A stretch of 64,000 nucleotides of DNA from an uncultured virus (IMG/VR IMGVR_UViG_3300042294_002722) (lineage: Duplodnaviria; Heunggongvirae; Uroviricota; Caudoviricetes): the IMG/VR virus record IMGVR_UViG_3300042294_002722; one strand, written 5' to 3'. Made by a program: the position numbers and the translations under genes. The notes below the pieces were generated by a model. It did no database searches, had not been told where the DNA came from, and saw nothing but the letters and a program-made list of their open reading frames with translations. How positions within the stretch are numbered: the first letter of the stretch is position 1; each line of letters opens with the position of its first letter. This document shows, piece by piece, positions 1 to 64,000 of the stretch.

Positions 1-169
1 TATCGCTAGCCGTCCGGCCAGCAGATTTTCTACGCCCCCGGTAGGCCGCACCGCTGCCACGCATACGCATGTTGGCAACGTTGCTGACCATCCACATCAT
101 GAGTTCTTGAGCGTTCGTTATACGCAATCCTGTGCGGTCGCTATGCTTTACTTGTGTCCGGTATTTGTG

Positions 170-194
170 TTGACAAATAGATTGATTGCCGATA
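170..194 (+). promoter_or_regulatory. Putative promoter, TTGACA ... GCCGATA motif
   Basis: TTGACA at 170-175 and GCCGATA at 188-194, just upstream of the ATG at 205; the same motif pair recurs at 22375, 24511 and 33238. Confidence 0.5.
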
Positions 195-204
195 CAGTTC
201 TTGT

Positions 205-900
205 ATGTGCAAGTGCCATTGTGGAAATGAAATTGTTCAACCGGCTCGCGGTCGTCGTCGCGTCCATTGCTCGCGTCAATGTGCGGTCGATGCAGCATCC
301 AATGCTCGCCCCCGTGTTGGATCGACAACGCACACTTGCGAGTCTTGCCGCCGATCCTTTGAGTCTGCACGGTCTCACGCTCGGTACTGCTCGGACGCAT
401 GCCGTAAGCGTGACTCACGCTCCACGTTCCCAGTCGAGCTAACAAGTGCCGCACGTTGGTGTCGATGGCAATACCTACTCCGTAACGGCAGGCAAACGAA
501 ACTGCCTTTGCAAACCAATGGCAAGCCTGCCAAGAGCACTGCATCCGAAACATGGTGCGACTACCAAACCGCCAAGCAATCGACCGTAGGCAATGGCTTA
601 GGCTTTGTCCTGTCCAATGCCGACGATGTCTACTGCATCGATCTTGATGATTGCCTGACCAATGGCAAGCCAAACGCTTTGGCCCAACGTATCCTTGACC
701 GTTGCGGTCACACCTACGTTGAAGTGTCACCGAGCGGTCGCGGCTTGCATGTGTTCCTGCGTGGTGATGCACAAACAACCATCGACCATGAAGCAGGCAT
801 CGAAGTCTACACAGGAAAGCGGTTCCTCTGCATGACAGGAAAGACGCTAACGCCATGCCAGACCATTGCCAAGATCGATCTGGTTGATGTGTTAGCATGA
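205..900 (+). CDS. Small archaeo-eukaryotic primase (prim-pol) domain protein with N-terminal Cys-rich zinc fingers
   Basis: AEP-type motifs IDLDDC, EVSPSGRGLH, IEVYTGKRF; two CxxC...CSxxC clusters at the N-terminus; no helicase domain. Confidence 0.75.
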   Translation: MCKCHCGNEIVQPARGRRRVHCSRQCAVDAASNARPRVGSTTHTCESCRRSFESARSHARYCSDACRKRDSRSTFPVELTSAARWCRWQYLLRNGRQTKLPLQTNGKPAKSTASETWCDYQTAKQSTVGNGLGFVLSNADDVYCIDLDDCLTNGKPNALAQRILDRCGHTYVEVSPSGRGLHVFLRGDAQTTIDHEAGIEVYTGKRFLCMTGKTLTPCQTIAKIDLVDVLA

Positions 901-1284
901 GATGCTCCCGTGCATCGCATGCGTATAGTTGGCCTCGCTCCATCGCTTGACTCGCATTCCTTCGATCACTTCGCCTTCGAGTGTCTCATGGCATGGACGG
1001 CACAATGCAAGCCAGTTGCTTGGCTCCATGCGTAGATGCGGCGCGTCCTTGATGCTGGCGATATGGTGCATGTCTACTGCAACCTTGGCGTCGATCGCAC
1101 CGTATAGCATCACGCAACGCTCACACAGAGGAAACGCTTGGCGGTACGCCTCGCTAGCTCTGCGGTGATCCGAGCCGTGACCCTCTGTGCTCGTACTACG
1201 TCGCTCCTGCGATCGCCTTGAACAGCATGGACCATCGACCACTTTCCCACACCTACACAGCTTAGGCATCTTTATTTGCCGCAC
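892..1284 (-). CDS. HNH endonuclease, HK97 gp74-like packaging-associated type (likely start 1269)
   Basis: PLCERC...DMHHI...SNWLALCRPCH motif pattern. Confidence 0.8.
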   Translation of the reverse strand: MRQIKMPKLCRCGKVVDGPCCSRRSQERRSTSTEGHGSDHRRASEAYRQAFPLCERCVMLYGAIDAKVAVDMHHIASIKDAPHLRMEPSNWLALCRPCHETLEGEVIEGMRVKRWSEANYTHAMHGSISC

Positions 1285-1981
1285 TGATGACTTGCAGCAC
1301 TCCTCCTTCGATAAGCCGGTTGATCCCGCCGGTTATGTCCCGCAGTGCCCAGCGGTATTGGCCGAGAGTTGCGGTAACGGCAGTGGTGATCGTCACGGTG
1401 AAACTGGTTGATGTGCGTGTGATGTTCGCGGTCTCGATCACTAGCACATCAAGCTGATCGGAGTTTTCGACAACGAACCGCAGCGTAAGCGATGTTGTGT
1501 CCTCATCAAGAGGCACAGTTGCCGTAGTCGACTCGTTGTAATGCATCGTGATCGTAGAACCAGCAACGCGGTCGACCGTCACGAACACGGTGTCGGTGGT
1601 GATCAAATCCGTCTTGGCCTTGATTGCGGCCACCTCTGTGTCCACAAAGTTATCAATCGTGTCTATCTTTGATTCGATCGTGGTAAGTTGCGTGGTTATC
1701 GTCGACAAATCCGCAGCACTTTCCGATCGCGGCTGAAACGTCGCCGTGCTCAACGTGAGGTCGTACACCTCGTTCGCAAATCCACCCGTCGCACCAACAA
1801 ACGCATTGAGCCGATACGCACCGGCAGGAATCGACGTGAACGCAACGCTGTAGCGGTTCTTGTCGTTGGCCTTTTCGGTTGCCGATGCGGTAGCAACGAC
1901 CGTATCGCTACCGAGAGCGAACAACTTGCAACTCAACGTTAAGCCAGTACCGGCACTAAACTCCAGCGTCTGCGTTGCCAT
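1262..1981 (-). CDS. Hypothetical beta-rich, Thr/Ala-rich virion-like protein
   Basis: 239-aa ORF in a minus-strand gene run; contains DTEVAAIKAKTD segment. Confidence 0.55.
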   Translation of the reverse strand: MATQTLEFSAGTGLTLSCKLFALGSDTVVATASATEKANDKNRYSVAFTSIPAGAYRLNAFVGATGGFANEVYDLTLSTATFQPRSESAADLSTITTQLTTIESKIDTIDNFVDTEVAAIKAKTDLITTDTVFVTVDRVAGSTITMHYNESTTATVPLDEDTTSLTLRFVVENSDQLDVLVIETANITRTSTSFTVTITTAVTATLGQYRWALRDITGGINRLIEGGVLQVISAANKDA

Positions 1982-2120
1982 CCGTTTCGTCCTTCAAAGC
2001 TTGGATCTTCGCTGCGAGGGGCAGTAGCACACTTGCGGCTTGGAGTCCACCGTTCTTAACGGCCAAGTCCAAGCATGCCATCAGTTGCTGTTGCTCTTCT
2101 TTGGTGATTTCCAGGTTCAT
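1956..2120 (-). CDS. Small hypothetical protein (54 aa, MNLEITKEEQQQLMACLDLAVKNGG...)
   Basis: Hand-translated ORF below the track cutoff that fills the gap between neighbouring genes. Confidence 0.6.
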   Translation of the reverse strand: MNLEITKEEQQQLMACLDLAVKNGGLQAASVLLPLAAKIQALKDETDGNADAGV

Positions 2121-2124
2121 AAAA

Positions 2125-2451
2125 TTACTCCGGTAAAACGTCAGGAATGTGCAACTGGGCTACGAGTGCCGCTTGTTGCTCTGGGGTAAGGGAATCAAAC
2201 ATTTGCAACGCCGACTTCTTCTTGAAATCGACAAGTTGCTTGTAGTAGCTATCGCAAGCCGACCGCATCACCGACTCAAGATAGCTCTGTGCCGTGAACA
2301 GTTCCTTGAGCGGCTTCTTGTCCGCTTCGGGTAGACTCGCATTGCTCGCGGTGATCTGTTCGTTCTCGGTTTGAATGGGCTTGTTTGCTTCGAGCGTCGC
2401 GAAGTCTACGCCCCATCGTTGTTCTTGTGTTAACTGTGTTAGGTCGATCAT
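2125..2451 (-). CDS. Hypothetical protein
   Basis: 108-aa ORF tightly packed in the operon. Confidence 0.6.
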   Translation of the reverse strand: MIDLTQLTQEQRWGVDFATLEANKPIQTENEQITASNASLPEADKKPLKELFTAQSYLESVMRSACDSYYKQLVDFKKKSALQMFDSLTPEQQAALVAQLHIPDVLPE

Positions 2452-2462
2452 GGTTTGGGTTC

Positions 2463-4088
2463 CTATGTTGCGATAAGGCCGAGGTCACGCATCCGACTAA
2501 GGAGTGCGTTTAACTGTGTAATCACCGATGCCGCATCGGTGGCGTCTGCGACTGCGGTTGGCTGTACAACTGGCGTCGCGTTAAAGAATCCGAGTTTCTG
2601 CGTTGTGCCAGTGCCGATCTTGGTTCCGGTGGTTGTATCGGTGACGATGTTTTTGGTTGAGATCGTCAGGTTGCCAGATAGCGTCAATGCTGCGGCTGTG
2701 ATGTCGGCATCGGCACTGTCGTTAGCTAAACGGAAATTGAGTGCTGCAGCGTTGCTTTTAATTGCAGCAAAAGAAGATGTAGTACCTCCCATTGCAAAAA
2801 AGTTGCAATCGGCGTTGATGTAACCAACTTCAGTGGTGCTCTTGCGGAACCGAATTTGCTTCCCAGTGTGATCAGCCCTACCCTGCAACGTAAGTAAAAT
2901 CCTGCTAGCAGTATCTGTATTTACAACTGCCGCTTGAGAGCCAAAACCATCGACTGCGCTCGAATTGCTTCCGATGGTTACATCTCTGGGGCAGACTATT
3001 TTTGCATTGCATGTGAATTGATCGACTGCGTTGGTAACGAATGTGATGTTGCCCGTTGGTGCAACAATCATCCTCGTCACTCCGTCCGTCTGCAACTCCA
3101 GTGCCCTAGCACTGCCAGTGCCCGCTTTCTCAGTGCCGATCCTTAATACGTTCGACGCCCATTCGAGCTTGCCACGCTCGTAGTTGCTGGAATCCGTAAA
3201 CGTGTTGTAGATGCGGAACGTCTGGGCGTTGGTGGAATTTCTCTGGGCGAAGACGCCAGCGGCGTCGCGCAAAAGCAATAAATCAATCGGCACATTCCAG
3301 GCTGTGGTGAATCCAATACCTTTTGTGAGATCAGGACTCATGAACACATAATTAGAACCACCAAAAGAACCCAAATCAACAAAGAAATTGCCCCCTCTTG
3401 ATTGTATAAAGCTCCCTATACCATTGACTGATTGTAATATTATGCCAAAGGCGCTGCTCGGGGATAATATCTCAAATTGCGCTCTATCTCCACTTGTTCC
3501 ATGTATCAACACAGACGCATCAGGCGATCCATCAAAATGCAGACTGCCAGCACCAGATCCTATTCTGACTGTTGGGAATTGGTTCGCAATTCCAGTTATA
3601 TGCAATGGTGATGCTGGGGCTATACCAATACCTACACCGTTCTTTCCTACCCTAAACCTACTACTACCTCCCACCTGCAAGTCCATCAGAAGCGAACTGG
3701 ACGACGAAGCAGTGTCGGTGACGTTGAGCTTGAACGCTGTCGGAATGCCGGTTGTGTTCCAGGTAGCCGATGCATCAATTAAAGATGTAGCTTGCGATCC
3801 AGTCAGCGATTGACCAGAAAGAGCGAGACCAAGAAACGTCGGTGTATTGCCAGACCCCAACCCAAGATTCGTGCGTGCCGTTGCTGCGTTGGTTACATCG
3901 CTTAGGTTGCTTGCCTTAACCAACAGACCGCTCAAGTCCTGGTCGCCGGTGTTCGTGCCGCTTGAAGTGCCACTAAACGTGCCGGATTGCGTTGCAAGCG
4001 ATCCCAACCCGATCAACGTCCTAAACGTCGATGCCGCCGACAGTGCATCGGTTTTGATTTGCGATAGGTCAAGACTGGTTGCGGACAT
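2463..4088 (-). CDS. Tail fibre/spike-like minor virion protein
   Basis: Gly/Ser/Thr-rich; fibre-like segments NLSDVTNAATARTNLGLG and TTTGTKIGTGTTQKLGFFNATPVVQP. Confidence 0.6.
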   Translation of the reverse strand: MSATSLDLSQIKTDALSAASTFRTLIGLGSLATQSGTFSGTSSGTNTGDQDLSGLLVKASNLSDVTNAATARTNLGLGSGNTPTFLGLALSGQSLTGSQATSLIDASATWNTTGIPTAFKLNVTDTASSSSSLLMDLQVGGSSRFRVGKNGVGIGIAPASPLHITGIANQFPTVRIGSGAGSLHFDGSPDASVLIHGTSGDRAQFEILSPSSAFGIILQSVNGIGSFIQSRGGNFFVDLGSFGGSNYVFMSPDLTKGIGFTTAWNVPIDLLLLRDAAGVFAQRNSTNAQTFRIYNTFTDSSNYERGKLEWASNVLRIGTEKAGTGSARALELQTDGVTRMIVAPTGNITFVTNAVDQFTCNAKIVCPRDVTIGSNSSAVDGFGSQAAVVNTDTASRILLTLQGRADHTGKQIRFRKSTTEVGYINADCNFFAMGGTTSSFAAIKSNAAALNFRLANDSADADITAAALTLSGNLTISTKNIVTDTTTGTKIGTGTTQKLGFFNATPVVQPTAVADATDAASVITQLNALLSRMRDLGLIAT

Positions 4089-4097
4089 TACGCGGGG

Positions 4098-4454
4098 TTA
4101 TCCTCGGTAAAGGACATGTGCAATGATGTCGTTAGTAGAAGGCGCACCTGTATCATTGTCAGCGACACCCGTGGTAGCACGGACTCCGATACCGTTGCTA
4201 AACGGTATTTCAATGTCACCTAAGTTTACTACACTTGTAGCCGGAATCAAAATAGTCATAACCGGGGTATCCGAACCAGTAGCAGCAGTAGCCTTGTTGT
4301 AGATTTTCAGATACCGCGCTGTCGCGTTGACATTAGACACAATGCACCCAGTCAAGAATGCCCCGGTCGCATTGGCTACCTGTCCCGTGGTCCCGAGGTC
4401 CAAGAAACGGGCGACGGTATCAGAGCTATACTGGTTAGGAAACTGGGCAGGCAT
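4098..4454 (-). CDS. Hypothetical small beta-rich virion protein
   Basis: 118 aa, RYLKIYNKATA...IPFSNGI pattern, in late-gene context. Confidence 0.55.
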   Translation of the reverse strand: MPAQFPNQYSSDTVARFLDLGTTGQVANATGAFLTGCIVSNVNATARYLKIYNKATAATGSDTPVMTILIPATSVVNLGDIEIPFSNGIGVRATTGVADNDTGAPSTNDIIAHVLYRG

Positions 4455-4464
4455 AGTTCAATCC

Positions 4465-4782
4465 TTATTTCTGGCGGTTAGATTCTGTTAATTCTCGCTG
4501 CAACTCGATGAATTGGCCCTTCAAATCAGAGTGTTCTGATTTTAGCAAAGTCAATTCAGCCGTAAGCTGGGTGACTTGGATATGAAGTTGTACCCGAATA
4601 TCCTCGCATCGAGTGCTGATATCTTTAAGCTGTTGAACCTGTGCCTGGAGTTCGCTGATCCGGGAGGCATTAGCACTCTCGGTCTTACTGTACAGGTATT
4701 TGATAACACCTGCGGCTGAGGCCGCCAAAGCAGCTATAGCACCTAGAACCCAGTTTAATAAACTGTTTGGAGTCTCGTCCAT
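4465..4782 (-). CDS. Membrane-anchored coiled-coil protein (possible holin/spanin-like)
   Basis: N-terminal hydrophobic helix followed by heptad-rich region. Confidence 0.5.
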   Translation of the reverse strand: MDETPNSLLNWVLGAIAALAASAAGVIKYLYSKTESANASRISELQAQVQQLKDISTRCEDIRVQLHIQVTQLTAELTLLKSEHSDLKGQFIELQRELTESNRQK

Positions 4783-4791
4783 TTCAGCACC

Positions 4792-6933
4792 TTAGATGTT
4801 TGCAGGTAAGGATTTTACGCCGTCAATGTCCCCGATGCTCGATGTGTCAACTCTGCCCCGCCTGTACCATTCTTCCAGTTCTTTTTCAGGGATGTTGTAG
4901 ATATATTTCTCTACATCGGCGCTTCCGTCCTGTAGCCAGGATGTGTTGCATAGCCTGTGGAATCGTTGACCATCTGAGGCTATCCTTACACCGGCCCATC
5001 CCATATTGTGCGCCCATTGGTTATTTGTATCTCTCGCGTGGATTGCGAATCCGTCAGGGTGCTGCCCTATGCGGCGAATGGCAATCATGGAGCATTGAAA
5101 CATGGGCTTTAGTTGCTCTACGTTTCTGTTATGCTGCTCTATGCTCGTTACCGGGGTGGACTCCAAAACCCGGCAAGCGGTATACGGACGAAGATCGTTA
5201 TTCCAGGCCCAGTCCCCGATCCTGCGATACAGTCTTTCAGACTGAGGTTCCGGGTAATCAGTATCTCGGGTGGCCCCGGCAGCATTCATCAGTTCCCTAA
5301 GTTTGGGCGTGGAGCAAAATACCACTCCATCTTTGACCAGGGATTCCGACATTGGTTTGCAGTACAGGCCGTCCCCGCCCTTCATGTTTGCCCGTTGTCT
5401 GGCGAATCCGTAATTGATGCAAAATGGCGCAATAGATTGGGGACCGAACTGGAGTTTACCGATGTATTCCTCGGGTTCGCCAAGTAATGCGATTTCGACG
5501 CACATACGCTCGAACCAGCGGCGAAAAGTATTCGACCATACGCAATTGTGTACGCCGAGTCCATCGGCCACATAACTATTATCGCCGGGAACCTCGAAGT
5601 TGTAAACCTTGCCGGAAAACGGCACTTTTTCAATGCCGCGAACCTGTCTCCAGACGACCGAGTCCTCAACAATTGCCTGCATAGGCTGTTGGTTGTCTCG
5701 GATAGTGACATCATAGCGACGTTGTCTGGATTTGACCCCATGCGAAATCTTGGGGTCAGTAGACTGTATGGAGGGCAACATGCCCAAGGCATGGGCAATG
5801 TTGAACATATCCAAAGCCAATGCCTTGGATATGCTAACACCCTGCCAAAATGCCCCCTGGTCGCTGCTTTGTTCACTACGATGTCCGTCTCCGTCTAGCC
5901 AACCTTGCAGCAGCCCACGAAGGAACGCTTCGTTGCCGGAGGCTAGGTCGGCATGGAGCCGCTTACCACCCGAACCGCAACCAAAAAGGCTTTCAAAGAG
6001 CTTGGACCATACACACGAATGCAATACAACCTTGCAAGTGTTTTGCTTAGGTTGTGTAACCGATACTTCGATGCCAAACTTAGATTGCATCAAAGATGCC
6101 AGTTTAGCTGCGTGTGTTTCAAGTTCCTTGGCGTGTAGCGTCCAAGTCAACTTTGTTCGGTCTGTGTTGCCTTCTGCTAGATAAAGTCCGCAAATCCAGC
6201 CAAAATCGCTATCCATTTCGATAACGTCTGGAACGGTACGATAGGTCTTTACATGCGAATCGCCGTGTGTTCTGTGTGTTCCCACAGCGGCTTTCCTAGC
6301 AGCGCGAATCTGTTGCCCGGACTGAACGATGTGGTCAGTGGTATGTAGGTAGTCTGCCGTCTTAGGGGCGTACTTTGGCAAAGCGACGTAGTCATCCAAA
6401 CGAAGTTCAGACGCCCTGACGTAGCCTCGCTTGGTCAAGAGCGGGTGTTCTTCGGTCATTCTGACCCGCATGTGCCCCCACAGCTTGATTTCGTAGATGT
6501 CTTCCGACACCTCGCGACCGCCTATTTGAGACACATAAGAAACATTGCCCTCAGCAGTCAAAACCTGCTCAAACAAACGAATCTGTTCAATAGGTTTTTG
6601 GCTTCCGTCTGCCATGCGAATAAGCGTACCCGCTGGGAAACAACTGCCAATTTTTTGCGATAGCCATGTAAACGACTGACCGAATACGAATTCGTCAATC
6701 AGGGTCAAATCCTGTGACCCTGGAAACCTTCCTCGATCTGCCTGGAACTTTTCCCACTTTGCCTTGATAACGGGCGGCATTTCTCTAGCAGGCCGCTGTT
6801 CATAGGCTAAAGGGTAGTCTTGGTACGCCTTGTCGAAGTAACGCTTTTCCGCATCAAGCATTTCTTGTTCGGTATGAGTGCCTGGAATCACCCATCCCAT
6901 CTGGCCGGGGCTATAACCTAAGTCTCCACTCAT
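4792..6933 (-). CDS. Papain-like (C1-type) cysteine peptidase interrupted by an intein
   Basis: Spliced sequence reads QKIGS|CVW (QxxxSC motif), with downstream WAHNM and NTSW; likely start ATG 6933 overlapping the upstream stop. Confidence 0.75.
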   Translation of the reverse strand: MSGDLGYSPGQMGWVIPGTHTEQEMLDAEKRYFDKAYQDYPLAYEQRPAREMPPVIKAKWEKFQADRGRFPGSQDLTLIDEFVFGQSFTWLSQKIGSCFPAGTLIRMADGSQKPIEQIRLFEQVLTAEGNVSYVSQIGGREVSEDIYEIKLWGHMRVRMTEEHPLLTKRGYVRASELRLDDYVALPKYAPKTADYLHTTDHIVQSGQQIRAARKAAVGTHRTHGDSHVKTYRTVPDVIEMDSDFGWICGLYLAEGNTDRTKLTWTLHAKELETHAAKLASLMQSKFGIEVSVTQPKQNTCKVVLHSCVWSKLFESLFGCGSGGKRLHADLASGNEAFLRGLLQGWLDGDGHRSEQSSDQGAFWQGVSISKALALDMFNIAHALGMLPSIQSTDPKISHGVKSRQRRYDVTIRDNQQPMQAIVEDSVVWRQVRGIEKVPFSGKVYNFEVPGDNSYVADGLGVHNCVWSNTFRRWFERMCVEIALLGEPEEYIGKLQFGPQSIAPFCINYGFARQRANMKGGDGLYCKPMSESLVKDGVVFCSTPKLRELMNAAGATRDTDYPEPQSERLYRRIGDWAWNNDLRPYTACRVLESTPVTSIEQHNRNVEQLKPMFQCSMIAIRRIGQHPDGFAIHARDTNNQWAHNMGWAGVRIASDGQRFHRLCNTSWLQDGSADVEKYIYNIPEKELEEWYRRGRVDTSSIGDIDGVKSLPANI
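5545..6642 (-). mobile_element. Intein (366 aa) with LAGLIDADG homing endonuclease
   Basis: Starts CFPAGTLIRMADG, block B MTEEHPLLT, LAGLIDADG motifs GLYLAEGN and GWLDGDG, ends VYNFEV...GVHN followed by Cys+1. Confidence 0.95.
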
Positions 6934-7706
6934 TGTTTTGCCTCCAGACCTACGGCTACTGCGTCGAAATAGTCCGCTACAGTCATTCGACTCATGGGCC
7001 ATCGGACTTTGACATCAGCACTCAGCAATTCAGAGAATGCCCGCCACTCGGCTACATTCGTACCCACGATTCTAGTGCGTTCTTGGAAAGATTTGTCAAA
7101 CACACCGTTGACCGTAACAGATTGGTTTTCTCGAAGTTCGATTGCCGCATTACGGTAGACTTTGGCGACTTCAAGTTTCCTAGGGGCTGATACAGTAGCA
7201 GCCGCGACTCGCTGACCGATATTATCGAACACATCGGGTGGCACAGGTTTATCAGGCCCGGGAGGAGTAGGGCCAGGGGGATTGGGATCAGGTTGCACAT
7301 CACCGAGTTCCACTTGGACTACCTTTTCATCGATTCCTTTTTCAGGGTCAAACGCAATGATCTCGATTGCGTATTTACCGGAACCGGTCAACAGATAAAC
7401 GCCTTCTGAAATCTGTTGAACATTAGAACTTTCAAACAAGCTCGTCCGCGCTTTTACGCGAACGAACTTAAAATCCGTGACAACAGTGATCTGAGCAGCA
7501 GGTAGCACCCTAGGAGGCTGATCGCCGTCGTAAAGAATCACATCCCCGACTACACGGGGATTAGATACCCCAGACAGGACGCGGGACTTGACAACAGTTA
7601 CGTCTAAATCTGCCAGAGCCACTGAACACAGTAGGCCCCAAATAATGAACACTGCTGCACGAATCATGGCTGCTATTACTTCCTGAGTGCTTGGACGAGC
7701 TTCCAC
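6930..7706 (-). CDS. Secreted/membrane hypothetical protein with Pro-rich linker
   Basis: Signal-peptide-like N-terminus, PDPNPPGPTPPGPDKP linker. Confidence 0.6.
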   Translation of the reverse strand: MEARPSTQEVIAAMIRAAVFIIWGLLCSVALADLDVTVVKSRVLSGVSNPRVVGDVILYDGDQPPRVLPAAQITVVTDFKFVRVKARTSLFESSNVQQISEGVYLLTGSGKYAIEIIAFDPEKGIDEKVVQVELGDVQPDPNPPGPTPPGPDKPVPPDVFDNIGQRVAAATVSAPRKLEVAKVYRNAAIELRENQSVTVNGVFDKSFQERTRIVGTNVAEWRAFSELLSADVKVRWPMSRMTVADYFDAVAVGLEAKQ

Positions 7707-8008
7707 ACAAGCTGGACAATCATCAGGATTGTCGCGGGGTCGATTTGAGGAGGCCCTTGGATCGATCCCTCTACTGGGATATGGGATTCCAACTCATCGC
7801 AGATGTCGGTTACAGAGCGATCTGCCTCTACCGAATCTCCGAATACCTTGGGCAGTTCCCATGCGCCGAGCAATTCGACAGCACATCCGGCTACCCACAG
7901 CCCCTTGCTAACCGTGGACACGGAGACTTTGCCCCCGCGAACGTCATCGATGACTGCTTTCAAACAAACCCAATCTAACTGACCGACGAACTGAGGTTCG
8001 CAACTCAT
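7676..8008 (-). CDS. Hypothetical protein with C-terminal amphipathic helix
   Basis: 110-aa ORF ending IDPATILMIVQLVWKLVQALRK. Confidence 0.55.
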   Translation of the reverse strand: MSCEPQFVGQLDWVCLKAVIDDVRGGKVSVSTVSKGLWVAGCAVELLGAWELPKVFGDSVEADRSVTDICDELESHIPVEGSIQGPPQIDPATILMIVQLVWKLVQALRK

Positions 8009-8010
8009 AG

Positions 8011-8217
8011 TTATGCACCTTTCTTTACAGGTTTCTTTGTGGACTCTACAACAGACTCGGGCACATCGGTAGCGGCTTCCGCTACCAATTCAAATTTGTT
8101 GTCCCCGAAAAGTTCGACAAGATTCTTGTCACTTTCAACAATGTCTCCAGGGACAGCTTTGGTAAGCGGGTCCGTGGAAATAACATGCTTCCCTGCCAAC
8201 AATCTAAACGTAGCCAT
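8011..8217 (-). CDS. Small hypothetical protein downstream of the capsid gene
   Basis: 68-aa ORF with upstream purine-rich RBS. Confidence 0.6.
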   Translation of the reverse strand: MATFRLLAGKHVISTDPLTKAVPGDIVESDKNLVELFGDNKFELVAEAATDVPESVVESTKKPVKKGA

Positions 8218-8243
8218 ATCAACCCCGTATTCCCCTTAGATTC

Positions 8244-8290
8244 AAAAGAAACCCCGGCCATGCGTAGGGGAGTAACGCAATGGCCGGGGT
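8244..8290 (-). terminator. Intrinsic terminator after the major capsid gene
   Basis: Stem ACCCCGGCCAT/ATGGCCGGGGT followed by TTCTTTT on the minus strand. Confidence 0.8.
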
Positions 8291-8321
8291 GCAGCGGGGG
8301 GCTTTGTGACTTTAGCTAGGA

Positions 8322-9374
8322 TCAGCTAAAGTGAACGATTCCGCAGTTGTTAGCAATGTCAAGCTTAACAAGAGGAACCATCATCGCCATGACTCGGAAC
8401 TTCTCCAGAAGCCCGCCTTGTTCTTGCCACTGTACAGTGGTGACATCCATACCAACGATGGTTTGAACGCTGGCTGGGTTTTCTTCGACCAAGAGAAGTT
8501 GGTTTCCGGTGAGGTAGTCGCAGATTTCGACCGAGGAAATCTGTGGGATACGGCTGATCGCGGTTTGCAACGGGGTGCTGTCATACAAGCTGAATTGCTG
8601 CATCATGTATGGCAGATAGCCGGTCGAGTACCACAACTTGAATGGGCCGTACTTCTTATCGCCGTAAGCGGTGTTAATCATGCTCAAGACATCGTTGTAT
8701 GCCTTGGTCGGGGTCCAGCTACCGTCGAGAGCGGTGATGGAACCGGTGTTACGGTTCGGATGGTTTGTCAACCCGTAGAGAGTTGCACCGCCGAAGACGT
8801 ATGTGCCGAAAGTGCCGAGGTGGAGCTTTTCGAGTTCTTCTGCGACCTTGATCGCTGCCAACTCCATCATGCTCGTATCGAGCGGGGTGTTACCATTTCG
8901 GCTTTCAAGGATTTGTCGCCAGTTCATGGTGATTTCCTTGCTGACGATAGGCATCGGCAAACTGACCAAATCGTATACAGGCCTATCGCTGTCACCGGGA
9001 GCCAAGGCATCCATGTTGACGCGAGCGGCACTGATGTCCGACTGACGTTCGTATTGGTACAGGGTTCGTCCTACGCCACCAGGAAGCTGACGGGCAAGAC
9101 CAGCACTGCGGAACCAGTTGACCAGCTTGAGACGAGTGCGGAAAGCCTTAACGACTTGGTCGTCAATGTACTTCCACTCGTCATCACGCAAGGTTGCGCC
9201 TGCGTTGGTAACGATGGCTTCCGGAGTCCCATCGGGACGCATGTGGTTGATGTAGGAACGCCCATCTTTGCCGATAAACGGTCGAAGGACATTCACATCT
9301 CCACCGGAGTTCAATAGAAGCTGCGTTGCAGTGTTTCCATTAGCAACGCCATTCAGGATGAAGTCGGTACTCAT
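8322..9374 (-). CDS. Major capsid protein (HK97 fold, encapsulin/Linocin_M18-like)
   Basis: TLRDDEWKYIDDQVV...RLKLV and YGLTNHPNRNT segments; position after protease and decoration genes; terminator downstream. Confidence 0.85.
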   Translation of the reverse strand: MSTDFILNGVANGNTATQLLLNSGGDVNVLRPFIGKDGRSYINHMRPDGTPEAIVTNAGATLRDDEWKYIDDQVVKAFRTRLKLVNWFRSAGLARQLPGGVGRTLYQYERQSDISAARVNMDALAPGDSDRPVYDLVSLPMPIVSKEITMNWRQILESRNGNTPLDTSMMELAAIKVAEELEKLHLGTFGTYVFGGATLYGLTNHPNRNTGSITALDGSWTPTKAYNDVLSMINTAYGDKKYGPFKLWYSTGYLPYMMQQFSLYDSTPLQTAISRIPQISSVEICDYLTGNQLLLVEENPASVQTIVGMDVTTVQWQEQGGLLEKFRVMAMMVPLVKLDIANNCGIVHFS

Positions 9375-9394
9375 CTTTGTTTTTGTCCTTCGGA

Positions 9395-9829
9395 TTAGAT
9401 AAAGCGAACTGCGATAAGTTCTTGGGTCGCGACGTTGGAGGCTTCCTCACAGATCGCAAACACCTTGACAGGGGAACCAGTGGTTTTGATGAGCGTTCCG
9501 TCACCGCCGGAGATCAAAAGATCACCAACTGCGACGTTTTCGCTGGCCTTGAGGCGAGCATAACGCTTTGCACCAGGAATAACGTATTCAGCATAGACGC
9601 GAGTAGCTGCGGCAGCAGAGTCATCTACGCCCAAGCCTTGGTAAGCGTCTTCCAAGAGGATCAAAGAAGCACCGTCGCCACCCGAGGTAGCATGGACGTT
9701 GCACTGAGTAGCCGAAGTCCGGCGAACGAGCATCCCGGGCTTGAGGGTAGCACCGGAAGCAACAATGAACTCTTCCTGTACACCGTCAGGACCGGCAAGT
9801 TTGATTGTGTTTGCAGCAGCGATAGTCAT
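9395..9829 (-). CDS. Head decoration/cement protein
   Basis: 144 aa Ala/Gly-rich, KPGMLV and VAVGDLLISGGDG motifs, directly upstream of MCP. Confidence 0.7.
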   Translation of the reverse strand: MTIAAANTIKLAGPDGVQEEFIVASGATLKPGMLVRRTSATQCNVHATSGGDGASLILLEDAYQGLGVDDSAAAATRVYAEYVIPGAKRYARLKASENVAVGDLLISGGDGTLIKTTGSPVKVFAICEEASNVATQELIAVRFI

Positions 9830-9831
9830 GT

Positions 9832-11019
9832 TTAGCCTTTGACATCAAAGGAAGACGGGGGAAGGAAACCTTTTACAACGACCGAATCACCGGCCATTCC
9901 AGCAGAACCGGCAAACTTAGCCGGGGTCTGTGGCTTGTTTTCTGGGGCAGCGTTGACGACCAAGGCCGCCATCTTCTGCAATGTAACGGTAGGCATTGCT
10001 GCCAGTTCTTCGTTACTGAATGAGTTTTGTGGATTGGCAGCGATTTTGGCGGTCAACGCATTGCGATGATCGGCATTTACAACCAATGCTTCTTCGATTT
10101 GGGCCTTGATCGCGGCGGGCGCGACAGCCAAAACGTCTTCAAGCGATTCTGCCTTGTTAGCGACTGGCACTTCGACAACCTTTTCCACAACTCGTTCGAG
10201 TTTGGTAAGGGCTTCTGCTTGCGAGTCTGACAGAGATTCCACAAAATCCTTGTGGTCATCTCCCAGTGCCTTCAAAAGTTGTTCCTTGGACATGCTGACC
10301 TTCGTATTGGTGATAATAGGCTCGGAGGTATCAGTCTTACTAATTTCAGTCCGATTCCCTATTAGTGTAACTAATCCATCTTTGGCCGTAAAATTTTCGG
10401 TGTAAAAGATGCCATTAAGGGTGTAAGTAGCCACACCCTCGAAGGATTCGTTAGATCGATTTACCAGGAGTCCTGCCCCGTCTTTTACGCTACAGGCCCC
10501 TACGCCGTTAAGGATAATAGCCAGATGGTCCGGTTTGAAATTCCTGGCTTTTCCTTGGTATTCTCGACCGTTGTGAATGCCTTGAGAAAGTTCGTTATCT
10601 ACGAACAAACCAGTAGAAACCTCTAAGGGGGCTTCCTTAGTCAAGGCTTCCTTAATCCTATGAGCGCCGGGAACCGTATCAAGACGGGATTCCTCAAACC
10701 AAGCCTGAGCGCGAAGCTTCTTAGTCTTAGAATTCCAGGATGTATTGAGAACCATGCCGATGCCTACGGTATCGATAGCTTCGGGGGTGCATCCGGAAAT
10801 CTTTACACCATCAGAAGCTTGAGGGTGTCCGACTGTGATTGGCCGGTGATTCCAGCCATTCACACTCTTAGAAATTTCTTCGCCGTCATAGAAAAGTGCG
10901 CCCTGGTTCCCGGCAAAGACTCCTTCCAGAATCATTACTACCGGGGCAACCAGATAGTTACGACCGCCGAGAGTTTTTCTTTGGACTTTCGTTGATAGAT
11001 TCGCAACTAACTTTTCCAT
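9832..11019 (-). CDS. Prohead protease (DUF2213-like) fused to scaffold region
   Basis: PITVGHP, LEVSTG, PDHLAIIL..GACS motifs; helical C-terminus. Confidence 0.85.
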   Translation of the reverse strand: MEKLVANLSTKVQRKTLGGRNYLVAPVVMILEGVFAGNQGALFYDGEEISKSVNGWNHRPITVGHPQASDGVKISGCTPEAIDTVGIGMVLNTSWNSKTKKLRAQAWFEESRLDTVPGAHRIKEALTKEAPLEVSTGLFVDNELSQGIHNGREYQGKARNFKPDHLAIILNGVGACSVKDGAGLLVNRSNESFEGVATYTLNGIFYTENFTAKDGLVTLIGNRTEISKTDTSEPIITNTKVSMSKEQLLKALGDDHKDFVESLSDSQAEALTKLERVVEKVVEVPVANKAESLEDVLAVAPAAIKAQIEEALVVNADHRNALTAKIAANPQNSFSNEELAAMPTVTLQKMAALVVNAAPENKPQTPAKFAGSAGMAGDSVVVKGFLPPSSFDVKG

Positions 11020-11326
11020 CGTTTTTCACCAGATGCAGGGCTTTTTCACCGAGACAGAAGAATTCTGGGATTAAATATCCGAACAGTTCGTTCGTACTCG
11101 CGGTGGGCATTGCGTGTAGAACATGCCAAATTCGGTCGGTTACGGCATCCTTACTATTGTAGTCTGCTGAGTTGCATTGGCAATTTTTGATAGCCTTGCC
11201 AACACTAACAGCCCCAGAAGAGGCTACCACAGAATGATAAGCCCCTTCTACTTTACAGACATCGTCTGCATCGGTGTGAAGGACTTCATAGAACTGCCAT
11301 GCTAAGTCTTGGTTGAAGTTAATCAT
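10958..11326 (-). CDS. Hypothetical protein
   Basis: 122-aa ORF coupled (ATGA overlap) to the portal gene. Confidence 0.5.
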   Translation of the reverse strand: MINFNQDLAWQFYEVLHTDADDVCKVEGAYHSVVASSGAVSVGKAIKNCQCNSADYNSKDAVTDRIWHVLHAMPTASTNELFGYLIPEFFCLGEKALHLVKNDGKVSCESINESPKKNSRRS

Positions 11327-12891
11327 TCTTGTGCCGTTGATGGAAGGGTGGGGGAAATCTTCTTGGGGTCTGCCGGTTGAACGACGTTTTCTGGTGTTTT
11401 CGAGGGGTCTTTGGCTTGATCTGGTTTAGGCATGTTAGGTATAGAGGTCGGGATGTTACCGTCCTGTCCCGTCATACCCAACATTGCCTCTGCCTGCCTA
11501 ATCACCAAAGAGCGGCCTGTTTCAGGGGCTTTCATGATGGCTTCTACTTCCTGATACGGAAGCAGCATGATCTTAGAAAGCCAAGCATCCAGCGGAATAA
11601 TAGATTCTGCACCTGCTGTGGCGTATCTAGCCAATGCCTCAGTTCTCTTCAAACCGACTTCCGCTTTTTCGGCCTGTGTCATTTCGGCCAGCGGGGTCCA
11701 CTTAACACTGTACTGCTTGACTTCGCCGTCTATAATCTCTGGCGAGGGCAACGCGCCGTACTGAATCATGCGGTCCAGTACAGGTCGTATGATTGTAGGG
11801 GCTACATACATTTCTCGCCTCAAAGCCACCCGTTCAGTCCAGGTGATGGAATCCTGCGAGGACGCGACGTTCGCAGACTCTGCTCCGGTAAACAATCGGG
11901 TAGGTATTCCTTTAGTGGTGGCGATAATCCGCAAGATGTTGTTTACAAACGGCTGCGGGTCTGCGATCTGCGGCGTAAGGGACTTCATACTTACGCCAAC
12001 ACCGGCAAAGTACCTAGTAAGTCCTTCCTCCCACTTTTGAATCTCGTCTTTAATCGCGTCCCGTTGTTCTTCGTCCAGTTCACCATTGCGAGGATCGACC
12101 TCAAAACTATAACCTGGGAACCCGCCCTTCCAGAACATCTCGCCTGCGCCTGCCAGAATCTTTCTTAAATCTAGCAGCCTATTAAAGACATTTTCCATTC
12201 GGGGCATTCCGAAGATTTCACTTGTAAGCAGGTTGTCTGCAACGTGAATACATCGCGACCAATGTACTCTAAGAGTCTCGGTAGCCGGGGAGACGTTGGG
12301 AGCTTCTCCCGTAGCGTCGTCGATTGTTGGCTCATAGAATTGCAAATTGTAATACTTTGGAAGCCCGTATCGAGGGTTTGTCCGGTCGGTTTCGTAGGCT
12401 GCGATCTGTACAGAGGATTCGTCAAACACTCTGTAGTAAAGCACTTTGGATTCCCCGGGTGTTTTAGACGGACGGTCTATGGAAAATCCGGGAGCAGGTT
12501 TATCAAAGTCTTTGCCGTCATCCAAGCCGACGAATAAAAGCCCAAAGCGACCAATCCCACTAACTCGGTCGAGGCGATGAAGATACGAAAATAATCGAGT
12601 CGAAGATACCAACTTATCAACTGCGACTTCAAAAGCTGTTTCACGTTCTTCCTCCGTTTCCCAGATTTGAGGGTACTCTTTCCAACATTCATTTGGTTCC
12701 AAATCCACCACCCGGCTGGCGACATCGTTTCGCCTGTACATCCGAGCATAGTCGCGGGTAGCTATTTGCTCTGGATAGCCGCATTCCTTATCCACATCCC
12801 GAGTGCCGTAACGCCCGTCTAGCAACTTACTTAGGAACGAGGTCCGACTAAGCAGCGAATTTACGACAAAAGCATTGGTTAGATCGCTCAT
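11323..12891 (-). CDS. Portal protein (DUF1073-type)
   Basis: YARMYRRNDVASRVVD, NPRYGLPKYY, VHWSRCIHV, GIPTRLFTG motifs; directly downstream of terL. Confidence 0.85.
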   Translation of the reverse strand: MSDLTNAFVVNSLLSRTSFLSKLLDGRYGTRDVDKECGYPEQIATRDYARMYRRNDVASRVVDLEPNECWKEYPQIWETEEERETAFEVAVDKLVSSTRLFSYLHRLDRVSGIGRFGLLFVGLDDGKDFDKPAPGFSIDRPSKTPGESKVLYYRVFDESSVQIAAYETDRTNPRYGLPKYYNLQFYEPTIDDATGEAPNVSPATETLRVHWSRCIHVADNLLTSEIFGMPRMENVFNRLLDLRKILAGAGEMFWKGGFPGYSFEVDPRNGELDEEQRDAIKDEIQKWEEGLTRYFAGVGVSMKSLTPQIADPQPFVNNILRIIATTKGIPTRLFTGAESANVASSQDSITWTERVALRREMYVAPTIIRPVLDRMIQYGALPSPEIIDGEVKQYSVKWTPLAEMTQAEKAEVGLKRTEALARYATAGAESIIPLDAWLSKIMLLPYQEVEAIMKAPETGRSLVIRQAEAMLGMTGQDGNIPTSIPNMPKPDQAKDPSKTPENVVQPADPKKISPTLPSTAQE

Positions 12892-14312
12892 TAGAGTACG
12901 CCTAGTCTGACTTGATTACGTTGCAAAAGGGAAAAGGCTCCAGACGAAGCATCGACTTGGTCATCGTTTTTCCCATTTGGAAAAAACGCCAATTCCTCGA
13001 AATAGGGTTTTAGGTAAGGGCCTTTTACTATGTAAACAGTGCCTGCGTTGACCTGGACACTAAACGTATCGGCCCGTAATTCTTTCTTGCCGCTAGCTGT
13101 CATGGCTTCCACAGGAAATCCTGCTAGTCGCTTAATGGTTTCTCGGGCCGAATCAACGCCTGCGGAACCGGGTTCTTGTTCGATCCCTATTCGCACTCTT
13201 GCACCGTCCGAAATAGCTGTTCGCAGAATAACTTGCTCACGCTCATCGGTAGACCACTGACCTCGTTTGATATCCAAAATCCAGTAAGTACCGTCCTTGT
13301 GCAGACCCATTTTAACACCAACAGTGAAGTCGGCATAATTCTTGGCAGTGGCGGCCTTATCCCAGAACCTAACGATTTTCTTAAAAGCTGCCGGTGGAGG
13401 GGGATAATCTACCTCTACGATCCGGTCGGGCTTGAACATACCCCCGCCAAGGGGAATCGGGTCTTGCAGAATCTGCCCAGAGTACCCGAATTGGCCCATT
13501 TCGGTCTTCAATCGTTCTAAAACCAGCCTAGAAAGCCTCACGGGATCAAATAATCCGTCAACATATTGATCCCGAAGTTCCAGCGGGGTCACTTTTTCAG
13601 TGATTTCCCCTGGCAGGCAAATGTGCCTAATTCGGTCAGACCCCCGAGAAAGGTACAATTCAGAAGGGTCGTTTTGGTGCAGTCTTTGCATCGTAACGAA
13701 GGTTACGGTCACATCCTTGTTGACTTTTCGGCTTGTAATGGTTTCCTTACACCATGTATTAGCCGTTTCCAGGTCGGCACGGGATCGCACCCCCTTGGGG
13801 TCGATGGGATCGTCAATACTGATGATGTGCGCGTGCATCCCCGTCACAGAGCCGCCTACGGCAACCGCATAACGATCTCCCCCAAGTGTGTTAGCCCAGT
13901 GGCTTTTACTGGTTGTGTCTGGTGACAATTTGATGTGGGGAAACGCCCGCTGATATAAAGGACTTTCCAGAATCTGCCGGGACTTTCCGGACAAGTCCAA
14001 AGCTAGTGCGTCCGTGTAGGACGCTCCGATAATCCGCAAGTGTGGGGCTTTAGTCCAAGCCCAAGGAGCTAGCATGACCGAGAATAGCGTGGATTTCGTG
14101 GTCCCTGGGGAGATATTGGTCAGAATGTCGTGGGGGCAATCTTCGCCCGCGATAACTCGTTCGACGGCTTCTTGGATAACGTCGCACAGGTAGCGGATAT
14201 GCCAGTTGAAAACTGGCGGGTCTTTGATGATGGTGTGCCAGAAATTCTTCACAAAGGCAAAATAGCTATCACGGCAAGTCTCTGCCAGTAATTTGTAGTA
14301 GTCTAATTCCAC
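12891..14312 (-). CDS. terL: Terminase large subunit
   Basis: NISPGTTKST (Walker A variant), IISIDDPIDP (Walker B), MQRLHQND, RFWDKAAT, FFPNGKNDDQVDA nuclease motif. Confidence 0.95.
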   Translation of the reverse strand: MELDYYKLLAETCRDSYFAFVKNFWHTIIKDPPVFNWHIRYLCDVIQEAVERVIAGEDCPHDILTNISPGTTKSTLFSVMLAPWAWTKAPHLRIIGASYTDALALDLSGKSRQILESPLYQRAFPHIKLSPDTTSKSHWANTLGGDRYAVAVGGSVTGMHAHIISIDDPIDPKGVRSRADLETANTWCKETITSRKVNKDVTVTFVTMQRLHQNDPSELYLSRGSDRIRHICLPGEITEKVTPLELRDQYVDGLFDPVRLSRLVLERLKTEMGQFGYSGQILQDPIPLGGGMFKPDRIVEVDYPPPPAAFKKIVRFWDKAATAKNYADFTVGVKMGLHKDGTYWILDIKRGQWSTDEREQVILRTAISDGARVRIGIEQEPGSAGVDSARETIKRLAGFPVEAMTASGKKELRADTFSVQVNAGTVYIVKGPYLKPYFEELAFFPNGKNDDQVDASSGAFSLLQRNQVRLGVL

Positions 14313-14383
14313 CTTGTTCTTTTCTTGCTGATGTGCGATAATCCTCGGTAGCTGCTGTAGGCTATATTAGCGTAACTGATTCT

Positions 14384-14827
14384 GTGTCTCAACTTTTAGA
14401 AAGACTTATGGTACACGAAATACCTACTCGCGCGGACCTTGCTAAAGCCGAAAAACTGGCAAAACGGATGCTAAACTTCCACAAACAGCAGGAAGTCAGG
14501 GTTCTGGCTAAGAACTATCTCTGGCTAGTACACCAGATGGACCTCTATGTCGAGTCTATGTACCCTTGTTTCGAGATCGTCGAAACTCAGATCAGGCAAA
14601 ATCGCCATGTCCTTGAGTTTGATGCGGATGGGGTATTTCGGCTCAAAGACCCACAGACTGGGAAACATCTTTTCACAGGTCAGACGCTGAAAGACCTGTT
14701 TCTGAATGCAGTTTTGTGGGGCAGTGACTGGCCTTCGGATGAGGAATTCAAGGAAATTTGCCAAGAAGAAGACCAAATCGCGGGGCTAGAGCCGATAGAT
14801 GAAACAGATTCTGGAAGTGAAGACTAG
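14384..14827 (+). CDS. Hypothetical protein
   Basis: 147-aa ORF divergent from terL; start uncertain. Confidence 0.55.
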   Translation: MSQLLERLMVHEIPTRADLAKAEKLAKRMLNFHKQQEVRVLAKNYLWLVHQMDLYVESMYPCFEIVETQIRQNRHVLEFDADGVFRLKDPQTGKHLFTGQTLKDLFLNAVLWGSDWPSDEEFKEICQEEDQIAGLEPIDETDSGSED

Positions 14828-14845
14828 CACAAGAAAGGCAGAAAC

Positions 14846-15427
14846 ATGGCATCGAAAGAATCTCTTTACCGACTAGCTACACTAGAAATGTTCCAAAAAT
14901 GCGCCCCCGAGAGCGCCGAAGACCTAGAACTGATGAACGCATTTCTCCAGACATCGCTGGAGACAAGCATTTCCATGCTTCTCGGTATCAGGGGAGAGCC
15001 ATCGGCAGCCTTTGTCGGGGAATACTTCGGCTTTGCCTTGCACAATCTTGTGTGGCTAGCGATGCCCGGGACCGAGGGCGACTCCAAATCCTGCAACATA
15101 GACAACGCACTTACGACCGTGAGTGCTATGGCACTTGCCAAGTCGTACTCGCTCGGGGAAGACGATCCAGTAGCTAGGCAGGCTTGCATCAACGAGTACA
15201 TCGGTGTTATGTTGAAATGCTACGTTGTTGCCGTGACTGCTTCTCTGACGGTTCAATTCAGGGGTAAGGTAGGGGACGAGCTTGTGGATTCGATCCAGTC
15301 TGAATTCATGGATCGGGTTTCCGAAGTCAACCAGGAATTCGTGGATCGGTGGAGTGGTTTTTTGTCCGAAAAGTACGGAATTCGGCTCAAAGCCAAAAAA
15401 GCTAATCTCGATAAAGAGACAGATTAA
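14846..15427 (+). CDS. Hypothetical protein
   Basis: 193-aa ORF with GAAAGG RBS. Confidence 0.6.
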   Translation: MASKESLYRLATLEMFQKCAPESAEDLELMNAFLQTSLETSISMLLGIRGEPSAAFVGEYFGFALHNLVWLAMPGTEGDSKSCNIDNALTTVSAMALAKSYSLGEDDPVARQACINEYIGVMLKCYVVAVTASLTVQFRGKVGDELVDSIQSEFMDRVSEVNQEFVDRWSGFLSEKYGIRLKAKKANLDKETD

Positions 15428-15429
15428 AC

Positions 15430-15885
15430 ATGGGATGGACCCTAAAAACGCTCGTAAGTGTACTGTTTTGTATCATTCCTGGTACAAAATACCTCAATAA
15501 CGGGCCAATTAGGGTCGATTTGATTGAGGTAAACCATGTACATAGGCCCTCTGACGGGGCCTATGTGTTCTCTCAGGTCGTTTATTGGAAGCAGTATTGG
15601 ACCTCAAAAGGGCGCAAATTCAAGGCAGTAGACTGGGCAATGCTCGATCACAACTCCCTTCCCACTGCTTGGCCTCTAAAATCCCATGAAGGCTGGGTTT
15701 CTTTGGTTACTAGGCATATCGGAAAACTCAACCAAACCGCGCTTGTAAAGGTAGTTTCTCCGCATTTCCGGGAATCCTGGACAATGTATGATGTGGAGAT
15801 AGCAGATCGGCAAGCCTGGAACTACGAAACACGCGAAGACTTGTTTGACATACCGAGTTACCCAGAAAACGAGGAAAACCCATGA
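15430..15885 (+). CDS. Hypothetical secreted/membrane protein
   Basis: Hydrophobic N-terminus; VDLIEVNH...ESWTMYDVE. Confidence 0.6.
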   Translation: MGWTLKTLVSVLFCIIPGTKYLNNGPIRVDLIEVNHVHRPSDGAYVFSQVVYWKQYWTSKGRKFKAVDWAMLDHNSLPTAWPLKSHEGWVSLVTRHIGKLNQTALVKVVSPHFRESWTMYDVEIADRQAWNYETREDLFDIPSYPENEENP

Positions 15886-16097
15886 CCCCAGAAGAAGCAT
15901 GGCAACATGTACAAGCCTTGTTTCCGGACGTTGTTCGTATTGATCGCTTCACCGACCCCGCTATTGGTTGCTGGCGGGATTCCGGCATCCTAGTTCGCGA
16001 CCATTTTTTAGTGCGTATTTCGCCCGGGGTCATTCAGTGGCCCGAAGGCGTTACTCGATGGCCCCCGGAGGACCAAAATGGCGAAAGTAGAGCTTAA
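15882..16097 (+). CDS. Hypothetical protein
   Basis: 71-aa ORF with ATGA coupling. Confidence 0.55.
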   Translation: MTPEEAWQHVQALFPDVVRIDRFTDPAIGCWRDSGILVRDHFLVRISPGVIQWPEGVTRWPPEDQNGESRA

Positions 16098-16511
16098 CCC
16101 AGAACAATATGTGTACGACCACGTTACCGTGTACAAAGTAATCGATGGCGACACCGTCGATGTCTTGATAGACCTTGGATTCTACTTGCAAATCAAGCAA
16201 GAATCCGGGTTTTAGACTTCAACGCACCCGAAACCAACACTCCCGAGGGTAAAAAGGCCAAAGTTTACGCCAAAAACCTGCTTCCAAAGGGCAAAAACAT
16301 CATCCTTACGACCTCTTCGGTCAAGGCAATGGACGGTTTTCGGCGCTATTTAGGGCAGATTTTCGTGATTCAGGAGGACGGGGAACTGGCTCTTTTCTCG
16401 GATTTGATGATCCAAAACGGCCACGGAACCCTCTGGAAACAGGGTCAAGAAGTCAAAATTCACGAAGAATTGTCGGTTTATGTAGAGAAAGGACCGGAAT
16501 CCAATGCCTAA
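16078..16511 (+). pseudogene. Thermonuclease (SNase-like) gene with a 1-bp frameshift near 16200
   Basis: Frame 1 gives KVIDGDTVDVLIDLGF then stops; shifting -1 at CAAGAATC restores RIRVLDFNAPET...DGFRRYLG. Confidence 0.8.
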
Positions 16512-17418
16512 TGACCCGGTTTTACAGGGGGATATGCTCGAAATCCTCAAAACCTACGAAGACGATACCTTCGATCTAGTGTTCTGCTCCCCTCCCTACG
16601 AGGATTTGCGGCTGTACGGGGAGCTAGGTTACTCTTTGACCGGGCAAGACTGGGTAGACTGGTCTGTCGAGTGATACAAGGAGTGCTATCGCGTTTGCAA
16701 GGGTCTGGTAGCCTGGGTAGTTGAAGGTAAGACTAGGAAGTTTCGGTGGTCGGCTACTCCTGCGCTCCTGATGGCTGATTTACACCGCGCAGGTGTCCGT
16801 CTCCGCAAGCCCCCAGCTTACCATCGAGTCGGTATCCCCGGCTCAGGGGGTCCAGATTGGCTTAGAAATGATTACGAGTTCATCGTGTGTGCCTCTAAGG
16901 GTAAACTGCCGTGGAGCGATAACACGGCCTGTGGAGGGCCTCCAAAGTATGCCCCGGGAGGAGATATGAGCCACCGCACTCAAAACGGAGATAGGGTGAA
17001 TGCGGTAAAGCAACTTGCTAAAAACCTGGAGGTGACTAACCGCGAGGCTGCTAAAATACTTGGAGAAGAATTCGGTTCAGCCACCTCGGGTACAGTCTCC
17101 GGGGATGTTCAGACTCTTCGTGTGTACATTCCACCCGAAAAGTCTAACCCAGGCAACGTGATCCACTGCAAGGTAGGAGGAGGCTTAATGGGCAGCCCAT
17201 TAGCCCATGAGAACGAAGCTCCATTTCCAGAGAAGCTGGCAGAGTTTTTCGTAAAGTCCTTCTGCCCGCCCGAAGGCATCGTTCTTGACCCATTCTGCGG
17301 GTCAGGGACCACGCTAGCAGTTGCCAAGCGACTCAACCGGCATTATCAAGGCATCGATATCCGTCAATCCCAAGTAGACCTAGCCACCAGGAGACTGGAA
17401 TGCACGACGAATTCATAG
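16504..17418 (+). pseudogene. DNA N4-cytosine/N6-adenine methyltransferase (beta class) with an in-frame TGA at 16672-16674
   Basis: QGDMLEIL...DLVFCSPPY lies upstream of the TGA and in frame with HEAPFP-like and VLDPFCGSGTT motifs downstream. Confidence 0.85.
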
Positions 17419-17630
17419 AGCAAGGCATCGTTTTCAGCACGTTGCCCCCGGAATCCTTCCAGGAACAGCCGCTCAACGTCACCCAGTACCAAACCCAGGC
17501 AGACCAAAACAACGAGCTAGGGCGTAAAATCCTGGCCCTTTACCAGGAAATCGACCACCTCAAAGAAGAGGTGAACCATTGGAGGCGCAAGCACCAAGAA
17601 CTCCAAAGGCTCCTAACCTTCTACCGATAA
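17400..17630 (+). CDS. Hypothetical coiled-coil protein
   Basis: 76-aa ORF overlapping the MTase end, AGGAG RBS. Confidence 0.5.
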   Translation: MHDEFIEQGIVFSTLPPESFQEQPLNVTQYQTQADQNNELGRKILALYQEIDHLKEEVNHWRRKHQELQRLLTFYR

Positions 17631-17642
17631 GGATCATACCCC

Positions 17643-17867
17643 ATGCTAGCTGAATTCAGTTTCCTTCTCCTGGGCCTCCTAGCCTTAATCGTCCTAGCCT
17701 CCCTAGGCCGCCTATGCCTCATCCTCCACGATCTGAAACTGGAGATCCTCCAGATCCAGAACGACCTAGACCGCATAGAATCCAACGTAGACACCATAGC
17801 CGAGGCTACCACCTACGAGATCAATAGCCTCCGCGAACGCGCTGACGACCTAGAGCAAGGCTCCTAG
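17643..17867 (+). CDS. Membrane-anchored coiled-coil small protein
   Basis: N-terminal transmembrane segment, AAGGA RBS. Confidence 0.55.
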   Translation: MLAEFSFLLLGLLALIVLASLGRLCLILHDLKLEILQIQNDLDRIESNVDTIAEATTYEINSLRERADDLEQGS

Positions 17868-18277
17868 CAGTCTTGGGTTTTTCCTCCCCAATAAGGGTTG
17901 CACTTTCCACATCCACATCGCCCTTCTAAATGCAATGCCGCCAGCCGTAATAACTCAGGGTCATCTTTGAAGTGGCCTAGCCCCAAATTACAATTAGTGC
18001 ATAACGCTCCGCGAACGTCCCCTGTTTTATGGTCATGGTCAATAGCTAATTGTGTTTTTTGCGTAGCTCCGCAGATGATACACTCTGTGATCTGCCGTGC
18101 TTCGAGAGCTTTGCCCATGTCTGTTATTCCGGCAGGTACTCTAGCAGATTTTCGATACGAGTTTCTACATGCCCTACACCAAGAATCAAATCCGTTAGAC
18201 TTTTTGTTATGAGGAGGGAAATACTCTAATGTAGCAGGCTTTTCTTCTTTGCACTTGGTACATCTTAGCAGTCCCAT
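17864..18277 (-). CDS. Recombination endonuclease VII-family HNH endonuclease
   Basis: CIICG...LAIDHDHKTGDVRGALCTNCNLGLGHFKDD. Confidence 0.9.
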   Translation of the reverse strand: MGLLRCTKCKEEKPATLEYFPPHNKKSNGFDSWCRACRNSYRKSARVPAGITDMGKALEARQITECIICGATQKTQLAIDHDHKTGDVRGALCTNCNLGLGHFKDDPELLRLAALHLEGRCGCGKCNPYWGGKTQDC

Positions 18278-18540
18278 TTCCGTCTAGCCTTTCTAAGTCT
18301 GCTATTTGGGTCTGCTGCTGCTTCGGGGTACATTTTCATCTGTCCTTTACTCCTACTACAGAATGACTCCCTCCTAGCCGCCGACTTAGGCGACCTAGCC
18401 GCCTCTTCCCGCGATACCGGGGGTTTTAGATTAGACCCCGGGTTCTCTCGCTCGTAGGACTTCCTACCCTTCTCATTTAGGCCCCCTTCTGGGTTCTTGC
18501 CTTCCTTCCGCTGCCAACTAGCCGATTTCTTCTTAGGCAT
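18265..18540 (-). CDS. Conserved small basic phage protein
   Basis: GGLNEKGRKSY...RRESFCSR...DPNSRLRKARRKWDC; AGGAGG RBS before ATG 18540. Confidence 0.7.
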   Translation of the reverse strand: MPKKKSASWQRKEGKNPEGGLNEKGRKSYERENPGSNLKPPVSREEAARSPKSAARRESFCSRSKGQMKMYPEAAADPNSRLRKARRKWDC

Positions 18541-18838
18541 TCTGTTGCCCTCCTGTAAGTGAACAAAGCCCCATTGTAGCACATCCTAGGACTTCGCTTC
18601 CCGGGAACTTGGTTTCCCGCAATTCCCCGGTGTTTGGGGAACGGGGTATATAAAAAATTTTTAGAGTTCTAAAAAATTTTCTAATAATACGGATAGCTGA
18701 GCGCGCCTCCCCGGTAGAGGGGGTCCTAGGGCAAAATATCCGCCACTGACCCCCCTCTAAGGGCGTACCCCCCAAATGGTGGAATTGTATGGTTGTATTG
18801 GTACAACCATACGTTCATGGTTCCTAGTTGCAATTCGA

Positions 18839-19001
18839 TTGCTCCTGCGCCATGGTTGCTCCTGCGCCATGGTTGCCCCTGCGCCATGGTTGCTCCTGCG
18901 CCATGGTTGCCCCTGCGCCATGGTTGCCCCTGCGCCATGGTTGCCCCTGCGCCATGGTTGCCCCTGCGCCATGGTTGCCCCTGCGCCATGGTTGCCCCTG
19001 C
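18839..19001. repeat. 17-bp tandem repeat, (CCTGCGCCATGGTTGCY) x ~9.5
   Basis: Units start at 18844, 18861 ... 18997. Confidence 0.97.
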
Positions 19002-19159
19002 ACCAGATATCGGAATGTTCCGATATGACAATATGGGGAAATCTTTTTCCAGGATACACTTTTTCCGATTGTCACAAACACGAAAAGACGATATCGTGTA
19101 TGGCGGGGGAATTGTTCCCCCAAGTGTAGTTAGGTTTCCTAGGTTAAAGGGTTAGAACA

Positions 19160-20734
19160 ATGTGTTTGAATGACAATCTTGCATCGGTAGGGGTTACAGT
19201 GTTAGAGAATGGGCAATTCGCTAAAATTGGCCAATTCAAAGCCAAGCCAATTGGATTACCCGAATTGGCTAGCATGGTATCGGGTTGGACGTGGGAGCAG
19301 CTTAACCCGTTATACGATCATATCATAGCACATGCTTCCGATACGTTCGAATTGCTTAGGGGAAAGGATATCCACAAGGTTTATATGGAAGAATGCAATG
19401 AATATGGTAGGGGCGGCTCTTGTATGCGGGGTGCAGGGTGTAAAGAATTGCGAGAATTATACGTTGCGAATCCCGAACGTATCGGGATTGTGGCAAGTAA
19501 GAAAAGCTATTGGTTGGAGTCGGGTATGTCATCTTTAGTATGGTATTCCGTGTCGGGTAGGGTAGCTTACTTGGATCGGGTGTATACGTGTGGCTATCCT
19601 AAGCTTATTGCGCCGATTATCGCAGAAGTGTTTCTCGCTGTTATCCAAGCGGAAACGCCAAGTGTGCAAAAGCTTAAGGTTATACACAATCGACTAGGGT
19701 TAACAGTTGATAGGAATCCTAACATATCAACGTATTCAAAAGCGCTCAAGATATCCGGGTTAAAATGGCATGGCGATTGCATGCCATATCTTGACACTCT
19801 GTGCTATGCTAGTGAACCTGATTTCGATGGCAAGATATCTCTGCGCACGGAAGCGGATAGCGAATGTGAAGTATATTGCCGAAACACAGAGGGGACGTGC
19901 ATCGGTAACGCTGTAGCCCGTGGGCGATATCGTTGTCACAATTGCGACCGTAGAGTGAATGAGGACGATATGCGCAGTGATGATAACGGTACTGTGTATT
20001 GTGAAAATTGTTTCGACGAATTGTATACTTACTGTGACTGGATGGAAGAATACGTTAGTTGCGATGATATCGAACGGATATCGGCGTACGTTTCTGCGCG
20101 CACTGCGCGCCGATACGGGTTAGATAGAGATGATAACGGAATTGCAGAATTTTATATCTCGGAATATGCGCGCAGAGAGAATTTTACAGAATGCGCCGAT
20201 GGTTGTCTTGCTGAATATTGTGAGGATTGCGAAACCATCGGCGATATCGATGGGGATACGATATCCCCCGCCGATGTAGAATCGGGAGACTGGATACTAA
20301 CTTACGAGGGGGATTACGTTATCGCCGACAATGCCCATTATTGGGAATCGGATGGCGAGTATCATACCGAACCCGATGATACCGATGATACCGATGATAC
20401 CGATGATACCGATATCGCCCCTAATCCCGATACCCTGCCCTCAGTACTAGTCGATTCCACAGGTTACCCGTGGGGTATGGTGAGGAAGTGCCCCAACGAT
20501 AGTACCCGATGGGAGTGTATCGTCATATCTTGTGAAACTAAGATATTTGATCGGGAGTCTAGGGGCGACTGTATTCGACTAGCCAGGGTATTTCATTCGC
20601 TAGCATGCCGAACCATACCCGAACAATGGCAAGATATCGTTCGCGCGAATGATATCGACAGCGCGCATAGGGTATTAAATCATAGGGTAAGCAGCGCCGT
20701 TCGATGCGAACTAGCGCGATGCGCTAGGGGCTGA
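19160..20734 (+). CDS. Large Cys/acid-rich early phage protein of unknown function
   Basis: 524 aa; GSCM...LYVANP...YLDRVY...MPYLDT followed by multiple CxxC motifs; AAAGGGTT RBS; DDT x4 repeat near 20371-20413. Confidence 0.7.
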   Translation: MCLNDNLASVGVTVLENGQFAKIGQFKAKPIGLPELASMVSGWTWEQLNPLYDHIIAHASDTFELLRGKDIHKVYMEECNEYGRGGSCMRGAGCKELRELYVANPERIGIVASKKSYWLESGMSSLVWYSVSGRVAYLDRVYTCGYPKLIAPIIAEVFLAVIQAETPSVQKLKVIHNRLGLTVDRNPNISTYSKALKISGLKWHGDCMPYLDTLCYASEPDFDGKISLRTEADSECEVYCRNTEGTCIGNAVARGRYRCHNCDRRVNEDDMRSDDNGTVYCENCFDELYTYCDWMEEYVSCDDIERISAYVSARTARRYGLDRDDNGIAEFYISEYARRENFTECADGCLAEYCEDCETIGDIDGDTISPADVESGDWILTYEGDYVIADNAHYWESDGEYHTEPDDTDDTDDTDDTDIAPNPDTLPSVLVDSTGYPWGMVRKCPNDSTRWECIVISCETKIFDRESRGDCIRLARVFHSLACRTIPEQWQDIVRANDIDSAHRVLNHRVSSAVRCELARCARG

Positions 20735-20759
20735 ATTAGACTAGGCTGAATTACAATCC

Positions 20760-20794
20760 TAACCCCTAGGGATATCCCTAGGGGTTATTTTATT
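20760..20794 (+). terminator. 28-bp perfect palindrome/terminator
   Basis: TAACCCCTAGGGATATCCCTAGGGGTTA (20760-20787) followed by TTTTATT. Confidence 0.75.
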
Positions 20795-21220
20795 GGCCTC
20801 CAGGCCTCCAGGCCTCCAGGCCTCCAGGCCTCCAGGCCTCCCGTGGCCTCCCGTGGCCTCCCGTGGCCTCCAGGCCTCCCGTGGCCTCCAGGCCTCCAGG
20901 CCTCCAGGCCTCCAGGCCTCCAGGCCTCCAGGCCTCCAGGCCTCCCGTGGCCTCCAGGCCTCCCGTGGCCTCCCGTGGCCTCCAGGCCTCCCGTGGCCTC
21001 CCGTGGCCTCCAGGCCTCCAGGCCTCCAGGCCTCCCGTGGCCTCCCGTGGCCTCCCGTGGCCTCCCGTGGCCTCCCGTGGCCTCCAGGCCTCCAGGCCTC
21101 CAGGCCTCCAGGCCTCCAGGCCTCCAGGCCTCCAGGCCTCCAGGCCTCCCGTGGCCTCCCGTGGCCTCCAGGCCTCCCGTGGCCTCCCGTGGCCTCCAGG
21201 CCTCCCGTGGCCTCCAGGCC
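20795..21220. repeat. Aperiodic two-unit array of GGCCTCCA (29 copies) and GGCCTCCCGT (19 copies)
   Basis: Hand-parsed order A5 B3 A B A7 B A B2 A B2 A3 B5 A8 B2 A B2 A B A = 422 bp. Confidence 0.97.
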
Positions 21221-21230
21221 CGCACACGCA

Positions 21231-21370
21231 TACCTTTGCCCCCTGTTTACCTACCTTTGCCCCCTGTTTACCTTTGCCCCCTGTTTACCTACCTTTGCCC
21301 CCTGTTTACCTTTGCCCCCTGTTTACCTACCTTTGCCCCCTGTTTACCTACCTTTGCCCCCTGTTTACCT
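21231..21370. repeat. Seven copies of ACCTTTGCCCCCTGTTT with an optional ACCT spacer (17/21-bp period)
   Basis: Directly visible; pyrimidine-rich strand. Confidence 0.95.
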
Positions 21371-21462
21371 ATTTCACTGGATTTCCTATTGTGTTTTTGC
21401 CGATAACTAGCTAATCTGAGTTGTTCGGTTCTGTTTCACTGTTTTTAGAAAGGGTTTTACCT

Positions 21463-22338
21463 ATGCTTCAATTTCCAAAGTTTTCCGCGCTTCTGTCCGA
21501 TCTTTGCAAGGCAAAGACTAGGCAAGTCTTCCAGATGTCAACTAGCCACGGCTTCAAGTTGTATTCGGCAAAAGGTCGCACGGGCAAACAGACCTACGCT
21601 TTCCGCAAGGGCAAATTGCCTACTAGCCCGCTCATCGTTTGTCATGCCGATACGGTGGTCAAGGGGGGTGATGGTCCGCACGATTTTAGTTACGATCCAT
21701 TGACCCACAAAGCGGTTTCGATTGCCCTCGATGATCGTCTCGGTATCGCTTGCATGTTCTACGGCATAAAAAACAAATCGTTTTTGCGTGATTGCGCAAT
21801 GCTTATCTGCGACGATGAGGAAATCGGTAACTCATCTGCGCAGGTGTTTACCCAGGATATCGTACCTAATTTCCTGGTGGAACTAGATCGTAGGGGTACT
21901 GACGTTGTTTGCTACCAGTACGATTCCGCGCTCTTGCGGTCTTTGATCGAAAGCGTAGGGTTTCGCGTGGGTAACGGATCATTCAGCGACATCTGCTACC
22001 TAGAGAACTTCGGGGTTGTCGGATTCAACGTGGGGGTTGGATATCATCGCGAGCATTCGACCGAGTGTCACGCAGTGCTTACCGATACCGATTCGCAACT
22101 AACGAAGCTCGGGCTGTTTTTCGACCGGTTTAATGGTACTCGGCTTGCCTACGATGGCGGGTACGATAGCTACGATTACTACGATAGCTACGGAATCGAG
22201 AAATCCAGCAAACGGGGCAAGGGATCATCGAAGTACTGGCCTTATACCGATGATGTAATCACCGGGGCAAAGGCTGATGAATTCGTTGACTGGGAGTCGG
22301 ATAGTGTGTTCAAAGACTGGAATCGCCGAATGTTTTAA
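21463..22338 (+). CDS. Zn-dependent exopeptidase (M28/M42-like)
   Basis: Metal-ligand motifs CHADTV, LDDRLG, DDEEIG, ELDRRG, GSFSD, GYHREH; GAAAGGGTTTT RBS before ATG 21463. Confidence 0.8.
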   Translation: MLQFPKFSALLSDLCKAKTRQVFQMSTSHGFKLYSAKGRTGKQTYAFRKGKLPTSPLIVCHADTVVKGGDGPHDFSYDPLTHKAVSIALDDRLGIACMFYGIKNKSFLRDCAMLICDDEEIGNSSAQVFTQDIVPNFLVELDRRGTDVVCYQYDSALLRSLIESVGFRVGNGSFSDICYLENFGVVGFNVGVGYHREHSTECHAVLTDTDSQLTKLGLFFDRFNGTRLAYDGGYDSYDYYDSYGIEKSSKRGKGSSKYWPYTDDVITGAKADEFVDWESDSVFKDWNRRMF

Positions 22339-22362
22339 TCTGTACTTTTTTTTCCGAAAAGT

Positions 22363-22403
22363 TGTCAAGTTGTATTGACAGGGTTGCCGATAAAGTAGAT
22401 ATT
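22363..22403 (+). promoter_or_regulatory. Early promoter/operator copy 1 (TGTCAAGTTGTATTGACAGGGTTGCCGATA)
   Basis: 30-bp identity with the copy at 24499; TTGACA embedded in a TGTCAA-N6-TTGACA inverted repeat. Confidence 0.7.
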
Positions 22404-22467
22404 GGGAAAACCGATTGCCGAACTGGTTGGTAATCAGAAGTTCAAACGAGAAAAGGAAACGCAGAAA

Positions 22468-22737
22468 ATGAGCAACGCAACAACCGCACGCGACACACTG
22501 GTTTACGAAGTCACTATTACCGATCTTTGGGCAGAGGAAGGGGGATGGTCAGGCAACTATTCTTGGGTACGTCGATTCACTGTTTCGGTTCCTGCCAACT
22601 GGTCAGACTTGCGGATTGCCCGCAAGATCAAACGGGTTGCCGGGTTGCAGGGATGGAAGACTGATTTTTGGGCAGGTTGTGATTTTTGCTGGCGCGACGG
22701 ATGCGTAGGGGCTTACGCTGAATTGCGATACGAATAG
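22468..22737 (+). CDS. Hypothetical early protein
   Basis: AAAGGA RBS, GNYSWVRR motif; its stop codon overlaps ribozyme copy 1. Confidence 0.65.
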   Translation: MSNATTARDTLVYEVTITDLWAEEGGWSGNYSWVRRFTVSVPANWSDLRIARKIKRVAGLQGWKTDFWAGCDFCWRDGCVGAYAELRYE

Positions 22738-22809
22738 CAGAGGGGCACGGGCTATCCCGTGCTAATGCACCCCGGGCAACTTCGCTCGGTTGCTGGTCCC
22801 CAGTCCAGG
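22737..22809 (+). ncRNA. Twister-like self-cleaving ribozyme, circularly permuted (P5-type topology), copy 1
   Basis: GCA-GAGGG / P1 GCACGGG-CTAT-CCCGTGC / U^AA-UGC / P3 CCGGGC..GCTCGG / P4 CTGG-TCCC-CAGT-CCAG; predicted cut 22763^22764. Confidence 0.8.
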
Positions 22810-22833
22810 TTTTCTTTGAAAGGGTTTTAACTC

Positions 22834-23721
22834 ATGGTTACATTTTCACAATCTCGCGCTGATCTTGAAGCACAAGTTCGCAAGGCATTCGATTTCAAGG
22901 TCGAGCGCCGGGAACTGTTCGGTCCCAGTGGAGAGCAGACCGGGTTCTACGGGTTGTTTCGGTCTGACACAAACGAAATCGTCGCTCCTTCGTCGGTATC
23001 CGATAGGTACGCACCACATCAGACCGAAGACGTTCTGCGACTGTTTGACGCGACCTGGGAAGCGTTTTCCGGCATCGCGAACGTGTCTTGCCATTTCAAT
23101 AGGGGTCATTACCTTTCGATCACGCCAGACAAGGCAACCCGGCTGAACGTCTTCGGGACGACTGACGGCATTTTCCCGAGACTCGTTATCAAGGCAGGAT
23201 ACAACGGGAAACCGTTTTCTCTGGAGATGGGATGGTATCGCGACATGTGCAAGAATCTTGCACGGATGGCGAGCGTTGCGGGAACGTCAACGAGCATTCG
23301 ACACACGCTGTCCCTAGAGGGGAAGATTACCGATGTTATCGAGTCATTTTCGCAGGTCCGTGAATCGTGGCAGGCCCTCGGGGACCGTGTGCGGGCCTTT
23401 GAGTCGATCAAGGTCGAAGTCCCTCAATTCGTCGAAGAAGTCTTCGGGCAACCGGGGGAATCGAGCGTTGCCCAAGGACATGCCCAAAAACGCCTGGATT
23501 CCATCGCAGGACGCATTCTGCGCGAACGTGCGGCATCTGGCAGGGGCAACGGCCAAAGCCTCACAGCAACGGGTTGGGAGGCATTTAACGGGGTTCAGGG
23601 GTACATCCAGCACGATGTGCGCCGGAACTCGAAACCGGGCCAGTGGGATCGAATGCTCTTGGCTTTGGATGATCCACATGTCAGCAAGGCTGAACAGGTC
23701 TTGCTAGCCCTAGCAGGTTAA
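22834..23721 (+). CDS. DUF932/DUF945-like phage/plasmid early protein
   Basis: FRSDTNE...VSDRYAPHQ, RxxCxN, SIRHT, TGWEAFNGVQGYIQH motifs. Confidence 0.75.
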   Translation: MVTFSQSRADLEAQVRKAFDFKVERRELFGPSGEQTGFYGLFRSDTNEIVAPSSVSDRYAPHQTEDVLRLFDATWEAFSGIANVSCHFNRGHYLSITPDKATRLNVFGTTDGIFPRLVIKAGYNGKPFSLEMGWYRDMCKNLARMASVAGTSTSIRHTLSLEGKITDVIESFSQVRESWQALGDRVRAFESIKVEVPQFVEEVFGQPGESSVAQGHAQKRLDSIAGRILRERAASGRGNGQSLTATGWEAFNGVQGYIQHDVRRNSKPGQWDRMLLALDDPHVSKAEQVLLALAG

Positions 23722-23722
23722 T

Positions 23723-23795
23723 GCAGAGGGGCACGGGGTAACCCGTGCTAATGCACCCCGGGCAACTTCGCTCGGTTGCTGGTCCCAAGTCCAGG
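23723..23795 (+). ncRNA. Twister-like ribozyme copy 2
   Basis: Same fold as copy 1; P1 capped by a GNRA loop (GTAA); canonical GGTCCCAAG; predicted cut 23749^23750. Confidence 0.85.
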
Positions 23796-23816
23796 TCTTT
23801 TGAAAGGGTTTTGAAA

Positions 23817-24041
23817 ATGGAACGATACAGCGATTTGCCGCATAAGCGGTTTGTAAACGGCAAATGGGTCTGGGAACCGTTTGAAGGGAAAAGCGCGGCT
23901 TATTGGGAAGCGGTCGGCAACCGCACAGCACACACTGGTCCTAATCTGCGCAAGCAACCCTGCCAGCGTTGCGGCAAGAAACCTTCATTGATTGTTATAA
24001 AACCAGAATCTTGGTTTGTCTGGTGTGTAAAGTGTTCTTAG
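23817..24041 (+). CDS. Small Zn-finger-like early protein
   Basis: GAAAGGGTTTT RBS; CQRC...CVKC. Confidence 0.6.
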   Translation: MERYSDLPHKRFVNGKWVWEPFEGKSAAYWEAVGNRTAHTGPNLRKQPCQRCGKKPSLIVIKPESWFVWCVKCS

Positions 24042-24066
24042 GTTTTTCTTTGAAAGGGTTTTGAAA

Positions 24067-24495
24067 ATGGAACGATACGTCGAATGGGAATTCACCGGCG
24101 CGGGCAAGGTTTCCTGGGGCAACTTTTTGGCCGCCGAAGCGGTCGCGATTGTCATGGACCGCGAGCAAACCGAAGTGCTGACCTTAGATATTGCCAAGCG
24201 TGCGGCTGATAGGCTCGGGAGCGGTTACAACGCTGAGTCGGTGTTGACACTAACCGCAGGTTGCCGGTTCTGGCGAGTAGAGAAGGAGAAAGAGCAACCA
24301 CCGATCCTTCGCTCTAGCGAAGTCGTGCAGGCTCTCTTCGATTCCACCGGAGATGCGTCTACCTTCGCTGAACGGAGGGCACGCGCGAACGCAGGAGCGT
24401 TTGGCGCGGCATGGGCACATCTGACCGACGAAAAGCGCTTGTTCCTGATCGAATGGGCGAAGAAATACGGAGCGGAAATACGGAGCGGAAAATAA
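24067..24495 (+). CDS. Hypothetical early protein
   Basis: Leader TTTGAAAGGGTTTTGAAAATGGAACGATAC is identical to that of the 23817 gene. Confidence 0.65.
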   Translation: MERYVEWEFTGAGKVSWGNFLAAEAVAIVMDREQTEVLTLDIAKRAADRLGSGYNAESVLTLTAGCRFWRVEKEKEQPPILRSSEVVQALFDSTGDASTFAERRARANAGAFGAAWAHLTDEKRLFLIEWAKKYGAEIRSGK

Positions 24496-24498
24496 TTC

Positions 24499-24538
24499 TG
24501 TCAAGTTGTATTGACAGGGTTGCCGATACAGGTATCAT
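24499..24538 (+). promoter_or_regulatory. Early promoter/operator copy 2
   Basis: TTGACA 24511-24516, 16-bp spacer containing GCCGATA, TATCAT 24533-24538. Confidence 0.75.
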
Positions 24539-24583
24539 TCCAAGGGTTGGTTTTAGGTTTCTACTTTTGAAAAGGGTTTACAG

Positions 24584-25042
24584 ATGAGCGTTTTGGATTC
24601 GGTTGTTTTTGGTACGTTGGCAAAGGCACTGGAAAAAGCTTTCGACCGCAAGGGGCTTGACGATGGCGATTCTCACTCGGTGGAAGCCGATATCGTCGGC
24701 AAGGTGGACGGGATTCCCTTCTCCACTCGTCTTGCGGCTGATATGACCGTTGGTCACGCCAGCACTCGGGCATCGAGCGTAACGCCAGACTCGGCAGAAA
24801 CGCTGGCATACGTCCTAGAACTCGTTGCCCTGGCCTACGGTGACGTAGTGGTCGAAGACATCCTCGATGACCTGCTGGCGGCCTACAAAGCCAACGGCAA
24901 GATTCCTGCCGATCCTAAGTACCTCGGGTTCGTGCAGGTCTTGCAGTCTGCTTTGCGCAAGGAGAAGCAAACCTCGGTTGCCGGTGCTGTCTCCGTTCGT
25001 ACCACTCAGGCTCCCACGCTGAGCGTTGCAGGGGTGCAATAA
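24584..25042 (+). CDS. Hypothetical early protein
   Basis: 152 aa, GAAAAGGGTTT RBS. Confidence 0.65.
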   Translation: MSVLDSVVFGTLAKALEKAFDRKGLDDGDSHSVEADIVGKVDGIPFSTRLAADMTVGHASTRASSVTPDSAETLAYVLELVALAYGDVVVEDILDDLLAAYKANGKIPADPKYLGFVQVLQSALRKEKQTSVAGAVSVRTTQAPTLSVAGVQ

Positions 25043-25125
25043 TGGAACCGCAAACGATTTTCGTCCTGGTTGCGTTTGCAATCGGGGCACTGGGGTTTCT
25101 TGGTTTTCTCCTCGATCACAAATAG
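25042..25125 (+). CDS. 27-aa hydrophobic micropeptide MEPQTIFVLVAFAIGALGFLGFLLDHK
   Basis: TAATG-coupled to the upstream gene; stop overlaps ribozyme copy 3. Confidence 0.6.
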   Translation: MEPQTIFVLVAFAIGALGFLGFLLDHK

Positions 25126-25196
25126 CAGAGGGGCACGGGCTATCCCGTGCTAATGCACCCCGGGCAACTTCGCCCGGTGCTGGTCCCAAGTCCAGG
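25125..25196 (+). ncRNA. Twister-like ribozyme copy 3
   Basis: Same fold; P3 is fully Watson-Crick here (CCGGGC/GCCCGG); predicted cut 25151^25152. Confidence 0.85.
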
Positions 25197-25216
25197 TTTT
25201 ACAAAGGGTTTTTGAA

Positions 25217-25276
25217 ATGGAAATCGCAATTTTTGTTCTGCTCATTCTTTGTGGTTTAGGAGCGTTTAGTCGATAA
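25217..25276 (+). CDS. 19-aa hydrophobic micropeptide MEIAIFVLLILCGLGAFSR
   Basis: AAAGGGTTTTT RBS as in other early genes; TAATG-coupled to the next gene. Confidence 0.55.
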   Translation: MEIAIFVLLILCGLGAFSR

Positions 25277-25539
25277 TGGGGGATCACATCGTTTTCAAAA
25301 TCGTTCGCACGGGAGGCCAAACCACCTACGAACGGGGGATTGTGCTAGAAGGTCGAATCTTCGACTACACACTATCCCTAAGCAAAGATAAAGACATCGA
25401 GCGGGAATACCTGCGCGACATCGAGAACGCGATTGCTCGGGGCAATTCGCACATCGTATTAGGCAACGGCTGGCGCATTTACTGGCAAATACACTCACCC
25501 TGGAACATTCCAGAAGGAGAACTTCCACAATGGCAATAA
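25276..25539 (+). CDS. Hypothetical protein
   Basis: 87-aa ORF, AGGAG RBS. Confidence 0.55.
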   Translation: MGDHIVFKIVRTGGQTTYERGIVLEGRIFDYTLSLSKDKDIEREYLRDIENAIARGNSHIVLGNGWRIYWQIHSPWNIPEGELPQWQ

Positions 25540-25700
25540 ACCCCTACGGTCCAGACCCTGCGTCCGATGATTGCGATTGTTGCAAGCGGTTGGAACGATC
25601 TGTAAACCGGGTCATTACCGGATTTTGCGTAGCTACGTTTTTCTTCGCGGCTACCGTGATTATTTTGGATACTGCAATTCGTCTCGGGTTCCTAGACTAG
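25530..25700 (+). CDS. 56-aa membrane protein (MAINPYGPDP...)
   Basis: Hand-translated; AAGGAG RBS; C-terminal transmembrane segment. Confidence 0.5.
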   Translation: MAINPYGPDPASDDCDCCKRLERSVNRVITGFCVATFFFAATVIILDTAIRLGFLD

Positions 25701-25712
25701 GGAGAACTTTTC

Positions 25713-25928
25713 ATGGTGTATGTAGTTATAAAGTCGATTCATGGTGTTACTCTGTCCCTGGACGCATTCTCGAACGTGGGCAGTGCTATGGACTGCATGG
25801 AATACCAGATTGTTCAGGATGTCATTAGCGGGACCGAAGACGCAGAATACCGGATTGTCGCCAAGCCTGTATCGGATGCTTTTGTACCGGGAACCAAGCC
25901 CCTTAACACAACGAAGGGGCCTGAATAA
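25713..25928 (+). CDS. Hypothetical protein
   Basis: 71 aa, GGGAG RBS. Confidence 0.5.
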   Translation: MVYVVIKSIHGVTLSLDAFSNVGSAMDCMEYQIVQDVISGTEDAEYRIVAKPVSDAFVPGTKPLNTTKGPE

Positions 25929-25981
25929 CAAGGAACGGGTGGTACATTAGCGGTACAGACACCCCAAAAACGAAAACCGCA

Positions 25982-26010
25982 GGCCCGTGAGAAGCGGGCC
26001 ATTTTTATTG
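25982..26010 (+). terminator. Terminator closing the early cluster
   Basis: GGCCCG/CGGGCC stem followed by ATTTTTATT, at a convergent gene junction. Confidence 0.6.
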
Positions 26011-26610
26011 TACGGGGTTGAACCAAACCACCGAACACTTCGGGAGCGGGCCTTGCCGTTTGCGTCCGGTTGCCCTCTCGAAGTCATCGACTGCTTCGAC
26101 GACAAATCGCATATCGTCATCCCAGGTCTTGTAATCGTGGAGCGCGATAATCCCTGTGAAATCATCGCATAGAGCTAGAAAATGTTTTTCATAGATCGGA
26201 AAAGTATGCCCCGCATCGTAGAAGAGCATATCGTAAGATTCCAAGTCTACGGGGCCTGCAATCCATTTTGTCCAGTCCGCGACGACCGGGGTGATCTTAT
26301 CCGCGAGTCCCGAACGCGAGATGTTTTCCAGAGTCTCGCGGATATCGGGCGCTCGAATCTGCGAGTCCCCAAGGTAGTTATCCACAGTCACCACCCGTTT
26401 CGCTGTGGCCGCCATCGCTACGGCAGATCGCCCGTGGTGGGTTCCGATATCCAAGACCGTTTTTCCGGCGGCCAAAAACTGCAAAGTCCGGGCTTCCTGG
26501 CCATACAGATGCCCGGAAACCGACTCATAAGCAGTCAGTTCAGAAAATACCCCGTTTAAGGCCCCTAGCAGGCCCTCTAGCGAGTTCGGAATGTTTTCAG
26601 GTGTTGTCAT
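26005..26610 (-). CDS. Class I SAM-dependent methyltransferase (Methyltransf_24-like)
   Basis: VLDIGTHHGRS, YDMLFYDAGH, IIALHDY. Confidence 0.85.
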   Translation of the reverse strand: MTTPENIPNSLEGLLGALNGVFSELTAYESVSGHLYGQEARTLQFLAAGKTVLDIGTHHGRSAVAMAATAKRVVTVDNYLGDSQIRAPDIRETLENISRSGLADKITPVVADWTKWIAGPVDLESYDMLFYDAGHTFPIYEKHFLALCDDFTGIIALHDYKTWDDDMRFVVEAVDDFERATGRKRQGPLPKCSVVWFNPVQ

Positions 26611-26650
26611 ACCTAGTTTTCTTTGCGCTCGTTATAGAGCGTTTTAGGGG

Positions 26651-27277
26651 CTAATAAACGATGGTTGTAAAAAGCTTGGCATCGGTTGCCGACTGGATTG
26701 TCTGGAGCAGGTTATAGGCATTCCATTCGGACCGGTGGTTGTGAATCTCGATCCCGATGTACTTGACCCTGTGTAACCAGGGCAGAATCTGGGGAATCAA
26801 CTTGAACTCTGCACCTTCTACGTCGATTTTCAAATATGTCGGGGGTTCTTTCAGAAGTTCCGACAAGTTCAAAACGGGGCATTCGTATTCGATGCCGGTG
26901 TGGACAAATTCCGAAGAGTTGCCCGAGCGGTGCGGGTCAAATTGTATCTTTACTTTTTCTTCGTCTGGGCCGCCGACTGCGTAATTGTGACAGGACGCAT
27001 AGCATTGATTCTCCCAGAGATTAAGGAAAAGCTTGTTGAAAATGGTGGGGACTGGCTCAACTGCGATTACCCGGCACTTGAACTTCTTGTAGACGTAGCA
27101 GGAAACGACTCCTACGTTTGCCCCGAGATCAAGAAAGGTATCCTTGGGGCCTAGGGCGATTTCTTCCAACCCGTAGACATTGTGCCGCAGTTCTTGGCAG
27201 ATAAACGGAGTTGTCACCGAGTTTTCAAAGTCGTTGATTTTTAGCGAGATGCCGTTGATTTCTTCGTGGTGGATCAT
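26651..27277 (-). CDS. FkbM-family methyltransferase
   Basis: FLDLGANVG, IAVEP, YLKIDVEGAE. Confidence 0.9.
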   Translation of the reverse strand: MIHHEEINGISLKINDFENSVTTPFICQELRHNVYGLEEIALGPKDTFLDLGANVGVVSCYVYKKFKCRVIAVEPVPTIFNKLFLNLWENQCYASCHNYAVGGPDEEKVKIQFDPHRSGNSSEFVHTGIEYECPVLNLSELLKEPPTYLKIDVEGAEFKLIPQILPWLHRVKYIGIEIHNHRSEWNAYNLLQTIQSATDAKLFTTIVY

Positions 27278-28017
27278 TCAAAGACCTTTCCGGCGTAGCT
27301 GGCAACCCCGTCAGAGATGATGATTGGGTCAATGTTAAAGTTTCCGTTATCTCGGATGTGAGCCAGTCCTAGACAATGAACCCAGCCAGAGGGAGCATTC
27401 CGCATATACGACGGGTTTCTGTCGCACAAACAACCCAGGCTCATTGCCATGTGTTTGCAGGATATATCAATCGGACTCGCATGGGTGTGTGCTTGGTAGG
27501 TATGTGTGTGGCCGTAGATTACATTTCGTCCATACATCGAAACGTGTTTTTGGGCATGGTGTTGGTTGGTGTAGCATCCGTGCGTGAAGTACAACCTACC
27601 CTCTTTGTGGCATTCGTTGTACTCATAGCTTTTGATGACCTGCCCAGCCTTCCTACGATCCTTGAAGCAAAGCCCATTGTAATGCTCGACAAGCCCCCTG
27701 ACCTCGGGATGCTTGTCGATGTATTTTCCGGCCCGTGTTTCATGGTTCCCGGCCAAATAAACAAAATCTGGGCAGATGGAAACAAGTCGATCTAGAAGCC
27801 TGTTCCCTACGTCAAATTCGTGTTGCATCGACACCCCGGCACGTTCTAGAACGCTGTCGGGGTTATGGGAACTAAGTGGTAAGCAATCCAGAAAATCACC
27901 AAGAATTATGATTCTGTCTGGTTTGTACCATCTGGTGATTTTTATGGCGCATTCCACAGCACTTTCTGAGTGGTATGGGGCATGAACGTCTGGGAAGATC
28001 GCCAGTTTTTTAGCCAC
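27274..28017 (-). CDS. Calcineurin-like metallophosphoesterase
   Basis: DVH, LGDFLD, GNHE, THG, GHTH motifs. Confidence 0.9.
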   Translation of the reverse strand: MAKKLAIFPDVHAPYHSESAVECAIKITRWYKPDRIIILGDFLDCLPLSSHNPDSVLERAGVSMQHEFDVGNRLLDRLVSICPDFVYLAGNHETRAGKYIDKHPEVRGLVEHYNGLCFKDRRKAGQVIKSYEYNECHKEGRLYFTHGCYTNQHHAQKHVSMYGRNVIYGHTHTYQAHTHASPIDISCKHMAMSLGCLCDRNPSYMRNAPSGWVHCLGLAHIRDNGNFNIDPIIISDGVASYAGKVFE

Positions 28018-28714
28018 GTTTTCTCCTAGCCCCTACAGGGGTATTAAAAGCATCCTCTAATGACCAGCCAAGCCGAATACGGGATTTAACCGTGCGCTTA
28101 GAAATGCCTTCTGGTGTAGATTCAAGCCACTCCGACAAACACTTAGTGACTCCATTCATGGTTAGTTTTTTAGACTTTCTGGTGTTTCTGGCTTGCTCTA
28201 GGGGCGTTGCCCATTTGCAGTTGCCCGGCCCATAATCACCATCGACACACAACCGCTCTACCGTATCTGTTGGGTGCTGTTTCTTTCCCATGTCAGCCAA
28301 GAAATTCATAAATCCCTGGCCATTTGGTTCTTTCCATCGGTCGCAAACTTGGATGCCCCTGCCTCCATAATCAGGGTAATCCTTACAATTCTTATTATGG
28401 CATCTTGTGTTCATCTGCTTCCAGTGTTTGTACTCTGGGCTTTGGGACATGCCGTGTGTTTTGTTTAGCGATCTTATAGCATCCTTCTGCAAGCAACCGC
28501 AGCTTTTTGTCATGCCATTGGTGAGATTCTTTCTGCCTACCAACAAAGCCGCCCCACAAGAACATTCGCAGACCTGATATGCTCTGCGATGCCCGTCCTG
28601 CTCGGGTAGCAAAAACTTCGGCCCTACGGTCGTTAAACGACCAAAGACCTCTGGAGTAAATAACTCGTGGTCCTTGGCAACACGGATTCCATGTACTAGA
28701 ATATACTCAGCCAT
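28010..28714 (-). CDS. Free-standing HNH-type homing endonuclease 1
   Basis: CECSCG, TKSCGC, YGGRGIQVCDRW, ER...GDYGPGNCKWAT; start MAEYILVHGIRVAK after AGGAG. Confidence 0.85.
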   Translation of the reverse strand: MAEYILVHGIRVAKDHELFTPEVFGRLTTVGPKFLLPEQDGHRRAYQVCECSCGAALLVGRKNLTNGMTKSCGCLQKDAIRSLNKTHGMSQSPEYKHWKQMNTRCHNKNCKDYPDYGGRGIQVCDRWKEPNGQGFMNFLADMGKKQHPTDTVERLCVDGDYGPGNCKWATPLEQARNTRKSKKLTMNGVTKCLSEWLESTPEGISKRTVKSRIRLGWSLEDAFNTPVGARRKRG

Positions 28715-28824
28715 GATAGCTCCTGATAAGCTGTTAGCGGTTAGAAGGGCCGTGATGCAACGAACATCGCGGCCTTTCGTGTTATTGTAGCCGGTTTTGT
28801 CAAAATTTCCAAATCTAGTCAATC

Positions 28825-29508
28825 TTACAGCCCCTTGAGTGCTTCCATCATAGGTACGATGGCCGGGTGTCGCATGTTGTCCTTGGCTGTAAACCATTGG
28901 ACTGCAACGCAGTCCAGATGCTCTACAGCTTTAATAAAAGGTTCGATGCCACAAGAATTGCGGGTATCCTGCTCAGGGTCGCCACATAGCATTAGCGAGC
29001 TTCCTATGCCCATCCTAGACACAACAGCCCGTAATTCTGCCATGTTCATAATTTCAAACTCTTCGCATATAATCGCGGCGCGTTCAAATGTCATTCCAAG
29101 AACGTAACCTAATGGCATAATGGTTATGAACTGGGAAGGAATTCCTAATTTTTTAGCAATTTCGTAATTGCTCGCCACAAAATATTGCATTTTCTCCTCG
29201 GCACTTCCAGGCAACGCAGCAAGCCTCGAACGCCCCATTTCAAGAGGAGATCGGATAATAACTATCCTGTCGATTTGTTTGCGTTTAAGAGCCTGTCTAG
29301 CCCATGCCATGCAAGCGTATGATTTACCCGATCCAGGCACTCCTACTGCGATACCGACTGGCTTTTCGTCCATCATCGCCATAAACGCTCGTTGGCTTTC
29401 GTTTAGGTGCAGCTTCGAGCTAGCTACAGATGAGATTTCTTCTTCGCAGGCGGCTATTGACTTATTAGCAGGCTTGACCCCAGGAGGAACGGTTTTTCGT
29501 CTTGCCAT
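28825..29508 (-). CDS. phoH: PhoH-like ATPase
   Basis: GVPGSGKS, ALPGSAEEKM, GMTFERA, SRMGIGS, GDPEQ, MRHP. Confidence 0.9.
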   Translation of the reverse strand: MARRKTVPPGVKPANKSIAACEEEISSVASSKLHLNESQRAFMAMMDEKPVGIAVGVPGSGKSYACMAWARQALKRKQIDRIVIIRSPLEMGRSRLAALPGSAEEKMQYFVASNYEIAKKLGIPSQFITIMPLGYVLGMTFERAAIICEEFEIMNMAELRAVVSRMGIGSSLMLCGDPEQDTRNSCGIEPFIKAVEHLDCVAVQWFTAKDNMRHPAIVPMMEALKGL

Positions 29509-29536
29509 GATGAGCTTTCTTTGTTTAGAACAAAAA

Positions 29537-29588
29537 TGCCCCGGTTAGATATGACTCCGGATATTTCCAGAACCGTCTAACCGGGGCA
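29537..29588 (-). terminator. Long hairpin/terminator upstream of phoH
   Basis: TGCCCCGGTTAGA/TCTAACCGGGGCA stem with a T5 tail on the minus strand. Confidence 0.55.
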
Positions 29589-29722
29589 CGCCCGCTGTCT
29601 TGGTGAAAGTTGACACAAATCTATTTGAGAATTCCGGTTATGACTGCCACGGTGACACCTACCAACAGAATGATGTTCATCGCAACAACTATCATAATCC
29701 GTTTCTCTTCTGGAGGCATGGA

Positions 29723-29881
29723 CTACTTCATCCCTTTGCGTTTCGCAGTCTTAGCAGACTGCTTAAACGCCTTTTCAGTTGGAGCGCCTTTTGACCCAGG
29801 TTTTCGCATCGCCTCGCCGCTACCGGCCTTGATGCGTTCGCGTTTTTCCTGGATATTGCGGTAAAGTCCTTTTCCTTTCAT
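29723..29881 (-). CDS. Small basic protein (52 aa, [23 protein letters not shown]...)
   Basis: Hand-translated; TAATG-coupled to the upstream gene; shares the C-terminus KRKGMK with it. Confidence 0.65.
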   Translation of the reverse strand: MKGKGLYRNIQEKRERIKAGSGEAMRKPGSKGAPTEKAFKQSAKTAKRKGMK

Positions 29882-30060
29882 TACTTCATCCCCTTGCGCT
29901 TGGGGGCCTTTTCGGGCTTCCCGGCTTTCATCGCGGCCTTGCGAGCGGTACTAAGTGCGATTGCAACGGCCTGTTTTTGCGACATCCCTGGATTACTCTT
30001 CATCTCCTTGGAGATGTTTTCCGAGACTGTCTTCTTGCTGTAGCCTTTTTTGAGTGGCAT
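29881..30060 (-). CDS. Small basic protein ([16 protein letters not shown]...[10 protein letters not shown])
   Basis: Recognisable conserved small phage protein pattern. Confidence 0.7.
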
Positions 30061-30150
30061 GGTGCATTCTTTCAGAGGATAGAGAATCGGCAACCTGTTC
30101 AAGTTTAACTACAAGAACTCAATTTGACAAGTTCCCGCATAGCAGAAGAC

Positions 30151-30179
30151 TTGACAGGGAGCTAATCACATAATAGAAT
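30151..30179 (+). promoter_or_regulatory. Sigma70-type promoter
   Basis: TTGACA-N17-TAGAAT. Confidence 0.75.
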
Positions 30180-30185
30180 TTGCTC

Positions 30186-30642
30186 GGGCCGGAGGACTGG
30201 TACTCCTTCGGACTATACCGTAGCTGGTATGCCTGCTGTCCTAGTGCAGGTTCAATGCCATTCACAGATCGGAGTTCGTCGGCAGGCTGGGGTTCTAATG
30301 TCCTCGGGGAGTCGGCTATCGCGTGGGGTCTGGCAAAGGGCTTTTAGGTCAGCAAGTGACACGTTCCCATAGGAGCGTGGTAGGTAGACACCGAAAGTGT
30401 CGAGTCGGGCACAAATCCGGCGACCTAGACGAGAATCGCAACCTCGTATGCGGGGCAAGACTGAATAACCAATCCGGGCTATGTTCTACCCTAACAACCC
30501 GGCTGGGGGACGCTGCAATGCGCAGTCTACACCTGTAGCCTTACCAGGGCCAACACACCCGGTACACGGCAGCCAGCTACCCAAAACCCACCGAAGGCAG
30601 GAAAGCACGGCACTGGACAACCCAGGGCCATGCGTCCCCCAG
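30186..30642 (+). ncRNA. Candidate large structured non-coding RNA or leader
   Basis: No convincing ORF; many hairpins and an 11-bp long-range helix (30503-30513 with 30632-30642). Confidence 0.45.
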
Positions 30643-30710
30643 ATAAAGGGGCGGTGCGCAAACAACAGAAAACTAGGGGTTACGGGGCGCAGCGAAGCTG
30701 CATTAGGAAC

Positions 30711-31490
30711 ATGGGCATACAGCTACCGGAAACTAACCCTAATGTGTGGACTCCTGACCGGATTTGGCAGGGGTACGAGTGTGCGCTGTCTTGCCCCACA
30801 GACAAAGAGCTAGCGGTAGCTCTCCAGATTTCGGATGACCGGTTACGGCAGTGGAAGAACGAGCAACCAGCGTTCTACCGGGCTATCCTGGCCGCTAGGG
30901 CGCGTTCTGGCGATGTCCGGGCGGGGGCTATGGCATTGAGTCAGCATATCTCGAACTCGCTTCCTGACGATCTACGCGAGCTTTGGGAGGGGTTACAGGA
31001 CGAGAATGCACCTAACAATCCTGCAAAGATGGCTATTGCTACCAAGGGGGATTACGACCGGCAGAGACTGCTAGTTCACGCTCTAAGTAGTACCCAGTTC
31101 GATCTGAACCGGTGTATGCGGCTACTGAACATTTCCAAGGCAACCTTGGATCGATGGGCGAAGGACGATCCCCGGTTTGTGCGGCTATGGGAAGAGATGG
31201 TCCACGCGAAGAAAAATTTCATCGAGTCGGCATTGATGGATTTGATCGGGGAGGGAAATACTCGGGCGATCCTGTTCGCCAATGAACGGTTAAACAAGGA
31301 TCGCGGTTACGGGCAGACGGTGACGGTGGAAGGGACGATAAATCACAAGGTAGCGGTGCTGGATTTGTCCAAGTTAGCCCTGGACGTAGATACCAAGATG
31401 AAAATCTTAGATGCCGCGAAAAACGCCGGAATCATCGATCAGGACGGCTTGATAGAGGGTGATCCCTTGCGCCCCGTAGTAGAAGCCTAG
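30711..31490 (+). CDS. Terminase small subunit-like HTH protein
   Basis: Two HTH-like segments; IESALMDLIGEGNTRAILF...KDRGYG pattern typical of terS-like proteins; AGGA RBS before ATG 30711. Confidence 0.65.
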   Translation: MGIQLPETNPNVWTPDRIWQGYECALSCPTDKELAVALQISDDRLRQWKNEQPAFYRAILAARARSGDVRAGAMALSQHISNSLPDDLRELWEGLQDENAPNNPAKMAIATKGDYDRQRLLVHALSSTQFDLNRCMRLLNISKATLDRWAKDDPRFVRLWEEMVHAKKNFIESALMDLIGEGNTRAILFANERLNKDRGYGQTVTVEGTINHKVAVLDLSKLALDVDTKMKILDAAKNAGIIDQDGLIEGDPLRPVVEA

Positions 31491-31876
31491 TGTTTCAGGT
31501 TCGCCAGAACGGTCTTCCAGCGAGTGTCGGCATGGTAAGGAAGATAAACCAATGTGACTGCATGGCGATCAAACTGCTTTTGGAGCGCCTCGGTAACGCT
31601 GAGGTTGGCTACAGCAGGTTGAAGGCCCGAGCCGATGGCTTCCAGGGCATCTAGGGCTAAGACGTTGTCTACGGTCAGGATGACATTACACCGGGTTGTG
31701 AAGTCGTCAAGTGCGGCTAATGCGGCAAGTAGATAGAGTTTCGTCGAGTCTTGGCAGGAAGCTTTACCTGATAACGCTACGGTCCATTTTGCGTGGTGCG
31801 GACAACTTAGAACCGTCCATTTACCTGTCCCGGTAGTCGGGCAGAGTGCCGCAAGGAAACTCGTATACGAGTGCAT
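31487..31876 (-). CDS. Degenerate RNase HI-like protein
   Basis: GTGKW...LYLLAALAALD...VILTVDN echoes the RNase HI layout but lacks key acidic residues. Confidence 0.35.
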   Translation of the reverse strand: MHSYTSFLAALCPTTGTGKWTVLSCPHHAKWTVALSGKASCQDSTKLYLLAALAALDDFTTRCNVILTVDNVLALDALEAIGSGLQPAVANLSVTEALQKQFDRHAVTLVYLPYHADTRWKTVLANLKH

Positions 31877-32130
31877 TATCCTTTTCTTTCTATGGCATTT
31901 CTGACTTCTTGGATTCTGGCTCTCTCCTCGTCCTTGCGGCTGAGGTGCTTTTTGATAAGCGGTTCATTTGGCTTATAGCACCTGCACCAATCATTCCATT
32001 TGACCGTAGGAAACCCACCAGGGCGCGGCGGGTTATAGCGACACTGATAGAGAGCGCCATCGCCAATGCGTTTGCAATGTTCACAAAACTTACATGCCTT
32101 TTGCGGCATCTCCGGGGTTTCGTTACTCAT
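31876..32130 (-). CDS. Small Cys-rich hypothetical protein
   Basis: CKFC...CRYNPP...FPTV...DWC. Confidence 0.6.
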   Translation of the reverse strand: MSNETPEMPQKACKFCEHCKRIGDGALYQCRYNPPRPGGFPTVKWNDWCRCYKPNEPLIKKHLSRKDEERARIQEVRNAIERKG

Positions 32131-32423
32131 GTTTCGTCACCTAAGTCGATAGATCGATATCCTAAATCCCACAATATCTTAGCCAAGTCGGTAGAGAATC
32201 GCAAAACAGCGTCCTCACTCCACTTTTTTTCGCTACAGTGCGTCACTTCGTGTATAATAGTATCTAGTAAGTCGATGCCCTTTGCCTTATCAGAAATCCA
32301 GATATGTTTTTTAGGTGTGGCAGGGTCGTTTTCGGCTAATCCGTCCAGTCCACGAAGCGGGGCGGTCGTCAAAGTCCAGTATTTACCGTCAATTACTACA
32401 CGCTTAGGATGAATTGAAGCCAT
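32127..32423 (-). CDS. Small zincin-like metallopeptidase
   Basis: DTIIHEVTH (HExxH) followed by E. Confidence 0.7.
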   Translation of the reverse strand: MASIHPKRVVIDGKYWTLTTAPLRGLDGLAENDPATPKKHIWISDKAKGIDLLDTIIHEVTHCSEKKWSEDAVLRFSTDLAKILWDLGYRSIDLGDET

Positions 32424-33108
32424 GAGAAAAAAGTCCGCTAGTTATCGTTGCTGTTTTTTGGATGTACGTCTTGAGTATACAGAACAAACGTATGGCAAGT
32501 TAAAAACACTTGGACCTGCGTTTTTCTTGCCAGTAGGTAAACAGGGACGCAAATGCGATTTCCAGGTAGTAGCCTGCTCTTGTTCGAACGAAGTATTTGT
32601 AAAGCGAGTCGATGACATGAAGTCCGGGCGTGTTACATCTTGCGGCTGTGCTAGGCAAACGCATGGGTGCTGGAATAAACCAGAAACAGGCTACAAATGT
32701 TGGGAAGCCATGCTCCACCGTTGCAAACATGTTGATAAATATGCGTGTCGCAATCATGGAGCTAGGGGCATACAGGTATGCGAAAGATGGAAAGAACCAA
32801 ACGGCCAGGGGTTTTTGAACTTTATAGCCGATATGGGGCCTAGGCCATCTCTAAAACATTCCATAGACAGGATAGACAATGAGGGACACTATGAGCCGGG
32901 GAATTGCAGGTGGGCGACACAGAAAGAACAAAATTCTAATACGCGACGAAACACCTGGATTGAACACAACGGGGAAAGAAAAACAGTCGCAGAGTGGGCT
33001 AGATTAGCGGGTTTGGACGCTGGCACTTTATATTCACGAATTTTCATAGGAAAGTGGAGCGTAGAAAAGGCATTGACCACTCCTGCGAACACTACGCGAC
33101 GGGATTGA
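32422..33108 (+). CDS. Free-standing HNH-type homing endonuclease 2
   Basis: GARGIQVCERW, SIDRIDNEGHYEPGNCRWAT. Confidence 0.85.
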   Translation: MRKKSASYRCCFLDVRLEYTEQTYGKLKTLGPAFFLPVGKQGRKCDFQVVACSCSNEVFVKRVDDMKSGRVTSCGCARQTHGCWNKPETGYKCWEAMLHRCKHVDKYACRNHGARGIQVCERWKEPNGQGFLNFIADMGPRPSLKHSIDRIDNEGHYEPGNCRWATQKEQNSNTRRNTWIEHNGERKTVAEWARLAGLDAGTLYSRIFIGKWSVEKALTTPANTTRRD

Positions 33109-33311
33109 CGGTAAACATCTGCTTTGCGCGGACAATTTTCACCTTTGGCCCAGGAAACCGTTTTCTCAGCTTTCCGGCAAATCTTGCTACTAAATTGACT
33201 GCCACAGAGAAATTTCCTGCAATTCTGTCTTTTTGTATTGACAACTGACCAGGAAATGCCGATCATTTCCCTCGACAGTTTAACCCATTTCCCTACTGAA
33301 AGGCAAAAAAC

Positions 33312-33818
33312 ATGGAAGCGACCATCGAAAATGCAATGAGTATCGTAGAAAAAGCAGTAAATCGGCTGTTCTACAAGAAATATCGCGGCAGGCTGCGGGA
33401 CTCCGATGAACTTCTTTCCGATGCCCAGATGCTGATTTTCAAGAAATTTAGCAGTTATGACCCAAAAATCGGGTCGTTTGAGGGGTATATCAATATGTAC
33501 GTCGAATTTGCGGCGATTCGACTGCTTTCCACTACTTACAAACGATCCTTACGCCGGAAAGAACACATTGGAACCATCGACGATGTCACACGGATTTCCA
33601 AAGACATTCCAGAAGGACTCGACGACCTCGTCAGACGGGCTATCGAAATTTTTGAAAGCCAAAAGTCTATGCGGTCGGATTCAGTCCGGAGAATTCTGCG
33701 AGGCGAACTCCAATCTCAAGGGTGGAGTTTGCCAAGAATTCAAGAGGCTTTCCGAGAAATCGATGCCGCCATCACGGGGGATCGAGTTTGCTGTTACGCC
33801 AAAACCGAGGAGGCATAA
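33312..33818 (+). CDS. Sigma-factor-like protein (region 2-like)
   Basis: DSDELLSDA...SSYDPKIGSFEGYI; upstream TTGACA...GCCGAT and GAAAGG RBS. Confidence 0.55.
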   Translation: MEATIENAMSIVEKAVNRLFYKKYRGRLRDSDELLSDAQMLIFKKFSSYDPKIGSFEGYINMYVEFAAIRLLSTTYKRSLRRKEHIGTIDDVTRISKDIPEGLDDLVRRAIEIFESQKSMRSDSVRRILRGELQSQGWSLPRIQEAFREIDAAITGDRVCCYAKTEEA

Positions 33819-34153
33819 TGGCAACTGCTCCCGATGAAGTGAACGAAGATTTACTGCAAGAGATCGTCAATCAAGTCAAATACTCGATTGAAAGCCCATT
33901 GCAGATCGCACGGGTGGTAACTCGCAAACATCCTGCGTTCAGGGCTGCCGCTAAACTTGCGAATAAGGCAGACAGAGAACGGCAAAACCGAACTATACGG
34001 AATACGGTGACTAAAGCTGTAGAACGAATTCGTTCGTTCATCAGACCTTTTCCTAATGATCGATGCCCCGATTGCGGGAAAAAGATACGAACAAGACGAT
34101 GTCTTGTGTGCGATCTTGAGAAGGGGCTAGTGAAAGAGACGGCATACGAATGA
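33818..34153 (+). CDS. Hypothetical protein with C-terminal Zn ribbon
   Basis: GAGGAGG RBS; CPDCG...CLVC. Confidence 0.55.
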   Translation: MATAPDEVNEDLLQEIVNQVKYSIESPLQIARVVTRKHPAFRAAAKLANKADRERQNRTIRNTVTKAVERIRSFIRPFPNDRCPDCGKKIRTRRCLVCDLEKGLVKETAYE

Positions 34154-35511
34154 AACTGTTTCAGCACCAAGTCGAAGGCGTTGACTTTATGGCAAAGGTC
34201 CACGGAGGCGTTCTGCTTGCGGACGAACCCGGCCTAGGAAAAACTGCACAGGTAGCTACCCTCATCAAACAGCAGAACTTGCTTCCTGCGTTAGTTATTT
34301 GCCCGGCATCGGTCAAGGATAACTGGAAGCGGGAGATCAAGGCATGGACTGGGTATGATGCCCAGATACTTTCTGGGAAGTCCCCGGAAGGTATGGATCA
34401 GCCACCACCCATTACCATCATCAATTACGACATTCTGGATGCCTGGAAGATGGTTTTGGCTGGAATACGCTGGGGATGCCTTGCTATTGACGAATGCCAC
34501 ATGCTAGCCGATAGAGCTTCTAAACGCACACGCGCTACTAAGCTGATCTCTCGCCATGCGTTAAAGGTAATAGGCATCAGCGGGACTCCGGTACTGAATC
34601 GGCCTGCCGACTTCTGGCCTATTTTGAACATCATTCGACCAGACATGTTCAAGTCGTTCCCGGAATATGCCTGGGCGTATTGCGATCCTCGTAAAACCCC
34701 GTGGGGATGGGAATACAAAGGCGCAAAAAACCTGGATCGTCTGCATCAGACTCTCCAGACGTTTATGATTCGCAGAAAGAAGGATGTCATGGACTTACCC
34801 GACAAAAGCCGAGTAATCGTTCCAATGACTGTCGATGAGCCGGAAACCTTGCAATCTGCTGAGAATGACTTCATCGGGTGGCTTACGTCCAACAGCCGGT
34901 ACGGAAATGTGACCTCGGCTAAAAAGGCCGAAGCAGTCACAAAACTCGGAGTCATCCTGCGTTTAACAAGCAGACTGAAATGCCGGTCTGTTGTGCGATG
35001 GGCTAGGCAGTTTCTTGCGGACAACCCTAACGAAAAGTTGGTGCTGTTCGCGGTTCACAGGGATATGATCGATGTCCTACAGCGCCGGGTACACCCAGAA
35101 GGGGTAGTAGTGATCGACGGGTCTGTGCCTACCTCAAAACGCCAAGCCATTGTAGATTCGTTCCAGAACGATCCCAAGGTGCGGTTGATGGTCGCTAACG
35201 TAAAGGCGGCAGGCGTAGGTATCACCCTGACAGCGGCCAGTACCATTGGGGTAGCCGAGCTTTGGTGGACTTCTGCGACGATGGCACAGGCCGAGGACAG
35301 AATTCACAGGGTTACGCAAGACAAAGCTTGCACGATTCATTACTTGGTTGTCCCGGGCACAGTAGAACAGAAAATCTGTAATGCGATCCAGACCAAACAA
35401 CAGATCGCAGATGCAGTGATTGACGGGCATCGCGTGACTTCTATGCCTATTTTGGATTTGTTACTGTCTTCTTCTAAAGGACTGATGAAAAATGTTAAAA
35501 AAACCGTATAA
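34150..35511 (+). CDS. SNF2-family helicase/translocase
   Basis: LADEPGLGKT, DECH, SGTP, GVGITL, QAEDRIHR. Confidence 0.95.
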   Translation: MKLFQHQVEGVDFMAKVHGGVLLADEPGLGKTAQVATLIKQQNLLPALVICPASVKDNWKREIKAWTGYDAQILSGKSPEGMDQPPPITIINYDILDAWKMVLAGIRWGCLAIDECHMLADRASKRTRATKLISRHALKVIGISGTPVLNRPADFWPILNIIRPDMFKSFPEYAWAYCDPRKTPWGWEYKGAKNLDRLHQTLQTFMIRRKKDVMDLPDKSRVIVPMTVDEPETLQSAENDFIGWLTSNSRYGNVTSAKKAEAVTKLGVILRLTSRLKCRSVVRWARQFLADNPNEKLVLFAVHRDMIDVLQRRVHPEGVVVIDGSVPTSKRQAIVDSFQNDPKVRLMVANVKAAGVGITLTAASTIGVAELWWTSATMAQAEDRIHRVTQDKACTIHYLVVPGTVEQKICNAIQTKQQIADAVIDGHRVTSMPILDLLLSSSKGLMKNVKKTV

Positions 35512-35776
35512 AAGCCTGACCGTAAATCGGCTCCCACGGGAGCTTGTTGACGGGATCAAGTATCTGGCAATCGAACTTGACTGCAACATACCTGAACTGG
35601 TCGAAGTTCTGATTCGGGAGGGATTGAAGCAAAAGGATACCTTGTACGCTGATATCCACAAACTGCGACAGGCCAGGATCAGAGAACAAAAAGAGCATCG
35701 CCAAGCCAAGAAAGAGTTGGCGGCTCTCCAGCAAAAACTTCACGGGGAGGTTATCCATGAGCCTGTTGCCGACTAG
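35492..35776 (+). CDS. Ribbon-helix-helix-like small regulator
   Basis: LTVNRLPRELVDGIKYLAI...ELVEVLIREGL. Confidence 0.5.
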   Translation: MLKKPYKSLTVNRLPRELVDGIKYLAIELDCNIPELVEVLIREGLKQKDTLYADIHKLRQARIREQKEHRQAKKELAALQQKLHGEVIHEPVAD

Positions 35777-36395
35777 TAAAGGCGAAGACAAGGGAGATTC
35801 TCCTGCGGTCGCGTTGACGAAGCTGTACGCTAGAAACCTTAGCGTTTCGCAGATTCCTATTCCATGCTACGCGACAGACTTCAAAAAACTTCTCAAGAAG
35901 CATAGCTTCGACGAGATTAAAAGGGTCATTCTGTGGCTACAGCAACAGCCAGAGCATACGAGACTCAAACCATCTTCCTGGTTCGTGTATCGTTTTGACT
36001 GGTTGCGGTTTTCGTCAAAGAATGATCTGTCGGATTACCCTGTCGGGGATGTTTCTGCTATTTCTCGCAAGATCGGTTTTGAAGGCGGGAATTTTATTCC
36101 TAGCACCTACATCCAGCATGCGCTAGATTCCTACGGGGTGTTCTTGGAATGGATGCGTACTCAACCGGACGGTAAGCCGATTTACGATTTCTTACCCCCG
36201 CCGAACGATTTTGTGGTTCGGTGGTTTGGTGTTTATGTGCCGAACTACAGCAACCAGTATCGCAAATTCAGCACAGGCCATGAGTCGTTTCGGCAGTACC
36301 TTTATAAAGTAGCACTCAAATCTTCGAGTCGCCCAGTGGCTGACCGGCTTTTGAAGGCATACGAAGAGTACAGGCAGAAGAACGATGTTCTTTAG
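35757..36395 (+). CDS. Hypothetical protein
   Basis: 212 aa, GGAGG RBS. Confidence 0.6.
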   Translation: MSLLPTSKGEDKGDSPAVALTKLYARNLSVSQIPIPCYATDFKKLLKKHSFDEIKRVILWLQQQPEHTRLKPSSWFVYRFDWLRFSSKNDLSDYPVGDVSAISRKIGFEGGNFIPSTYIQHALDSYGVFLEWMRTQPDGKPIYDFLPPPNDFVVRWFGVYVPNYSNQYRKFSTGHESFRQYLYKVALKSSSRPVADRLLKAYEEYRQKNDVL

Positions 36396-36440
36396 TCAAA
36401 TCCACAGAACGCCCAGGATAACTCAGAGCGAGGAAAAAGC

Positions 36441-36809
36441 ATGGAAATTGAAGGTATACCAGAAGGTTGGGAGTTTGTGCGGATAGGGGGTCCAGACAAG
36501 GGTGAGTTCGTTATAGATGTCACTGGAGAACCTTACGAGTCCGATTCGGATTATCGCGCAAGAAATTACGTCATAATCCGCAAGATCGAGAAGCCAAAGC
36601 GATATAGACCGTTTGCCAATGCCGAAGAGTTCAAGCCGCATCGAGATCGATGGATTGTTAGTGTCGGTAGTAGCGGAGCTAGGCGAGTGACTTCATACAC
36701 GGAAACCGAAGTTGTTTGCCGATTTACTGCTAGTTATGAAAAAATGCTAAAAGATTGTTGGTATTTTGATGATGACGGTTCGCCTTTTGGTGTTGAGGTG
36801 ACAGAATGA
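36441..36809 (+). CDS. Hypothetical protein (YRPFANAEEF...DGSPFG type)
   Basis: 122 aa, GAGGA RBS inside an attC-like half site. Confidence 0.65.
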   Translation: MEIEGIPEGWEFVRIGGPDKGEFVIDVTGEPYESDSDYRARNYVIIRKIEKPKRYRPFANAEEFKPHRDRWIVSVGSSGARRVTSYTETEVVCRFTASYEKMLKDCWYFDDDGSPFGVEVTE

Positions 36810-36997
36810 GTAGTGAATGCAAAGACGAAGACTGGGACGACTTTGAATCTTCGATCGTTGAATGCGATCGTTGCGGAGATATACGGAAATGCAAATACAC
36901 TGCTGATCCGTACATGTCAGAAGTCCACCCAGAGGAAGAAATCGGCAATGATTGGTGGTGCTACCTATGTTGGGATCAAAGGCATGGAGATGTTTGA
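36806..36997 (+). CDS. Small Zn-binding acidic protein, paralogue of 46606-46836
   Basis: Shared ECDxCG..DPYMxExHPEE..WCYxCWDxRHGD. Confidence 0.7.
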   Translation: MSSECKDEDWDDFESSIVECDRCGDIRKCKYTADPYMSEVHPEEEIGNDWWCYLCWDQRHGDV

Positions 36998-37200
36998 AAG
37001 GGCAAGATAATAGAATGAGTGCGTTAAAGACTGCGACTAGATGGGCTATCTATGGCGGCATTGGTCAGCTTATTTTATATCCGTTTGGTATGTCTGATAC
37101 TGGCGTATGGTGCGGGTGCATCTGCGGTGCAGTAGCAGAACATCTATGGGGCGATCGAATATGCAGTCGAATGGGATGACAGAGTACAGGCAGAAGAACG

Positions 37201-38100
37201 ATGTTCTTTAGGGACGAACTGCGAAAACACGGTATCAAGATCGCGGACGCGAGCGATCCGCATTACCGGGTTGGGTGGATCAATATGCCCTGCCCGTTTT
37301 GCGGTTCCGAGAAAAACCATCTCGGAGTCTCTGAGGATTTGCGCAGGGTTAACTGCTACAAATGCGGCAGTAAGCATCCGGCTCAGGTGCTGTCCCGGGT
37401 TCTTAGGTGGACCCGGCAAGAAATAGACAAGTACCAAGCAGATCGTTACGGCGATGCGGCTACTTGGAAACAACCCGATGTGCAGTTCGGCCAGTACACC
37501 CCTCCTAAAAATTTGATCGATTTATCTGCAAAAGATCGGCAGTATCTTCGTAGCAGAGGGTGGGATGATGAGAAGATCGATCAGTCCATCGAACTTTATG
37601 GACTCCAAAGTATCGGGCCTTTTAGCGGGCTTCCTGCGGGAATCTTTATTCCGATATCAGACGCTAAAGGAACTCCTGTTTCTTGGACGGTGCGATTCCG
37701 TGAACCCGGCCCAGATGGAAGGCGATACCATACAGCCAGCAACCTAGAGAAAGCGGATTCTGAAAAACATCTTCTGTTCGGGGAGAATTTGCTAATCAAG
37801 GCAGGATGCAATAGCATCATCGTCAACGAGGGGCCATTTGACGCGATGAGTGTCGGTGTCGGCGCGGTGTGCGTATTCGGGCTAGCGTACAGTCTTCACC
37901 AACTCCACCGGATTAGCCGATATCCCCGGCGAACTATCTGCTTCGACAATTCTCCACAGGCTCAAAAAATTGCTTATCGACTTTGCCAGGACCTTGCAGT
38001 CTTTCCGGGGTATACTGAACAGGTGTGCCTGGATGCCGATGATCCAGGATCAGCCAGCCAAGAAGAAATCGAACAACTCAGGATGCAGGCGGGCGTATGA
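37201..38100 (+). CDS. dnaG: DNA primase (Zn finger + TOPRIM)
   Basis: CPFCG...NCYKC, IIVNEGPFDAM, ICFDN, DDPG. Confidence 0.9.
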   Translation: MFFRDELRKHGIKIADASDPHYRVGWINMPCPFCGSEKNHLGVSEDLRRVNCYKCGSKHPAQVLSRVLRWTRQEIDKYQADRYGDAATWKQPDVQFGQYTPPKNLIDLSAKDRQYLRSRGWDDEKIDQSIELYGLQSIGPFSGLPAGIFIPISDAKGTPVSWTVRFREPGPDGRRYHTASNLEKADSEKHLLFGENLLIKAGCNSIIVNEGPFDAMSVGVGAVCVFGLAYSLHQLHRISRYPRRTICFDNSPQAQKIAYRLCQDLAVFPGYTEQVCLDADDPGSASQEEIEQLRMQAGV

Positions 38101-39476
38101 AAGTCATTAAGCATGAAGGCAACGAGGAACGTCATGCCATAGTCGCACTGGTACTCGACCCCAAGGTATTAGCCGAGGTCGCCCCGTCTTGGGAGGGCAA
38201 GGGGTTTGGTTCCAGATGGGCGAATCTGGTCGCGCAGTGGGCAGTTGACCACTGGAACAAATACAAAACCCCTCCCACACCAGGAGACTTGGAGGGGATT
38301 TTTACCGCATGGTCCCCGACTGCCGACGATGCTTTGGTCAAGATTGTCGAAGACTGGTTAAGCAATCTACCCGGCGAATCGACTTTGAACTCTGATTACG
38401 CCATCGACCGCATCCGGCAAATTGTACAGCAAAATGCCATACATAGTCTGGGGGTGGCTCTGACGGGACTGACCGAGCAGAACCGACTAGAAGACGCTCA
38501 AAACGTCTTGGCCCTCTGGAAGGCCCCTAGAATCGGTCAGGAAGCATCCGGAGTGTTTCCGCTACAGGACGCTAATCTTGTTGACGAAGCGTTCCAGACG
38601 GCCTGCCAGGAGCCTTTAATACAGTATCCAGGGGCCTTGGGTGAGTTCTTCGGGCCTGTACTGGCAAAAGATGCGTTTGTGGCGTTTCTAGCCCCGGAAA
38701 AAACGGGCAAGACCACGGTACTGTTAGACCTCGCATGGCGGGGCGTAGCTCAAGGTAAACGGGTCGCATTCATATCCTGCGGCGATATGTCGCAGTCGCA
38801 GGTCATCGCTAGGCTGATTCCTAGGGTCTGCAAGTCCCCCATTTCGGGGGGTTTGGTCAGCATCCCTGTTTCTGTCACCTACGAGAACAAGGAACCCAGA
38901 GTTGTTTGGGAGCAAACCACTACCAGAAAAGTCAGCAAAGAAGACGCGAAAAAAGCATTCGTTGAAGCAGGAGGGGATGATCCTTCCCGGTTTAGGCTTT
39001 TAACGTACCCCGCCGGGACCGTTACCGCTAGTGACATCACCTCATTGGCATCTCGATGGGCTGACGAGGGATGGACTCCCGAGATCATCGTAATCGACTA
39101 TGCGGACATCTTGGCCTTGCCTCGCGGTATCAAGGAAACCCGAGACGGCATTGACGCAAACTGGAAGGAACTGAGGGCACTTTCGACACAGTTTCGGTGC
39201 TTGGTTGCCACGGCTACCCAGTCAGATACGGAAGGCTACAGTGCATGGTTGCTGTCTAAGAAGAACTTCTCGGACTGCAAAAAGAAGGTGGCGCACGTTA
39301 CCGCGATGATCGGTCTTAACATGACCGAGCAAGAGCGCCGTATGCAAGTGTGCCGCTACAACTACGTTGCCTTGCGGGAAGCGGAGTTCATGGCTCAGAA
39401 ACCCGTTTATATCTCGGTAGCCGGATGTACTAAGGTCGGTCGCCCGAGCATGGTGAGCGCATGGCCTACCGATTGA
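38097..39476 (+). CDS. dnaB: Replicative DnaB-like helicase
   Basis: APEKTGKT, IVIDYADIL, TATQS. Confidence 0.9.
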   Translation: MKVIKHEGNEERHAIVALVLDPKVLAEVAPSWEGKGFGSRWANLVAQWAVDHWNKYKTPPTPGDLEGIFTAWSPTADDALVKIVEDWLSNLPGESTLNSDYAIDRIRQIVQQNAIHSLGVALTGLTEQNRLEDAQNVLALWKAPRIGQEASGVFPLQDANLVDEAFQTACQEPLIQYPGALGEFFGPVLAKDAFVAFLAPEKTGKTTVLLDLAWRGVAQGKRVAFISCGDMSQSQVIARLIPRVCKSPISGGLVSIPVSVTYENKEPRVVWEQTTTRKVSKEDAKKAFVEAGGDDPSRFRLLTYPAGTVTASDITSLASRWADEGWTPEIIVIDYADILALPRGIKETRDGIDANWKELRALSTQFRCLVATATQSDTEGYSAWLLSKKNFSDCKKKVAHVTAMIGLNMTEQERRMQVCRYNYVALREAEFMAQKPVYISVAGCTKVGRPSMVSAWPTD

Positions 39477-40318
39477 GATACCGATTTAGCGCAGACAACA
39501 TAAAGCTTTCCCACCTGCGGTGCTTCGTCACCTTAGTTGACTCCTTTGATGCGGTAGAAGCCAGCCAGAAACTTGGGATAGACTGTGCTTCTTTAGAACA
39601 AAGAGTCAGGACGCTGCAACACAGACTAAAGGTGTCGCTGTTCACTAAACGGCACAGGTTTTATGAGTGCAAGCTATCAGCATCAGGAGAAATCTTCTAC
39701 AAGTACGCAAAGAAAATCCTGAGACAGTACGACAAAGTCTTAAAGGAGATGCGAGCGGTCGATATAACCGGCGGCAGAGGGCCTGTTTACGCAAGATGCA
39801 AGATAGGATGCCGCCGTGAAATGCTGACAAAAGCAGATTCTGTTCTCACCCAGATAGAAAAAGTGTTTCCTTATGGGGTGGTTACATGCCAAAGTGAACT
39901 TGAGTTTCGGGACAAGTTCACATCAGGGGAAATCAGCATGTCGGTCGGGTACACAGCGATCCCTGGCATGGTCAGCGAAGTTTGCGGAAGCGAGATTTTC
40001 ACTGCTGTCGTGCGTAAAGATTACGATCTGGCACTTAGCAATTACCCTGTTCCAATAATCTCTGTAGTAGGATTAGCAAACGTAATACAGGAAGCTAAGG
40101 ATAAGTTGCTCTTATTTTGCGGTATCGAAACAAGGGTTGTTTGGGAAGTTGATAACGTAGTCGCCGCTAGATGGTCAGCCGAGGCAGGCGCAGGAATTGC
40201 AATTATTCCCCACAGAATGCTTACACCTCAGTTGGTTTCTTTGTTTCCGGAAGAAATTTTCCTAGAAAAGCCGATTTTGGTGCATAAGACACCCGCCTTA
40301 CAGCGTAAATTGCAGTAG
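39461..40318 (+). CDS. LysR-family transcriptional regulator (divergent)
   Basis: HLRCFVTLVD..AxxLG..LQHRLKVSLFTK..LSASGEIF wHTH; EAGAGIAIIP C-terminal motif. Confidence 0.8.
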   Translation: MAYRLRYRFSADNIKLSHLRCFVTLVDSFDAVEASQKLGIDCASLEQRVRTLQHRLKVSLFTKRHRFYECKLSASGEIFYKYAKKILRQYDKVLKEMRAVDITGGRGPVYARCKIGCRREMLTKADSVLTQIEKVFPYGVVTCQSELEFRDKFTSGEISMSVGYTAIPGMVSEVCGSEIFTAVVRKDYDLALSNYPVPIISVVGLANVIQEAKDKLLLFCGIETRVVWEVDNVVAARWSAEAGAGIAIIPHRMLTPQLVSLFPEEIFLEKPILVHKTPALQRKLQ

Positions 40319-40331
40319 GAGGGCGCGAGCC

Positions 40332-40520
40332 ATGAAAGTGATTTTTGAGATGGGATTAACCCTGTTTGGCATGGGATTCACTACTTCTGGGATAATTCTG
40401 GCGGCAGAGAACAAGACTCAGTGGCCTTTGGTTTTGGTTTTTATTGGGATTCCAGTGCTTTTGCTGGCTTGCCAGTTCGATGACTACGAGGGTTCGCAAA
40501 ATGAAACCCGCAAGCCCTAG
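40332..40520 (+). CDS. Small two-TM membrane protein
   Basis: AGGAGG RBS; two hydrophobic segments. Confidence 0.55.
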   Translation: MKVIFEMGLTLFGMGFTTSGIILAAENKTQWPLVLVFIGIPVLLLACQFDDYEGSQNETRKP

Positions 40521-41865
40521 TGCCTACAGGCTGATGCACGAAGGCAGTCTGGCATTGTGCAAGATGGAATGTGTCGGACTGCCCGTCTGCCGGGAAGAAT
40601 TATCTCGCGCTAAAGATGCGGTTATTCAGCAAATCCGCAGCACTGAGCAACAGATGCGGTCGATGGACGAGTACCAGCGACAGCGAAAGAAGTTTGGTAT
40701 CCGCACTAAGATCGGCTCACGGGAACAGCTTGCAGACATTCTGTACAAGGATTTGAACTACCCCGGAATGCAGGTCAACCCGAAGACAGGCAAGATAATT
40801 TTTGATGACGAGGTGCTTAATGAAATAGATACTCCGTACACAAAACTGTTCAAGAAAGTGCAGAAGTTTCATAAGCTAAACAGCACTTACCTTACTGGCA
40901 TCGAGCGAGAACTGTGCGGAGATCGTGTACATGCGGTACTCAATACGCATACGGTGACTACTTACCGATCATCGGCAGACAGTCCGAACATCCAGAACTT
41001 TCCCATCCGTGATCCTGAGATCGGGCAGATTCTGCGATCAATCATTCGACCGAAACCGGGAAAGGTGATCGTGGAGATTGATTACTCGACCCTAGAGGTA
41101 GTTATAGGAGCTTGTCTGCACGGTGATCCGACTATGTCAGAGTATTTGCTGACTGGTTTCGATTTCCATCGAGCCACTGCCCAAGAATGCTTTTTTATGG
41201 AGGATGTGCCAAAGCCACTGCGACAACTAGCAAAAGTGGCTAACTTTAGCCTTATTTACGGCGATTTCTTTGCAGCGATTGCGGCAAAAATGTGGAAGGC
41301 AGTAGACGGACTTACGCAAGAGAATTCAGGAGTTGATGGTCAGAAAGTATTTGCCCACCTCAATTCTAAAGGAATAAAACGGCTAGGAAACGAGAATGAT
41401 ACTGGCCCAGATACTTTTACCGGCCACATACAAAAAGTCTGTGACCGCTTTTGGGGGCAACGATTCCCAATTTTTGCTAAATGGCGAAGAGATACTTGGG
41501 AGGACTACGCTCGAAAGGGCTATCTGTATACACGAACAGGTTTTCGCGTCTGGGGGGTATACAAACGTAACGAAATCCTAAACGTAGAGACTCAGGGATG
41601 TGCCTTTCACTGTCTTTTGCGGTCAGTAATCGAGATCACCAGACGACTTGAGCAAAGTTCTCTGAAATCAAGATTGGTAGGACAGATTCACGACTCATTG
41701 TTGGCTGAGGTTCCCATAGAAGAACTTGACGAGTATGTGGGAATGGCGACCGAAGTGATGACTACTTGGCTGAGGTCGCAGTGGAGTTGGATTAAGCTAC
41801 CTCTCAGTACCGAGACCGAAGTGGGCGACTCATGGGCTACGAAAGCTCCTTACCATAAAAACTAG
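40501..41865 (+). CDS. polA: Family A DNA polymerase, polymerase domain only
   Basis: TYRSSADSPNIQNFP, motif A IDYSTLE, motif B RQLAKVANFSLIYG, motif C QIHDS; no exonuclease domain. Confidence 0.92.
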   Translation: MKPASPSAYRLMHEGSLALCKMECVGLPVCREELSRAKDAVIQQIRSTEQQMRSMDEYQRQRKKFGIRTKIGSREQLADILYKDLNYPGMQVNPKTGKIIFDDEVLNEIDTPYTKLFKKVQKFHKLNSTYLTGIERELCGDRVHAVLNTHTVTTYRSSADSPNIQNFPIRDPEIGQILRSIIRPKPGKVIVEIDYSTLEVVIGACLHGDPTMSEYLLTGFDFHRATAQECFFMEDVPKPLRQLAKVANFSLIYGDFFAAIAAKMWKAVDGLTQENSGVDGQKVFAHLNSKGIKRLGNENDTGPDTFTGHIQKVCDRFWGQRFPIFAKWRRDTWEDYARKGYLYTRTGFRVWGVYKRNEILNVETQGCAFHCLLRSVIEITRRLEQSSLKSRLVGQIHDSLLAEVPIEELDEYVGMATEVMTTWLRSQWSWIKLPLSTETEVGDSWATKAPYHKN

Positions 41866-41891
41866 ACAAACAGATAACTTTACCATAGAAT
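41863..41891 (+). promoter_or_regulatory. Promoter of HNH gene 3
   Basis: TAGACA-N17-TAGAAT. Confidence 0.6.
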
Positions 41892-41911
41892 TATGCCTAT
41901 GGAGAAAACTT

Positions 41912-42583
41912 ATGGAAAACATACACGGTATTTCGATTGATCTGACAGTAAAAGACAGTAAATTTGGTAAGTTGCAGATATTGGGAGCGGCTTTCAAAAC
42001 TCGCCGCTCCGATTCGCGAACAGACTGGCAGGTAGTTGCGTCCTGCGAGTGTGGCAACATCAAGTGTTATTACCTAAGAAATTTAGTAACGGGAATGACA
42101 ACTAGCTGCGGATGCGTTCAGAAAAAACGAGCTTCCATGGCGAATACTACACATGGAAAACGAAAGTCGCATTTATATGCAGTTTGGAATGCTATGCTCG
42201 CAAGATGCCATAACTTAAAAAACAAATCATATAAAAACTATGGTGGTCGCGGTATATCAGTATGTGACAGATGGAAGTCGTTTGAGAATTTTTATTCTGA
42301 TATGGGGGACCGGCCCAGTGAGCAGCATACAATAGACCGCATCGACAACAACAAAGATTATTGCCCAGAAAATTGTCGATGGGTCACAAGAAATGTGCAA
42401 GCCACAAACAAACGCAATAACCGATACTTAGAGTACAACGGAAAAACACAAACAGTAAGCCAGTGGGCTAAAGAGTTTGGAATGGGAGCGGCTACATTGA
42501 AAAGCAGACTATTGTTAGGATGGTCAGTAGAAAAAGCGCTCACAGTTCCTGTAAGACCGGTGCGAAAAGCAAAAGGTAAATAG
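41912..42583 (+). CDS. Free-standing HNH-type homing endonuclease 3
   Basis: YGGRGISVCDRW, TIDRIDNNKDYCPENCRW; AT-rich relative to flanks. Confidence 0.88.
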   Translation: MENIHGISIDLTVKDSKFGKLQILGAAFKTRRSDSRTDWQVVASCECGNIKCYYLRNLVTGMTTSCGCVQKKRASMANTTHGKRKSHLYAVWNAMLARCHNLKNKSYKNYGGRGISVCDRWKSFENFYSDMGDRPSEQHTIDRIDNNKDYCPENCRWVTRNVQATNKRNNRYLEYNGKTQTVSQWAKEFGMGAATLKSRLLLGWSVEKALTVPVRPVRKAKGK

Positions 42584-42586
42584 ATC

Positions 42587-43189
42587 ATGGGCAGCGAAGC
42601 AACCGTATTCAAAAACGTAGATCGATTACCAAAGATCATAGGGCTTAACGGCCCCATAGGTTCGGGGAAGGACACGGTCGCTTCGTACTTAGGTATTTAC
42701 TTTACCTACGAAATCATGGGGTTTTCGGACCCGGTGTACGAAAACCTATACCGGCTCAATCCCGGTATCGTAGTGGGACATAACAAAGTGGAGTACCTCC
42801 AAACCATTGTAAACACGCACGGATGGGACTACGCCAAACGCCGGTATTCTATCGTTCGCGGGATGCTTCGCACAGAGGGCACTGAGAACGGGAGGGAGAT
42901 ACATGGTAGCGATTGCTGGGTGAAGGTCGCCCAAAGGCGGGTGGAGAACTCCAACAAGCCTCGGTTTGTGTTCCGGGATGTTCGGTTTCCGGAGGAAGTA
43001 GATTTTATTCGTTCCCTGAACGGCGAAATCTGGAGGATCGAAGGTCGAGTGTCGGACGAAGTTCAGAATCTTCCCAACCATATTTCGGAACAGCATGTCA
43101 TTGAACCCGACAAAATCATCGTAAATGACGGAACATTGTCGCGTCTGTACCATCGCGTCAACACCCTACTTTCTTGGTATCTGGAGTAA
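42587..43189 (+). CDS. Deoxynucleoside monophosphate kinase
   Basis: GLNGPIGSGKDT, GTENGR, DVRFPEE, HISE, NDGT. Confidence 0.9.
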   Translation: MGSEATVFKNVDRLPKIIGLNGPIGSGKDTVASYLGIYFTYEIMGFSDPVYENLYRLNPGIVVGHNKVEYLQTIVNTHGWDYAKRRYSIVRGMLRTEGTENGREIHGSDCWVKVAQRRVENSNKPRFVFRDVRFPEEVDFIRSLNGEIWRIEGRVSDEVQNLPNHISEQHVIEPDKIIVNDGTLSRLYHRVNTLLSWYLE

Positions 43190-43191
43190 TT

Positions 43192-44100
43192 ATGGGCCTC
43201 TATCAAAAATATCGACCTACGCTGCTCTCCGAGATCATCGGACAGCCTACGGCAGTTCAGCAACTACGGAAAATGGATGCAGAGGATTCCGTGCCTCACG
43301 CAATCCTTATGTCCGGGCCTAGCGGGTGCGGGAAGACCACGGCGGCTCGGATTGTTGCAAAACTTGTGGATGCAGCGCCGACTGGCGTTACCGAAGTAAA
43401 CTGCGCTCTCAGTAACGGGGTCGATGTCATTCGAGAGATCGAATCCAAGATGCACTTGAAACCGCTCGGAGGGAAAGCCCGGGTTTATATCCTGGACGAA
43501 TTTCATGCGGTCACTCCGGCAGGCCAGCGCGGAATGCTTAAATTGCTGGAGGATACACCGGCACACATCTACTTCATTCTTTGCACCACCAACCCGGAAA
43601 AACTGGAAAAACCGGTTGTGACCAGATGTGTCAACATCAAATTCAATAATCTATCTGTATCAGAACTAAAGAAGCTTATACAGAGGGTAGCGACCGAAGA
43701 ACAGATTCATCCCGGCAAGATGCCCGATCCGGCAGTAATTGCGACGGCGGCAGATGGCAGTGCTAGGAAAGCCTTGGTTTTATTGGAACAGATCATCGCT
43801 TCTGATTCTGCGGCAGACTGGCATGAAATTTTGGAAACCGGGGTCCAGGCTACCGAGTATTTTGACATGGTTCGCGATCTTTACGCTGGCCGGTTCACCA
43901 TGAGCAAATGGGGACCGAAGCTCAAGGAACTCGGAGAGAACGATGTAGAGGGTTTGCGGATGTGCATCTTGTCTTACGGGGCTACGATTTTGTGCGGCGG
44001 CAGAAACGAGGATGCCATGCGAATCATGGAGTTATTCACGGAACCGTTTTTTTCGTCAAAAAAACCCGGATTTATTTTGAATCTTGCGAAGTGTCAGTAG
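43192..44100 (+). CDS. dnaX: Clamp loader, DNA pol III gamma/tau-like
   Basis: LYQKYRP, GPSGCGKTT, ILDEFH, LKLLED, TRC. Confidence 0.92.
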   Translation: MGLYQKYRPTLLSEIIGQPTAVQQLRKMDAEDSVPHAILMSGPSGCGKTTAARIVAKLVDAAPTGVTEVNCALSNGVDVIREIESKMHLKPLGGKARVYILDEFHAVTPAGQRGMLKLLEDTPAHIYFILCTTNPEKLEKPVVTRCVNIKFNNLSVSELKKLIQRVATEEQIHPGKMPDPAVIATAADGSARKALVLLEQIIASDSAADWHEILETGVQATEYFDMVRDLYAGRFTMSKWGPKLKELGENDVEGLRMCILSYGATILCGGRNEDAMRIMELFTEPFFSSKKPGFILNLAKCQ

Positions 44101-44135
44101 TAGACTAGGTTAAGTCCCAACCAACGGAGGTAACA

Positions 44136-44558
44136 ATGGACGTAGACATCACAGTAGACCGCCACAAGCTCGATGAGCAGCTTGAGGCTATTCCAGGGGA
44201 CGTACTCTCTTGGTCGCGGCAGGCAGCTATCCAAGTGGAAACGCTGCAACGCGCTGAAAACAATTTGAAGTTAGTAGAAGCCCGGTTATCCATCGCGATC
44301 CGGCAGAATCCGCTCGATTACGGTTTTGCTAAGGTTACTGAGGATTTGGTCAAGGCCATTATCCTGACGCAACCGGATTACGTCGAAGCTCTCGACCACG
44401 TTGCAGAAGCCCGTGCAGAGTTGACCGCTACCCGTGGGGTTGTGGATGCTCTTGAGATCAAGCGATCCAGTTTGAAGTACCTTGCCGAGTTGACGGTAGC
44501 GGGGTATCTTGGTTCCATGTCCGTCAATCCTCGCAACCCATCAGGAGTTAAGAGCTAA
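44136..44558 (+). CDS. UvsY-like recombination mediator
   Basis: Helical protein, KVTEDLVKAII...ALEIKRSSL; adjacent to SSB. Confidence 0.55.
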   Translation: MDVDITVDRHKLDEQLEAIPGDVLSWSRQAAIQVETLQRAENNLKLVEARLSIAIRQNPLDYGFAKVTEDLVKAIILTQPDYVEALDHVAEARAELTATRGVVDALEIKRSSLKYLAELTVAGYLGSMSVNPRNPSGVKS

Positions 44559-44559
44559 C

Positions 44560-45627
44560 ATGCGTATTTCATCATCTAAGACCCGCCAAGAAAATAAAGC
44601 CAACAACACGGTCGGCGTTCTTCGCGTTCCGCAGGGAATCGACCTTTGGAAGGTCGAAAAGCCCGGGATGTACCAGATGGTCATTCTTCCGTACAAGGTT
44701 CCGGACGGGGCGAAACACCCCTACGCAAAACCTGGGGAATTCCATTACAGCCGCGATTACTACATCCACCGCAACTTTGGTCCGTCCGGTAAAGACTACG
44801 CGATCTGCCCTCGGTTGACTGTCGGCGCTCCTTGCCCGATCTGCGAAGCGATCAAGCAACAGCTTGCCGCTGGCAACATCGACAAGGACACCGCTAAGAA
44901 GATGTCTGCGTCTCACAGGACGCTGTACAACGTCTGGTTGCCTAAAGAAAACAAGGTCGTACTGTTCGACACCAGCTTCTTCGGATTTACCGAAGTTCTG
45001 AATGCGGCAGTCGATGCCAAGGTGCAGATTCCAGGCATGGAGTGGGCCGATTACTTCGCGGACCCTGTTGAGGGTTCTACGCTCTACGTCCAGTACGTCG
45101 AGCAACCCCTTCCTTCGCCCGGCGCAAAGTTTTGCAAGGCGATTTCCATCGACTTTGTACAGCACAAAGAAGCGATTCCTGCCGAGATTCTGTCTCAGGC
45201 AGTATCTCTCGACTTGTCGCTAGTCGTCGAAAACTACGATGTCCTCAAGAATCGATTCTGGGACACCGAGCCAGTCGCTACGGAAAGCGCACAGGAGCAG
45301 GAAACTCCTGTCACAAGGACGCAGGTTGCAGTGACGCAACCTCAGACACCGAAGTCTGCACCGGCTGAACCTCCTGCGGTAGCCCCAAAGGTGACTGGAT
45401 TCACCAAGGGACAGATTCTGCATCATAAGGATATGGGGGAGGTCAGCTTTGTTAAATCCAGCGATGGATCAGCAACGGTTCTGAACAGCCAGGACGACCC
45501 AGTCAAAGTCAAGATGTCCGATCTCCAGACACAGCCTTGGCCGGATAGTCAATCAGCATCCCTATCCGAGCCTGTTGCAGTGTCCAACGGCGGGGACGAT
45601 GCCTGGGATTCTGGCTGGAAGGATTAG
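44560..45627 (+). CDS. Single-stranded DNA-binding protein (gp32-like)
   Basis: ILPY, IHRN, CP..CPICE zinc site, acidic/aromatic tail DDAWDSGWKD. Confidence 0.75.
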   Translation: MRISSSKTRQENKANNTVGVLRVPQGIDLWKVEKPGMYQMVILPYKVPDGAKHPYAKPGEFHYSRDYYIHRNFGPSGKDYAICPRLTVGAPCPICEAIKQQLAAGNIDKDTAKKMSASHRTLYNVWLPKENKVVLFDTSFFGFTEVLNAAVDAKVQIPGMEWADYFADPVEGSTLYVQYVEQPLPSPGAKFCKAISIDFVQHKEAIPAEILSQAVSLDLSLVVENYDVLKNRFWDTEPVATESAQEQETPVTRTQVAVTQPQTPKSAPAEPPAVAPKVTGFTKGQILHHKDMGEVSFVKSSDGSATVLNSQDDPVKVKMSDLQTQPWPDSQSASLSEPVAVSNGGDDAWDSGWKD

Positions 45628-45729
45628 CAAAAAGCTTGTCGGGTAGCGCCCGACTGATCTGGTGGATGCGGTGAAGCACCAGTAAGAATGGGCCGTAGCT
45701 TTCGCGATCACGGCAGATAGACCGCACAA

Positions 45730-45854
45730 GGTTCTGCGGCGTGGACAGCGACACGCGGAGAGCTATGCAACGCCTAAACGCATAGACGCAACGGATTCGG
45801 AACAGATCGAGTACCGCCAAGTATAGCCAGCAGGTGCAATTCCCGCCAGAACCA
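45730..45854 (+). ncRNA. Enlarged tRNA-like RNA 1 (125 nt)
   Basis: Acceptor GGTTCTG/CAGAACC+A, D-like arm GCGTG..CACGC, T-arm GCAGG-TGCAATT-CCCGC; ~70-nt middle closed by GCTATGC/GTATAGC. Confidence 0.6.
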
Positions 45855-45858
45855 TTGA

Positions 45859-45947
45859 GACGAACGCTCGGATTCACCGAGCCGAAAGGAAAGAGGTAAA
45901 CATGAGTAACGACAGTAATGAGACTTCGGTGCAATCCGTTGTTCGTC
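45859..45947 (-). mobile_element. attC-like site 1
   Basis: GACGAAC...GTTCGTC cores; GGATT-CACCGAG pairs with TTCGGTG(C)AATCC leaving an extrahelical C. Confidence 0.75.
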
Positions 45948-46207
45948 GGCGAATTGTCCAGGCGAGCTTGTGCTTGCGATTTTACACATCGGCAGGGTGG
46001 ACACGCGAGGAGGTTCGGAAACTGCTGCGAGACGACAAACGGTTGGCGCGTGTGTGTCCTCGGTACTTCGATGAACGCGACAAGTTGGGACAAGGAAGTT
46101 TTGAACTGGAGGATGGGCTACCACACGACGATTGCGATTACTTCGCAGTGTACGGAGCGGGCGAACCATTTTCAGCGGAGGCGTTGGCGTTGCACGACGT
46201 AGTGTGA
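45902..46207 (+). CDS. Cassette gene 1, hypothetical; starts inside attC-like site 1
   Basis: GAGG RBS and ATG in the hairpin loop; stop lies just before site 2. Confidence 0.65.
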   Translation: MSNDSNETSVQSVVRRRIVQASLCLRFYTSAGWTREEVRKLLRDDKRLARVCPRYFDERDKLGQGSFELEDGLPHDDCDYFAVYGAGEPFSAEALALHDVV

Positions 46208-46213
46208 TCGTCA

Positions 46214-46302
46214 GACGAACGCTCGGATTCACCGAGCCGAAAGGAAAGAGGTAACAAAAATGAGCGAGACGAATGAGGCTTCGGTGCAATCCATTGTTCG
46301 TC
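46214..46302 (-). mobile_element. attC-like site 2
   Basis: Left arm identical to site 1 over ~40 bp; same cores and bulge. Confidence 0.75.
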
Positions 46303-46565
46303 GTCCGTGGGATTTTGTGTGCAAGTGGTACGGAGTGGATGAGATTCACGATTTCATTACACGGTCACGACTATTGCGGTCAGTCGGTGATTTACCGCAA
46401 GTTCCAGAGGACGTTTATAGTAGAGAGTTTGCCGAGTTTCTGACCGAGCAGTATAGGCTTGCGATGCGAAAGGGTGCGGAGTTGGCTGTTGCGGAAATGA
46501 GGTCGATGCCATGCGTCCACGATCTTGTGAAACAGCACAATGAAAATACGACGACTGAGTTTTAG
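46260..46565 (+). CDS. Cassette gene 2, hypothetical
   Basis: N-terminus ..EASVQSIVRR encoded by the attC arm; stop 3 nt before site 3. Confidence 0.65.
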   Translation: MSETNEASVQSIVRRPWDFVCKWYGVDEIHDFITRSRLLRSVGDLPQVPEDVYSREFAEFLTEQYRLAMRKGAELAVAEMRSMPCVHDLVKQHNENTTTEF

Positions 46566-46568
46566 TCA

Positions 46569-46658
46569 GACGAACGCACAGGATAACCCAGTGCGAGGAG
46601 TAAACATGGACAACGAAAAACAACAGACCGAGCACTTGGGTTCATCCGATTGTTCGTC
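46569..46658 (-). mobile_element. attC-like site 3
   Basis: GACGAAC/GTTCGTC cores; GGAT-AACCC-AGTGC pairs with GCACT(T)GGGTT(C)ATCC leaving two extrahelical bases. Confidence 0.75.
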
Positions 46659-46836
46659 GGATGATTGGGATTCCTCGGATGACGACGTCATTGACACCGA
46701 GTGTGACCATTGCGGAGAAATGAAGCGATGTTGTCTAACAAACGATCCGTATATGAGAGAAATACATCCAGAAGAGGAAAATCCGGAGTCGTACTGGTGT
46801 TATCAATGTTGGGACATCCGACACGGAGACATATAG
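46606..46836 (+). CDS. Cassette gene 3, small Zn-binding acidic protein
   Basis: GAGGAG RBS in the loop; paralogue of 36806-36997. Confidence 0.7.
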   Translation: MDNEKQQTEHLGSSDCSSDDWDSSDDDVIDTECDHCGEMKRCCLTNDPYMREIHPEEENPESYWCYQCWDIRHGDI

Positions 46837-46843
46837 ACACAAC

Positions 46844-46964
46844 CGATCGGCGGCGTGATGGGAACACGCGACCCGTGGCGATGGCGACTAGGGGCCACAC
46901 ACGGCGATAAAACGAAAGCGAGTTGCGCATAGCTTGCTAGCAGGTTCGAATCCTGTCCGATCGA
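46844..46964 (+). ncRNA. Enlarged tRNA-like RNA 2 (121 nt)
   Basis: Acceptor CGATCGG/CCGATCG+A, D-like arm GCGTG..CACGC, canonical T-arm GCAGG-TTCGAAT-CCTGT. Confidence 0.7.
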
Positions 46965-46968
46965 TTAA

Positions 46969-47058
46969 GACGAACGCACAGGATAACCCAGTGCGAGAAA
47001 GGAAAACGACAATGGCAGAAGACAGTAACGAGCACTTGGGTTCATCCGATTGTTCGTC
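46969..47058 (-). mobile_element. attC-like site 4
   Basis: Both arms identical to site 3, different loop. Confidence 0.75.
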
Positions 47059-47284
47059 GGGGAATTTTGAACACATTGAAGTCCGTCCGCCGGATTGGGT
47101 GCTGAACGCAATTTCCGAGCGATGCGTCACGCATCACAACGCTTGCGATTGTAGGGAGTATCGGTTTGCAAAGATGCAGCAAGCTTTGATTCGAATCATG
47201 ATTTGGGCAGAGCATGACGCTATCAGTGGGGAAAAAGCTATGGAACACATTTCTAGGAAGTGCCATGAAGCACTAGAGGACTAG
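47012..47284 (+). CDS. Cassette gene 4, hypothetical (CVTHHNACDCRE motif)
   Basis: GAAAGGA RBS in the loop; N-terminus EHLGSSDCS encoded by the attC arm. Confidence 0.65.
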   Translation: MAEDSNEHLGSSDCSSGNFEHIEVRPPDWVLNAISERCVTHHNACDCREYRFAKMQQALIRIMIWAEHDAISGEKAMEHISRKCHEALED

Positions 47285-47436
47285 AAATCAAAACGTATTA
47301 TTACCTTGGCACGGGTGGGGTGTATCTTTTACTTGGAGGCCCCGAATGTGCTGGTGAGCGAAGAGTGCCGGGTTCCCATTGACCCTAACCTTCGATATAA
47401 TGGTGTCCGTTCTCCTTTCGGACAGCCGTTATTGAC

Positions 47437-47465
47437 AGCCGGGAAAGACCGGCATTTTTCTTTCC
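47437..47465 (+). terminator. Possible intrinsic terminator
   Basis: GCCGG-GAAAGA-CCGGC followed by ATTTTTCTTT. Confidence 0.5.
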
Positions 47466-47492
47466 TTTAGCCCTATAGAAAGGGACTACGGT

Positions 47493-47744
47493 ATGAAGAG
47501 GTTTATTTGGAGTGTTGTTTTGGTGCTTAGTGCCTCGCTCGGAGCGCAGGCACAGGATTGCCAGAACGGAAAATGCGTGCTTCCACGGGTTCAATCAGCC
47601 GTATCTGCTACCGCAGAAAAAGCTGTAAAACTTGTGGAAATCCCTGTGAAAGCGACTGCACAAGTGGCTCAGAAGTCTGTAAGATTTGTTGCAAGACCCG
47701 CCCGCAAGTTCGGCACAGTGTTTCGCAGGGTCCGCTGTCGGTAG
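47493..47744 (+). CDS. Small secreted basic protein (signal peptide, CQNGKC)
   Basis: Signal-peptide-like N-terminus; GAAAGGGA RBS. Confidence 0.65.
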   Translation: MKRFIWSVVLVLSASLGAQAQDCQNGKCVLPRVQSAVSATAEKAVKLVEIPVKATAQVAQKSVRFVARPARKFGTVFRRVRCR

Positions 47745-47753
47745 AACGATACT

Positions 47754-47828
47754 TCCCCTATAGTTTAATCCAGGAAAAACGCGGCACGATTCGTGGCCGA
47801 TTTGATGGTTCAACTCCATCTAGGGGAA
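47754..47828 (+). tRNA. tRNA or pseudo-tRNA with an aberrant anticodon arm (identity undetermined)
   Basis: Acceptor TCCCCTA/TAGGGGA, D-arm GTTT/AAAC, T-arm GATGG-TTCAACT-CCATC; anticodon loop CGATTCG lacks U33 and purine 37. Confidence 0.7.
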
Positions 47829-47849
47829 CTTAATTCAGGAGGGTAATCA

Positions 47850-48404
47850 ATGATTATTTACTTAGACGTAGACGGGGTTCTCGCAGACTGGGTGACAGGG
47901 ATTCAGGTTTCAGCGGAAATCGATCCTTCTGTCTGGGATACCGTGGGCCACGGTTTACTACCCACGGAACATCAAGCAAAGCTAGATGCGGTAATGAGTA
48001 CACAGTCATTTTGGACTGGGCTAGCATTGTATCCCTGGGCAAATGATCTTGTGGACTGGGCATCGACTTGGGGAAAGGTAGTGTTTTGCACACAGCCGTT
48101 TAGCTCGCCAGAGTGCTTACATGGTAAGTACCAGTGGCTAAACGATCACTTCGGGGCCACGATGGAGAACATCGTGTTCATCAAGCAAAAATGGCTACTC
48201 GCACATCCGACTTGCCTTTTGCTGGATGACAACGTCGAGAACTGTAACCGGTTTCAGTGGCGAGGCGGTCATTCGATTGTCTTCCCACAACCCTGGAACA
48301 GTGCGGGCATCCCATTGCATGATTCCGAGATGCGTGAAAAATCCCTGGAACAAATCAGAACATCTATTCGTAACATCTCTAGCATTGTCAGGTGGTATCA
48401 ATGA
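47850..48404 (+). CDS. 5'(3')-deoxyribonucleotidase (HAD, NT5C-like)
   Basis: YLDVDGVLAD, KYQWL, LLDD, QPWN. Confidence 0.88.
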   Translation: MIIYLDVDGVLADWVTGIQVSAEIDPSVWDTVGHGLLPTEHQAKLDAVMSTQSFWTGLALYPWANDLVDWASTWGKVVFCTQPFSSPECLHGKYQWLNDHFGATMENIVFIKQKWLLAHPTCLLLDDNVENCNRFQWRGGHSIVFPQPWNSAGIPLHDSEMREKSLEQIRTSIRNISSIVRWYQ

Positions 48405-49465
48405 AAAAAGCAATGAAGACATTGGAAGAAGGCGCGAAACCAAAAGAAGCATCTCGCTTGTACTTGAGCCTCGGGTGTCCTTTACTTAACCTTGCCGTAT
48501 CGGGCGACTGGCGTAAAGGAATGATTGCAGGGACATACTGCTTTTATGTCGGGGACTCATCCAGTGGGAAGACGCTCGCGACCTTGAGTATGCTCGCAGA
48601 GGCGGCTAACGACCCGAATTTCGACGAATACGAGTTGTGGCACATCAACGGCGAAGTGGGGAGCTTCTTTGATTTCGAGGTTTTCTTCGGGAGCAAGGCG
48701 GCCAAACGAATACAGGTGATGACACCCTCTAACGGCCAGCCGATGCTTCTTGAAAAAGTCTATGACTTCCTTGACAAGAAGTTGAGTGAAGGCAAGAAGA
48801 TCGTAGCGGTCTTGGATTCAATGGATAGCTTTTCTACGGAATCCCGGGAAGAGCTTATTCAGGAAAACGCAAAGCGCCGGGAGCAGGGTAAAGATACCCA
48901 GGGGTCTTACGGTGACGGCAAGGCCAAACTGAACTCTGAGCGTCTCCCCAGACTTGTTCAAGGAATTGAGCAGTCTGGCAGCATCGTAGTCTCGATATCT
49001 CAGACCCGGGACAACATCGGCGGCGGTCCTTATGCCCCCGCTAAAACGCGATCCGGGGGCCACGCCATCAAGTTCTACGCCAGTCTTGAAATCTGGACAT
49101 CCCCTGGGAAAGTCATTACCAAGGAATACAAAGGTAAAGACCGGACCATTGGCATTAAACCGGTCTTTCGGATTAAGAAAAACCGAATCAATGGCAAAGA
49201 ACGAACTGTGACGATCCCGATTCTACCTGACTTCGGCATTGATGCTCTTGGTGCGGCGGTCGATTACTTAATCGAAGAAAACGCATGGACAGTGTCAGGA
49301 GGCCGAATCGTTAGCGATCTATACGACAAAAGCTATCACCGCGAGGTACTGGTCAGCAAAATTGAAGAAGATAATCGGGAAACCGAACTGTTTGACAAGA
49401 TGCAAGCAGTTTGGGATGACATCGAAAACGCCATTCGCATTGAAAGAAAGAAGAGGTATTCGTGA
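48401..49465 (+). CDS. recA: RecA/UvsX-like recombinase
   Basis: GDSSSGKT, VLDS, SQTRDNIG, SGGHAIKFYAS, KKNR. Confidence 0.92.
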   Translation: MKKAMKTLEEGAKPKEASRLYLSLGCPLLNLAVSGDWRKGMIAGTYCFYVGDSSSGKTLATLSMLAEAANDPNFDEYELWHINGEVGSFFDFEVFFGSKAAKRIQVMTPSNGQPMLLEKVYDFLDKKLSEGKKIVAVLDSMDSFSTESREELIQENAKRREQGKDTQGSYGDGKAKLNSERLPRLVQGIEQSGSIVVSISQTRDNIGGGPYAPAKTRSGGHAIKFYASLEIWTSPGKVITKEYKGKDRTIGIKPVFRIKKNRINGKERTVTIPILPDFGIDALGAAVDYLIEENAWTVSGGRIVSDLYDKSYHREVLVSKIEEDNRETELFDKMQAVWDDIENAIRIERKKRYS

Positions 49466-49701
49466 TTATGCAAAGTAATCTGTTGCTTGATGCTGCCGAG
49501 GCGTTATCGGAAGCGGTGGACACGCTTGACCATCGACTGTCGATCTGTCCTACCCTGCTCTACACTGAGAAGGAGGAGATAAGGAGGCAAGTGCGGAAAG
49601 AACTAAGTAAGCTCAGAAGCCACTACAACGAAATGACTGAGCAGATTCAACGAATCGACGACCTGCGTAAACAAATTGTAGAAAAGAATACTAATGGCTG
49701 A
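49462..49701 (+). CDS. Hypothetical coiled-coil protein
   Basis: 79-aa ORF coupled to both neighbours. Confidence 0.5.
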   Translation: MIMQSNLLLDAAEALSEAVDTLDHRLSICPTLLYTEKEEIRRQVRKELSKLRSHYNEMTEQIQRIDDLRKQIVEKNTNG

Positions 49702-50524
49702 ACGGTACGCCATCCTAGATATGATGAACCTTGCGTACCGATCTTGGTATGCTTTGAATTTCACTTACAAAGGAGCCGCGCCACGGCTTGATTTTGTATT
49801 TTCCAGCCTTATACGCACATGCAAGAAACTGGAAAACGATCTGTGTGCTGACACTATGGTTTTCTGCTTCGACGGTGGTTATGATTTCCGTAAAAGCATC
49901 TATCCAGAATACAAGCAAAACCGAAAGACCGAGGAACTGAGAGAGGAACTAAAACTCAATCGTCAGTTATTCCATTCGGAAATCGAGTTGCTTCGGAAGT
50001 TGCATTTACCGTCAATCGGTGCTGCTAACGTCTTTTGGGCTAGTGGATTTGAGGCAGACGATCTAATTGCATCCTGTGTCAGAAATTTGGATGCCGCTAA
50101 AAAAGTGTACATCGTTTCCACGGACGAGGACTTGTACCAGTTGATCGAGGGGACTCGCGTAGTGGTCTACAAACCTAGCACACAAACCGTGTTCTCTGAG
50201 GAAGATTTTAGGATGGCGTTTTCTGACTTACCTCCTTGCCTATACGCGAGTGCCAAGGCATGGGCCGGATGCAGTTCTGACGGCATACCAGGATTGCCCA
50301 GGGTCGGCATGAAAACTGCTTGTAAGTTCGTAAACGGCCATAACAGAGGGCGAGAAGATTGGTGGGACCATCTCGACATCTACAACCGTAACATACAGCT
50401 AGTCAAGCTTCCTGCCCCGGGTACACCGAAATGCGTTCCTGTCCCACAGGAAACTCCGATAGCCTGGGACGAACTTTTGAAAAACATAGAGAGATCATCC
50501 ACTCCAAGAGGAATGAAGAAATGA
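49694..50524 (+). CDS. 5'-3' exonuclease / flap endonuclease
   Basis: LDMMNLAYR, CFDGG, YPEYKQNR, FEADDLIA, STDEDLYQL, SDGIPGLPRVG. Confidence 0.92.
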   Translation: MAERYAILDMMNLAYRSWYALNFTYKGAAPRLDFVFSSLIRTCKKLENDLCADTMVFCFDGGYDFRKSIYPEYKQNRKTEELREELKLNRQLFHSEIELLRKLHLPSIGAANVFWASGFEADDLIASCVRNLDAAKKVYIVSTDEDLYQLIEGTRVVVYKPSTQTVFSEEDFRMAFSDLPPCLYASAKAWAGCSSDGIPGLPRVGMKTACKFVNGHNRGREDWWDHLDIYNRNIQLVKLPAPGTPKCVPVPQETPIAWDELLKNIERSSTPRGMKK

Positions 50525-50823
50525 ACAAACGTGACAAAGTGCTAAAACGCCGGGATATTTTGCGAAAGGTCCGAAAACAAGAACGCGACCAGCAACTGGC
50601 TGATCGTAAGGAATTTGCAAAGGCAAACCCAACACCGCGACTGCCCAAGACAAGAAATCGAAGATTTCGGACAAAAATACAGATGGTCGAGAACGAGCAG
50701 GCGATACTGATGCAGATGACAGGCCAGCCAGAGATATCGCAAAGTGCGATTCGGTCTGAAATCGACCATTACAAAAATGACCCCGCTGTAAAGGCGGCGG
50801 TAGAGAGGCGACGAAATGACTGA
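50521..50823 (+). CDS. Hypothetical basic protein
   Basis: ATGA coupling at 50521. Confidence 0.5.
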   Translation: MNKRDKVLKRRDILRKVRKQERDQQLADRKEFAKANPTPRLPKTRNRRFRTKIQMVENEQAILMQMTGQPEISQSAIRSEIDHYKNDPAVKAAVERRRND

Positions 50824-51127
50824 ACCTAAATTTTTCAAGATCACAGAGCCAACTGAGGCTGATCTGATTGAACTAGACAACTTGTTGCACAAGGTCATTG
50901 AAGGCGAGAAGAACAATCCTCTTGGAGAGTTTTTCAAGGAAGCCTACGATTTATCAACCGAATCTCCCGAATTTGCGTTGTACTTCTGGCAGTTGGTTGC
51001 CGTAGGCATGTTGAAGCAGGTCAAGGATGCGGAGAACTATGCGATGCTGGTCACGCAGATGGCTCAAGCCGCATTGGAATCGGTAGGAATGGAAAACCCT
51101 ATCGAGGCTCAAGAATCCAATGGGTAG
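50816..51127 (+). CDS. Hypothetical protein
   Basis: 103-aa ORF, GAGG RBS. Confidence 0.55.
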   Translation: MTEPKFFKITEPTEADLIELDNLLHKVIEGEKNNPLGEFFKEAYDLSTESPEFALYFWQLVAVGMLKQVKDAENYAMLVTQMAQAALESVGMENPIEAQESNG

Positions 51128-51647
51128 TTCCAAGGGTTCTGCCTGGGAGCGTGAGTTTGCAGTAATGCTTTCTCTCTGGTGGTCCGAGGGTAAAGAAGAC
51201 GATTTGTTCTGGCGTGTACTCGGCTCAGGGGGACGCGCCACTAATCGCGGGAAAAAAGGCAAATCGACGGCTGGCGGCTATGGTGACATAACCGCCACGG
51301 ATCACCGGGGTCAGGCATTGCTAAACCTCTGTTGCTTTGAATTGAAAAGAGGATACAACAGTGCAACTGTCCAGGACTTACTAGACAAGCCGAAGAATGC
51401 TACTTACGCAAGCTTTCTGGATCAGACTAAGCGAGCGGCATCTTTGGCGGGTGTTCCCTACTGGTGTCTAGTACACAAACGGGACAGGAGACATGCGTTA
51501 GTCCTTACGAACGTCAAAGTCAGACCGGATACCTGTTGCATACTTACAGATGACTGGCATCCCATAAAACTGATGCGGCTAAAGGACTGGCTGTGTATCG
51601 AGACATTGAATTTTTTTAGGTCACTGAACCATGAAAATAGATCGTAA
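51120..51647 (+). CDS. Holliday junction resolvase (PD-(D/E)xK)
   Basis: KGSAWERE, SGG, GDI, FELKRG. Confidence 0.8.
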   Translation: MGSSKGSAWEREFAVMLSLWWSEGKEDDLFWRVLGSGGRATNRGKKGKSTAGGYGDITATDHRGQALLNLCCFELKRGYNSATVQDLLDKPKNATYASFLDQTKRAASLAGVPYWCLVHKRDRRHALVLTNVKVRPDTCCILTDDWHPIKLMRLKDWLCIETLNFFRSLNHENRS

Positions 51648-52641
51648 AGAACTGCTTCGCGTTCTCGAATCCTGTCATCCAGGGATCGCCAGAACTGAAA
51701 ACGTAGAGCAGAGCGATTGTTACACGTTTGTCCCAGGCGGGGTGAGTACTTACAACGAAGAGATTTGCTGTTTTCATGCAGTGCCTACGCAGTTTAACTG
51801 CGCTGTCCCGGCCCGGCCCATCATTGACACTTTGCGTAAGCTGTCGGAGGACGAGGTTGACATAGAACTTGTCGAAGGACGGCTGATGATTAAGTGCCCC
51901 GGGATGCGACGAATCGGGATCACGGTTCATCAAGACGTTGTGATGAACTCGGAGAACGTGGAACGTGCCCGGACTTGGATAGACGTACAACCGGCGTTTT
52001 CTGACGGTTTGGCTATGGTGGCAGACTGTGCCGCCAAGGAAGCAGAACAGTTTGCCTGGACATGCGTAGAGATCAGTCCAAAAGGACTGCAAGCCACCGA
52101 TGGGTATCAGGCAATGCGATACAAGGTTGAGTGCCCAGTCGAGCGGTCTTTTCTGATACGCCGGGAGTCCTGTACTGCGGTTGCAGGGCTTGGCGTTGCC
52201 GCGATCCATATCGGAGACGACTGGTTTGGCATGAAGACCTATACCGGGTTGGAAGTGTACGTCAGGAAGTACACCGACGAATTCCCCGACTTGTCGGAGG
52301 TTTTCAATGCGGAGTGCGTTTCTAGCTTACGCTTCCCTCCCGGTCTTCTCGACGCTACTCAAAAAGCCCTTCCGTTCTTAGCGGACACTTCTACCGGCAA
52401 GCAGATCGTCATCCGGCTAAAGCCCAAGAAGATGATGATTCATGCTAGTAATATGAGCGGGTTCTACGAAGAGATTCGAGACATCGATTACGAGGGGCCT
52501 TCCCGGTCATTTGCCTTGAACCCCAAGTACATCCAGAATCTTTTGAAATACGACACCCCTTGCCACCTGGGGCAGAACACGGTAAAGATTCGCGGAGACA
52601 ACTTCTCCTTGATCGCTAGTCTGGAATCGGCGGTGATGTAA
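51631..52641 (+). CDS. dnaN: Sliding clamp (DNA pol III beta-like)
   Basis: 336 aa; QATDGYQ, DEFPDL, FALNPKYI match the beta-clamp pattern. Confidence 0.7.
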   Translation: MKIDRKELLRVLESCHPGIARTENVEQSDCYTFVPGGVSTYNEEICCFHAVPTQFNCAVPARPIIDTLRKLSEDEVDIELVEGRLMIKCPGMRRIGITVHQDVVMNSENVERARTWIDVQPAFSDGLAMVADCAAKEAEQFAWTCVEISPKGLQATDGYQAMRYKVECPVERSFLIRRESCTAVAGLGVAAIHIGDDWFGMKTYTGLEVYVRKYTDEFPDLSEVFNAECVSSLRFPPGLLDATQKALPFLADTSTGKQIVIRLKPKKMMIHASNMSGFYEEIRDIDYEGPSRSFALNPKYIQNLLKYDTPCHLGQNTVKIRGDNFSLIASLESAVM

Positions 52642-53852
52642 TGCCACTACTAACTAAACCGCAGATAACAAAACAGTTATCTGTGTTACCGAACTGCAAT
52701 GCTTGTGGGGCTGCGGCAAAATGTCGCAGCCCTAAGCTTACATGGCCTGGAAAACAGGCTGATATCGTCTTTGTTGTGGACGGTGTCGAGCAGGATTCTC
52801 CGAGCGGGTTGCAGGATAGCCCCTATAATCGCTTAGACGGCCTCTGTAAGCGTGTTGGCATCGAGATGCGGGATTATGCCCTAGTACCCGCTTCTGCGTG
52901 TTTTGGGGCCTCTGAGGAGGCTTGGCGGCACTGCCAGCCTTTGATGGCCTCTGAGCTAAGTAGACTGCGTCCCCGGGTTATCATTCCGTTCGGGTCCAAG
53001 GCTACGCAAAGTGTCGTGGGCCGGTTCTGGCAGCGACCGGCAGAACTGTTTGATAGATGGTACGGCTATCAGATTCCTTGCCAACAGCTTAATGCGTGGA
53101 TTTGCCCGGTGGGGTCCGTGGCCCCTCAAAAGGGGCAGATGGACATCAGCCAGATGTGGGCGTACCGTTGGCTACGGGATGCGGTGCGTCTGACCGGTCG
53201 CCCGTGGGACCACGGGGTTCCGGACATCAAGGATTGCGTCACGGTTCTTACCGATCCTGCGAAGATTCAAGAATTTCTAGGATTTGCCAAGAACCTACCG
53301 ATTACTTCGTTAGATTGGGAAACTCTCGGCTTAAAACCAGAAAATAGTTCAATGCGGATATGGTCAGCCGCGATTGCCTACAGAGACGAAGACGAAATCG
53401 TGAGTGTAGCGTTCCCTGTGTTCGAGGATTGCCATGATGCTCTCCGGGCATATCTAACTGGACCGGGGAGGATAATCGCGCACAACATGAAATTTGAAGC
53501 AAGGTGGGCGAAGCAAAAACTAGGTGTTTTTCCGGCTAATTTGTACTGGGATTCCATGCAGGCGGCGCATATAGAAAACCCTATGAGCGGGGTTACGGGT
53601 TTGAAGTTTCAGGCATTTGCTAGGCTGGGTGTTCCTTACTTTGCCGATGAAGTAGAGGGGTACTTCAACCAGACTGACTCTAACACCCCGAATAACATTG
53701 CCGCCTCGCCGCTTGTGCCCTTGCTGACCTATAACGGGATTGACTCTGCCGTCGAACTGATATTGGCTAGCATCCAGATGAAACAAGCAGATTTGATTAG
53801 GCAACATTTTGTGCCGGAGAAGTATTTACCGAGCAACTTGCATTCCGCATAA
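52641..53852 (+). CDS. UDG-like + 3'-5' exonuclease protein (N-terminal half of an SPO1-type PolA)
   Basis: CxxC...C..RPRVIIPFG UDG-like fold; ExoI LDWETLG, ExoII AHNMKFE, ExoIII YNGID. Confidence 0.8.
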   Translation: MPLLTKPQITKQLSVLPNCNACGAAAKCRSPKLTWPGKQADIVFVVDGVEQDSPSGLQDSPYNRLDGLCKRVGIEMRDYALVPASACFGASEEAWRHCQPLMASELSRLRPRVIIPFGSKATQSVVGRFWQRPAELFDRWYGYQIPCQQLNAWICPVGSVAPQKGQMDISQMWAYRWLRDAVRLTGRPWDHGVPDIKDCVTVLTDPAKIQEFLGFAKNLPITSLDWETLGLKPENSSMRIWSAAIAYRDEDEIVSVAFPVFEDCHDALRAYLTGPGRIIAHNMKFEARWAKQKLGVFPANLYWDSMQAAHIENPMSGVTGLKFQAFARLGVPYFADEVEGYFNQTDSNTPNNIAASPLVPLLTYNGIDSAVELILASIQMKQADLIRQHFVPEKYLPSNLHSA

Positions 53853-53931
53853 GTATGCTGTAGAATACGAAAAGCCGAGCGGCTGGAACCGCATCGGCTT
53901 TTCTAACCACTCAAGTTTGCGAGGAACTATC
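53838..53931 (+). promoter_or_regulatory. Promoter + hairpin leader of HNH gene 4
   Basis: TTGCAT-N17-TAGAAT, then GAAAAGCCGA...TCGGCTTTTC-TAACC; a homologous leader precedes HNH gene 1. Confidence 0.65.
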
Positions 53932-54648
53932 ATGGCTGAGTACATTCTAGTGCATGGCATTCGTGTTGCCAAGTCCTTTTTGCCCGAAACCTTCGGTCGT
54001 TTAACGACCATTGGTCCCACGTTCTGGCTAAATATTCGGGGACGCAGAGGGCATCAGAGAGCAGGCTTCCAGGTTTGTCAGTGCGCCTGTGGTAAGCATA
54101 CAGTTGTCCGCAGGAGTTATTTGGCTTCAGGTCACACTAAAAGCTGCTCATGCTTGGCTGCTGACACGCTAAGTAAGAGCAGGAGCAATCACAGAGAATC
54201 CTGCACACTAGGTAACACTTCCGAGTACAGATGCTGGTGCAAATTTAAGCGAAGGTGTCTGGCTCCTAATGACCGTGGTTACATTGATTACGGTGGCCGA
54301 GGCATTCGTGTCTGCGAGCGATGGCTTGGTTCCACGGGCTTCCAGAACTTCCTGGCTGACATGGGGCGTAAGCCTAGTCCCGCCTATTCGATAGACAGAA
54401 TCGACGTAAACGGCGATTACTGTCCCGAAAATTGCAGATGGGCTACCCGTACTCAACAGAATAATAACACCCGCAGAAACATCGTATTGACCCATGCCGG
54501 GAGGTCTATGACTATGGCGGAATGGTCGCGCGAAACGGGCATAGACTACAAAATAATACATTCTAGGGTACAGATTATGGGATGGTCAGCAGAAGATGCC
54601 TTGACTCGCCCCATACGCCAAATAAGCAAACGAGGACCGAACAGATGA
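53932..54648 (+). CDS. Free-standing HNH-type homing endonuclease 4
   Basis: MAEYILVHGIRVAK start shared with HNH 1; YGGRGIRVCERW, SIDRIDVNGDYCPENCRWAT. Confidence 0.88.
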   Translation: MAEYILVHGIRVAKSFLPETFGRLTTIGPTFWLNIRGRRGHQRAGFQVCQCACGKHTVVRRSYLASGHTKSCSCLAADTLSKSRSNHRESCTLGNTSEYRCWCKFKRRCLAPNDRGYIDYGGRGIRVCERWLGSTGFQNFLADMGRKPSPAYSIDRIDVNGDYCPENCRWATRTQQNNNTRRNIVLTHAGRSMTMAEWSRETGIDYKIIHSRVQIMGWSAEDALTRPIRQISKRGPNR

Positions 54649-55649
54649 TACAAGAACTGCGGCTAAAGAATTTCCAACGGCACAAAGACCTCCAGGTCAC
54701 ATTTGGCCCTCACATTACGGCTATCGTGGGCCAGAGCGATACTGGCAAGTCAGCAATTATCCGTGCGATTCGATGGCTCGTAGAACATCGCCCGATCAGT
54801 GGTCTGCCCACCCACGGAACCGATGACACGCGAGTCGGGATCAAGACAGACAAAGGATTAGTAATTCGGTTCAAGGACAAAAAGAACTACGGATACTCGG
54901 TCAACGGTCAAAAGTATCTGGCTACGGGAACACAGCAACCAGTTCCGGTTAGCCAGTTATTAGCGATGGAGGACATTAACTTTCAGGGCCAGCATGATCC
55001 CGTGTTTCTGCTTTCTCTGACCCCGGGACAAATGGCTAAGGAGCTAAACCGGATAGTCGATCTTTCAGTCATTGATGAATCGATGGCTGAGATCAATAGT
55101 CGGGTGACGAAAACGAAGGCACAGGTCACAACATACCAAGAAGAAGAGGCTAGACTAGCCAAAGGCGTAGAAGAACTGCTCTGGGTCCAAGAGGCTGTGG
55201 ACAAGCTGGCTTTGCTAGACGAACGCGCCACAAAGCTAGAATCGGTTGAGTGCCGCCATGCCGCCCTGGAAATAAAGGTTTTGCGTTTAACTGAATCGGA
55301 TGCAAAGTTACAGAAATACAGGGAAATGGAAGACTGGCTTTCTCTGTTTGTGGAGACAGTCCGACAATACCGCGAACACTGTTCTCGCCGGGATTCCCTA
55401 AAAAAGGTGGTTGACGGCATCCTGAACCGTAAGTTCCCCAGTCAGAAATTTTACGACGCAATCGAATCTCTGCTTGCCAGGGCTGAAACTGTAGCACAAA
55501 TGAAACAAAAGAGAGATCGACTAGCAGTCTTAGTAGCACAGGCAAAAAGCTGCAACTCGTCAATCGCTATCAAAGATACCGAGATATCCCAAACCCAGTC
55601 CCAGATCAAGGAGATTCCAGTATGCCCATCGTGCAACCGTCCCCTGTAG
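54645..55649 (+). CDS. sbcC: SbcC/Rad50-like ATPase, N-terminal half ending at the zinc hook
   Basis: LKNFQRH, GQSDTGKS, Q-loop, coiled coil, terminal CPSCNRP. Confidence 0.88.
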   Translation: MIQELRLKNFQRHKDLQVTFGPHITAIVGQSDTGKSAIIRAIRWLVEHRPISGLPTHGTDDTRVGIKTDKGLVIRFKDKKNYGYSVNGQKYLATGTQQPVPVSQLLAMEDINFQGQHDPVFLLSLTPGQMAKELNRIVDLSVIDESMAEINSRVTKTKAQVTTYQEEEARLAKGVEELLWVQEAVDKLALLDERATKLESVECRHAALEIKVLRLTESDAKLQKYREMEDWLSLFVETVRQYREHCSRRDSLKKVVDGILNRKFPSQKFYDAIESLLARAETVAQMKQKRDRLAVLVAQAKSCNSSIAIKDTEISQTQSQIKEIPVCPSCNRPL

Positions 55650-56539
55650 CAGTTCTTTGTTCTGACCTACACCTTCGTCATACGGTCCCCTCGGGCCGTG
55701 CCGAATCGAACTGGTACGATGTCATGTTTCCGTACCTAAAGAACCTACGAGAGGTGTCCTATCGTTACGGAATCCCGATTATCTGCGCGGGAGACGTATT
55801 CGACCGATGGAATCCCCCGGCTGAACTGGTTTCGTGGGCCATTGACCACCTACCTGAGATGTATGCGATTCCGGGGCAGCATGACTTGAATGGGCATGAC
55901 TACGAAAGGCGAATGGACGGGGCATACGGGGCACTGGTAAAAGCTGGCATTATCCATGACTTGATACCCGAGGCATGGACCGTAATCAGGGGTGGAGTAG
56001 CGGTTTGGGCCAATCCCTGGGGTCGGTATCTATTTCCCGATCACGGGCCATTGATACATAGTGAAGTTTCTTTGCAAGTGATCCACAAGTATGTCTACAC
56101 AGATTCAACTCCGAGCAAATACTACGGAGCGCCAGAAGACGCAGAGTATCGAGCGTGCCTATCAGCAAACAGCAAGTTAGTGGATTACATACTTATCGGG
56201 GACAATCACATCCGGTGGAACACCCTGGAGGCAGGGAATCCCGGTAGCCTGATCCCCATGAAACAGGACCAGATAAACCATAAGCCTGCCTACGGCTTGC
56301 TATCTTCTTCGGGCCTTGCCGAATGGTATGAGTACGATGTACCCGCTCCTAAGTGGCAGACCCTAATGTACGCAGCGTCCCTGACTGAAAAGGTCGCGGA
56401 CGATGTAATCGCGGCTCTCGGCAGCCTAGAAACTGTATCAGAGTCTTTTTCGGATCGTCTTTTCCATGCCGCCGAAAACGCCGCTTGCCTAGAACTTTCT
56501 AAAATTTTGAGGGAAGTGTGGGAGCAGACTCGGAAATAG
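55622..56539 (+). CDS. sbcD: SbcD/Mre11-like nuclease
   Basis: SDLH, AGDVFD, PGQHD, GDNH, NPGS. Confidence 0.9.
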   Translation: MPIVQPSPVAVLCSDLHLRHTVPSGRAESNWYDVMFPYLKNLREVSYRYGIPIICAGDVFDRWNPPAELVSWAIDHLPEMYAIPGQHDLNGHDYERRMDGAYGALVKAGIIHDLIPEAWTVIRGGVAVWANPWGRYLFPDHGPLIHSEVSLQVIHKYVYTDSTPSKYYGAPEDAEYRACLSANSKLVDYILIGDNHIRWNTLEAGNPGSLIPMKQDQINHKPAYGLLSSSGLAEWYEYDVPAPKWQTLMYAASLTEKVADDVIAALGSLETVSESFSDRLFHAAENAACLELSKILREVWEQTRK

Positions 56540-56590
56540 ATCGATACTTATGTAGACACTGCCAAGAGGTCTTGTACATAGCCTCGGGCA

Positions 56591-56929
56591 GTGGGAACGA
56601 GCATTTACTTGAATGCCCGTTCGGGTATAGACCAGGAATCAGTCCATGCAAACCAAGGGGAAGACGTAACTGTGGTAGCTGCAAACAAACTCGACAAACT
56701 CGTAAAGGAACTCCAATCTTTGCAGATGGCGAAAGCCCGTCTGGAGGGGGAACAGAAACAGTTGATGAAGTCGTTGAATGAACTCGGCTTTGATTCCGTA
56801 GAGGATGCGTCTGAGGAACTGGATCGCTTGGACGAGTTTTTAAGACAAGAAGGGAGCCTGCTCGATGCCGACTACGAACAATTCCAGACCCAGTACGCTG
56901 ACGCGATCCAAGCTGCACAGGCTAAGTAG
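56591..56929 (+). CDS. Small coiled-coil protein (true start possibly GTG 56672)
   Basis: Heptad-rich ORF between sbcD and the SbcC C-terminal half. Confidence 0.5.
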   Translation: MGTSIYLNARSGIDQESVHANQGEDVTVVAANKLDKLVKELQSLQMAKARLEGEQKQLMKSLNELGFDSVEDASEELDRLDEFLRQEGSLLDADYEQFQTQYADAIQAAQAK

Positions 56930-57464
56930 CGAATTATCCCTCAAGCAGAGACAACTTGAAGATACTAGGGCACAGCTTATGTATGCACAGGATCGACAAA
57001 GATTCCAAGAAACCGCCAAAGAAGTCATTCGGCAGATAGGTGCAGAATGCCAGGAAACCGCACAGGCTCAAATAAACACCGTAGTAACGCGATGTTTGCA
57101 GGCTGTCTTTGGTCCCGGATCGTACCAGTTTCGTTTGGTATTTGAACTCAAACGGGGCCAGACAGAAGCCCGGGCTGTTTTAATCGATGCCCAGGGCAAC
57201 GAACTGGACCCCGTACAAAGCGTGGGCGGGGGCATTTTGGACGTAGTGACATTCGGGCTACGCCTCGCGTGTCTTGCGTTGATGCGCCCCCGCCCGGCGC
57301 AGGTACTGATTCTGGATGAACCGTTTAGGTTCCTAAGCGAGCAGTACCGCGAAAACGTGAAGCGACTCATGGTTGAGTTGTCAGAGGAGTTGGGAATACA
57401 GATAATCCTGGTCACGCACATCTCTGAATTCATGGACGTTGGGCATCTAATTACGGTGGTATAA
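56865..57464 (+). CDS. sbcC: SbcC/Rad50-like ATPase, C-terminal half
   Basis: Signature VGGG, Walker B LILDEPF, H-loop LVTH. Confidence 0.88.
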   Translation: MPTTNNSRPSTLTRSKLHRLSSELSLKQRQLEDTRAQLMYAQDRQRFQETAKEVIRQIGAECQETAQAQINTVVTRCLQAVFGPGSYQFRLVFELKRGQTEARAVLIDAQGNELDPVQSVGGGILDVVTFGLRLACLALMRPRPAQVLILDEPFRFLSEQYRENVKRLMVELSEELGIQIILVTHISEFMDVGHLITVV

Positions 57465-57465
57465 A

Positions 57466-57672
57466 ATGCGAGATACTGGAGCAACTACTAAATCAGAGTA
57501 TGTTCTGAGGTACGGAGTGCATGAAATTGACGAAGATGTGGCAAATGCTATGTTTGTAGCCACGAATGCTGATCCAGGGTCCAATGAGAAGATAGAGATC
57601 ATGGCAAAGCGATTTGAATTGGGCCAGCCCATTTTTCATCCGGACGACAAGACTTACGGAAACCAAGCATGA
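57466..57672 (+). CDS. Small hypothetical protein (PGSxEKIE...FHPDD motif)
   Basis: 68-aa ORF coupled to neighbours. Confidence 0.6.
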   Translation: MRDTGATTKSEYVLRYGVHEIDEDVANAMFVATNADPGSNEKIEIMAKRFELGQPIFHPDDKTYGNQA

Positions 57673-58427
57673 AATTCCTTTGCCTGACTCCTCTGTATAA
57701 CCATCATCAACGGCTTACTCAGAACGTGTACCAAGCACTCGTTGACCAGACCCACGGTGACTGGGTTTGGGTGCTAGGAGATGACAGGCCGTGGGAATCG
57801 CAATTACCGGGACTTCTTGAACCAGACCCCCGAGTTGTAATAAAGCGATTCCACACCAGATGCGAAAGCATGGGCGAGAAGTACACGGCTATGGTCGCAC
57901 ACGCAGAAGAACAAGGCATCCAGTGGGATGCGATTGCCATCATGGACGGCGATGACATGTTCATGCCAAAGCACCTTGAGAAACACGCGGAGGCACTTTC
58001 CTGGGGCCTCTACAGCCGTCCTAGCGTAGTGCTTACAGCGATGACCGGGATTGTGCAAGTGGAGTCCTCGACAGGCCGGTTCTGGAGTTCTGTAGCGTTT
58101 ACTCGTAAAGGGTTAGAAAGAGTGGGCGGTTTTGGGGACTCTAAGTTTGTCGGATTTGACCAGGAGATGCTGAAAAAATTCAAAATGCTCTGCGGGGAAA
58201 CCGACCACGAAACACCGACTTACGTTTATCGGTGGGCTGATACGGCGAGCGACCATGCTTCCGGACACAGTTCTGGATTTGCCTGCACTGAGTGGTGGGG
58301 CAAAGTTCCTGTGATGCCAGGAGAAGGGCTTCTGTATCCTAGGTACGACGATGCTACGGACATTTTTATCATTCCTGGGGCTGAGGCAGTCTATGCAAAA
58401 CGAAAAGAATCTGGGCTTTCGTATTAG
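57669..58427 (+). CDS. GT-A fold (GT2-like) glycosyltransferase
   Basis: LTPLYN, DQT, GDD, MDGDD, GFD. Confidence 0.75.
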   Translation: MKFLCLTPLYNHHQRLTQNVYQALVDQTHGDWVWVLGDDRPWESQLPGLLEPDPRVVIKRFHTRCESMGEKYTAMVAHAEEQGIQWDAIAIMDGDDMFMPKHLEKHAEALSWGLYSRPSVVLTAMTGIVQVESSTGRFWSSVAFTRKGLERVGGFGDSKFVGFDQEMLKKFKMLCGETDHETPTYVYRWADTASDHASGHSSGFACTEWWGKVPVMPGEGLLYPRYDDATDIFIIPGAEAVYAKRKESGLSY

Positions 58428-59106
58428 TAAATCGGAATACATAGATGTAAATGCTATCTATGAACTGCATCACGGTAATCTAGGGGATCACTGGACTTCA
58501 TACAGCCTTATGGCCCTTCTGGGGTTACGCTTTGACCTTCCAAAGGGGTTCACCTACAAGCTGGGTACTTTGAACGGGGGGATGGATTACACAGGCAGAT
58601 TGCAAGAGATCGATGCCCTTTTCTCAGAATTTGAGTACCGGCCCCAGCTAGTTCGGGAACAGGGAACAGTCAAAGTCGATCCCTGGTTGAACTGGTCTAC
58701 CCCGCCGCTGATGGTTGATAAGAGATTCCGGTGGTCCCTGCAAAAATGCGAGCCGTATTTCTGCTACCAGTTTGACGGTCTATCGGCTGCTGAGAGCAAG
58801 AACCCGCCCCCTAGTTTGATTTTTGCAGTCAAGCAATCCCTAAAATCCAAAGGGTATCGTTCCGTTAGGCTAGGGTCGCATGTTACTTTGCAGGAGTCTG
58901 CCGAGTTGCTTTCCCGGTGCAGTCTTTTTGTAGGGTGCGATAGCGGGTTCAGCCACATCGCCCACAGTGTTGGATGCCCGGTTTACATGTACGAGGGCAG
59001 TCTGCCGGTGTACACGGCACACCGGCTAAAGCAGAACGACATCTTTAAGAGTCTGCCGGAGTTTGAAATGAAACTCCAGCATTGGCATTCCTTTTTGACG
59101 ATTTAG
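58351..59106 (+). CDS. GT9 (heptosyltransferase-like) glycosyltransferase; start uncertain
   Basis: GNLGD; LFVGCDSGFSHIAHSVGCP. Confidence 0.75.
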   Translation: MLRTFLSFLGLRQSMQNEKNLGFRISKSEYIDVNAIYELHHGNLGDHWTSYSLMALLGLRFDLPKGFTYKLGTLNGGMDYTGRLQEIDALFSEFEYRPQLVREQGTVKVDPWLNWSTPPLMVDKRFRWSLQKCEPYFCYQFDGLSAAESKNPPPSLIFAVKQSLKSKGYRSVRLGSHVTLQESAELLSRCSLFVGCDSGFSHIAHSVGCPVYMYEGSLPVYTAHRLKQNDIFKSLPEFEMKLQHWHSFLTI

Positions 59107-59108
59107 GT

Positions 59109-61139
59109 CTACTTGCAAAGACCTTTTTCGATCTTCTTTTCTGCGGCACGGATTGCTCGTAATACCGCCAGCTTGACCACGGGTCGCACATAGAGGTGGC
59201 CCATGTTTCGTTTGTCGGCTTCTTCCTTGAGCCAGTCTAGGATCGTCTCTAACTCTTCGCGGCACTTAGCCGGTCCCCAATCATCCATCACGGCTGCGCG
59301 TGCGTTACAGGAGCAACCAGGGGCCGCCTCGATGCCTATAAGCTTTAGGGTGGCCTTTAGTTCTTGCCCGCAACCGCAAAGTTTTCCTTCGGGATCGAGC
59401 ATCCCGGGAAACAGTTTTACGGGGTCTTTGGGCTTGTCACCCGGCAGCCGTGACAGCACCGTCATCCCGTACTGGTTTTTCGCGTGTTCAGCGATGAACC
59501 ATTCAGGGTTCTGGTTGATAAATTGTGATATCCCCCAGAACATGCCCTTGCCGCCGCCCTCCCCGTCTACCCCGAAGATCGCGGTATCGTGAATCATTAT
59601 GCGTGAAGACACTTTGGGTGCATACCGAGTCAGTTCTTCCAGAACCCGTTCGCCGCTGTGGACTGTATCCAGGAACAAGAAATCTGTTTCTGGTATTTCA
59701 TCGACCAGCTTAGAATGGTCAAACGGAGCGATACTAAACTCCAGCGGTCGCCCGGAGTGCGTTTTTACCATGTCCTGGAGGATACCGATCAAGCTATCCT
59801 GTTCTTGTTGGAAACTGACCAAGACGGCAGGCTTGTCGCATCGTTTGTCACACTTGGACTTGTCGCAATTACCTCGGCAAGGGATTTTGCGTCCCAGTGC
59901 CCCTAACAACAGGGCAGTGGACTCTCGCCGTCCGGTGATGTCTACTGCATGGTGCATGTCAATGAGCCACTTCATAAACAGCCCGGCATGCTCGTTCAGA
60001 TCGCGAGGGGCCAGGGCTACGAAGTTCACTACATCATTGAGGGTTTCGTAATTCGTGGGCAACGGGAAACCGAGATTGGATGTCGCTGCCGCCGCTGCCG
60101 GTGCGGGACCGTTTGCCCTTGGCCTAGGCTGAAAAGGCTGGAACGCTACGGGATCGCGGGCAATGATGTCAAAGGTCGCTTGTGGGAACTTGACTTCGTC
60201 TACGAAGTGCTTACGCACCTCTTCGGTATCCCAATCCACATCTTTGTACCCGATCAGATAGTTTCTGATCTTGTTTTCCATTGTCAGGGGGTACGGAACT
60301 CCTCCCGGACGACCAAAACGATGCACCCATTTGATAAACGGCAGGCAGTAAGTTGTCCTGCCGTGTTTGCGATACAGGGCGTGATGCAGGATTTCCTCGC
60401 CGCCGAATCCCCGGAAATCGCGGTTAAAGGGAATCCAGTGTTCCTTGCTGGTTACAAATAACCCGAACCCTTGACCGGGAACCTCGAACGGCGGTTCGTC
60501 GTTGGTCATACCCATGACTTTGTAGCCGCGATCCACCAACTGTTGTTCATGACCGGGCCAAGGAATCTCGGTAGGAGTCCATTCGCCCTTGCTTTCTACA
60601 TGCAATTTGCGTAAATGCACACGGTTGTCAAAGTTTTTGCAGACGATAGCCGTCCCATCTGGATGCCGCCAAGCCGTGGCCCAAGTCCCGTTCATCTGGT
60701 CTTGAAAGCCGATCTCAAAGTGAGTGGAGACAAAGGAAAGCCCGTCATAAAGCAGCGGGCCGGTAAACAGATTCTTCTGCATCTCGGGAGTAGCTTCCCG
60801 TAGATGCTTCTTGAGCAAGTGAATGCCGTTTGCCTGAACGAAAACGTGAGGGTCCGTGACCATCACAAAATCGCCCTGGGCCTCCTCAATGATCTTGTTA
60901 CGGGGTTGCGATGTGCCGCCGATCTCTGTGTACGGGATATATCGGATATTTTCAATGTGAGAAATGCTTTGGATAAAGTCCCGAGTGGCCTGACCTTCTG
61001 GCGAGTCAGGATTGTTGTCCACGATGATGAACTCGCAGTCCCGGGTATCCTGGTACATGCGATGTGCTTGGACGGTGAAATAAACACCGTTGAAGTCATT
61101 GTAAGTGGCGCAACCAATGGTTAGAAAAGGCTTGCTCAT
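59109..61139 (-). CDS. Multidomain GT2 glycosyltransferase + methyltransferase-like domain + Cys-rich tail
   Basis: IIVDNN, RN..A.GDFV..D.H, GFGGEE; DFLFLDTVH, IMIHDT, QYGMTVL; CSCNARA. Confidence 0.8.
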   Translation of the reverse strand: MSKPFLTIGCATYNDFNGVYFTVQAHRMYQDTRDCEFIIVDNNPDSPEGQATRDFIQSISHIENIRYIPYTEIGGTSQPRNKIIEEAQGDFVMVTDPHVFVQANGIHLLKKHLREATPEMQKNLFTGPLLYDGLSFVSTHFEIGFQDQMNGTWATAWRHPDGTAIVCKNFDNRVHLRKLHVESKGEWTPTEIPWPGHEQQLVDRGYKVMGMTNDEPPFEVPGQGFGLFVTSKEHWIPFNRDFRGFGGEEILHHALYRKHGRTTYCLPFIKWVHRFGRPGGVPYPLTMENKIRNYLIGYKDVDWDTEEVRKHFVDEVKFPQATFDIIARDPVAFQPFQPRPRANGPAPAAAAATSNLGFPLPTNYETLNDVVNFVALAPRDLNEHAGLFMKWLIDMHHAVDITGRRESTALLLGALGRKIPCRGNCDKSKCDKRCDKPAVLVSFQQEQDSLIGILQDMVKTHSGRPLEFSIAPFDHSKLVDEIPETDFLFLDTVHSGERVLEELTRYAPKVSSRIMIHDTAIFGVDGEGGGKGMFWGISQFINQNPEWFIAEHAKNQYGMTVLSRLPGDKPKDPVKLFPGMLDPEGKLCGCGQELKATLKLIGIEAAPGCSCNARAAVMDDWGPAKCREELETILDWLKEEADKRNMGHLYVRPVVKLAVLRAIRAAEKKIEKGLCK

Positions 61140-61170
61140 AAAAATCCCTGTAAAACGTGTCCCGCTAAGA

Positions 61171-61208
61171 AACTCCTTGCATTATAGACAAGGAGTTCTA
61201 GGTTGCAA
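61171..61208 (-). promoter_or_regulatory. Promoter with its -10 box enclosed by an inverted repeat
   Basis: TTGCAA-N16-TATAAT on the minus strand; AACTCCTTG/CAAGGAGTT flanks the -10. Confidence 0.55.
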
Positions 61209-61222
61209 ATCTACCGAATAAC

Positions 61223-64000
61223 TCATTCTGGGGCCATTGTTGGGCCTGCCGTGGTCGCTGGTGCTTCCGTAGTTGTTGTGGTTGTCGGGGCTGCCGTGGT
61301 TGTCGGGGCTGCCGTGGTTGTTGGGGCTGCCGTGGTTGTTGGGGCTGCCGTGGTTGTTGGGGCTGCCGTGGTTGTTGGGGCTGCCGTGGTTGTTGGGGCT
61401 GCCGTGGTTGTTGGGGAGCCTAATTCTTCTGGGGGGACATTAGTAGTCACAGGAGGAATTTGAGTAGTCGTGCCCCCACAGAAAGGTGGATTACCAGATA
61501 AGCAAGTAACGCCGGTGTTCCAACTGCACGAGACTTGATTGTTTGAGTAGCTTATACAGGTTTCCAGCGCCACGCCATTTGTGCAACTATAAGACACAGG
61601 AAACACATTTGCATTAACACAGCAACAAGCACCTAGTAGTATAGTGGTTGTTGTGGTGCTAGTGGTAGTGAATCCGCAAGCGGCTAATGGGTTTGGTCCG
61701 CAGGTAGCGTTGGCTGTCCAAGACCCTCCGATTTCGGTACAGAATGACTGAGAGTAGCCCTCTCCGCATCCTCCTCCCCAAGGACTAGGCGGTACGCAGC
61801 AACGGCCTAAAGGAGTTCCTGTTGTGGTTGTTGTTGGACACGGGTTAGGAGAACATACACTGCCCGCACCCTGGAATGAACCGCCAGAATTGACGCATGA
61901 GTCTCGGGAACCGACAGTACAGGTTCCTCCCGGCCAGCAGCAGGCTCCAGGACCAATGGTCGTGGTGCTTGTGGTAGTCCCCGTGCCAGTGGTTGTACTG
62001 GTCGAAGTGCGAGTAGGTACAATCTCTCCGCACTGAAAATCGATCATATCACAATCAGACAGGCTTTGTGCTAATGGTGCGCCCGGACAAGGACAAGTGG
62101 TAGGGCAGTTATCAATAAATTTATTCCAACCACCATAACCGTTGCCCTTATAAGTGCATTTTCGTTGACAGCTTGTGGTGTTACAACATGCGCACTCTGC
62201 ATAACCTGATCCGCAACTTGTTTGAATGATCTGGCATACATTAGTCGGAGGGTCAGACGGTACGGAGCATCGACAATTTGCAAAACTAGAAACTAGACTA
62301 TTATCGCATCCCGGGGGGCCAAGTTTACAGCAGTCGCCGTGTCCTTCACCTAAATACACATAGCATGGTATCTCTTGCCATATATACTCAGTACCCGGGA
62401 AGTTAAATACTGAATAAAAAATGCAAGTACCGGAACAGCTACTACAAGGAGGACGCGGGCTAGTAGTAGGAGGCAAACCACAAGGAACCGAATAAGTATC
62501 CCCGCAACTTGCATTAGGTGGAAATGTCCCGGCGCAGAGATTGCCACCGACCATGACGCAATCGGTGGGGCTGGGCGTGCCACCAGGCCCCCAGGCATAA
62601 GGAGGCAACGTACAGTGGCAACTATTAAGAGCATTCTCACACCTCTCCGTCATCTGCCACTGGTTAAGTGACGATGAAATCGGCACGCTTACATATGTCC
62701 ATGTACATTGTCCGCAAGGCGCGGATGTAGTAGTTGTGCCTGTTCCAGTGGTAGATGTAGAACTGGTACAAATGCACCATTTTCGCCCGTCAAAACAAGT
62801 CGGTATCTCTGGTTCCGGAGTGGTCGCTGGACATTCTAACTCCGTACCTGCGCCTCCTGGAACGCACTCAGTTCTCACACACATCCCTGCTACATCAGGA
62901 CAACGTACAGGCGGCCTGCAACCGCAAGGCGCGATTGTCGTAGTGGTTGTCGTAAAAGTAGTAGTAGGGGCCGGGGTGGTTTCAGTTAAATCTTCTTCGT
63001 ACATCTCGCGCCATGCTGGCGCAAAATTGCACAGGTTACAGTCGTAGCCCGGAACACAAGGGGTTTCCCACTTCCATAACCTAGAGCCAGATTCGGCATA
63101 GTCCAGTCTGCCATGCCTGCGCCCCCAGCTAGCAAATCGTTCTCCCTCTACCCACAATACGCCATATCCCCAGTCTGGGTCATTCGGTGCGTCATCTATC
63201 AACCAGTTTCGCATACTGATCCACCAAGAGGTGTCCATTGGCAGCATACGAGGAGGGGGCAACTTTGGCCGAGTTCCTGGAGGGCATGACTGGCATATTG
63301 ACCAGTTAGGTGCGTACCACGCTAAGGGATTGCGGTCAGGCGGGTCAGAAACAGTGTTCAAACTGTCCTGAAATCCTGGTAGTTGCAACCCTTGAATCTC
63401 CCATCCATCCTCCTCAGCATATAAAAACGCATTACTCAGTGGTCTTGGTCCCGGATTCAGATCGAATCGTAGAAAGTCCGCAGACTCTAGGGCGTTTTGC
63501 CAGTTTGTTTGAAGATTGTCCCAGTTGAATGCCCTGTAGACCGCTTTACCTACTGGGTAATCACCGGGCAAAGGCAAATCAGAGGAACATGGGTCGTACA
63601 CACAGCTAGTCTGATGGTAAACCGCTGTCGCATTTTCGCTAGGCAAAACAGGAGGTTTTGCACCGATGGGGTACAACGGTCTGTAGCCCGGGTCACATTC
63701 TTTGCAAACCTGCCACGGTCCTAGGCCGCCTTGCAGCCTAGCAGCGCGAAATGTATTTGCAGGAATACTTGCTGTAGGGGCAAACTTATTAACTTGGAAA
63801 CAGGGATTCTGGCGATTGCTAGGCGACTCTGTCGTCGTTGTCGTACTGGTCGTAGTAACCATGAAAATACAACGACTCTCAATGTACGCATTCAAAGTGA
63901 AGCAGGGATCGCCCTGCCCGTAGCAAGTGCAAGGAGATGAGCATCCATCTGCTCCTGGGTTCTCTAACTGATAAGTCAACCCGGTAGAAGGAGCAGGGGG
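61223..64000 (-). CDS. Large Cys-rich, Thr-repeat (mucin-like) probable virion surface protein, 5' end beyond the window
   Basis: >918 aa open frame; repeated G(A/R)CC modules separated by poly-Thr linkers; C-terminal (PTTTAA)n. Confidence 0.75.
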   Translation of the reverse strand, partial: PPAPSTGLTYQLENPGADGCSSPCTCYGQGDPCFTLNAYIESRCIFMVTTTSTTTTTESPSNRQNPCFQVNKFAPTASIPANTFRAARLQGGLGPWQVCKECDPGYRPLYPIGAKPPVLPSENATAVYHQTSCVYDPCSSDLPLPGDYPVGKAVYRAFNWDNLQTNWQNALESADFLRFDLNPGPRPLSNAFLYAEEDGWEIQGLQLPGFQDSLNTVSDPPDRNPLAWYAPNWSICQSCPPGTRPKLPPPRMLPMDTSWWISMRNWLIDDAPNDPDWGYGVLWVEGERFASWGRRHGRLDYAESGSRLWKWETPCVPGYDCNLCNFAPAWREMYEEDLTETTPAPTTTFTTTTTTIAPCGCRPPVRCPDVAGMCVRTECVPGGAGTELECPATTPEPEIPTCFDGRKWCICTSSTSTTGTGTTTTSAPCGQCTWTYVSVPISSSLNQWQMTERCENALNSCHCTLPPYAWGPGGTPSPTDCVMVGGNLCAGTFPPNASCGDTYSVPCGLPPTTSPRPPCSSCSGTCIFYSVFNFPGTEYIWQEIPCYVYLGEGHGDCCKLGPPGCDNSLVSSFANCRCSVPSDPPTNVCQIIQTSCGSGYAECACCNTTSCQRKCTYKGNGYGGWNKFIDNCPTTCPCPGAPLAQSLSDCDMIDFQCGEIVPTRTSTSTTTGTGTTTSTTTIGPGACCWPGGTCTVGSRDSCVNSGGSFQGAGSVCSPNPCPTTTTTGTPLGRCCVPPSPWGGGCGEGYSQSFCTEIGGSWTANATCGPNPLAACGFTTTSTTTTTILLGACCCVNANVFPVSYSCTNGVALETCISYSNNQVSCSWNTGVTCLSGNPPFCGGTTTQIPPVTTNVPPEELGSPTTTAAPTTTAAPTTTAAPTTTAAPTTTAAPTTTAAPTTTAAPTTTTTTEAPATTAGPTMAPE
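61277..61397. repeat. 18-bp coding tandem repeat (GGGGCTGCCGTGGTTGTY) x ~7 encoding PTTTAA
   Basis: Directly visible. Confidence 0.95.

Follow-up and report, generated by a model that had tools for sequence, protein, structure and literature searches.

Self-cleaving ribozymes clustered beside phage genes are already known, and reports of them, with the proposal that they cut long messages, have been published since 2011 (PMC3088659; PMC6765202). In vitro cleavage was observed for clusters of hammerhead ribozymes on either side of prophage genes, for which the production of single-gene mRNAs was proposed (Perreault et al. 2011, PMC3088659). Single-gene messages have also been suggested for the bacterial twisters (review PMC6765202). 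The type-P5 twister class was defined by Roth et al. in 2014 (as given in the review PMC5408937). Reviews describe the function of twisters in bacteria and phages as still speculative (PMC5408937; PMC6765202). In the open-access full-text literature no description was found of phage twisters overlapping stop codons or preceding a conserved leader as a rule, and the CHiTA paper (PMC11662667) makes no mention of phage, stop codon, operon, intergenic or tandem.

The locus considered here lies in a window of 64,000 nucleotides, the whole stretch of DNA analysed, which comes from an uncultivated lake phage and carries portal, terminase and capsid genes. In a covariance-model search, three elements, all on the + strand, matched the Rfam family RF02684 (Twister-P5) over the full length of the model (positions 1-58 of 58), each with more than the 37.6 bits set as the gathering score; the E-values given below refer to the whole 64-kb window against 4227 families.

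22736-22808, + strand: Twister-P5 copy 1, 39.7 bits, E = 9e-05, predicted cut 22763^22764, C at 22801 in the P4 loop
23722-23794, + strand: Twister-P5 copy 2, the best-scoring, 51.0 bits, E = 1.1e-07, predicted cut 23749^23750, GUAA loop on P1
25124-25195, + strand: Twister-P5 copy 3, 46.2 bits, E = 2e-06, predicted cut 25151^25152

No other ribozyme class was matched in the 64-kb window, even at E <= 1. At the DNA level the elements are 77-nt direct repeats (n = 3) starting at 22737, 23723 and 25125, with an ungapped identity to copy 1 of 95% for copy 2 and of 79% for copy 3, the latter value being due to a 1-nt deletion. An earlier note on this DNA had described three permuted, twister-like copies of about 73 nt at these same starts and had called for a search with the Rfam twister models: both the repeats and the matches confirm the copies, and the search gave significant matches for all three. 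The twister identity thus stands, but the suffix "-like" does not, as the copies score as full type-P5 members. Judged by sequence, the three elements are genuine ribozymes and ordinary members of the catalogued type-P5 permutation.

The order of the elements along the strand (P2 5' strand, L1, P1 hairpin, U^AA, P2 3' strand, T2, P3 hairpin, P4 hairpin) fits the P5-type circular permutation, in which P1 and P3 are closed by loops and the strand ends lie outside P2 and P4. The copies have the core, P1, P2, P4 and both pseudoknots, as well as a P3 of 6 bp. The same core segments, U^A site, P1 with its closed hairpin, P2, P4 and both pseudoknots are found in RF02684; P3 is counted by that model as an insertion and the T2 pair is AC/GU here instead of the consensus GC/GC, both features being common in the set of viral contigs described below. 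Each of the three copies matches the consensus exactly in the core segments GCAGAGGG and UAAUGC, and the cuts expected by the earlier note fall at the U^A of UAAUGC. T1, which joins internal loop L1 to the loop of P4, pairs GGG with CCC (22742-22744 with 22798-22800 in copy 1), and T2, which joins the dinucleotide following P2 to two bulged P4-loop bases, pairs AC with GU (22769-22770 with 22803-22804 in copy 1), each in three of three copies. Copies 2 and 3 agree with all upper-case consensus positions of RF02684 except the covarying T2 base. P2 has four pairs in copy 2, the only one with a U 5' of GCA, and only three Watson-Crick pairs in copies 1 and 3, in which the first model position is the A of a TAG stop. 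The P4-loop segment reads GGUCCCAAG in copies 2 and 3 and GGUCCCCAG in copy 1, whose loop is UCCCCAG against the expected UCCCAAG, so that the list of core elements drawn up in the earlier note holds for copies 2 and 3 and fails for copy 1 at the UCCC-AAG loop.

Unconstrained minimum-energy folding of the isolated copies gave a P2 of 3-4 bp, a P1 of 7-8 bp with a tetraloop, and P3 and P4, all four being found in the fold of copy 2. The canonical 4-bp P4 was obtained for copies 2 and 3 (pair probabilities of 0.93-0.99 and 0.91-0.99, respectively); in copy 1, for which the corresponding probability is about 0.3, an alternative P4 register competes. The differences between the copies are in loops or preserve pairing (copy 3 has one U missing between P3 and P4, and a P3 pair is G-C in copy 3 and G-U in copies 1 and 2), as had been claimed. 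The C at 22801 of copy 1 is predicted to destabilise P4. When the description in the review PMC5408937 is mapped onto the copies, this C replaces the loop A that would form the A-A pair of T1. Owing to this substitution, copy 1 may be a weak cutter. Its loop type was found in 4 viral stretches, as against 118 with the canonical loop.

From 41 copies, 38 could be parsed, 35 of them from three other phage arrays and three from this phage; the loop position of 22801 is A in 35 of these 38, and full pairing is kept in P2 (38/38), T1 (37/38) and T2 (38/38), with five or more compensatory types of T1 (e.g., GAG/CUC, GUG/CAC, CGG/CCG and AGG/CCU). On viral contigs, T2 pairs in one of two registers in all 146 parsed sequences, and AC/GU, correctly seen in the earlier note but taken there as unusual, is the commonest form (63 of the 129 unique phage sequences from these contigs). 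These data bear on the view that the copies are inactive relics or structured spacers that do not cut, such as stability hairpins. Copy 1 would suit such a view, being only about 2 bits above the gathering score, altered at a conserved loop base and predicted to misfold, and many computationally predicted ribozyme candidates fail in cleavage tests (PMC8782182). Yet copies 2 and 3 retain all conserved core segments and pairings, the differences between copies spare the pairing, and the covariation across the family argues that the fold is under selection; moreover, twister tolerated most single changes in a mutational study, with more than 20% of activity kept by 71% of single mutants (PMC5113685). 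We regard the view of relics or spacers as extremely improbable.

The three copies are set in an operon on the + strand with the following features.

22375-22403, + strand: sigma-70-like promoter by consensus match only (TTGACA, 17-nt spacer, GATATT, 10/12), heading the first transcription unit
22468-22737, + strand: gene of 89 aa opening the unit, without a family match, the TAG (22735-22737) overlapping copy 1
22809-22833, + strand: leader reaching from copy 1 to the following ATG and carrying GAAAGGG as its ribosome-binding motif
22834-23721, + strand: DUF932-family gene, 295 aa (PF06067, E = 1.8e-16; phrog_1221, function unknown), between copies 1 and 2
23817-24041, + strand: small gene of 74 aa after copy 2, without a family match
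24042-24066, + strand: ribozyme-free junction with the same leader directly after TAG (repeat D4, 94% identical to 23799-23833)
24067-24495, + strand: gene, 142 aa, no family match, with the same first four codons as the gene at 23817
24511-24538, + strand: second sigma-70-like promoter, internal to the operon, by consensus match only (TTGACA, 16-nt spacer, TATCAT, 11/12)
24584-25042, + strand: gene, 152 aa, no family match, with a leader of the same kind ahead and no ribozyme
25042-25125, + strand: hydrophobic ORF of 27 codons, its start overlapping the previous stop (TAATG) and its TAG overlapping copy 3
25217-25276, + strand: candidate hydrophobic ORF of 19 codons, 21 nt after copy 3, its stop overlapping the ATG of the next gene (25276-25539)
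25982-26000, + strand: terminator-like hairpin (7 pairs, 6 G-C) and T run, closing the + unit before the - strand genes

The first promoter lies within a 33-nt repeat, D5, whose second copy (24499-24531) is 97% identical. The ATG at 22468 is preceded by AAAGGAAA; an alternative, longer TTG start at 22402 would overlap the -10 element of the promoter. Between 22403 and 25645 there is no + strand terminator-like site stronger than that at 25982-26000, and none was found between the ribozyme copies. From the sigma-70-like promoters and the small genes of unknown function, it is plausible that the region is transcribed early.

All three copies are co-oriented with the genes and are placed between a stop codon and a leader. 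Two bases of TAG 22735-22737 are shared with copy 1, TAG 25123-25125 overlaps copy 3, and TAA 23719-23721 ends one base ahead of copy 2; the next ATGs, at 22834, 23817 and 25217, are 25, 22 and 21 nt past the ribozyme ends. This is the layout reported in the earlier note, which had the copies begin at or near stop codons and end 20-25 nt before the next start, the measured distance being 21-25 nt. By alignment, the leader is conserved and common to five junctions of the operon. Copies 1 and 2 enclose a single gene, copies 2 and 3 enclose five ORFs; two junctions (24042-24066 and 24550-24583) have the same leader without a ribozyme, so that the ribozyme is not required for the expression of every cistron. 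The AUG two bases past each predicted cut was considered as a leaderless start and rejected as a coincidence, as it is in frame with the downstream gene at copy 2 only and meets a stop at copies 1 and 3.

The module made of stop codon, twister, conserved ribosome-binding leader and ATG recurs on IMG/VR contigs. Among 148 unique viral-contig matches, 144 had enough flanking sequence for a survey of position: in 74 of them the stop codon of the upstream ORF ends 0-3 nt before the first G, compared with 7% of 2162 random positions, and in 37 of those 74 the stop overlaps exactly as in copies 1 and 3. An ORF starts within 200 nt downstream in 127 of the 144, mostly 13-32 nt away. Rfam searches of five whole viral records gave 15, 8, 6, 9 and 14 co-oriented matches, with 9 to 15 ribozymes in each complete genome, and in the three of these records that were read, a conserved leader specific to the phage, followed by ATG, comes after nearly every ribozyme. 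In the other IMG/VR arrays of Twister-P5, the same module is confined to one strand and to a single region, in which the genes are small and for the most part have no known function. The present operon differs from them in having only 3 copies, against 6 to 15 matches per record in those five, in the near identity of its copies, in the presence of P3 in all of them and in its ribozyme-free junctions.

Relatives of the operon itself were not found among INPHARED phages by blastn, nor in viral or metagenome contigs by a DUF932 protein search; the exact ribozyme pattern gave none in viral or genome contigs, and a lineage-specific ribozyme pattern none in metagenome contigs, these being collections from which records of the phage's own genome may be missing. 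At 99.997% identity, the nearest record, G001, represents the same phage; the contig begins at window position 31436, past the ribozyme region. In four DNA runs the contigs end at the ribozyme copies, as is usual where a sequence is repeated. Among 24 sequencing runs, no RNA run containing this DNA was found.

On these observations of membership, position and recurrence, we consider it likely that the type-P5 ribozymes of this + strand operon cut themselves and thereby separate its cistrons, each with defined ends and a leader. Once the polymerase has passed P4, the ribozyme would fold (P2, the P1 hairpin, the optional 6-bp P3, P4, T1 and T2) and would cut between the U and A of UAAUGC, 26 to 28 nt past the upstream stop codon, and for this reason the upstream message would retain its stop. 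Behind a stable P1 hairpin, predicted at -13.6 to -15.6 kcal/mol for the end of the 5' product, the upstream message would terminate in a 2',3'-cyclic phosphate; the downstream message would begin with a 5'-hydroxyl and about 45 nt of folded ribozyme remainder, followed by the leader of 21-25 nt with its ribosome-binding site. The cistrons would then be physically apart, and, as all have the same defined ends and leader, the stability and translation of each would be independent of its neighbours. Protein-free cutting of the polycistronic message into 5'-OH leaders is, in our analysis, the best available explanation, and it matches the layout on the other phage contigs. In fold predictions that ignore pseudoknots, the accessibility of the ribosome-binding site showed no consistent difference between cleaved and uncleaved forms, and a 5'-hydroxyl may make a message more stable or less so, according to the host.

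The frequency with which the stop codon is built into the first helix (the 74 of 144 cases above, and two of the three copies here) suggests a further view, namely that cutting is gated by translation. A ribosome at the upstream stop would cover P2, the T1 partner and half of P1, so that folding and cutting would take place only ahead of the first ribosome or in the intervals that separate one ribosome from the next. Were this view true, which we think quite unlikely, the separation of cistrons would depend on upstream translation, and the modules would be a translation-sensing switch of RNA processing and not a constitutive cutter.

Active ribozymes could also have another main effect. The glmS ribozyme lowers expression, its 5'-OH product being degraded by RNase J1 in Bacillus. 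In a similar way, the main effect here might be a shorter life of the message or a timing of expression, with the 5'-OH marking early messages for decay, as the genes of the region are small, have no known function and are preceded by sigma-70-like promoters, a kind that a phage often needs only briefly, and as glmS cleavage is described as reducing expression (PMC6765202). Against this, the ribozymes stand before most genes of the region in the other arrays, always with a strong conserved leader, which fits promotion better, and we judge decay or timing to be unlikely as the main effect.

Alternatively, the repeats could matter mainly as DNA, either as recombination boundaries at which gene cassettes are shuffled, duplicated or deleted or as a selfish insertion, RNA cleavage being secondary. 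Copies 1 and 2 are 95% identical despite unrelated flanking genes, the junction at 24042 has the leader straight after TAG as if a ribozyme had been precisely lost or never gained, and the genes at 23817 and 24067 share the leader and first four codons (D4). In addition, a contig of run X8 joins 22829 to 25217 and skips 2387 nt, equal within 1 nt to the spacing of copies 1 and 3; however, this joint is covered at low depth, extends for only 23 nt to one side and contains three extra letters, and may be an assembly artefact across the repeat. The copies are not accompanied by a target-site duplication or by any transposase-like gene, and in another phage, G002, copies with quite different P1 stems keep the pairing and the catalytic core, which shows selection on RNA and not on DNA homology. 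A main role as DNA is therefore improbable.

Ribozymes in pairs might, finally, release unit-length RNAs whose ends, kept close by the reassembled twister halves, are joined by an RtcB-type ligase of the host into a circular, translatable RNA, for instance a 986-nt DUF932 message between the first and second cuts. RNA released between two cuts would begin with the 3' part of one ribozyme and finish with the 5' part of the next, and as the copies are near-identical, P2 and T1 could form between these ends. Engineered twister pairs are used for circular RNA production in cells. The end chemistry would be that of an RtcB substrate (RtcB is named in the reference list of PMC8782182). Nevertheless, the ends would be held by only 6-7 Watson-Crick pairs, a scan of 88 ORFs of the window gave no match to a family of RNA ligases, RtcB or end-healing kinases, and Perreault et al. 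looked for spliced or circular products of clustered hammerheads and detected none (PMC3088659). The idea of circular RNA finds no support in this operon, and we hold it to be very unlikely.

The operon is a clean, small and testable example of the self-cleaving ribozymes that recur between phage genes. Its advantages for experiment are that it has only three copies, of which copy 1 is a natural and perhaps weakened variant, that the two junctions with a leader alone are natural controls, and that the sigma-70-like promoters should fire in a laboratory host. The regularities measured across the family offer design rules for testing, namely the fusion of stop codon and ribozyme and the placing of a conserved leader 13-32 nt ahead of the following start.

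The closest described systems share parts of this arrangement. Both here and in the arrays of Perreault et al. (2011, PMC3088659), several co-oriented ribozymes flank single genes or short blocks in phage DNA, and the same proposals, single-gene messages or possibly circles, were made there. One of their arrays flanks the accessory gene ardA; the arrays belong to the hammerhead class, with cleavage shown in vitro and, for one array, in E. coli (PMC3088659); here a DUF932 gene is flanked, the class is twister and cleavage is predicted. The RNase III sites of the T7 early message are also cut between cistrons of an early polycistronic RNA, and hairpins are left at the 3' ends, as would be the case in the present operon. 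In T7, the cut is made by a host protein, RNase III, which leaves 5'-phosphate and 3'-OH ends. In the phage operon, unlike in T7, the ends would be 5'-OH and cyclic phosphate, produced by the RNA's own cutting. Another parallel is the insulator RiboJ, which is based on a hammerhead-type satellite ribozyme. In RiboJ insulators, as would be the case in the modules described here, a ribozyme just 5' of the ribosome-binding site removes the variable upstream RNA and leaves a standard leader (PMC8383906); RiboJ is an engineered part, whereas the phage modules are natural, and by analogy they may insulate each cistron from the message upstream.

A repeat search of the whole window returned three direct repeats of ~77 nt each, starting at 22737, 23723 and 25125, and a comparison of the whole window with 4227 Rfam families gave matches above the gathering score for RF02684 only, the type-P5 twister ribozyme (gathering score 37.6 bits), exactly three in number:

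22736-22808, + strand: Twister-P5 copy 1, 39.7 bits, E = 9e-05, model positions 1-58
23722-23794, + strand: Twister-P5 copy 2, 51.0 bits, E = 1.1e-07, model positions 1-58
25124-25195, + strand: Twister-P5 copy 3, 46.2 bits, E = 2e-06, model positions 1-58

A permissive Rfam scan at E <= 1 added no further ribozymes in the window. An earlier note, made from the sequence alone, had claimed three permuted twister-like ribozymes between the genes of an early operon, and the covariance-model search that it proposed as a check returned significant matches for all three, so that the identification is confirmed. The moderate scores are due in part to the Rfam P5 model, which lacks the P3 helix.

The anatomy of the element, obtained by reading the sequence against the Rfam alignment and the description given in a review (PMC5408937), is listed in the numbering of copy 1 (P1 to P4 are the twister helices, T1 and T2 its pseudoknots):

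GCA 22737-39 with UGC 22766-68, + strand: P2
GAGGG 22740-44, + strand: internal loop
22745-62, + strand: P1, a hairpin of 7-8 bp with the tetraloop CUAU (copies 1 and 3) or GUAA (copy 2)
U22763^A22764, + strand: predicted cleavage site
AC 22769-70, + strand: T2 partner
CCGGGC 22772-77 with GCUCGG 22784-89, + strand: P3, closed by a hexaloop
CUGG 22793-96 with CCAG 22805-08, + strand: P4
P4 loop, + strand: U, CCC (pairing with GGG 22742-44 as T1), one base, A, and GU (T2 partner)

Unconstrained folding of the isolated copies gave P2, P1 and P3 in all three; for copies 2 and 3 it also gave the canonical P4. The copies differ in the sequence of the P1 loop, in one P3 pair (G-C in copy 3, G-U in copies 1 and 2), in a U after P3 that copy 3 lacks, and in the base preceding GCA, which is a U forming a fourth P2 pair in copy 2 and the A of the TAG stop in copies 1 and 3.

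The TAG stops at 22735-37 and 25123-25 overlap copies 1 and 3 by two bases, copy 2 begins one base after the end of TAA 23719-21, and the next ATG lies 25, 22 and 21 nt after copies 1, 2 and 3, respectively, the intervening stretch being a conserved leader with GAAAGGG. Two ribozyme-free junctions have this leader too, one immediately following a TAG (24042-24066) and one following the internal promoter (24550-24583). The conserved UAAUGC also places an AUG two bases past each predicted cut (copy 2: 23750-23753); the AUG of copy 2 shares the frame of the gene that follows (open frame 23745-24041), those of copies 1 and 3 meet a stop before the next gene, and the placement is probably a coincidence. 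The block, plausibly an early operon, is arranged as follows:

20760-20787: strong terminator-like hairpin, upstream of the ribozyme block
22375-22403, + strand: sigma-70-like promoter (consensus match) heading the block
between this promoter and copy 1, + strand: 89-aa gene
between copies 1 and 2, + strand: DUF932 gene
directly after copy 2, + strand: 74-aa gene
between the 74-aa gene and the second promoter, + strand: ribozyme-free junction, then 142-aa gene
24511-24538, + strand: second sigma-70-like promoter (consensus match)
between the second promoter and copy 3, + strand: 152-aa gene, then 27-codon hydrophobic ORF
after copy 3, + strand: 19-codon hydrophobic ORF, then two more small genes
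25982-26000, + strand: terminator-like hairpin ending the block

Among the genes of the block, only that of DUF932 has a family match. Immediately ahead of the operon region, past the hairpin at 20760-20787, lie ~48 tandem copies of the 8-nt unit GGCCTCCA (20795-21220), followed by ~7 copies of a 21-nt unit (21231-21371). The 8-nt period is not divisible by three, and each of the three + frames is open across it; an origin or an array that binds protein is a possible explanation.

The window is phage DNA, with genes for a portal, a large terminase less than 40% identical to its counterparts in cultured phages, an HK97-like capsid protein, a family-A DNA polymerase, an SNF2 helicase, a clamp loader, a RecA-like protein and an exonuclease, and its DNA is present in lake and freshwater metagenome runs. 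A 736-aa protein of the structural region (4792-7002, - strand) contains an intein that bears a LAGLIDADG-type homing endonuclease (Intein_splicing, E = 6.4e-13; Hom_end_hint; LAGLIDADG_3). Three HNH-type endonuclease genes, 28010-28897 (-), 32422-33108 (+) and 892-1284 (-), two of which are paralogues (phrog_374 and phrog_3377, E down to 3.6e-53), hint that homing endonucleases have moved in and out of this phage. At 33312-33818 (+), sigma-70 region 2 is matched weakly (E = 8e-4, below the curated cut-off), which might mark a phage sigma factor, and a LysR-type regulator gene lies within the replication module (39461-40318, +). A second contig of the same phage, G001, begins at window position 31436 and extends ~10 kb beyond the window's end, the total genome being probably >74 kb; its last 780 nt (41966-42745) are 83% identical to window 1752-2530, either as a diverged duplicate gene or as a sign of genome closure.

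The same module recurs on other phage contigs. A generic pattern for the twister-P5 core collected 118 stretches from IMG/VR, with 148 unique matches on 98 contigs, 18 of which carry more than one exact-pattern copy (maximum 14). Among the 144 twisters with sufficient flanks, 74 follow a co-oriented ORF whose stop ends 0-3 nt before the first G, against 7% at random positions of the same loci (n=2162); the overlap is exactly that of copies 1 and 3 in 37, and an ORF starts within 200 nt downstream in 127, mostly 13-32 nt off. Whole-record Rfam searches of five records gave 15, 8, 6, 9 and 14 matches, in each record on one strand and in one region; the records with 15 and 9 are rated complete genomes. 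In three of the five, a conserved leader peculiar to the phage and an ATG come after almost every ribozyme, and most intervals between ribozymes in these three records hold one to four ORFs. No Pfam match was found for 55 of the 64 ORFs in and around the arrays, the matched ones including RadC, DUF2786/DUF7168, VWA, a MoxR-type ATPase and GrpE. In the array record of another phage (L127, G005), the twisters at record positions 20422, 20784 and 24498 have C for the conserved U opening the P4 loop (GGCCCCAAG), a natural variant at the position that by our mapping of the review's description forms the U-A pair extending P4; all three exceed the Rfam cut-off.

Pairing is complete in nearly all of the array copies that could be parsed (38 of 41, three with a changed loop base not fitting the parser): P2 in 38/38, T1 in 37/38 and T2 in 38/38, with compensatory pair types. 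To judge from these sequences, selection clearly acts on the twister RNA fold in phages; that the window copies are inactive relics is a very unlikely alternative. An unlikely role at the DNA level, as recombination boundaries or as a spreading cassette, has in its support that copies 1 and 2 are 95% identical, that the junction at 24042 looks "empty", that two genes have their first four codons in common and that a contig joint of weak support runs from 22829 to 25217 in the DNA run X8, but the diverged copies elsewhere show selection on structure. The X8 joint, seen in one low-depth contig, connects the leader behind copy 1 with the start behind copy 3, skipping 2387 nt, with 3 extra letters at the joint and only 23 nt on one side; it may have arisen by recombination between ribozyme copies or by misassembly of the repeat.

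T2 pairs in all 146 parsed matches of the viral-contig set, in one of two registers, and follows UGC directly, as in the window copies, in 113. The earlier note had taken AC/GU as a departure from the usual GC/GC; it is in fact the commonest form (63 of 129 unique sequences), followed by GC/GC (30, and another 24 in which P2 has an extra pair) and GC/GU (9). An insert of hairpin size (>=11 nt) occupies the P3 position in 41/146, and neither AC/GU nor P3 is unusual among these twisters.

Copy 1 has one change that the earlier note overlooked: position 22801 of its P4 loop is C and not A. The corresponding A, by our mapping of the review's description, forms a non-canonical A-A pair extending T1 (PMC5408937). 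In the secondary-structure ensemble the canonical P4 pair probability is ~0.3 in copy 1 vs 0.91-0.99 in copies 2 and 3, because the C permits a slip into another P4 register. The variant loop is rare (4 viral-contig stretches vs 118 with the canonical loop), and the equivalent position is A in 35/38 parsed array copies. Since P4 is predicted to slip and the variant is rare at a mostly A position, copy 1 may be a weak cutter; it is not called dead because, in a mutational study of a plant twister, just four positions tolerate no substitution and 71% of the single mutants retain >20% activity (PMC5113685).

The sequences show the family membership, the position and the recurrence of the module; as to folding, cutting and the effects on the messages, we infer the following course. 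Each ribozyme would fold once P4 is transcribed and then cut at U^A. With the cut 26-28 nt beyond the stop codon of the preceding gene, the upstream message would keep its stop and end in the P1 hairpin (predicted at -13.6 to -15.6 kcal/mol) with a cyclic phosphate, while the downstream message would start with a 5'-OH and ~45 nt of folded ribozyme remainder, followed by the standard leader. What becomes of RNA with a 5'-OH varies with the host, and the ribozymes could, as a less likely alternative, serve decay or timing instead of stabilisation. Circular RNA would be a further, very unlikely outcome: a scan of 88 ORFs revealed neither a ligase nor an end-healing gene, and Perreault et al. could not detect such products (PMC3088659). 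The benefit of cutting would plausibly be the separation of cistrons with defined, uniform ends, making stability and translation independent of the neighbouring sequence. This cistron-separation reading is limited by the host-dependent fate of 5'-OH RNA, by the possible impairment of copy 1 and by the two operon junctions that do without a ribozyme; in addition, predicted accessibility of the ribosome-binding site does not differ with or without the cut, and searches of phage genomes and of viral, genome and metagenome contigs found no relatives of the operon for a test of junction conservation.

Cistron separation has been published as a hypothesis for clustered hammerheads in prophages (PMC3088659) and suggested for bacterial twisters (review PMC6765202), and the pistol paper describes twisters as commonly associated with phage genes and other ribozymes (PMC4604425). 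The window copies belong to a catalogued ribozyme family, of which they are ordinary representatives, and their arrangement between phage genes has been in print since 2011. Specific to the window are the few, near-identical, P3-bearing copies, one of them possibly attenuated, and the ribozyme-free junctions with the same leader, which make it a convenient test case and not a new kind of element.

Follow-up and report, generated by a model that had tools for sequence, protein, structure and literature searches.

Four small genes on the + strand of a 64,000-nucleotide stretch of DNA from an uncultured tailed phage (the window) are each accompanied by a long imperfect hairpin. Are these hairpins recombination sites of the integron type, and, if so, which enzyme would act on them in a phage? 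A sequence-only reading had taken them for an integron-like cassette array in which each hairpin loop provides the ribosome-binding site and start codon of an inverted gene. We followed up this reading in the window, in related phage arrays, and in bacterial chromosomes.

The hairpins and their relationship to attC sites

We searched the window for the pattern GACGAAC-N60-90-GTTCGTC. The search returned 4 matches, all on the + strand, where 0.01 was expected by chance, and 4 copies were reached in 0 of 100 shuffles. The four imperfect hairpins of 89 to 90 nt with cores GACGAAC and GTTCGTC that the earlier reading had noticed are thus real features of this DNA, and a covariance model found no additional copy beyond them across the 64 kb. 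Folding with RNA parameters gave long imperfect hairpins for all four (−28 to −35 kcal/mol; z-scores of −2.0 to −4.8). They fall into two types: sites 1 and 2 (type A) are 87% identical, and sites 3 and 4 (type B) have identical arms. The features of the locus are as follows.

45730..45854, + strand: second tRNA-like element, immediately 5' of site 1
45859..45947, + strand: attC-type site 1 (type A), covariance model score 77.6 bits, E value 2e-18; left core GACGAAC, right core GTTCGTC; the + strand is the bottom strand
45902..46207, + strand: cassette ORF 1, 101 aa, without Pfam family; ATG in the loop of site 1
46214..46302, + strand: attC-type site 2 (type A), 81.2 bits
46260..46565, + strand: cassette ORF 2, 101 aa, without Pfam family
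46569..46658, + strand: attC-type site 3 (type B), 82.3 bits
46606..46836, + strand: cassette ORF 3, 76 aa, Cys-rich, without Pfam family; ATG in the loop of site 3
46844..46964, + strand: tRNA-like element in cassette 3; acceptor-like stem of 7 bp, T arm
46969..47058, + strand: attC-type site 4 (type B), 83.1 bits
47012..47284, + strand: cassette ORF 4, 90 aa, without Pfam family
47288..47295, + strand: weak candidate terminal half-core, TCAAAAC then G, after ORF 4

The hairpins matched no described cis-regulatory RNA or ribozyme: no Rfam family lay on them in a gathering-threshold scan of the window or in an E-value scan of 45500-47900. The latter scan had a single hit, to Plastid-ycf2, which fell below threshold, lay on the minus strand of the tRNA-Ile gene, and was rejected as an artefact. 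Elsewhere, the phage carries three Twister-P5 ribozymes between its genes.

An attC site is described as an imperfect palindrome of 57 to 142 nt with inverse heptamers ending in ...AAC and starting with GTT... (PMC2727003). We compared the window sites with this architecture through an alignment of 23 phage copies, from which the phage attC covariance model was built. In this alignment, 88.9% of the cells were paired, versus 67.2% in shuffles; double-sided changes occurred at 19 of 27 pairs, compensatory cells numbered 126 where 47.6 were expected, and 0 of 500 shuffles matched the observed percentage paired or the covariation score. G-U pairs made up 3 of 437 inner-helix cells, a near absence that fits selection on DNA structure. 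AAC and GTT were invariant in all 23 sites, whose lengths span 83 to 92 nt (89 to 90 nt in the window), and a G followed AAC (G8) in every one. The central spacer is unpaired in the consensus (alignment columns 9 to 12 versus column 85), and the loop, a region of 32 columns, is unconserved, with 36 clusters of hairpin interiors.

The extrahelical bases required a correction. The earlier description gave sites 1 and 2 an extrahelical C alone, but the family alignment leaves both a T and a C unpaired on the 3' arm of all four window sites, with the C 6 pairs outward of the T. The same two unpaired bases, 6 pairs apart, characterize the phage sites generally: the T is invariant, and 22 of 23 have a C as the base closest to the R box. 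In 107 host sites, the bulged T was found in 106, and the other bulge was C in 96 and G in 11; AACG was present in 106. Studied attC sites are described as having two or three extrahelical bases on the R''-L'' arm, with a conserved G in L'' and a T 6 to 8 nt from it. Judged by these alignments, the geometry is kept and the conserved G has been replaced by C in this attC lineage, a departure that weighs against the attC assignment and that the host sites share.

Homologs of these sites occur next to integron integrases. The covariance model built from the 23 phage copies (R1) gave 412 matches in 79 bacterial loci, mostly of Pirellulaceae, whose chromosomes hold large one-strand arrays of the window's site family. 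Asking whether the candidate host carries an intI gene, we found that true integron integrases (TIGR02249; 405 to 425 bits against a cutoff of 265) adjoin such Pirellulaceae arrays; two of these arrays (L147 and L148) end 0.4 to 0.6 kb before integrases that score 405 to 417 bits. The attC architecture proposed for the window is thus borne out feature by feature, apart from the C in place of the conserved G, and also by homology to the sites of IntI-bearing host integrons. The assignment of the + strand as the bottom strand holds as well, both from AAC followed by G on the 5' arm with unpaired bases on the 3' arm and from the matching orientation of the host arrays that adjoin intI. We regard the four window hairpins as genuine attC-type sites. 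They belong to the attC family of large Pirellulaceae chromosomal integrons; therefore, Pirellulaceae (Planctomycetota) are the likely host group, and the window phage, which comes from a lake, probably infects planctomycete bacteria.

A CALIN, in the IntegronFinder definition given in PMC4889954, comprises two or more attC sites, separated by less than 4 kb on a single strand, without an intI in the vicinity. The window, with four sites within 1.2 kb on the + strand and no tyrosine recombinase among 75 scanned ORFs, contains such an array. It does not contain a complete integron, with an adjacent intI and an attI. A first pattern scan of viral sequences had yielded 22 loci with true sites in seven of them (L001, L002, L007, L010, L012, L021, and L022); the other 15 had no covariance-model hit and were set aside as apparent chance matches. 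One attC family is common to the large Pirellulaceae chromosomal integrons and to at least 21 nonredundant phage arrays with very different backbones.

A terminal core is present in 15 of 19 related arrays and absent from that of the window: no core complementary to site 4 lies within 1.2 kb, and the outer 4 nt of the half-core at 47288..47295 complement the right core of site 4 at 0 of 4 positions. The terminal elements of related phage arrays form two families (I and II), and nhmmer profiles of both had no match in the window. Nor did 47285-47420 align locally with host attI regions any better than shuffles did. Of the two tRNA-like elements, the one in cassette 3 was called by ARAGORN only under relaxed, intron-allowing settings. 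Contigs in two lake metagenome runs join 46662 to 45736, which places the sequence from 45736 onward behind a site-3-type hairpin.

Orientation, translation signals, and turnover of the cassettes

Each site in the window is associated with one small ORF, as had been observed, and all four ORFs lie on the attC bottom strand with attC preceding the gene. These units are therefore not canonical integron cassettes, which have a top-strand ORF with attC downstream. The inversion extends beyond the window. Of 73 intervals in phage arrays, 68 had the longer ORF on the bottom strand (+), whereas 22 of 26 host intervals of at least 300 nt had it on the top strand (−). Thus, the claim that the genes run opposite to canonical cassettes applies to the phage arrays as a group.

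The ATG lies inside the hairpin loop in all four window sites, with a purine-rich Shine-Dalgarno-like run 6 to 9 nt 5' of it, and the 3' arm is translated into about 10 N-terminal residues, in agreement with the proposal that the right arm encodes the N terminus. The reading frame of the GTTCGTC core differs between sites 1 and 2 and sites 3 and 4; therefore, it is the nucleotide sequence that is conserved. In related arrays, a heuristic start call put the start in the loop for only 32 of 69 cassettes and after the hairpin for 37 of 69, versus 4 of 4 with a loop start in the window. These positions suggest that the hairpin may serve as a translation-initiation module. Counts of promoters and terminators in 43000-49000 were no higher than chance. 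The cargo is probably accessory, and the methyltransferase and Lar cassettes present in related arrays suggest counter-defense functions.

In arrays of attC sites, the individual sites are described as chimeric, the outer part of a core belonging to the neighboring cassette (PMC4889954). We scored the outer four core positions in 21 phage arrays (94 sites). A site's own cores were complementary at 2.17 of 4 positions (random pairing, 1.84), whereas the right core and the left core of the next site were complementary at 3.66 of 4, perfectly so in 54 of 73 cases. The host arrays, used as a control, behaved in the same way (own, 2.10; neighbor, 3.87, with 87 of 95 perfect; random, 1.89). The cores of the phage arrays are thus chimeric in the integron manner.

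Cassettes turn over within conserved backbones. Comparison of related contigs showed that cassette order and content vary, with breakpoints at the cores, and backbones 89 to 92% identical carry unlike cassettes. A 378-nt cassette is 99.2% identical in two different contexts (L031 and L032); the identity begins at AAC and ends just past the next AAC. Site 2 together with ORF 2 is also found in another phage (L025), at 95.5% identity, with a different cassette upstream and a different site downstream. The array of the window itself is identical in its nearest relative (G001/L002), and no turnover was seen for the window phage. In lake metagenomes, contig depth was 100 to 170 at the four hairpins and 10 to 12 in flanking DNA, and the edges of the sites are where contigs part from one another. 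Contig joints linking 45946 to 46570 and 46298 to 46573, among others, were discarded as evidence of excision, given the unknown letters between their two sides and their short flanks.

Which hairpin travels with a gene is partly resolved. Among ORF bodies present in more than one context, four retain the upstream hairpin interior and none retains the downstream interior alone; of those four, three have a different downstream interior, and the fourth has no downstream site in one array. Together with the 99.2% identical cassette, these four bodies argue for movement with the upstream hairpin. For five other bodies (g8, g9, g10, g29, and g34), the upstream hairpin interior in one phage is unrelated to that in another, and for four of these, the same holds for the downstream interior. 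In L023 and in L010/L038, homologous bodies of ORF 4 follow hairpins of two other types. A single bottom-strand crossover does not account for the five bodies with unrelated hairpins; therefore, exchange also takes place at the right core, close to it, or within the hairpin.

Candidate recombinases and rival explanations

The reading that we favor, and consider probable, is that four attC sites without an integron integrase (a CALIN) lie in the replication module of a virulent-type phage and that their cassettes are exchanged via a host IntI. In attC, the AAC triplet on the bottom strand is where integron integrases cleave. A unit starts at the C of one ...AAC core, ends at the AA of the following core, and comprises the interior of the hairpin, the right core, and a single small gene; such units have been exchanged between phages by strand exchange within the AAC triplet on the + (bottom) strand. 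A host IntI, expressed during infection or co-infection, would catalyze the exchange; that Pirellulaceae carry both IntI and the same site family suggests that the host integrase recombines the phage sites. In the window, the variable attC loop contains the ribosome-binding site and start codon, with about 10 N-terminal residues encoded by the 3' arm, and the genes would owe their expression to read-through from the phage operon upstream.

A phage-encoded recombinase, either an unrecognized enzyme or a generic tyrosine recombinase next to the array, could act on the sites instead, which we consider quite unlikely. As previously claimed, no tyrosine recombinase was found in the window: 0 of 75 ORFs matched in a Pfam scan (all ORFs outside it being shorter than 140 aa), and PF00589 had no match in the 64 kb, which are a part of the genome, so that an enzyme could lie elsewhere in it. 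In L032 and L029, tyrosine recombinases do occur at a distance of up to about 0.7 kb from the array; in L044, they abut it, and the contig of G004 has two elsewhere; none was found in G001, G002, G003, or G005. Those adjacent to arrays score 19 to 23 bits against the integron-integrase cutoff of 265. The 208 ORFs that flank 20 arrays fell into 162 clusters, and a scan of representatives of 150 of these revealed no conserved neighbor gene; one site family is common to phages with very different backbones and to host integrons, which also argues against an enzyme of the phages' own.

Alternatively, the hairpins might work mainly in mRNA, as a structured leader presenting the ribosome-binding site and start codon or as a processing mark, with ordinary recombination at the conserved ends, through homology or microhomology, shuffling the modules, as has been suggested for the promoter/stem-loop cassettes of T4-type phages. 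This is unlikely in our judgment, even though the start signals in the loops (4 of 4 window sites; heuristically, 32 of 69 related cassettes), the constant co-orientation of sites and genes, the Twister-P5 ribozymes as RNA-level devices of the same phage, and the exchange of several ORF bodies independently of both flanking hairpins are all in keeping with it. Host arrays contain the same site family but have their genes on the other strand, which means that the conservation of the family cannot be due to a shared role in mRNA. In addition, the helix has almost no G-U pairs, the outer cores match the neighboring site and not their own, a mismatch that a stem needed in RNA would not tolerate, and the start follows the hairpin in 37 of 69 cassettes by the heuristic call, with no Rfam match. 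A third possibility, that the array is an inert piece of a host integron gained by illegitimate recombination, is hardly credible. The identity of the array in the window and G001, the missing terminal core, and the absence of an integrase would suit such a relic. However, host cassette genes lie on the other strand, and passive capture would neither yield 68 of 73 bottom-strand intervals nor build start codons into loops; moreover, pairing is kept by compensatory changes across 36 hairpin types, and cassette content differs among related backbones.

Relationship to known systems and significance

Phage attC arrays without an integrase have already been published (Qi, Rajabal, Ghaly, Tetu and Gillings, 2023; PMC9892861), and IntI1 recombined phage attC sites in that study. 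As far as its account goes, the window resembles those phage CALINs in having an integrase-less attC array, a virulent-type phage, small accessory cargo, and a presumed host integrase; DNA methyltransferases, found in cassettes of the window's relatives, are shared cargo. The orientation of the published arrays is described as typical of bacteria, whereas the genes of the present arrays occupy the bottom strand of attC. Further differences from what is described there are the start codon, often within the attC loop; the Pirellulaceae hosts; and the single attC family in at least 21 phage arrays and in host chromosomes. Cury et al. (2016; PMC4889954) include Planctomycetes among the phyla that bear integrons.

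With sedentary chromosomal integrons, the window shares the attC family, the chimeric R-box signature, and AAC crossover on the bottom strand. Unlike them, it has no intI and no demonstrable attI, its genes are on the opposite strand, and its short array (four sites) is embedded in a phage replication operon. Chromosomal integrons do contain reverse-oriented cassettes, e.g., toxin-antitoxin cassettes with their own promoters, as a minority within canonical arrays. The gene likewise runs opposite to the canonical strand here, but practically the whole array and the phage pool are reversed, with no promoter of its own detected. The PeSL cassettes of T4-type phages (attributed to Arbiol et al., 2010) reportedly consist of early promoters and small stem-loops and act through homologous recombination. 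In both systems, short conserved structured elements flank small unrelated genes in hyperplastic regions, with modular shuffling; in contrast to PeSLs, the elements here are attC homologs with integron-type chimeric cores and no promoter match.

A broader reading, which could nearly as readily be right as wrong, is that Pirellulaceae phages keep their own pool of reversed cassettes with loop-borne translation signals, swapped by IntI among unrelated phages. Each capture would bring a translation-ready gene, with ribosome-binding site, start, and first codons, into a phage operon; many arrays would end in a conserved attI-like element; and host IntI would be exploited during infection to swap counter-defense and other accessory genes.

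Integrons are known as bacterial gene-capture devices. Here, the breakpoints of cassettes that have moved between phages coincide exactly with the triplet that integrases cleave, and the phage pool is a mirror image of the host pool, with translation signals inside the recombination site. The loops show how much coding and regulatory information an attC site can hold without losing its fold. Collectively, these arrays would provide a concrete case, open to experiment, in which a virus diversifies its accessory genes with a recombinase of its host.

Four hairpin sites and their cassette genes

The motif GACGAAC-N60-90-GTTCGTC occurred four times in the 64-kb window, on the + strand only, against 0.01 expected after shuffling. 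The four hairpins with complementary GACGAAC/GTTCGTC cores proposed in the sequence-only reading are thus real.

attC-type sites and cassette ORFs of the window
45859-45947, +, attC-type site 1, type A
45902-46207, +, cassette ORF 1, ATG in the loop of site 1
46214-46302, +, attC-type site 2, type A
46260-46565, +, cassette ORF 2, ATG in the loop of site 2
46569-46658, +, attC-type site 3, type B
46606-46836, +, cassette ORF 3, ATG in the loop of site 3
46969-47058, +, attC-type site 4, type B
47012-47284, +, cassette ORF 4, ATG in the loop of site 4

Each site forms a long imperfect hairpin on either strand (-28 to -35 kcal/mol). The type A sites share 87% identity, and the type B sites have identical arms with unlike loops. 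In all four loops an ATG lies 6-9 nt 3' of a purine-rich run and starts the sole sizeable ORF ahead of the next site. The reading frame through the conserved right core differs between types, indicating that the DNA is conserved and not the peptide.

True relatives of these sites were located by exact-pattern scans of viral contigs and aligned (alignment A1, 23 sites). The ends are invariant only in AACG (left) and TTGTT (right), and the stems diverge widely. The proposed structure paired 88.9% of cells, versus 67.2% in shuffled and 30-42% in slid controls. Changes on both sides were found in 19 of 27 pairs, compensatory cells numbered 126 (47.6 expected), and substitutions were almost all Watson-Crick to Watson-Crick, with G-U in just 3 of 437 inner-helix cells. 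Read inward on the + strand, a 7-bp outer box (NNNNAAC/GTTNNNN) is followed by a G after AAC, then by an unpaired spacer and a first helix of 4-6 bp. Next the 3' arm has an unpaired C, a 6-bp helix separates this from an unpaired T on the same arm, and a last helix of 4-7 bp leads to a free loop. The portion of Bouvier et al. 2009 (PMC2727003) consulted describes attC sites of 57-142 nt with R'/R'' heptamers, most with AAC followed by G, an unpaired central spacer, a variable terminal structure, and an R''-L'' arm bearing two or three extrahelical bases, G and T lying 6-8 nt apart. The phage sites agree with that description, the sole departure being C in place of the extrahelical G; this agreement, and a family common to host integrons (below), uphold the attC architecture first proposed.

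Relationship to host integrons

In one scan with a right-arm pattern, bacterial contigs drawn from one genome per species yielded 81 loci, mostly from Pirellulaceae or other Planctomycetota and including complete chromosomes. A covariance model from A1 (R1) found 412 matches in 79 of them, as long one-strand arrays. The search for intI in this candidate host group, suggested earlier, was positive: with the NCBIfam model of integron integrases, TIGR02249 (cut-off 265 bits), three of five host genomes tested scored above the cut-off, two of them at 405-425 bits. In host locus L147, sites span 3007-14144 and an IntI match begins at 14578, so that the array reaches the integrase; in L148, sites at 84-12232 precede an IntI ORF at 12774-14234 (417.5 bits). 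Both loci read sites (+) then intI (+). In a canonical integron the array is read on its top strand and intI points divergently away from it. The layout seen here is the mirror image, so the strand called + is the attC bottom strand; the placement of AACG and the unpaired bases concurs, bearing out the original strand assignment. Among 107 host sites, AACG and the T bulge were each present in 106, and the other bulge was C in 96 and G in 11. Phage sites scored 77-85 bits with the covariance model, on par with host sites. Judged by sequence and predicted structure, the phage sites are of the same family as the attC sites of Pirellulaceae integrons. L148 also carries, at 3717-10461, many short units (153-166 nt between sites) with no convincing ORF, several having near-identical site ends; these may be gene-less cassettes.

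We compared the four variable outer core bases across 21 non-redundant phage arrays (94 sites). Complementarity between a site's own left and right cores (2.17 of 4) was not above random pairing (1.84, sd 0.13); between a right core and the next site's left core it was 3.66, perfect in 54 of 73 cases. Bona fide host arrays gave 2.10 (own), 3.87 (neighbour; perfect in 87/95) and 1.89 (random). Chimeric sites are described as a signature of integron arrays in the consulted part of Cury et al. 2016 (PMC4889954), and the neighbour-matched phage cores are this signature.

Cassette orientation, turnover and array ends

Of 73 intervals between sites in phage arrays, 68 have their longer ORF on the + (bottom) strand; of 26 intervals of 300 nt or more in the two host arrays adjoining intI, 22 have it on the - (top) strand. 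The phage pool therefore mirrors the host pool, and the phage genes do run opposite to canonical cassettes. Heuristic start calls for 69 cassettes of related arrays placed 32 starts within the hairpin, most of them 34-47 nt in, and 37 beyond it, mostly just after.

As the proposed comparison of relatives anticipated, similar backbones hold different cassettes. Phage loci L031 and L032 have 89% identical upstream flanks, carry four and eight sites, and share one cassette; L023 and L048 have similar flanks (92% and 70%) and share none. The L031/L032 cassette (378 nt, 99.2% identity) is identical from exactly the left-core AAC, the outer bases being CGAT versus GTAG, to exactly after the AAC of the following core. 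These limits are predicted by a + strand crossover inside AAC, with the hairpin moving with the downstream gene. Window site 2 with ORF 2 has a 95.5% identical copy between different neighbours in L025. The L025 array (L025, contig G004; 8000-11000) is a 52-55% GC island in a different phage of ~60% GC, as if the array or its cassettes had been acquired horizontally. Five ORF bodies (g8, g9, g10, g29 and g34) follow hairpin interiors that are unrelated from phage to phage, four of them also preceding unrelated interiors, and g8 homology is limited to right core-ORF-left core. Exchange thus takes place at the right core or inside hairpins too, and could reflect top-strand events or homologous recombination.

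Fifteen of 19 related phage arrays terminate in an NNNNAAC half-core that perfectly complements the last site, followed in 13 of the 15 by one of two conserved repeat-rich elements, neither present in the window.

Terminal elements, just after the last cassette
Family I: L023, L025, L029, L038, L041, L046, L052
Family II: L024, L031, L032, L047, L048, L053

The family II profile matches the array end in host locus L074 (E 1.2e-5) and, in locus L142, a position that precedes a partial intI by ~160 nt (E 3.7e-3). This points to attI-like sites in phages.

Phage context and candidate recombinase

The window encodes portal, terminase, HK97-like capsid protein, PolA, primase, helicase, clamp loader and RecA, and is a virulent-type phage. 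Its array has an unannotated 372-aa gene on one side and tRNA-Ile/NT5C/RecA on the other; in L024, which has homologous replication genes, the array is elsewhere, after an SNF2 helicase. Among 87 proteins encoded by cassettes in 19 arrays, 76 had no Pfam match, the window's four included; matched cassettes include two N6/N4 DNA methyltransferases, Lar restriction-alleviation, GIY-YIG and DUF4326 proteins. The locus is present in lake-water metagenomes, where contigs part ways at site edges and contig depth at the hairpins is ~10x that of the flanks.

Two tRNA-like elements each stop a few bases short of an attC site.

45730-45854, +, tRNA-like element, ~120 nt
46844-46964, +, tRNA-like element, ~120 nt

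In both, a 7-bp acceptor-like stem and D and T arms accompany a long insertion where the anticodon would lie, and their 3' ends are 71% alike. ARAGORN detects them if its settings are relaxed to allow introns, and not otherwise; two metagenome runs join the first element behind a hairpin of the site 3 type. ARAGORN also called tRNA-Ile(GAT) at 47754-47829, where Rfam scans gave no tRNA family and just a sub-threshold Plastid-ycf2 match to the other strand. The discrepancy probably stems from the library or from clan filtering. Elsewhere, three matches to the Twister-P5 self-cleaving ribozyme (+; 22736-22808, 23722-23794 and 25124-25195; 39.7-51 bits, above the Rfam gathering score) each lie between co-oriented phage genes. 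A 736-aa ORF (4792-7002, -) contains an intein bearing a LAGLIDADG-type homing endonuclease (Intein_splicing above cut-off; Hint, Hom_end and LAGLIDADG_3 weaker), and the replication module includes a LysR-type regulator (39461-40318, +; HTH_1, weak LysR_substrate) with a homologue in L024.

No tyrosine, serine or HUH recombinase matched among the 75 window ORFs, in line with the earlier statement on tyrosine recombinases, and PF00589 was not found in the related phage contigs G001, G002, G003 and G005. Tyrosine recombinases adjoin three phage arrays (L032, L029 and L044), those of L032 and L044 scoring 19-23 bits with TIGR02249, and G004 has two away from its array; all are generic. As no constant neighbour gene of phage arrays was found either, host IntI is the most economical candidate to act on the phage sites.

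That virulent phages can carry attC arrays lacking an integrase was already known: the consulted part of Qi et al. 2023 (PMC9892861) reports 17 CALINs (clusters of attC sites without an integron integrase) in phages and recombination by IntI1 of five of six phage attC sites tested. The literature searched, exclusive of supplements, yielded no systematic gene-strand reversal in attC arrays, no start signals inside an attC loop, and no attC family common to Pirellulaceae integrons and many unrelated phages. On its sequence features, the window array is a CALIN whose attC sites are of the host type and whose cassettes are reversed, which supports the overall reading first put forward; recombination of these sites may depend on a host integrase, and the loop may have a role in translation.
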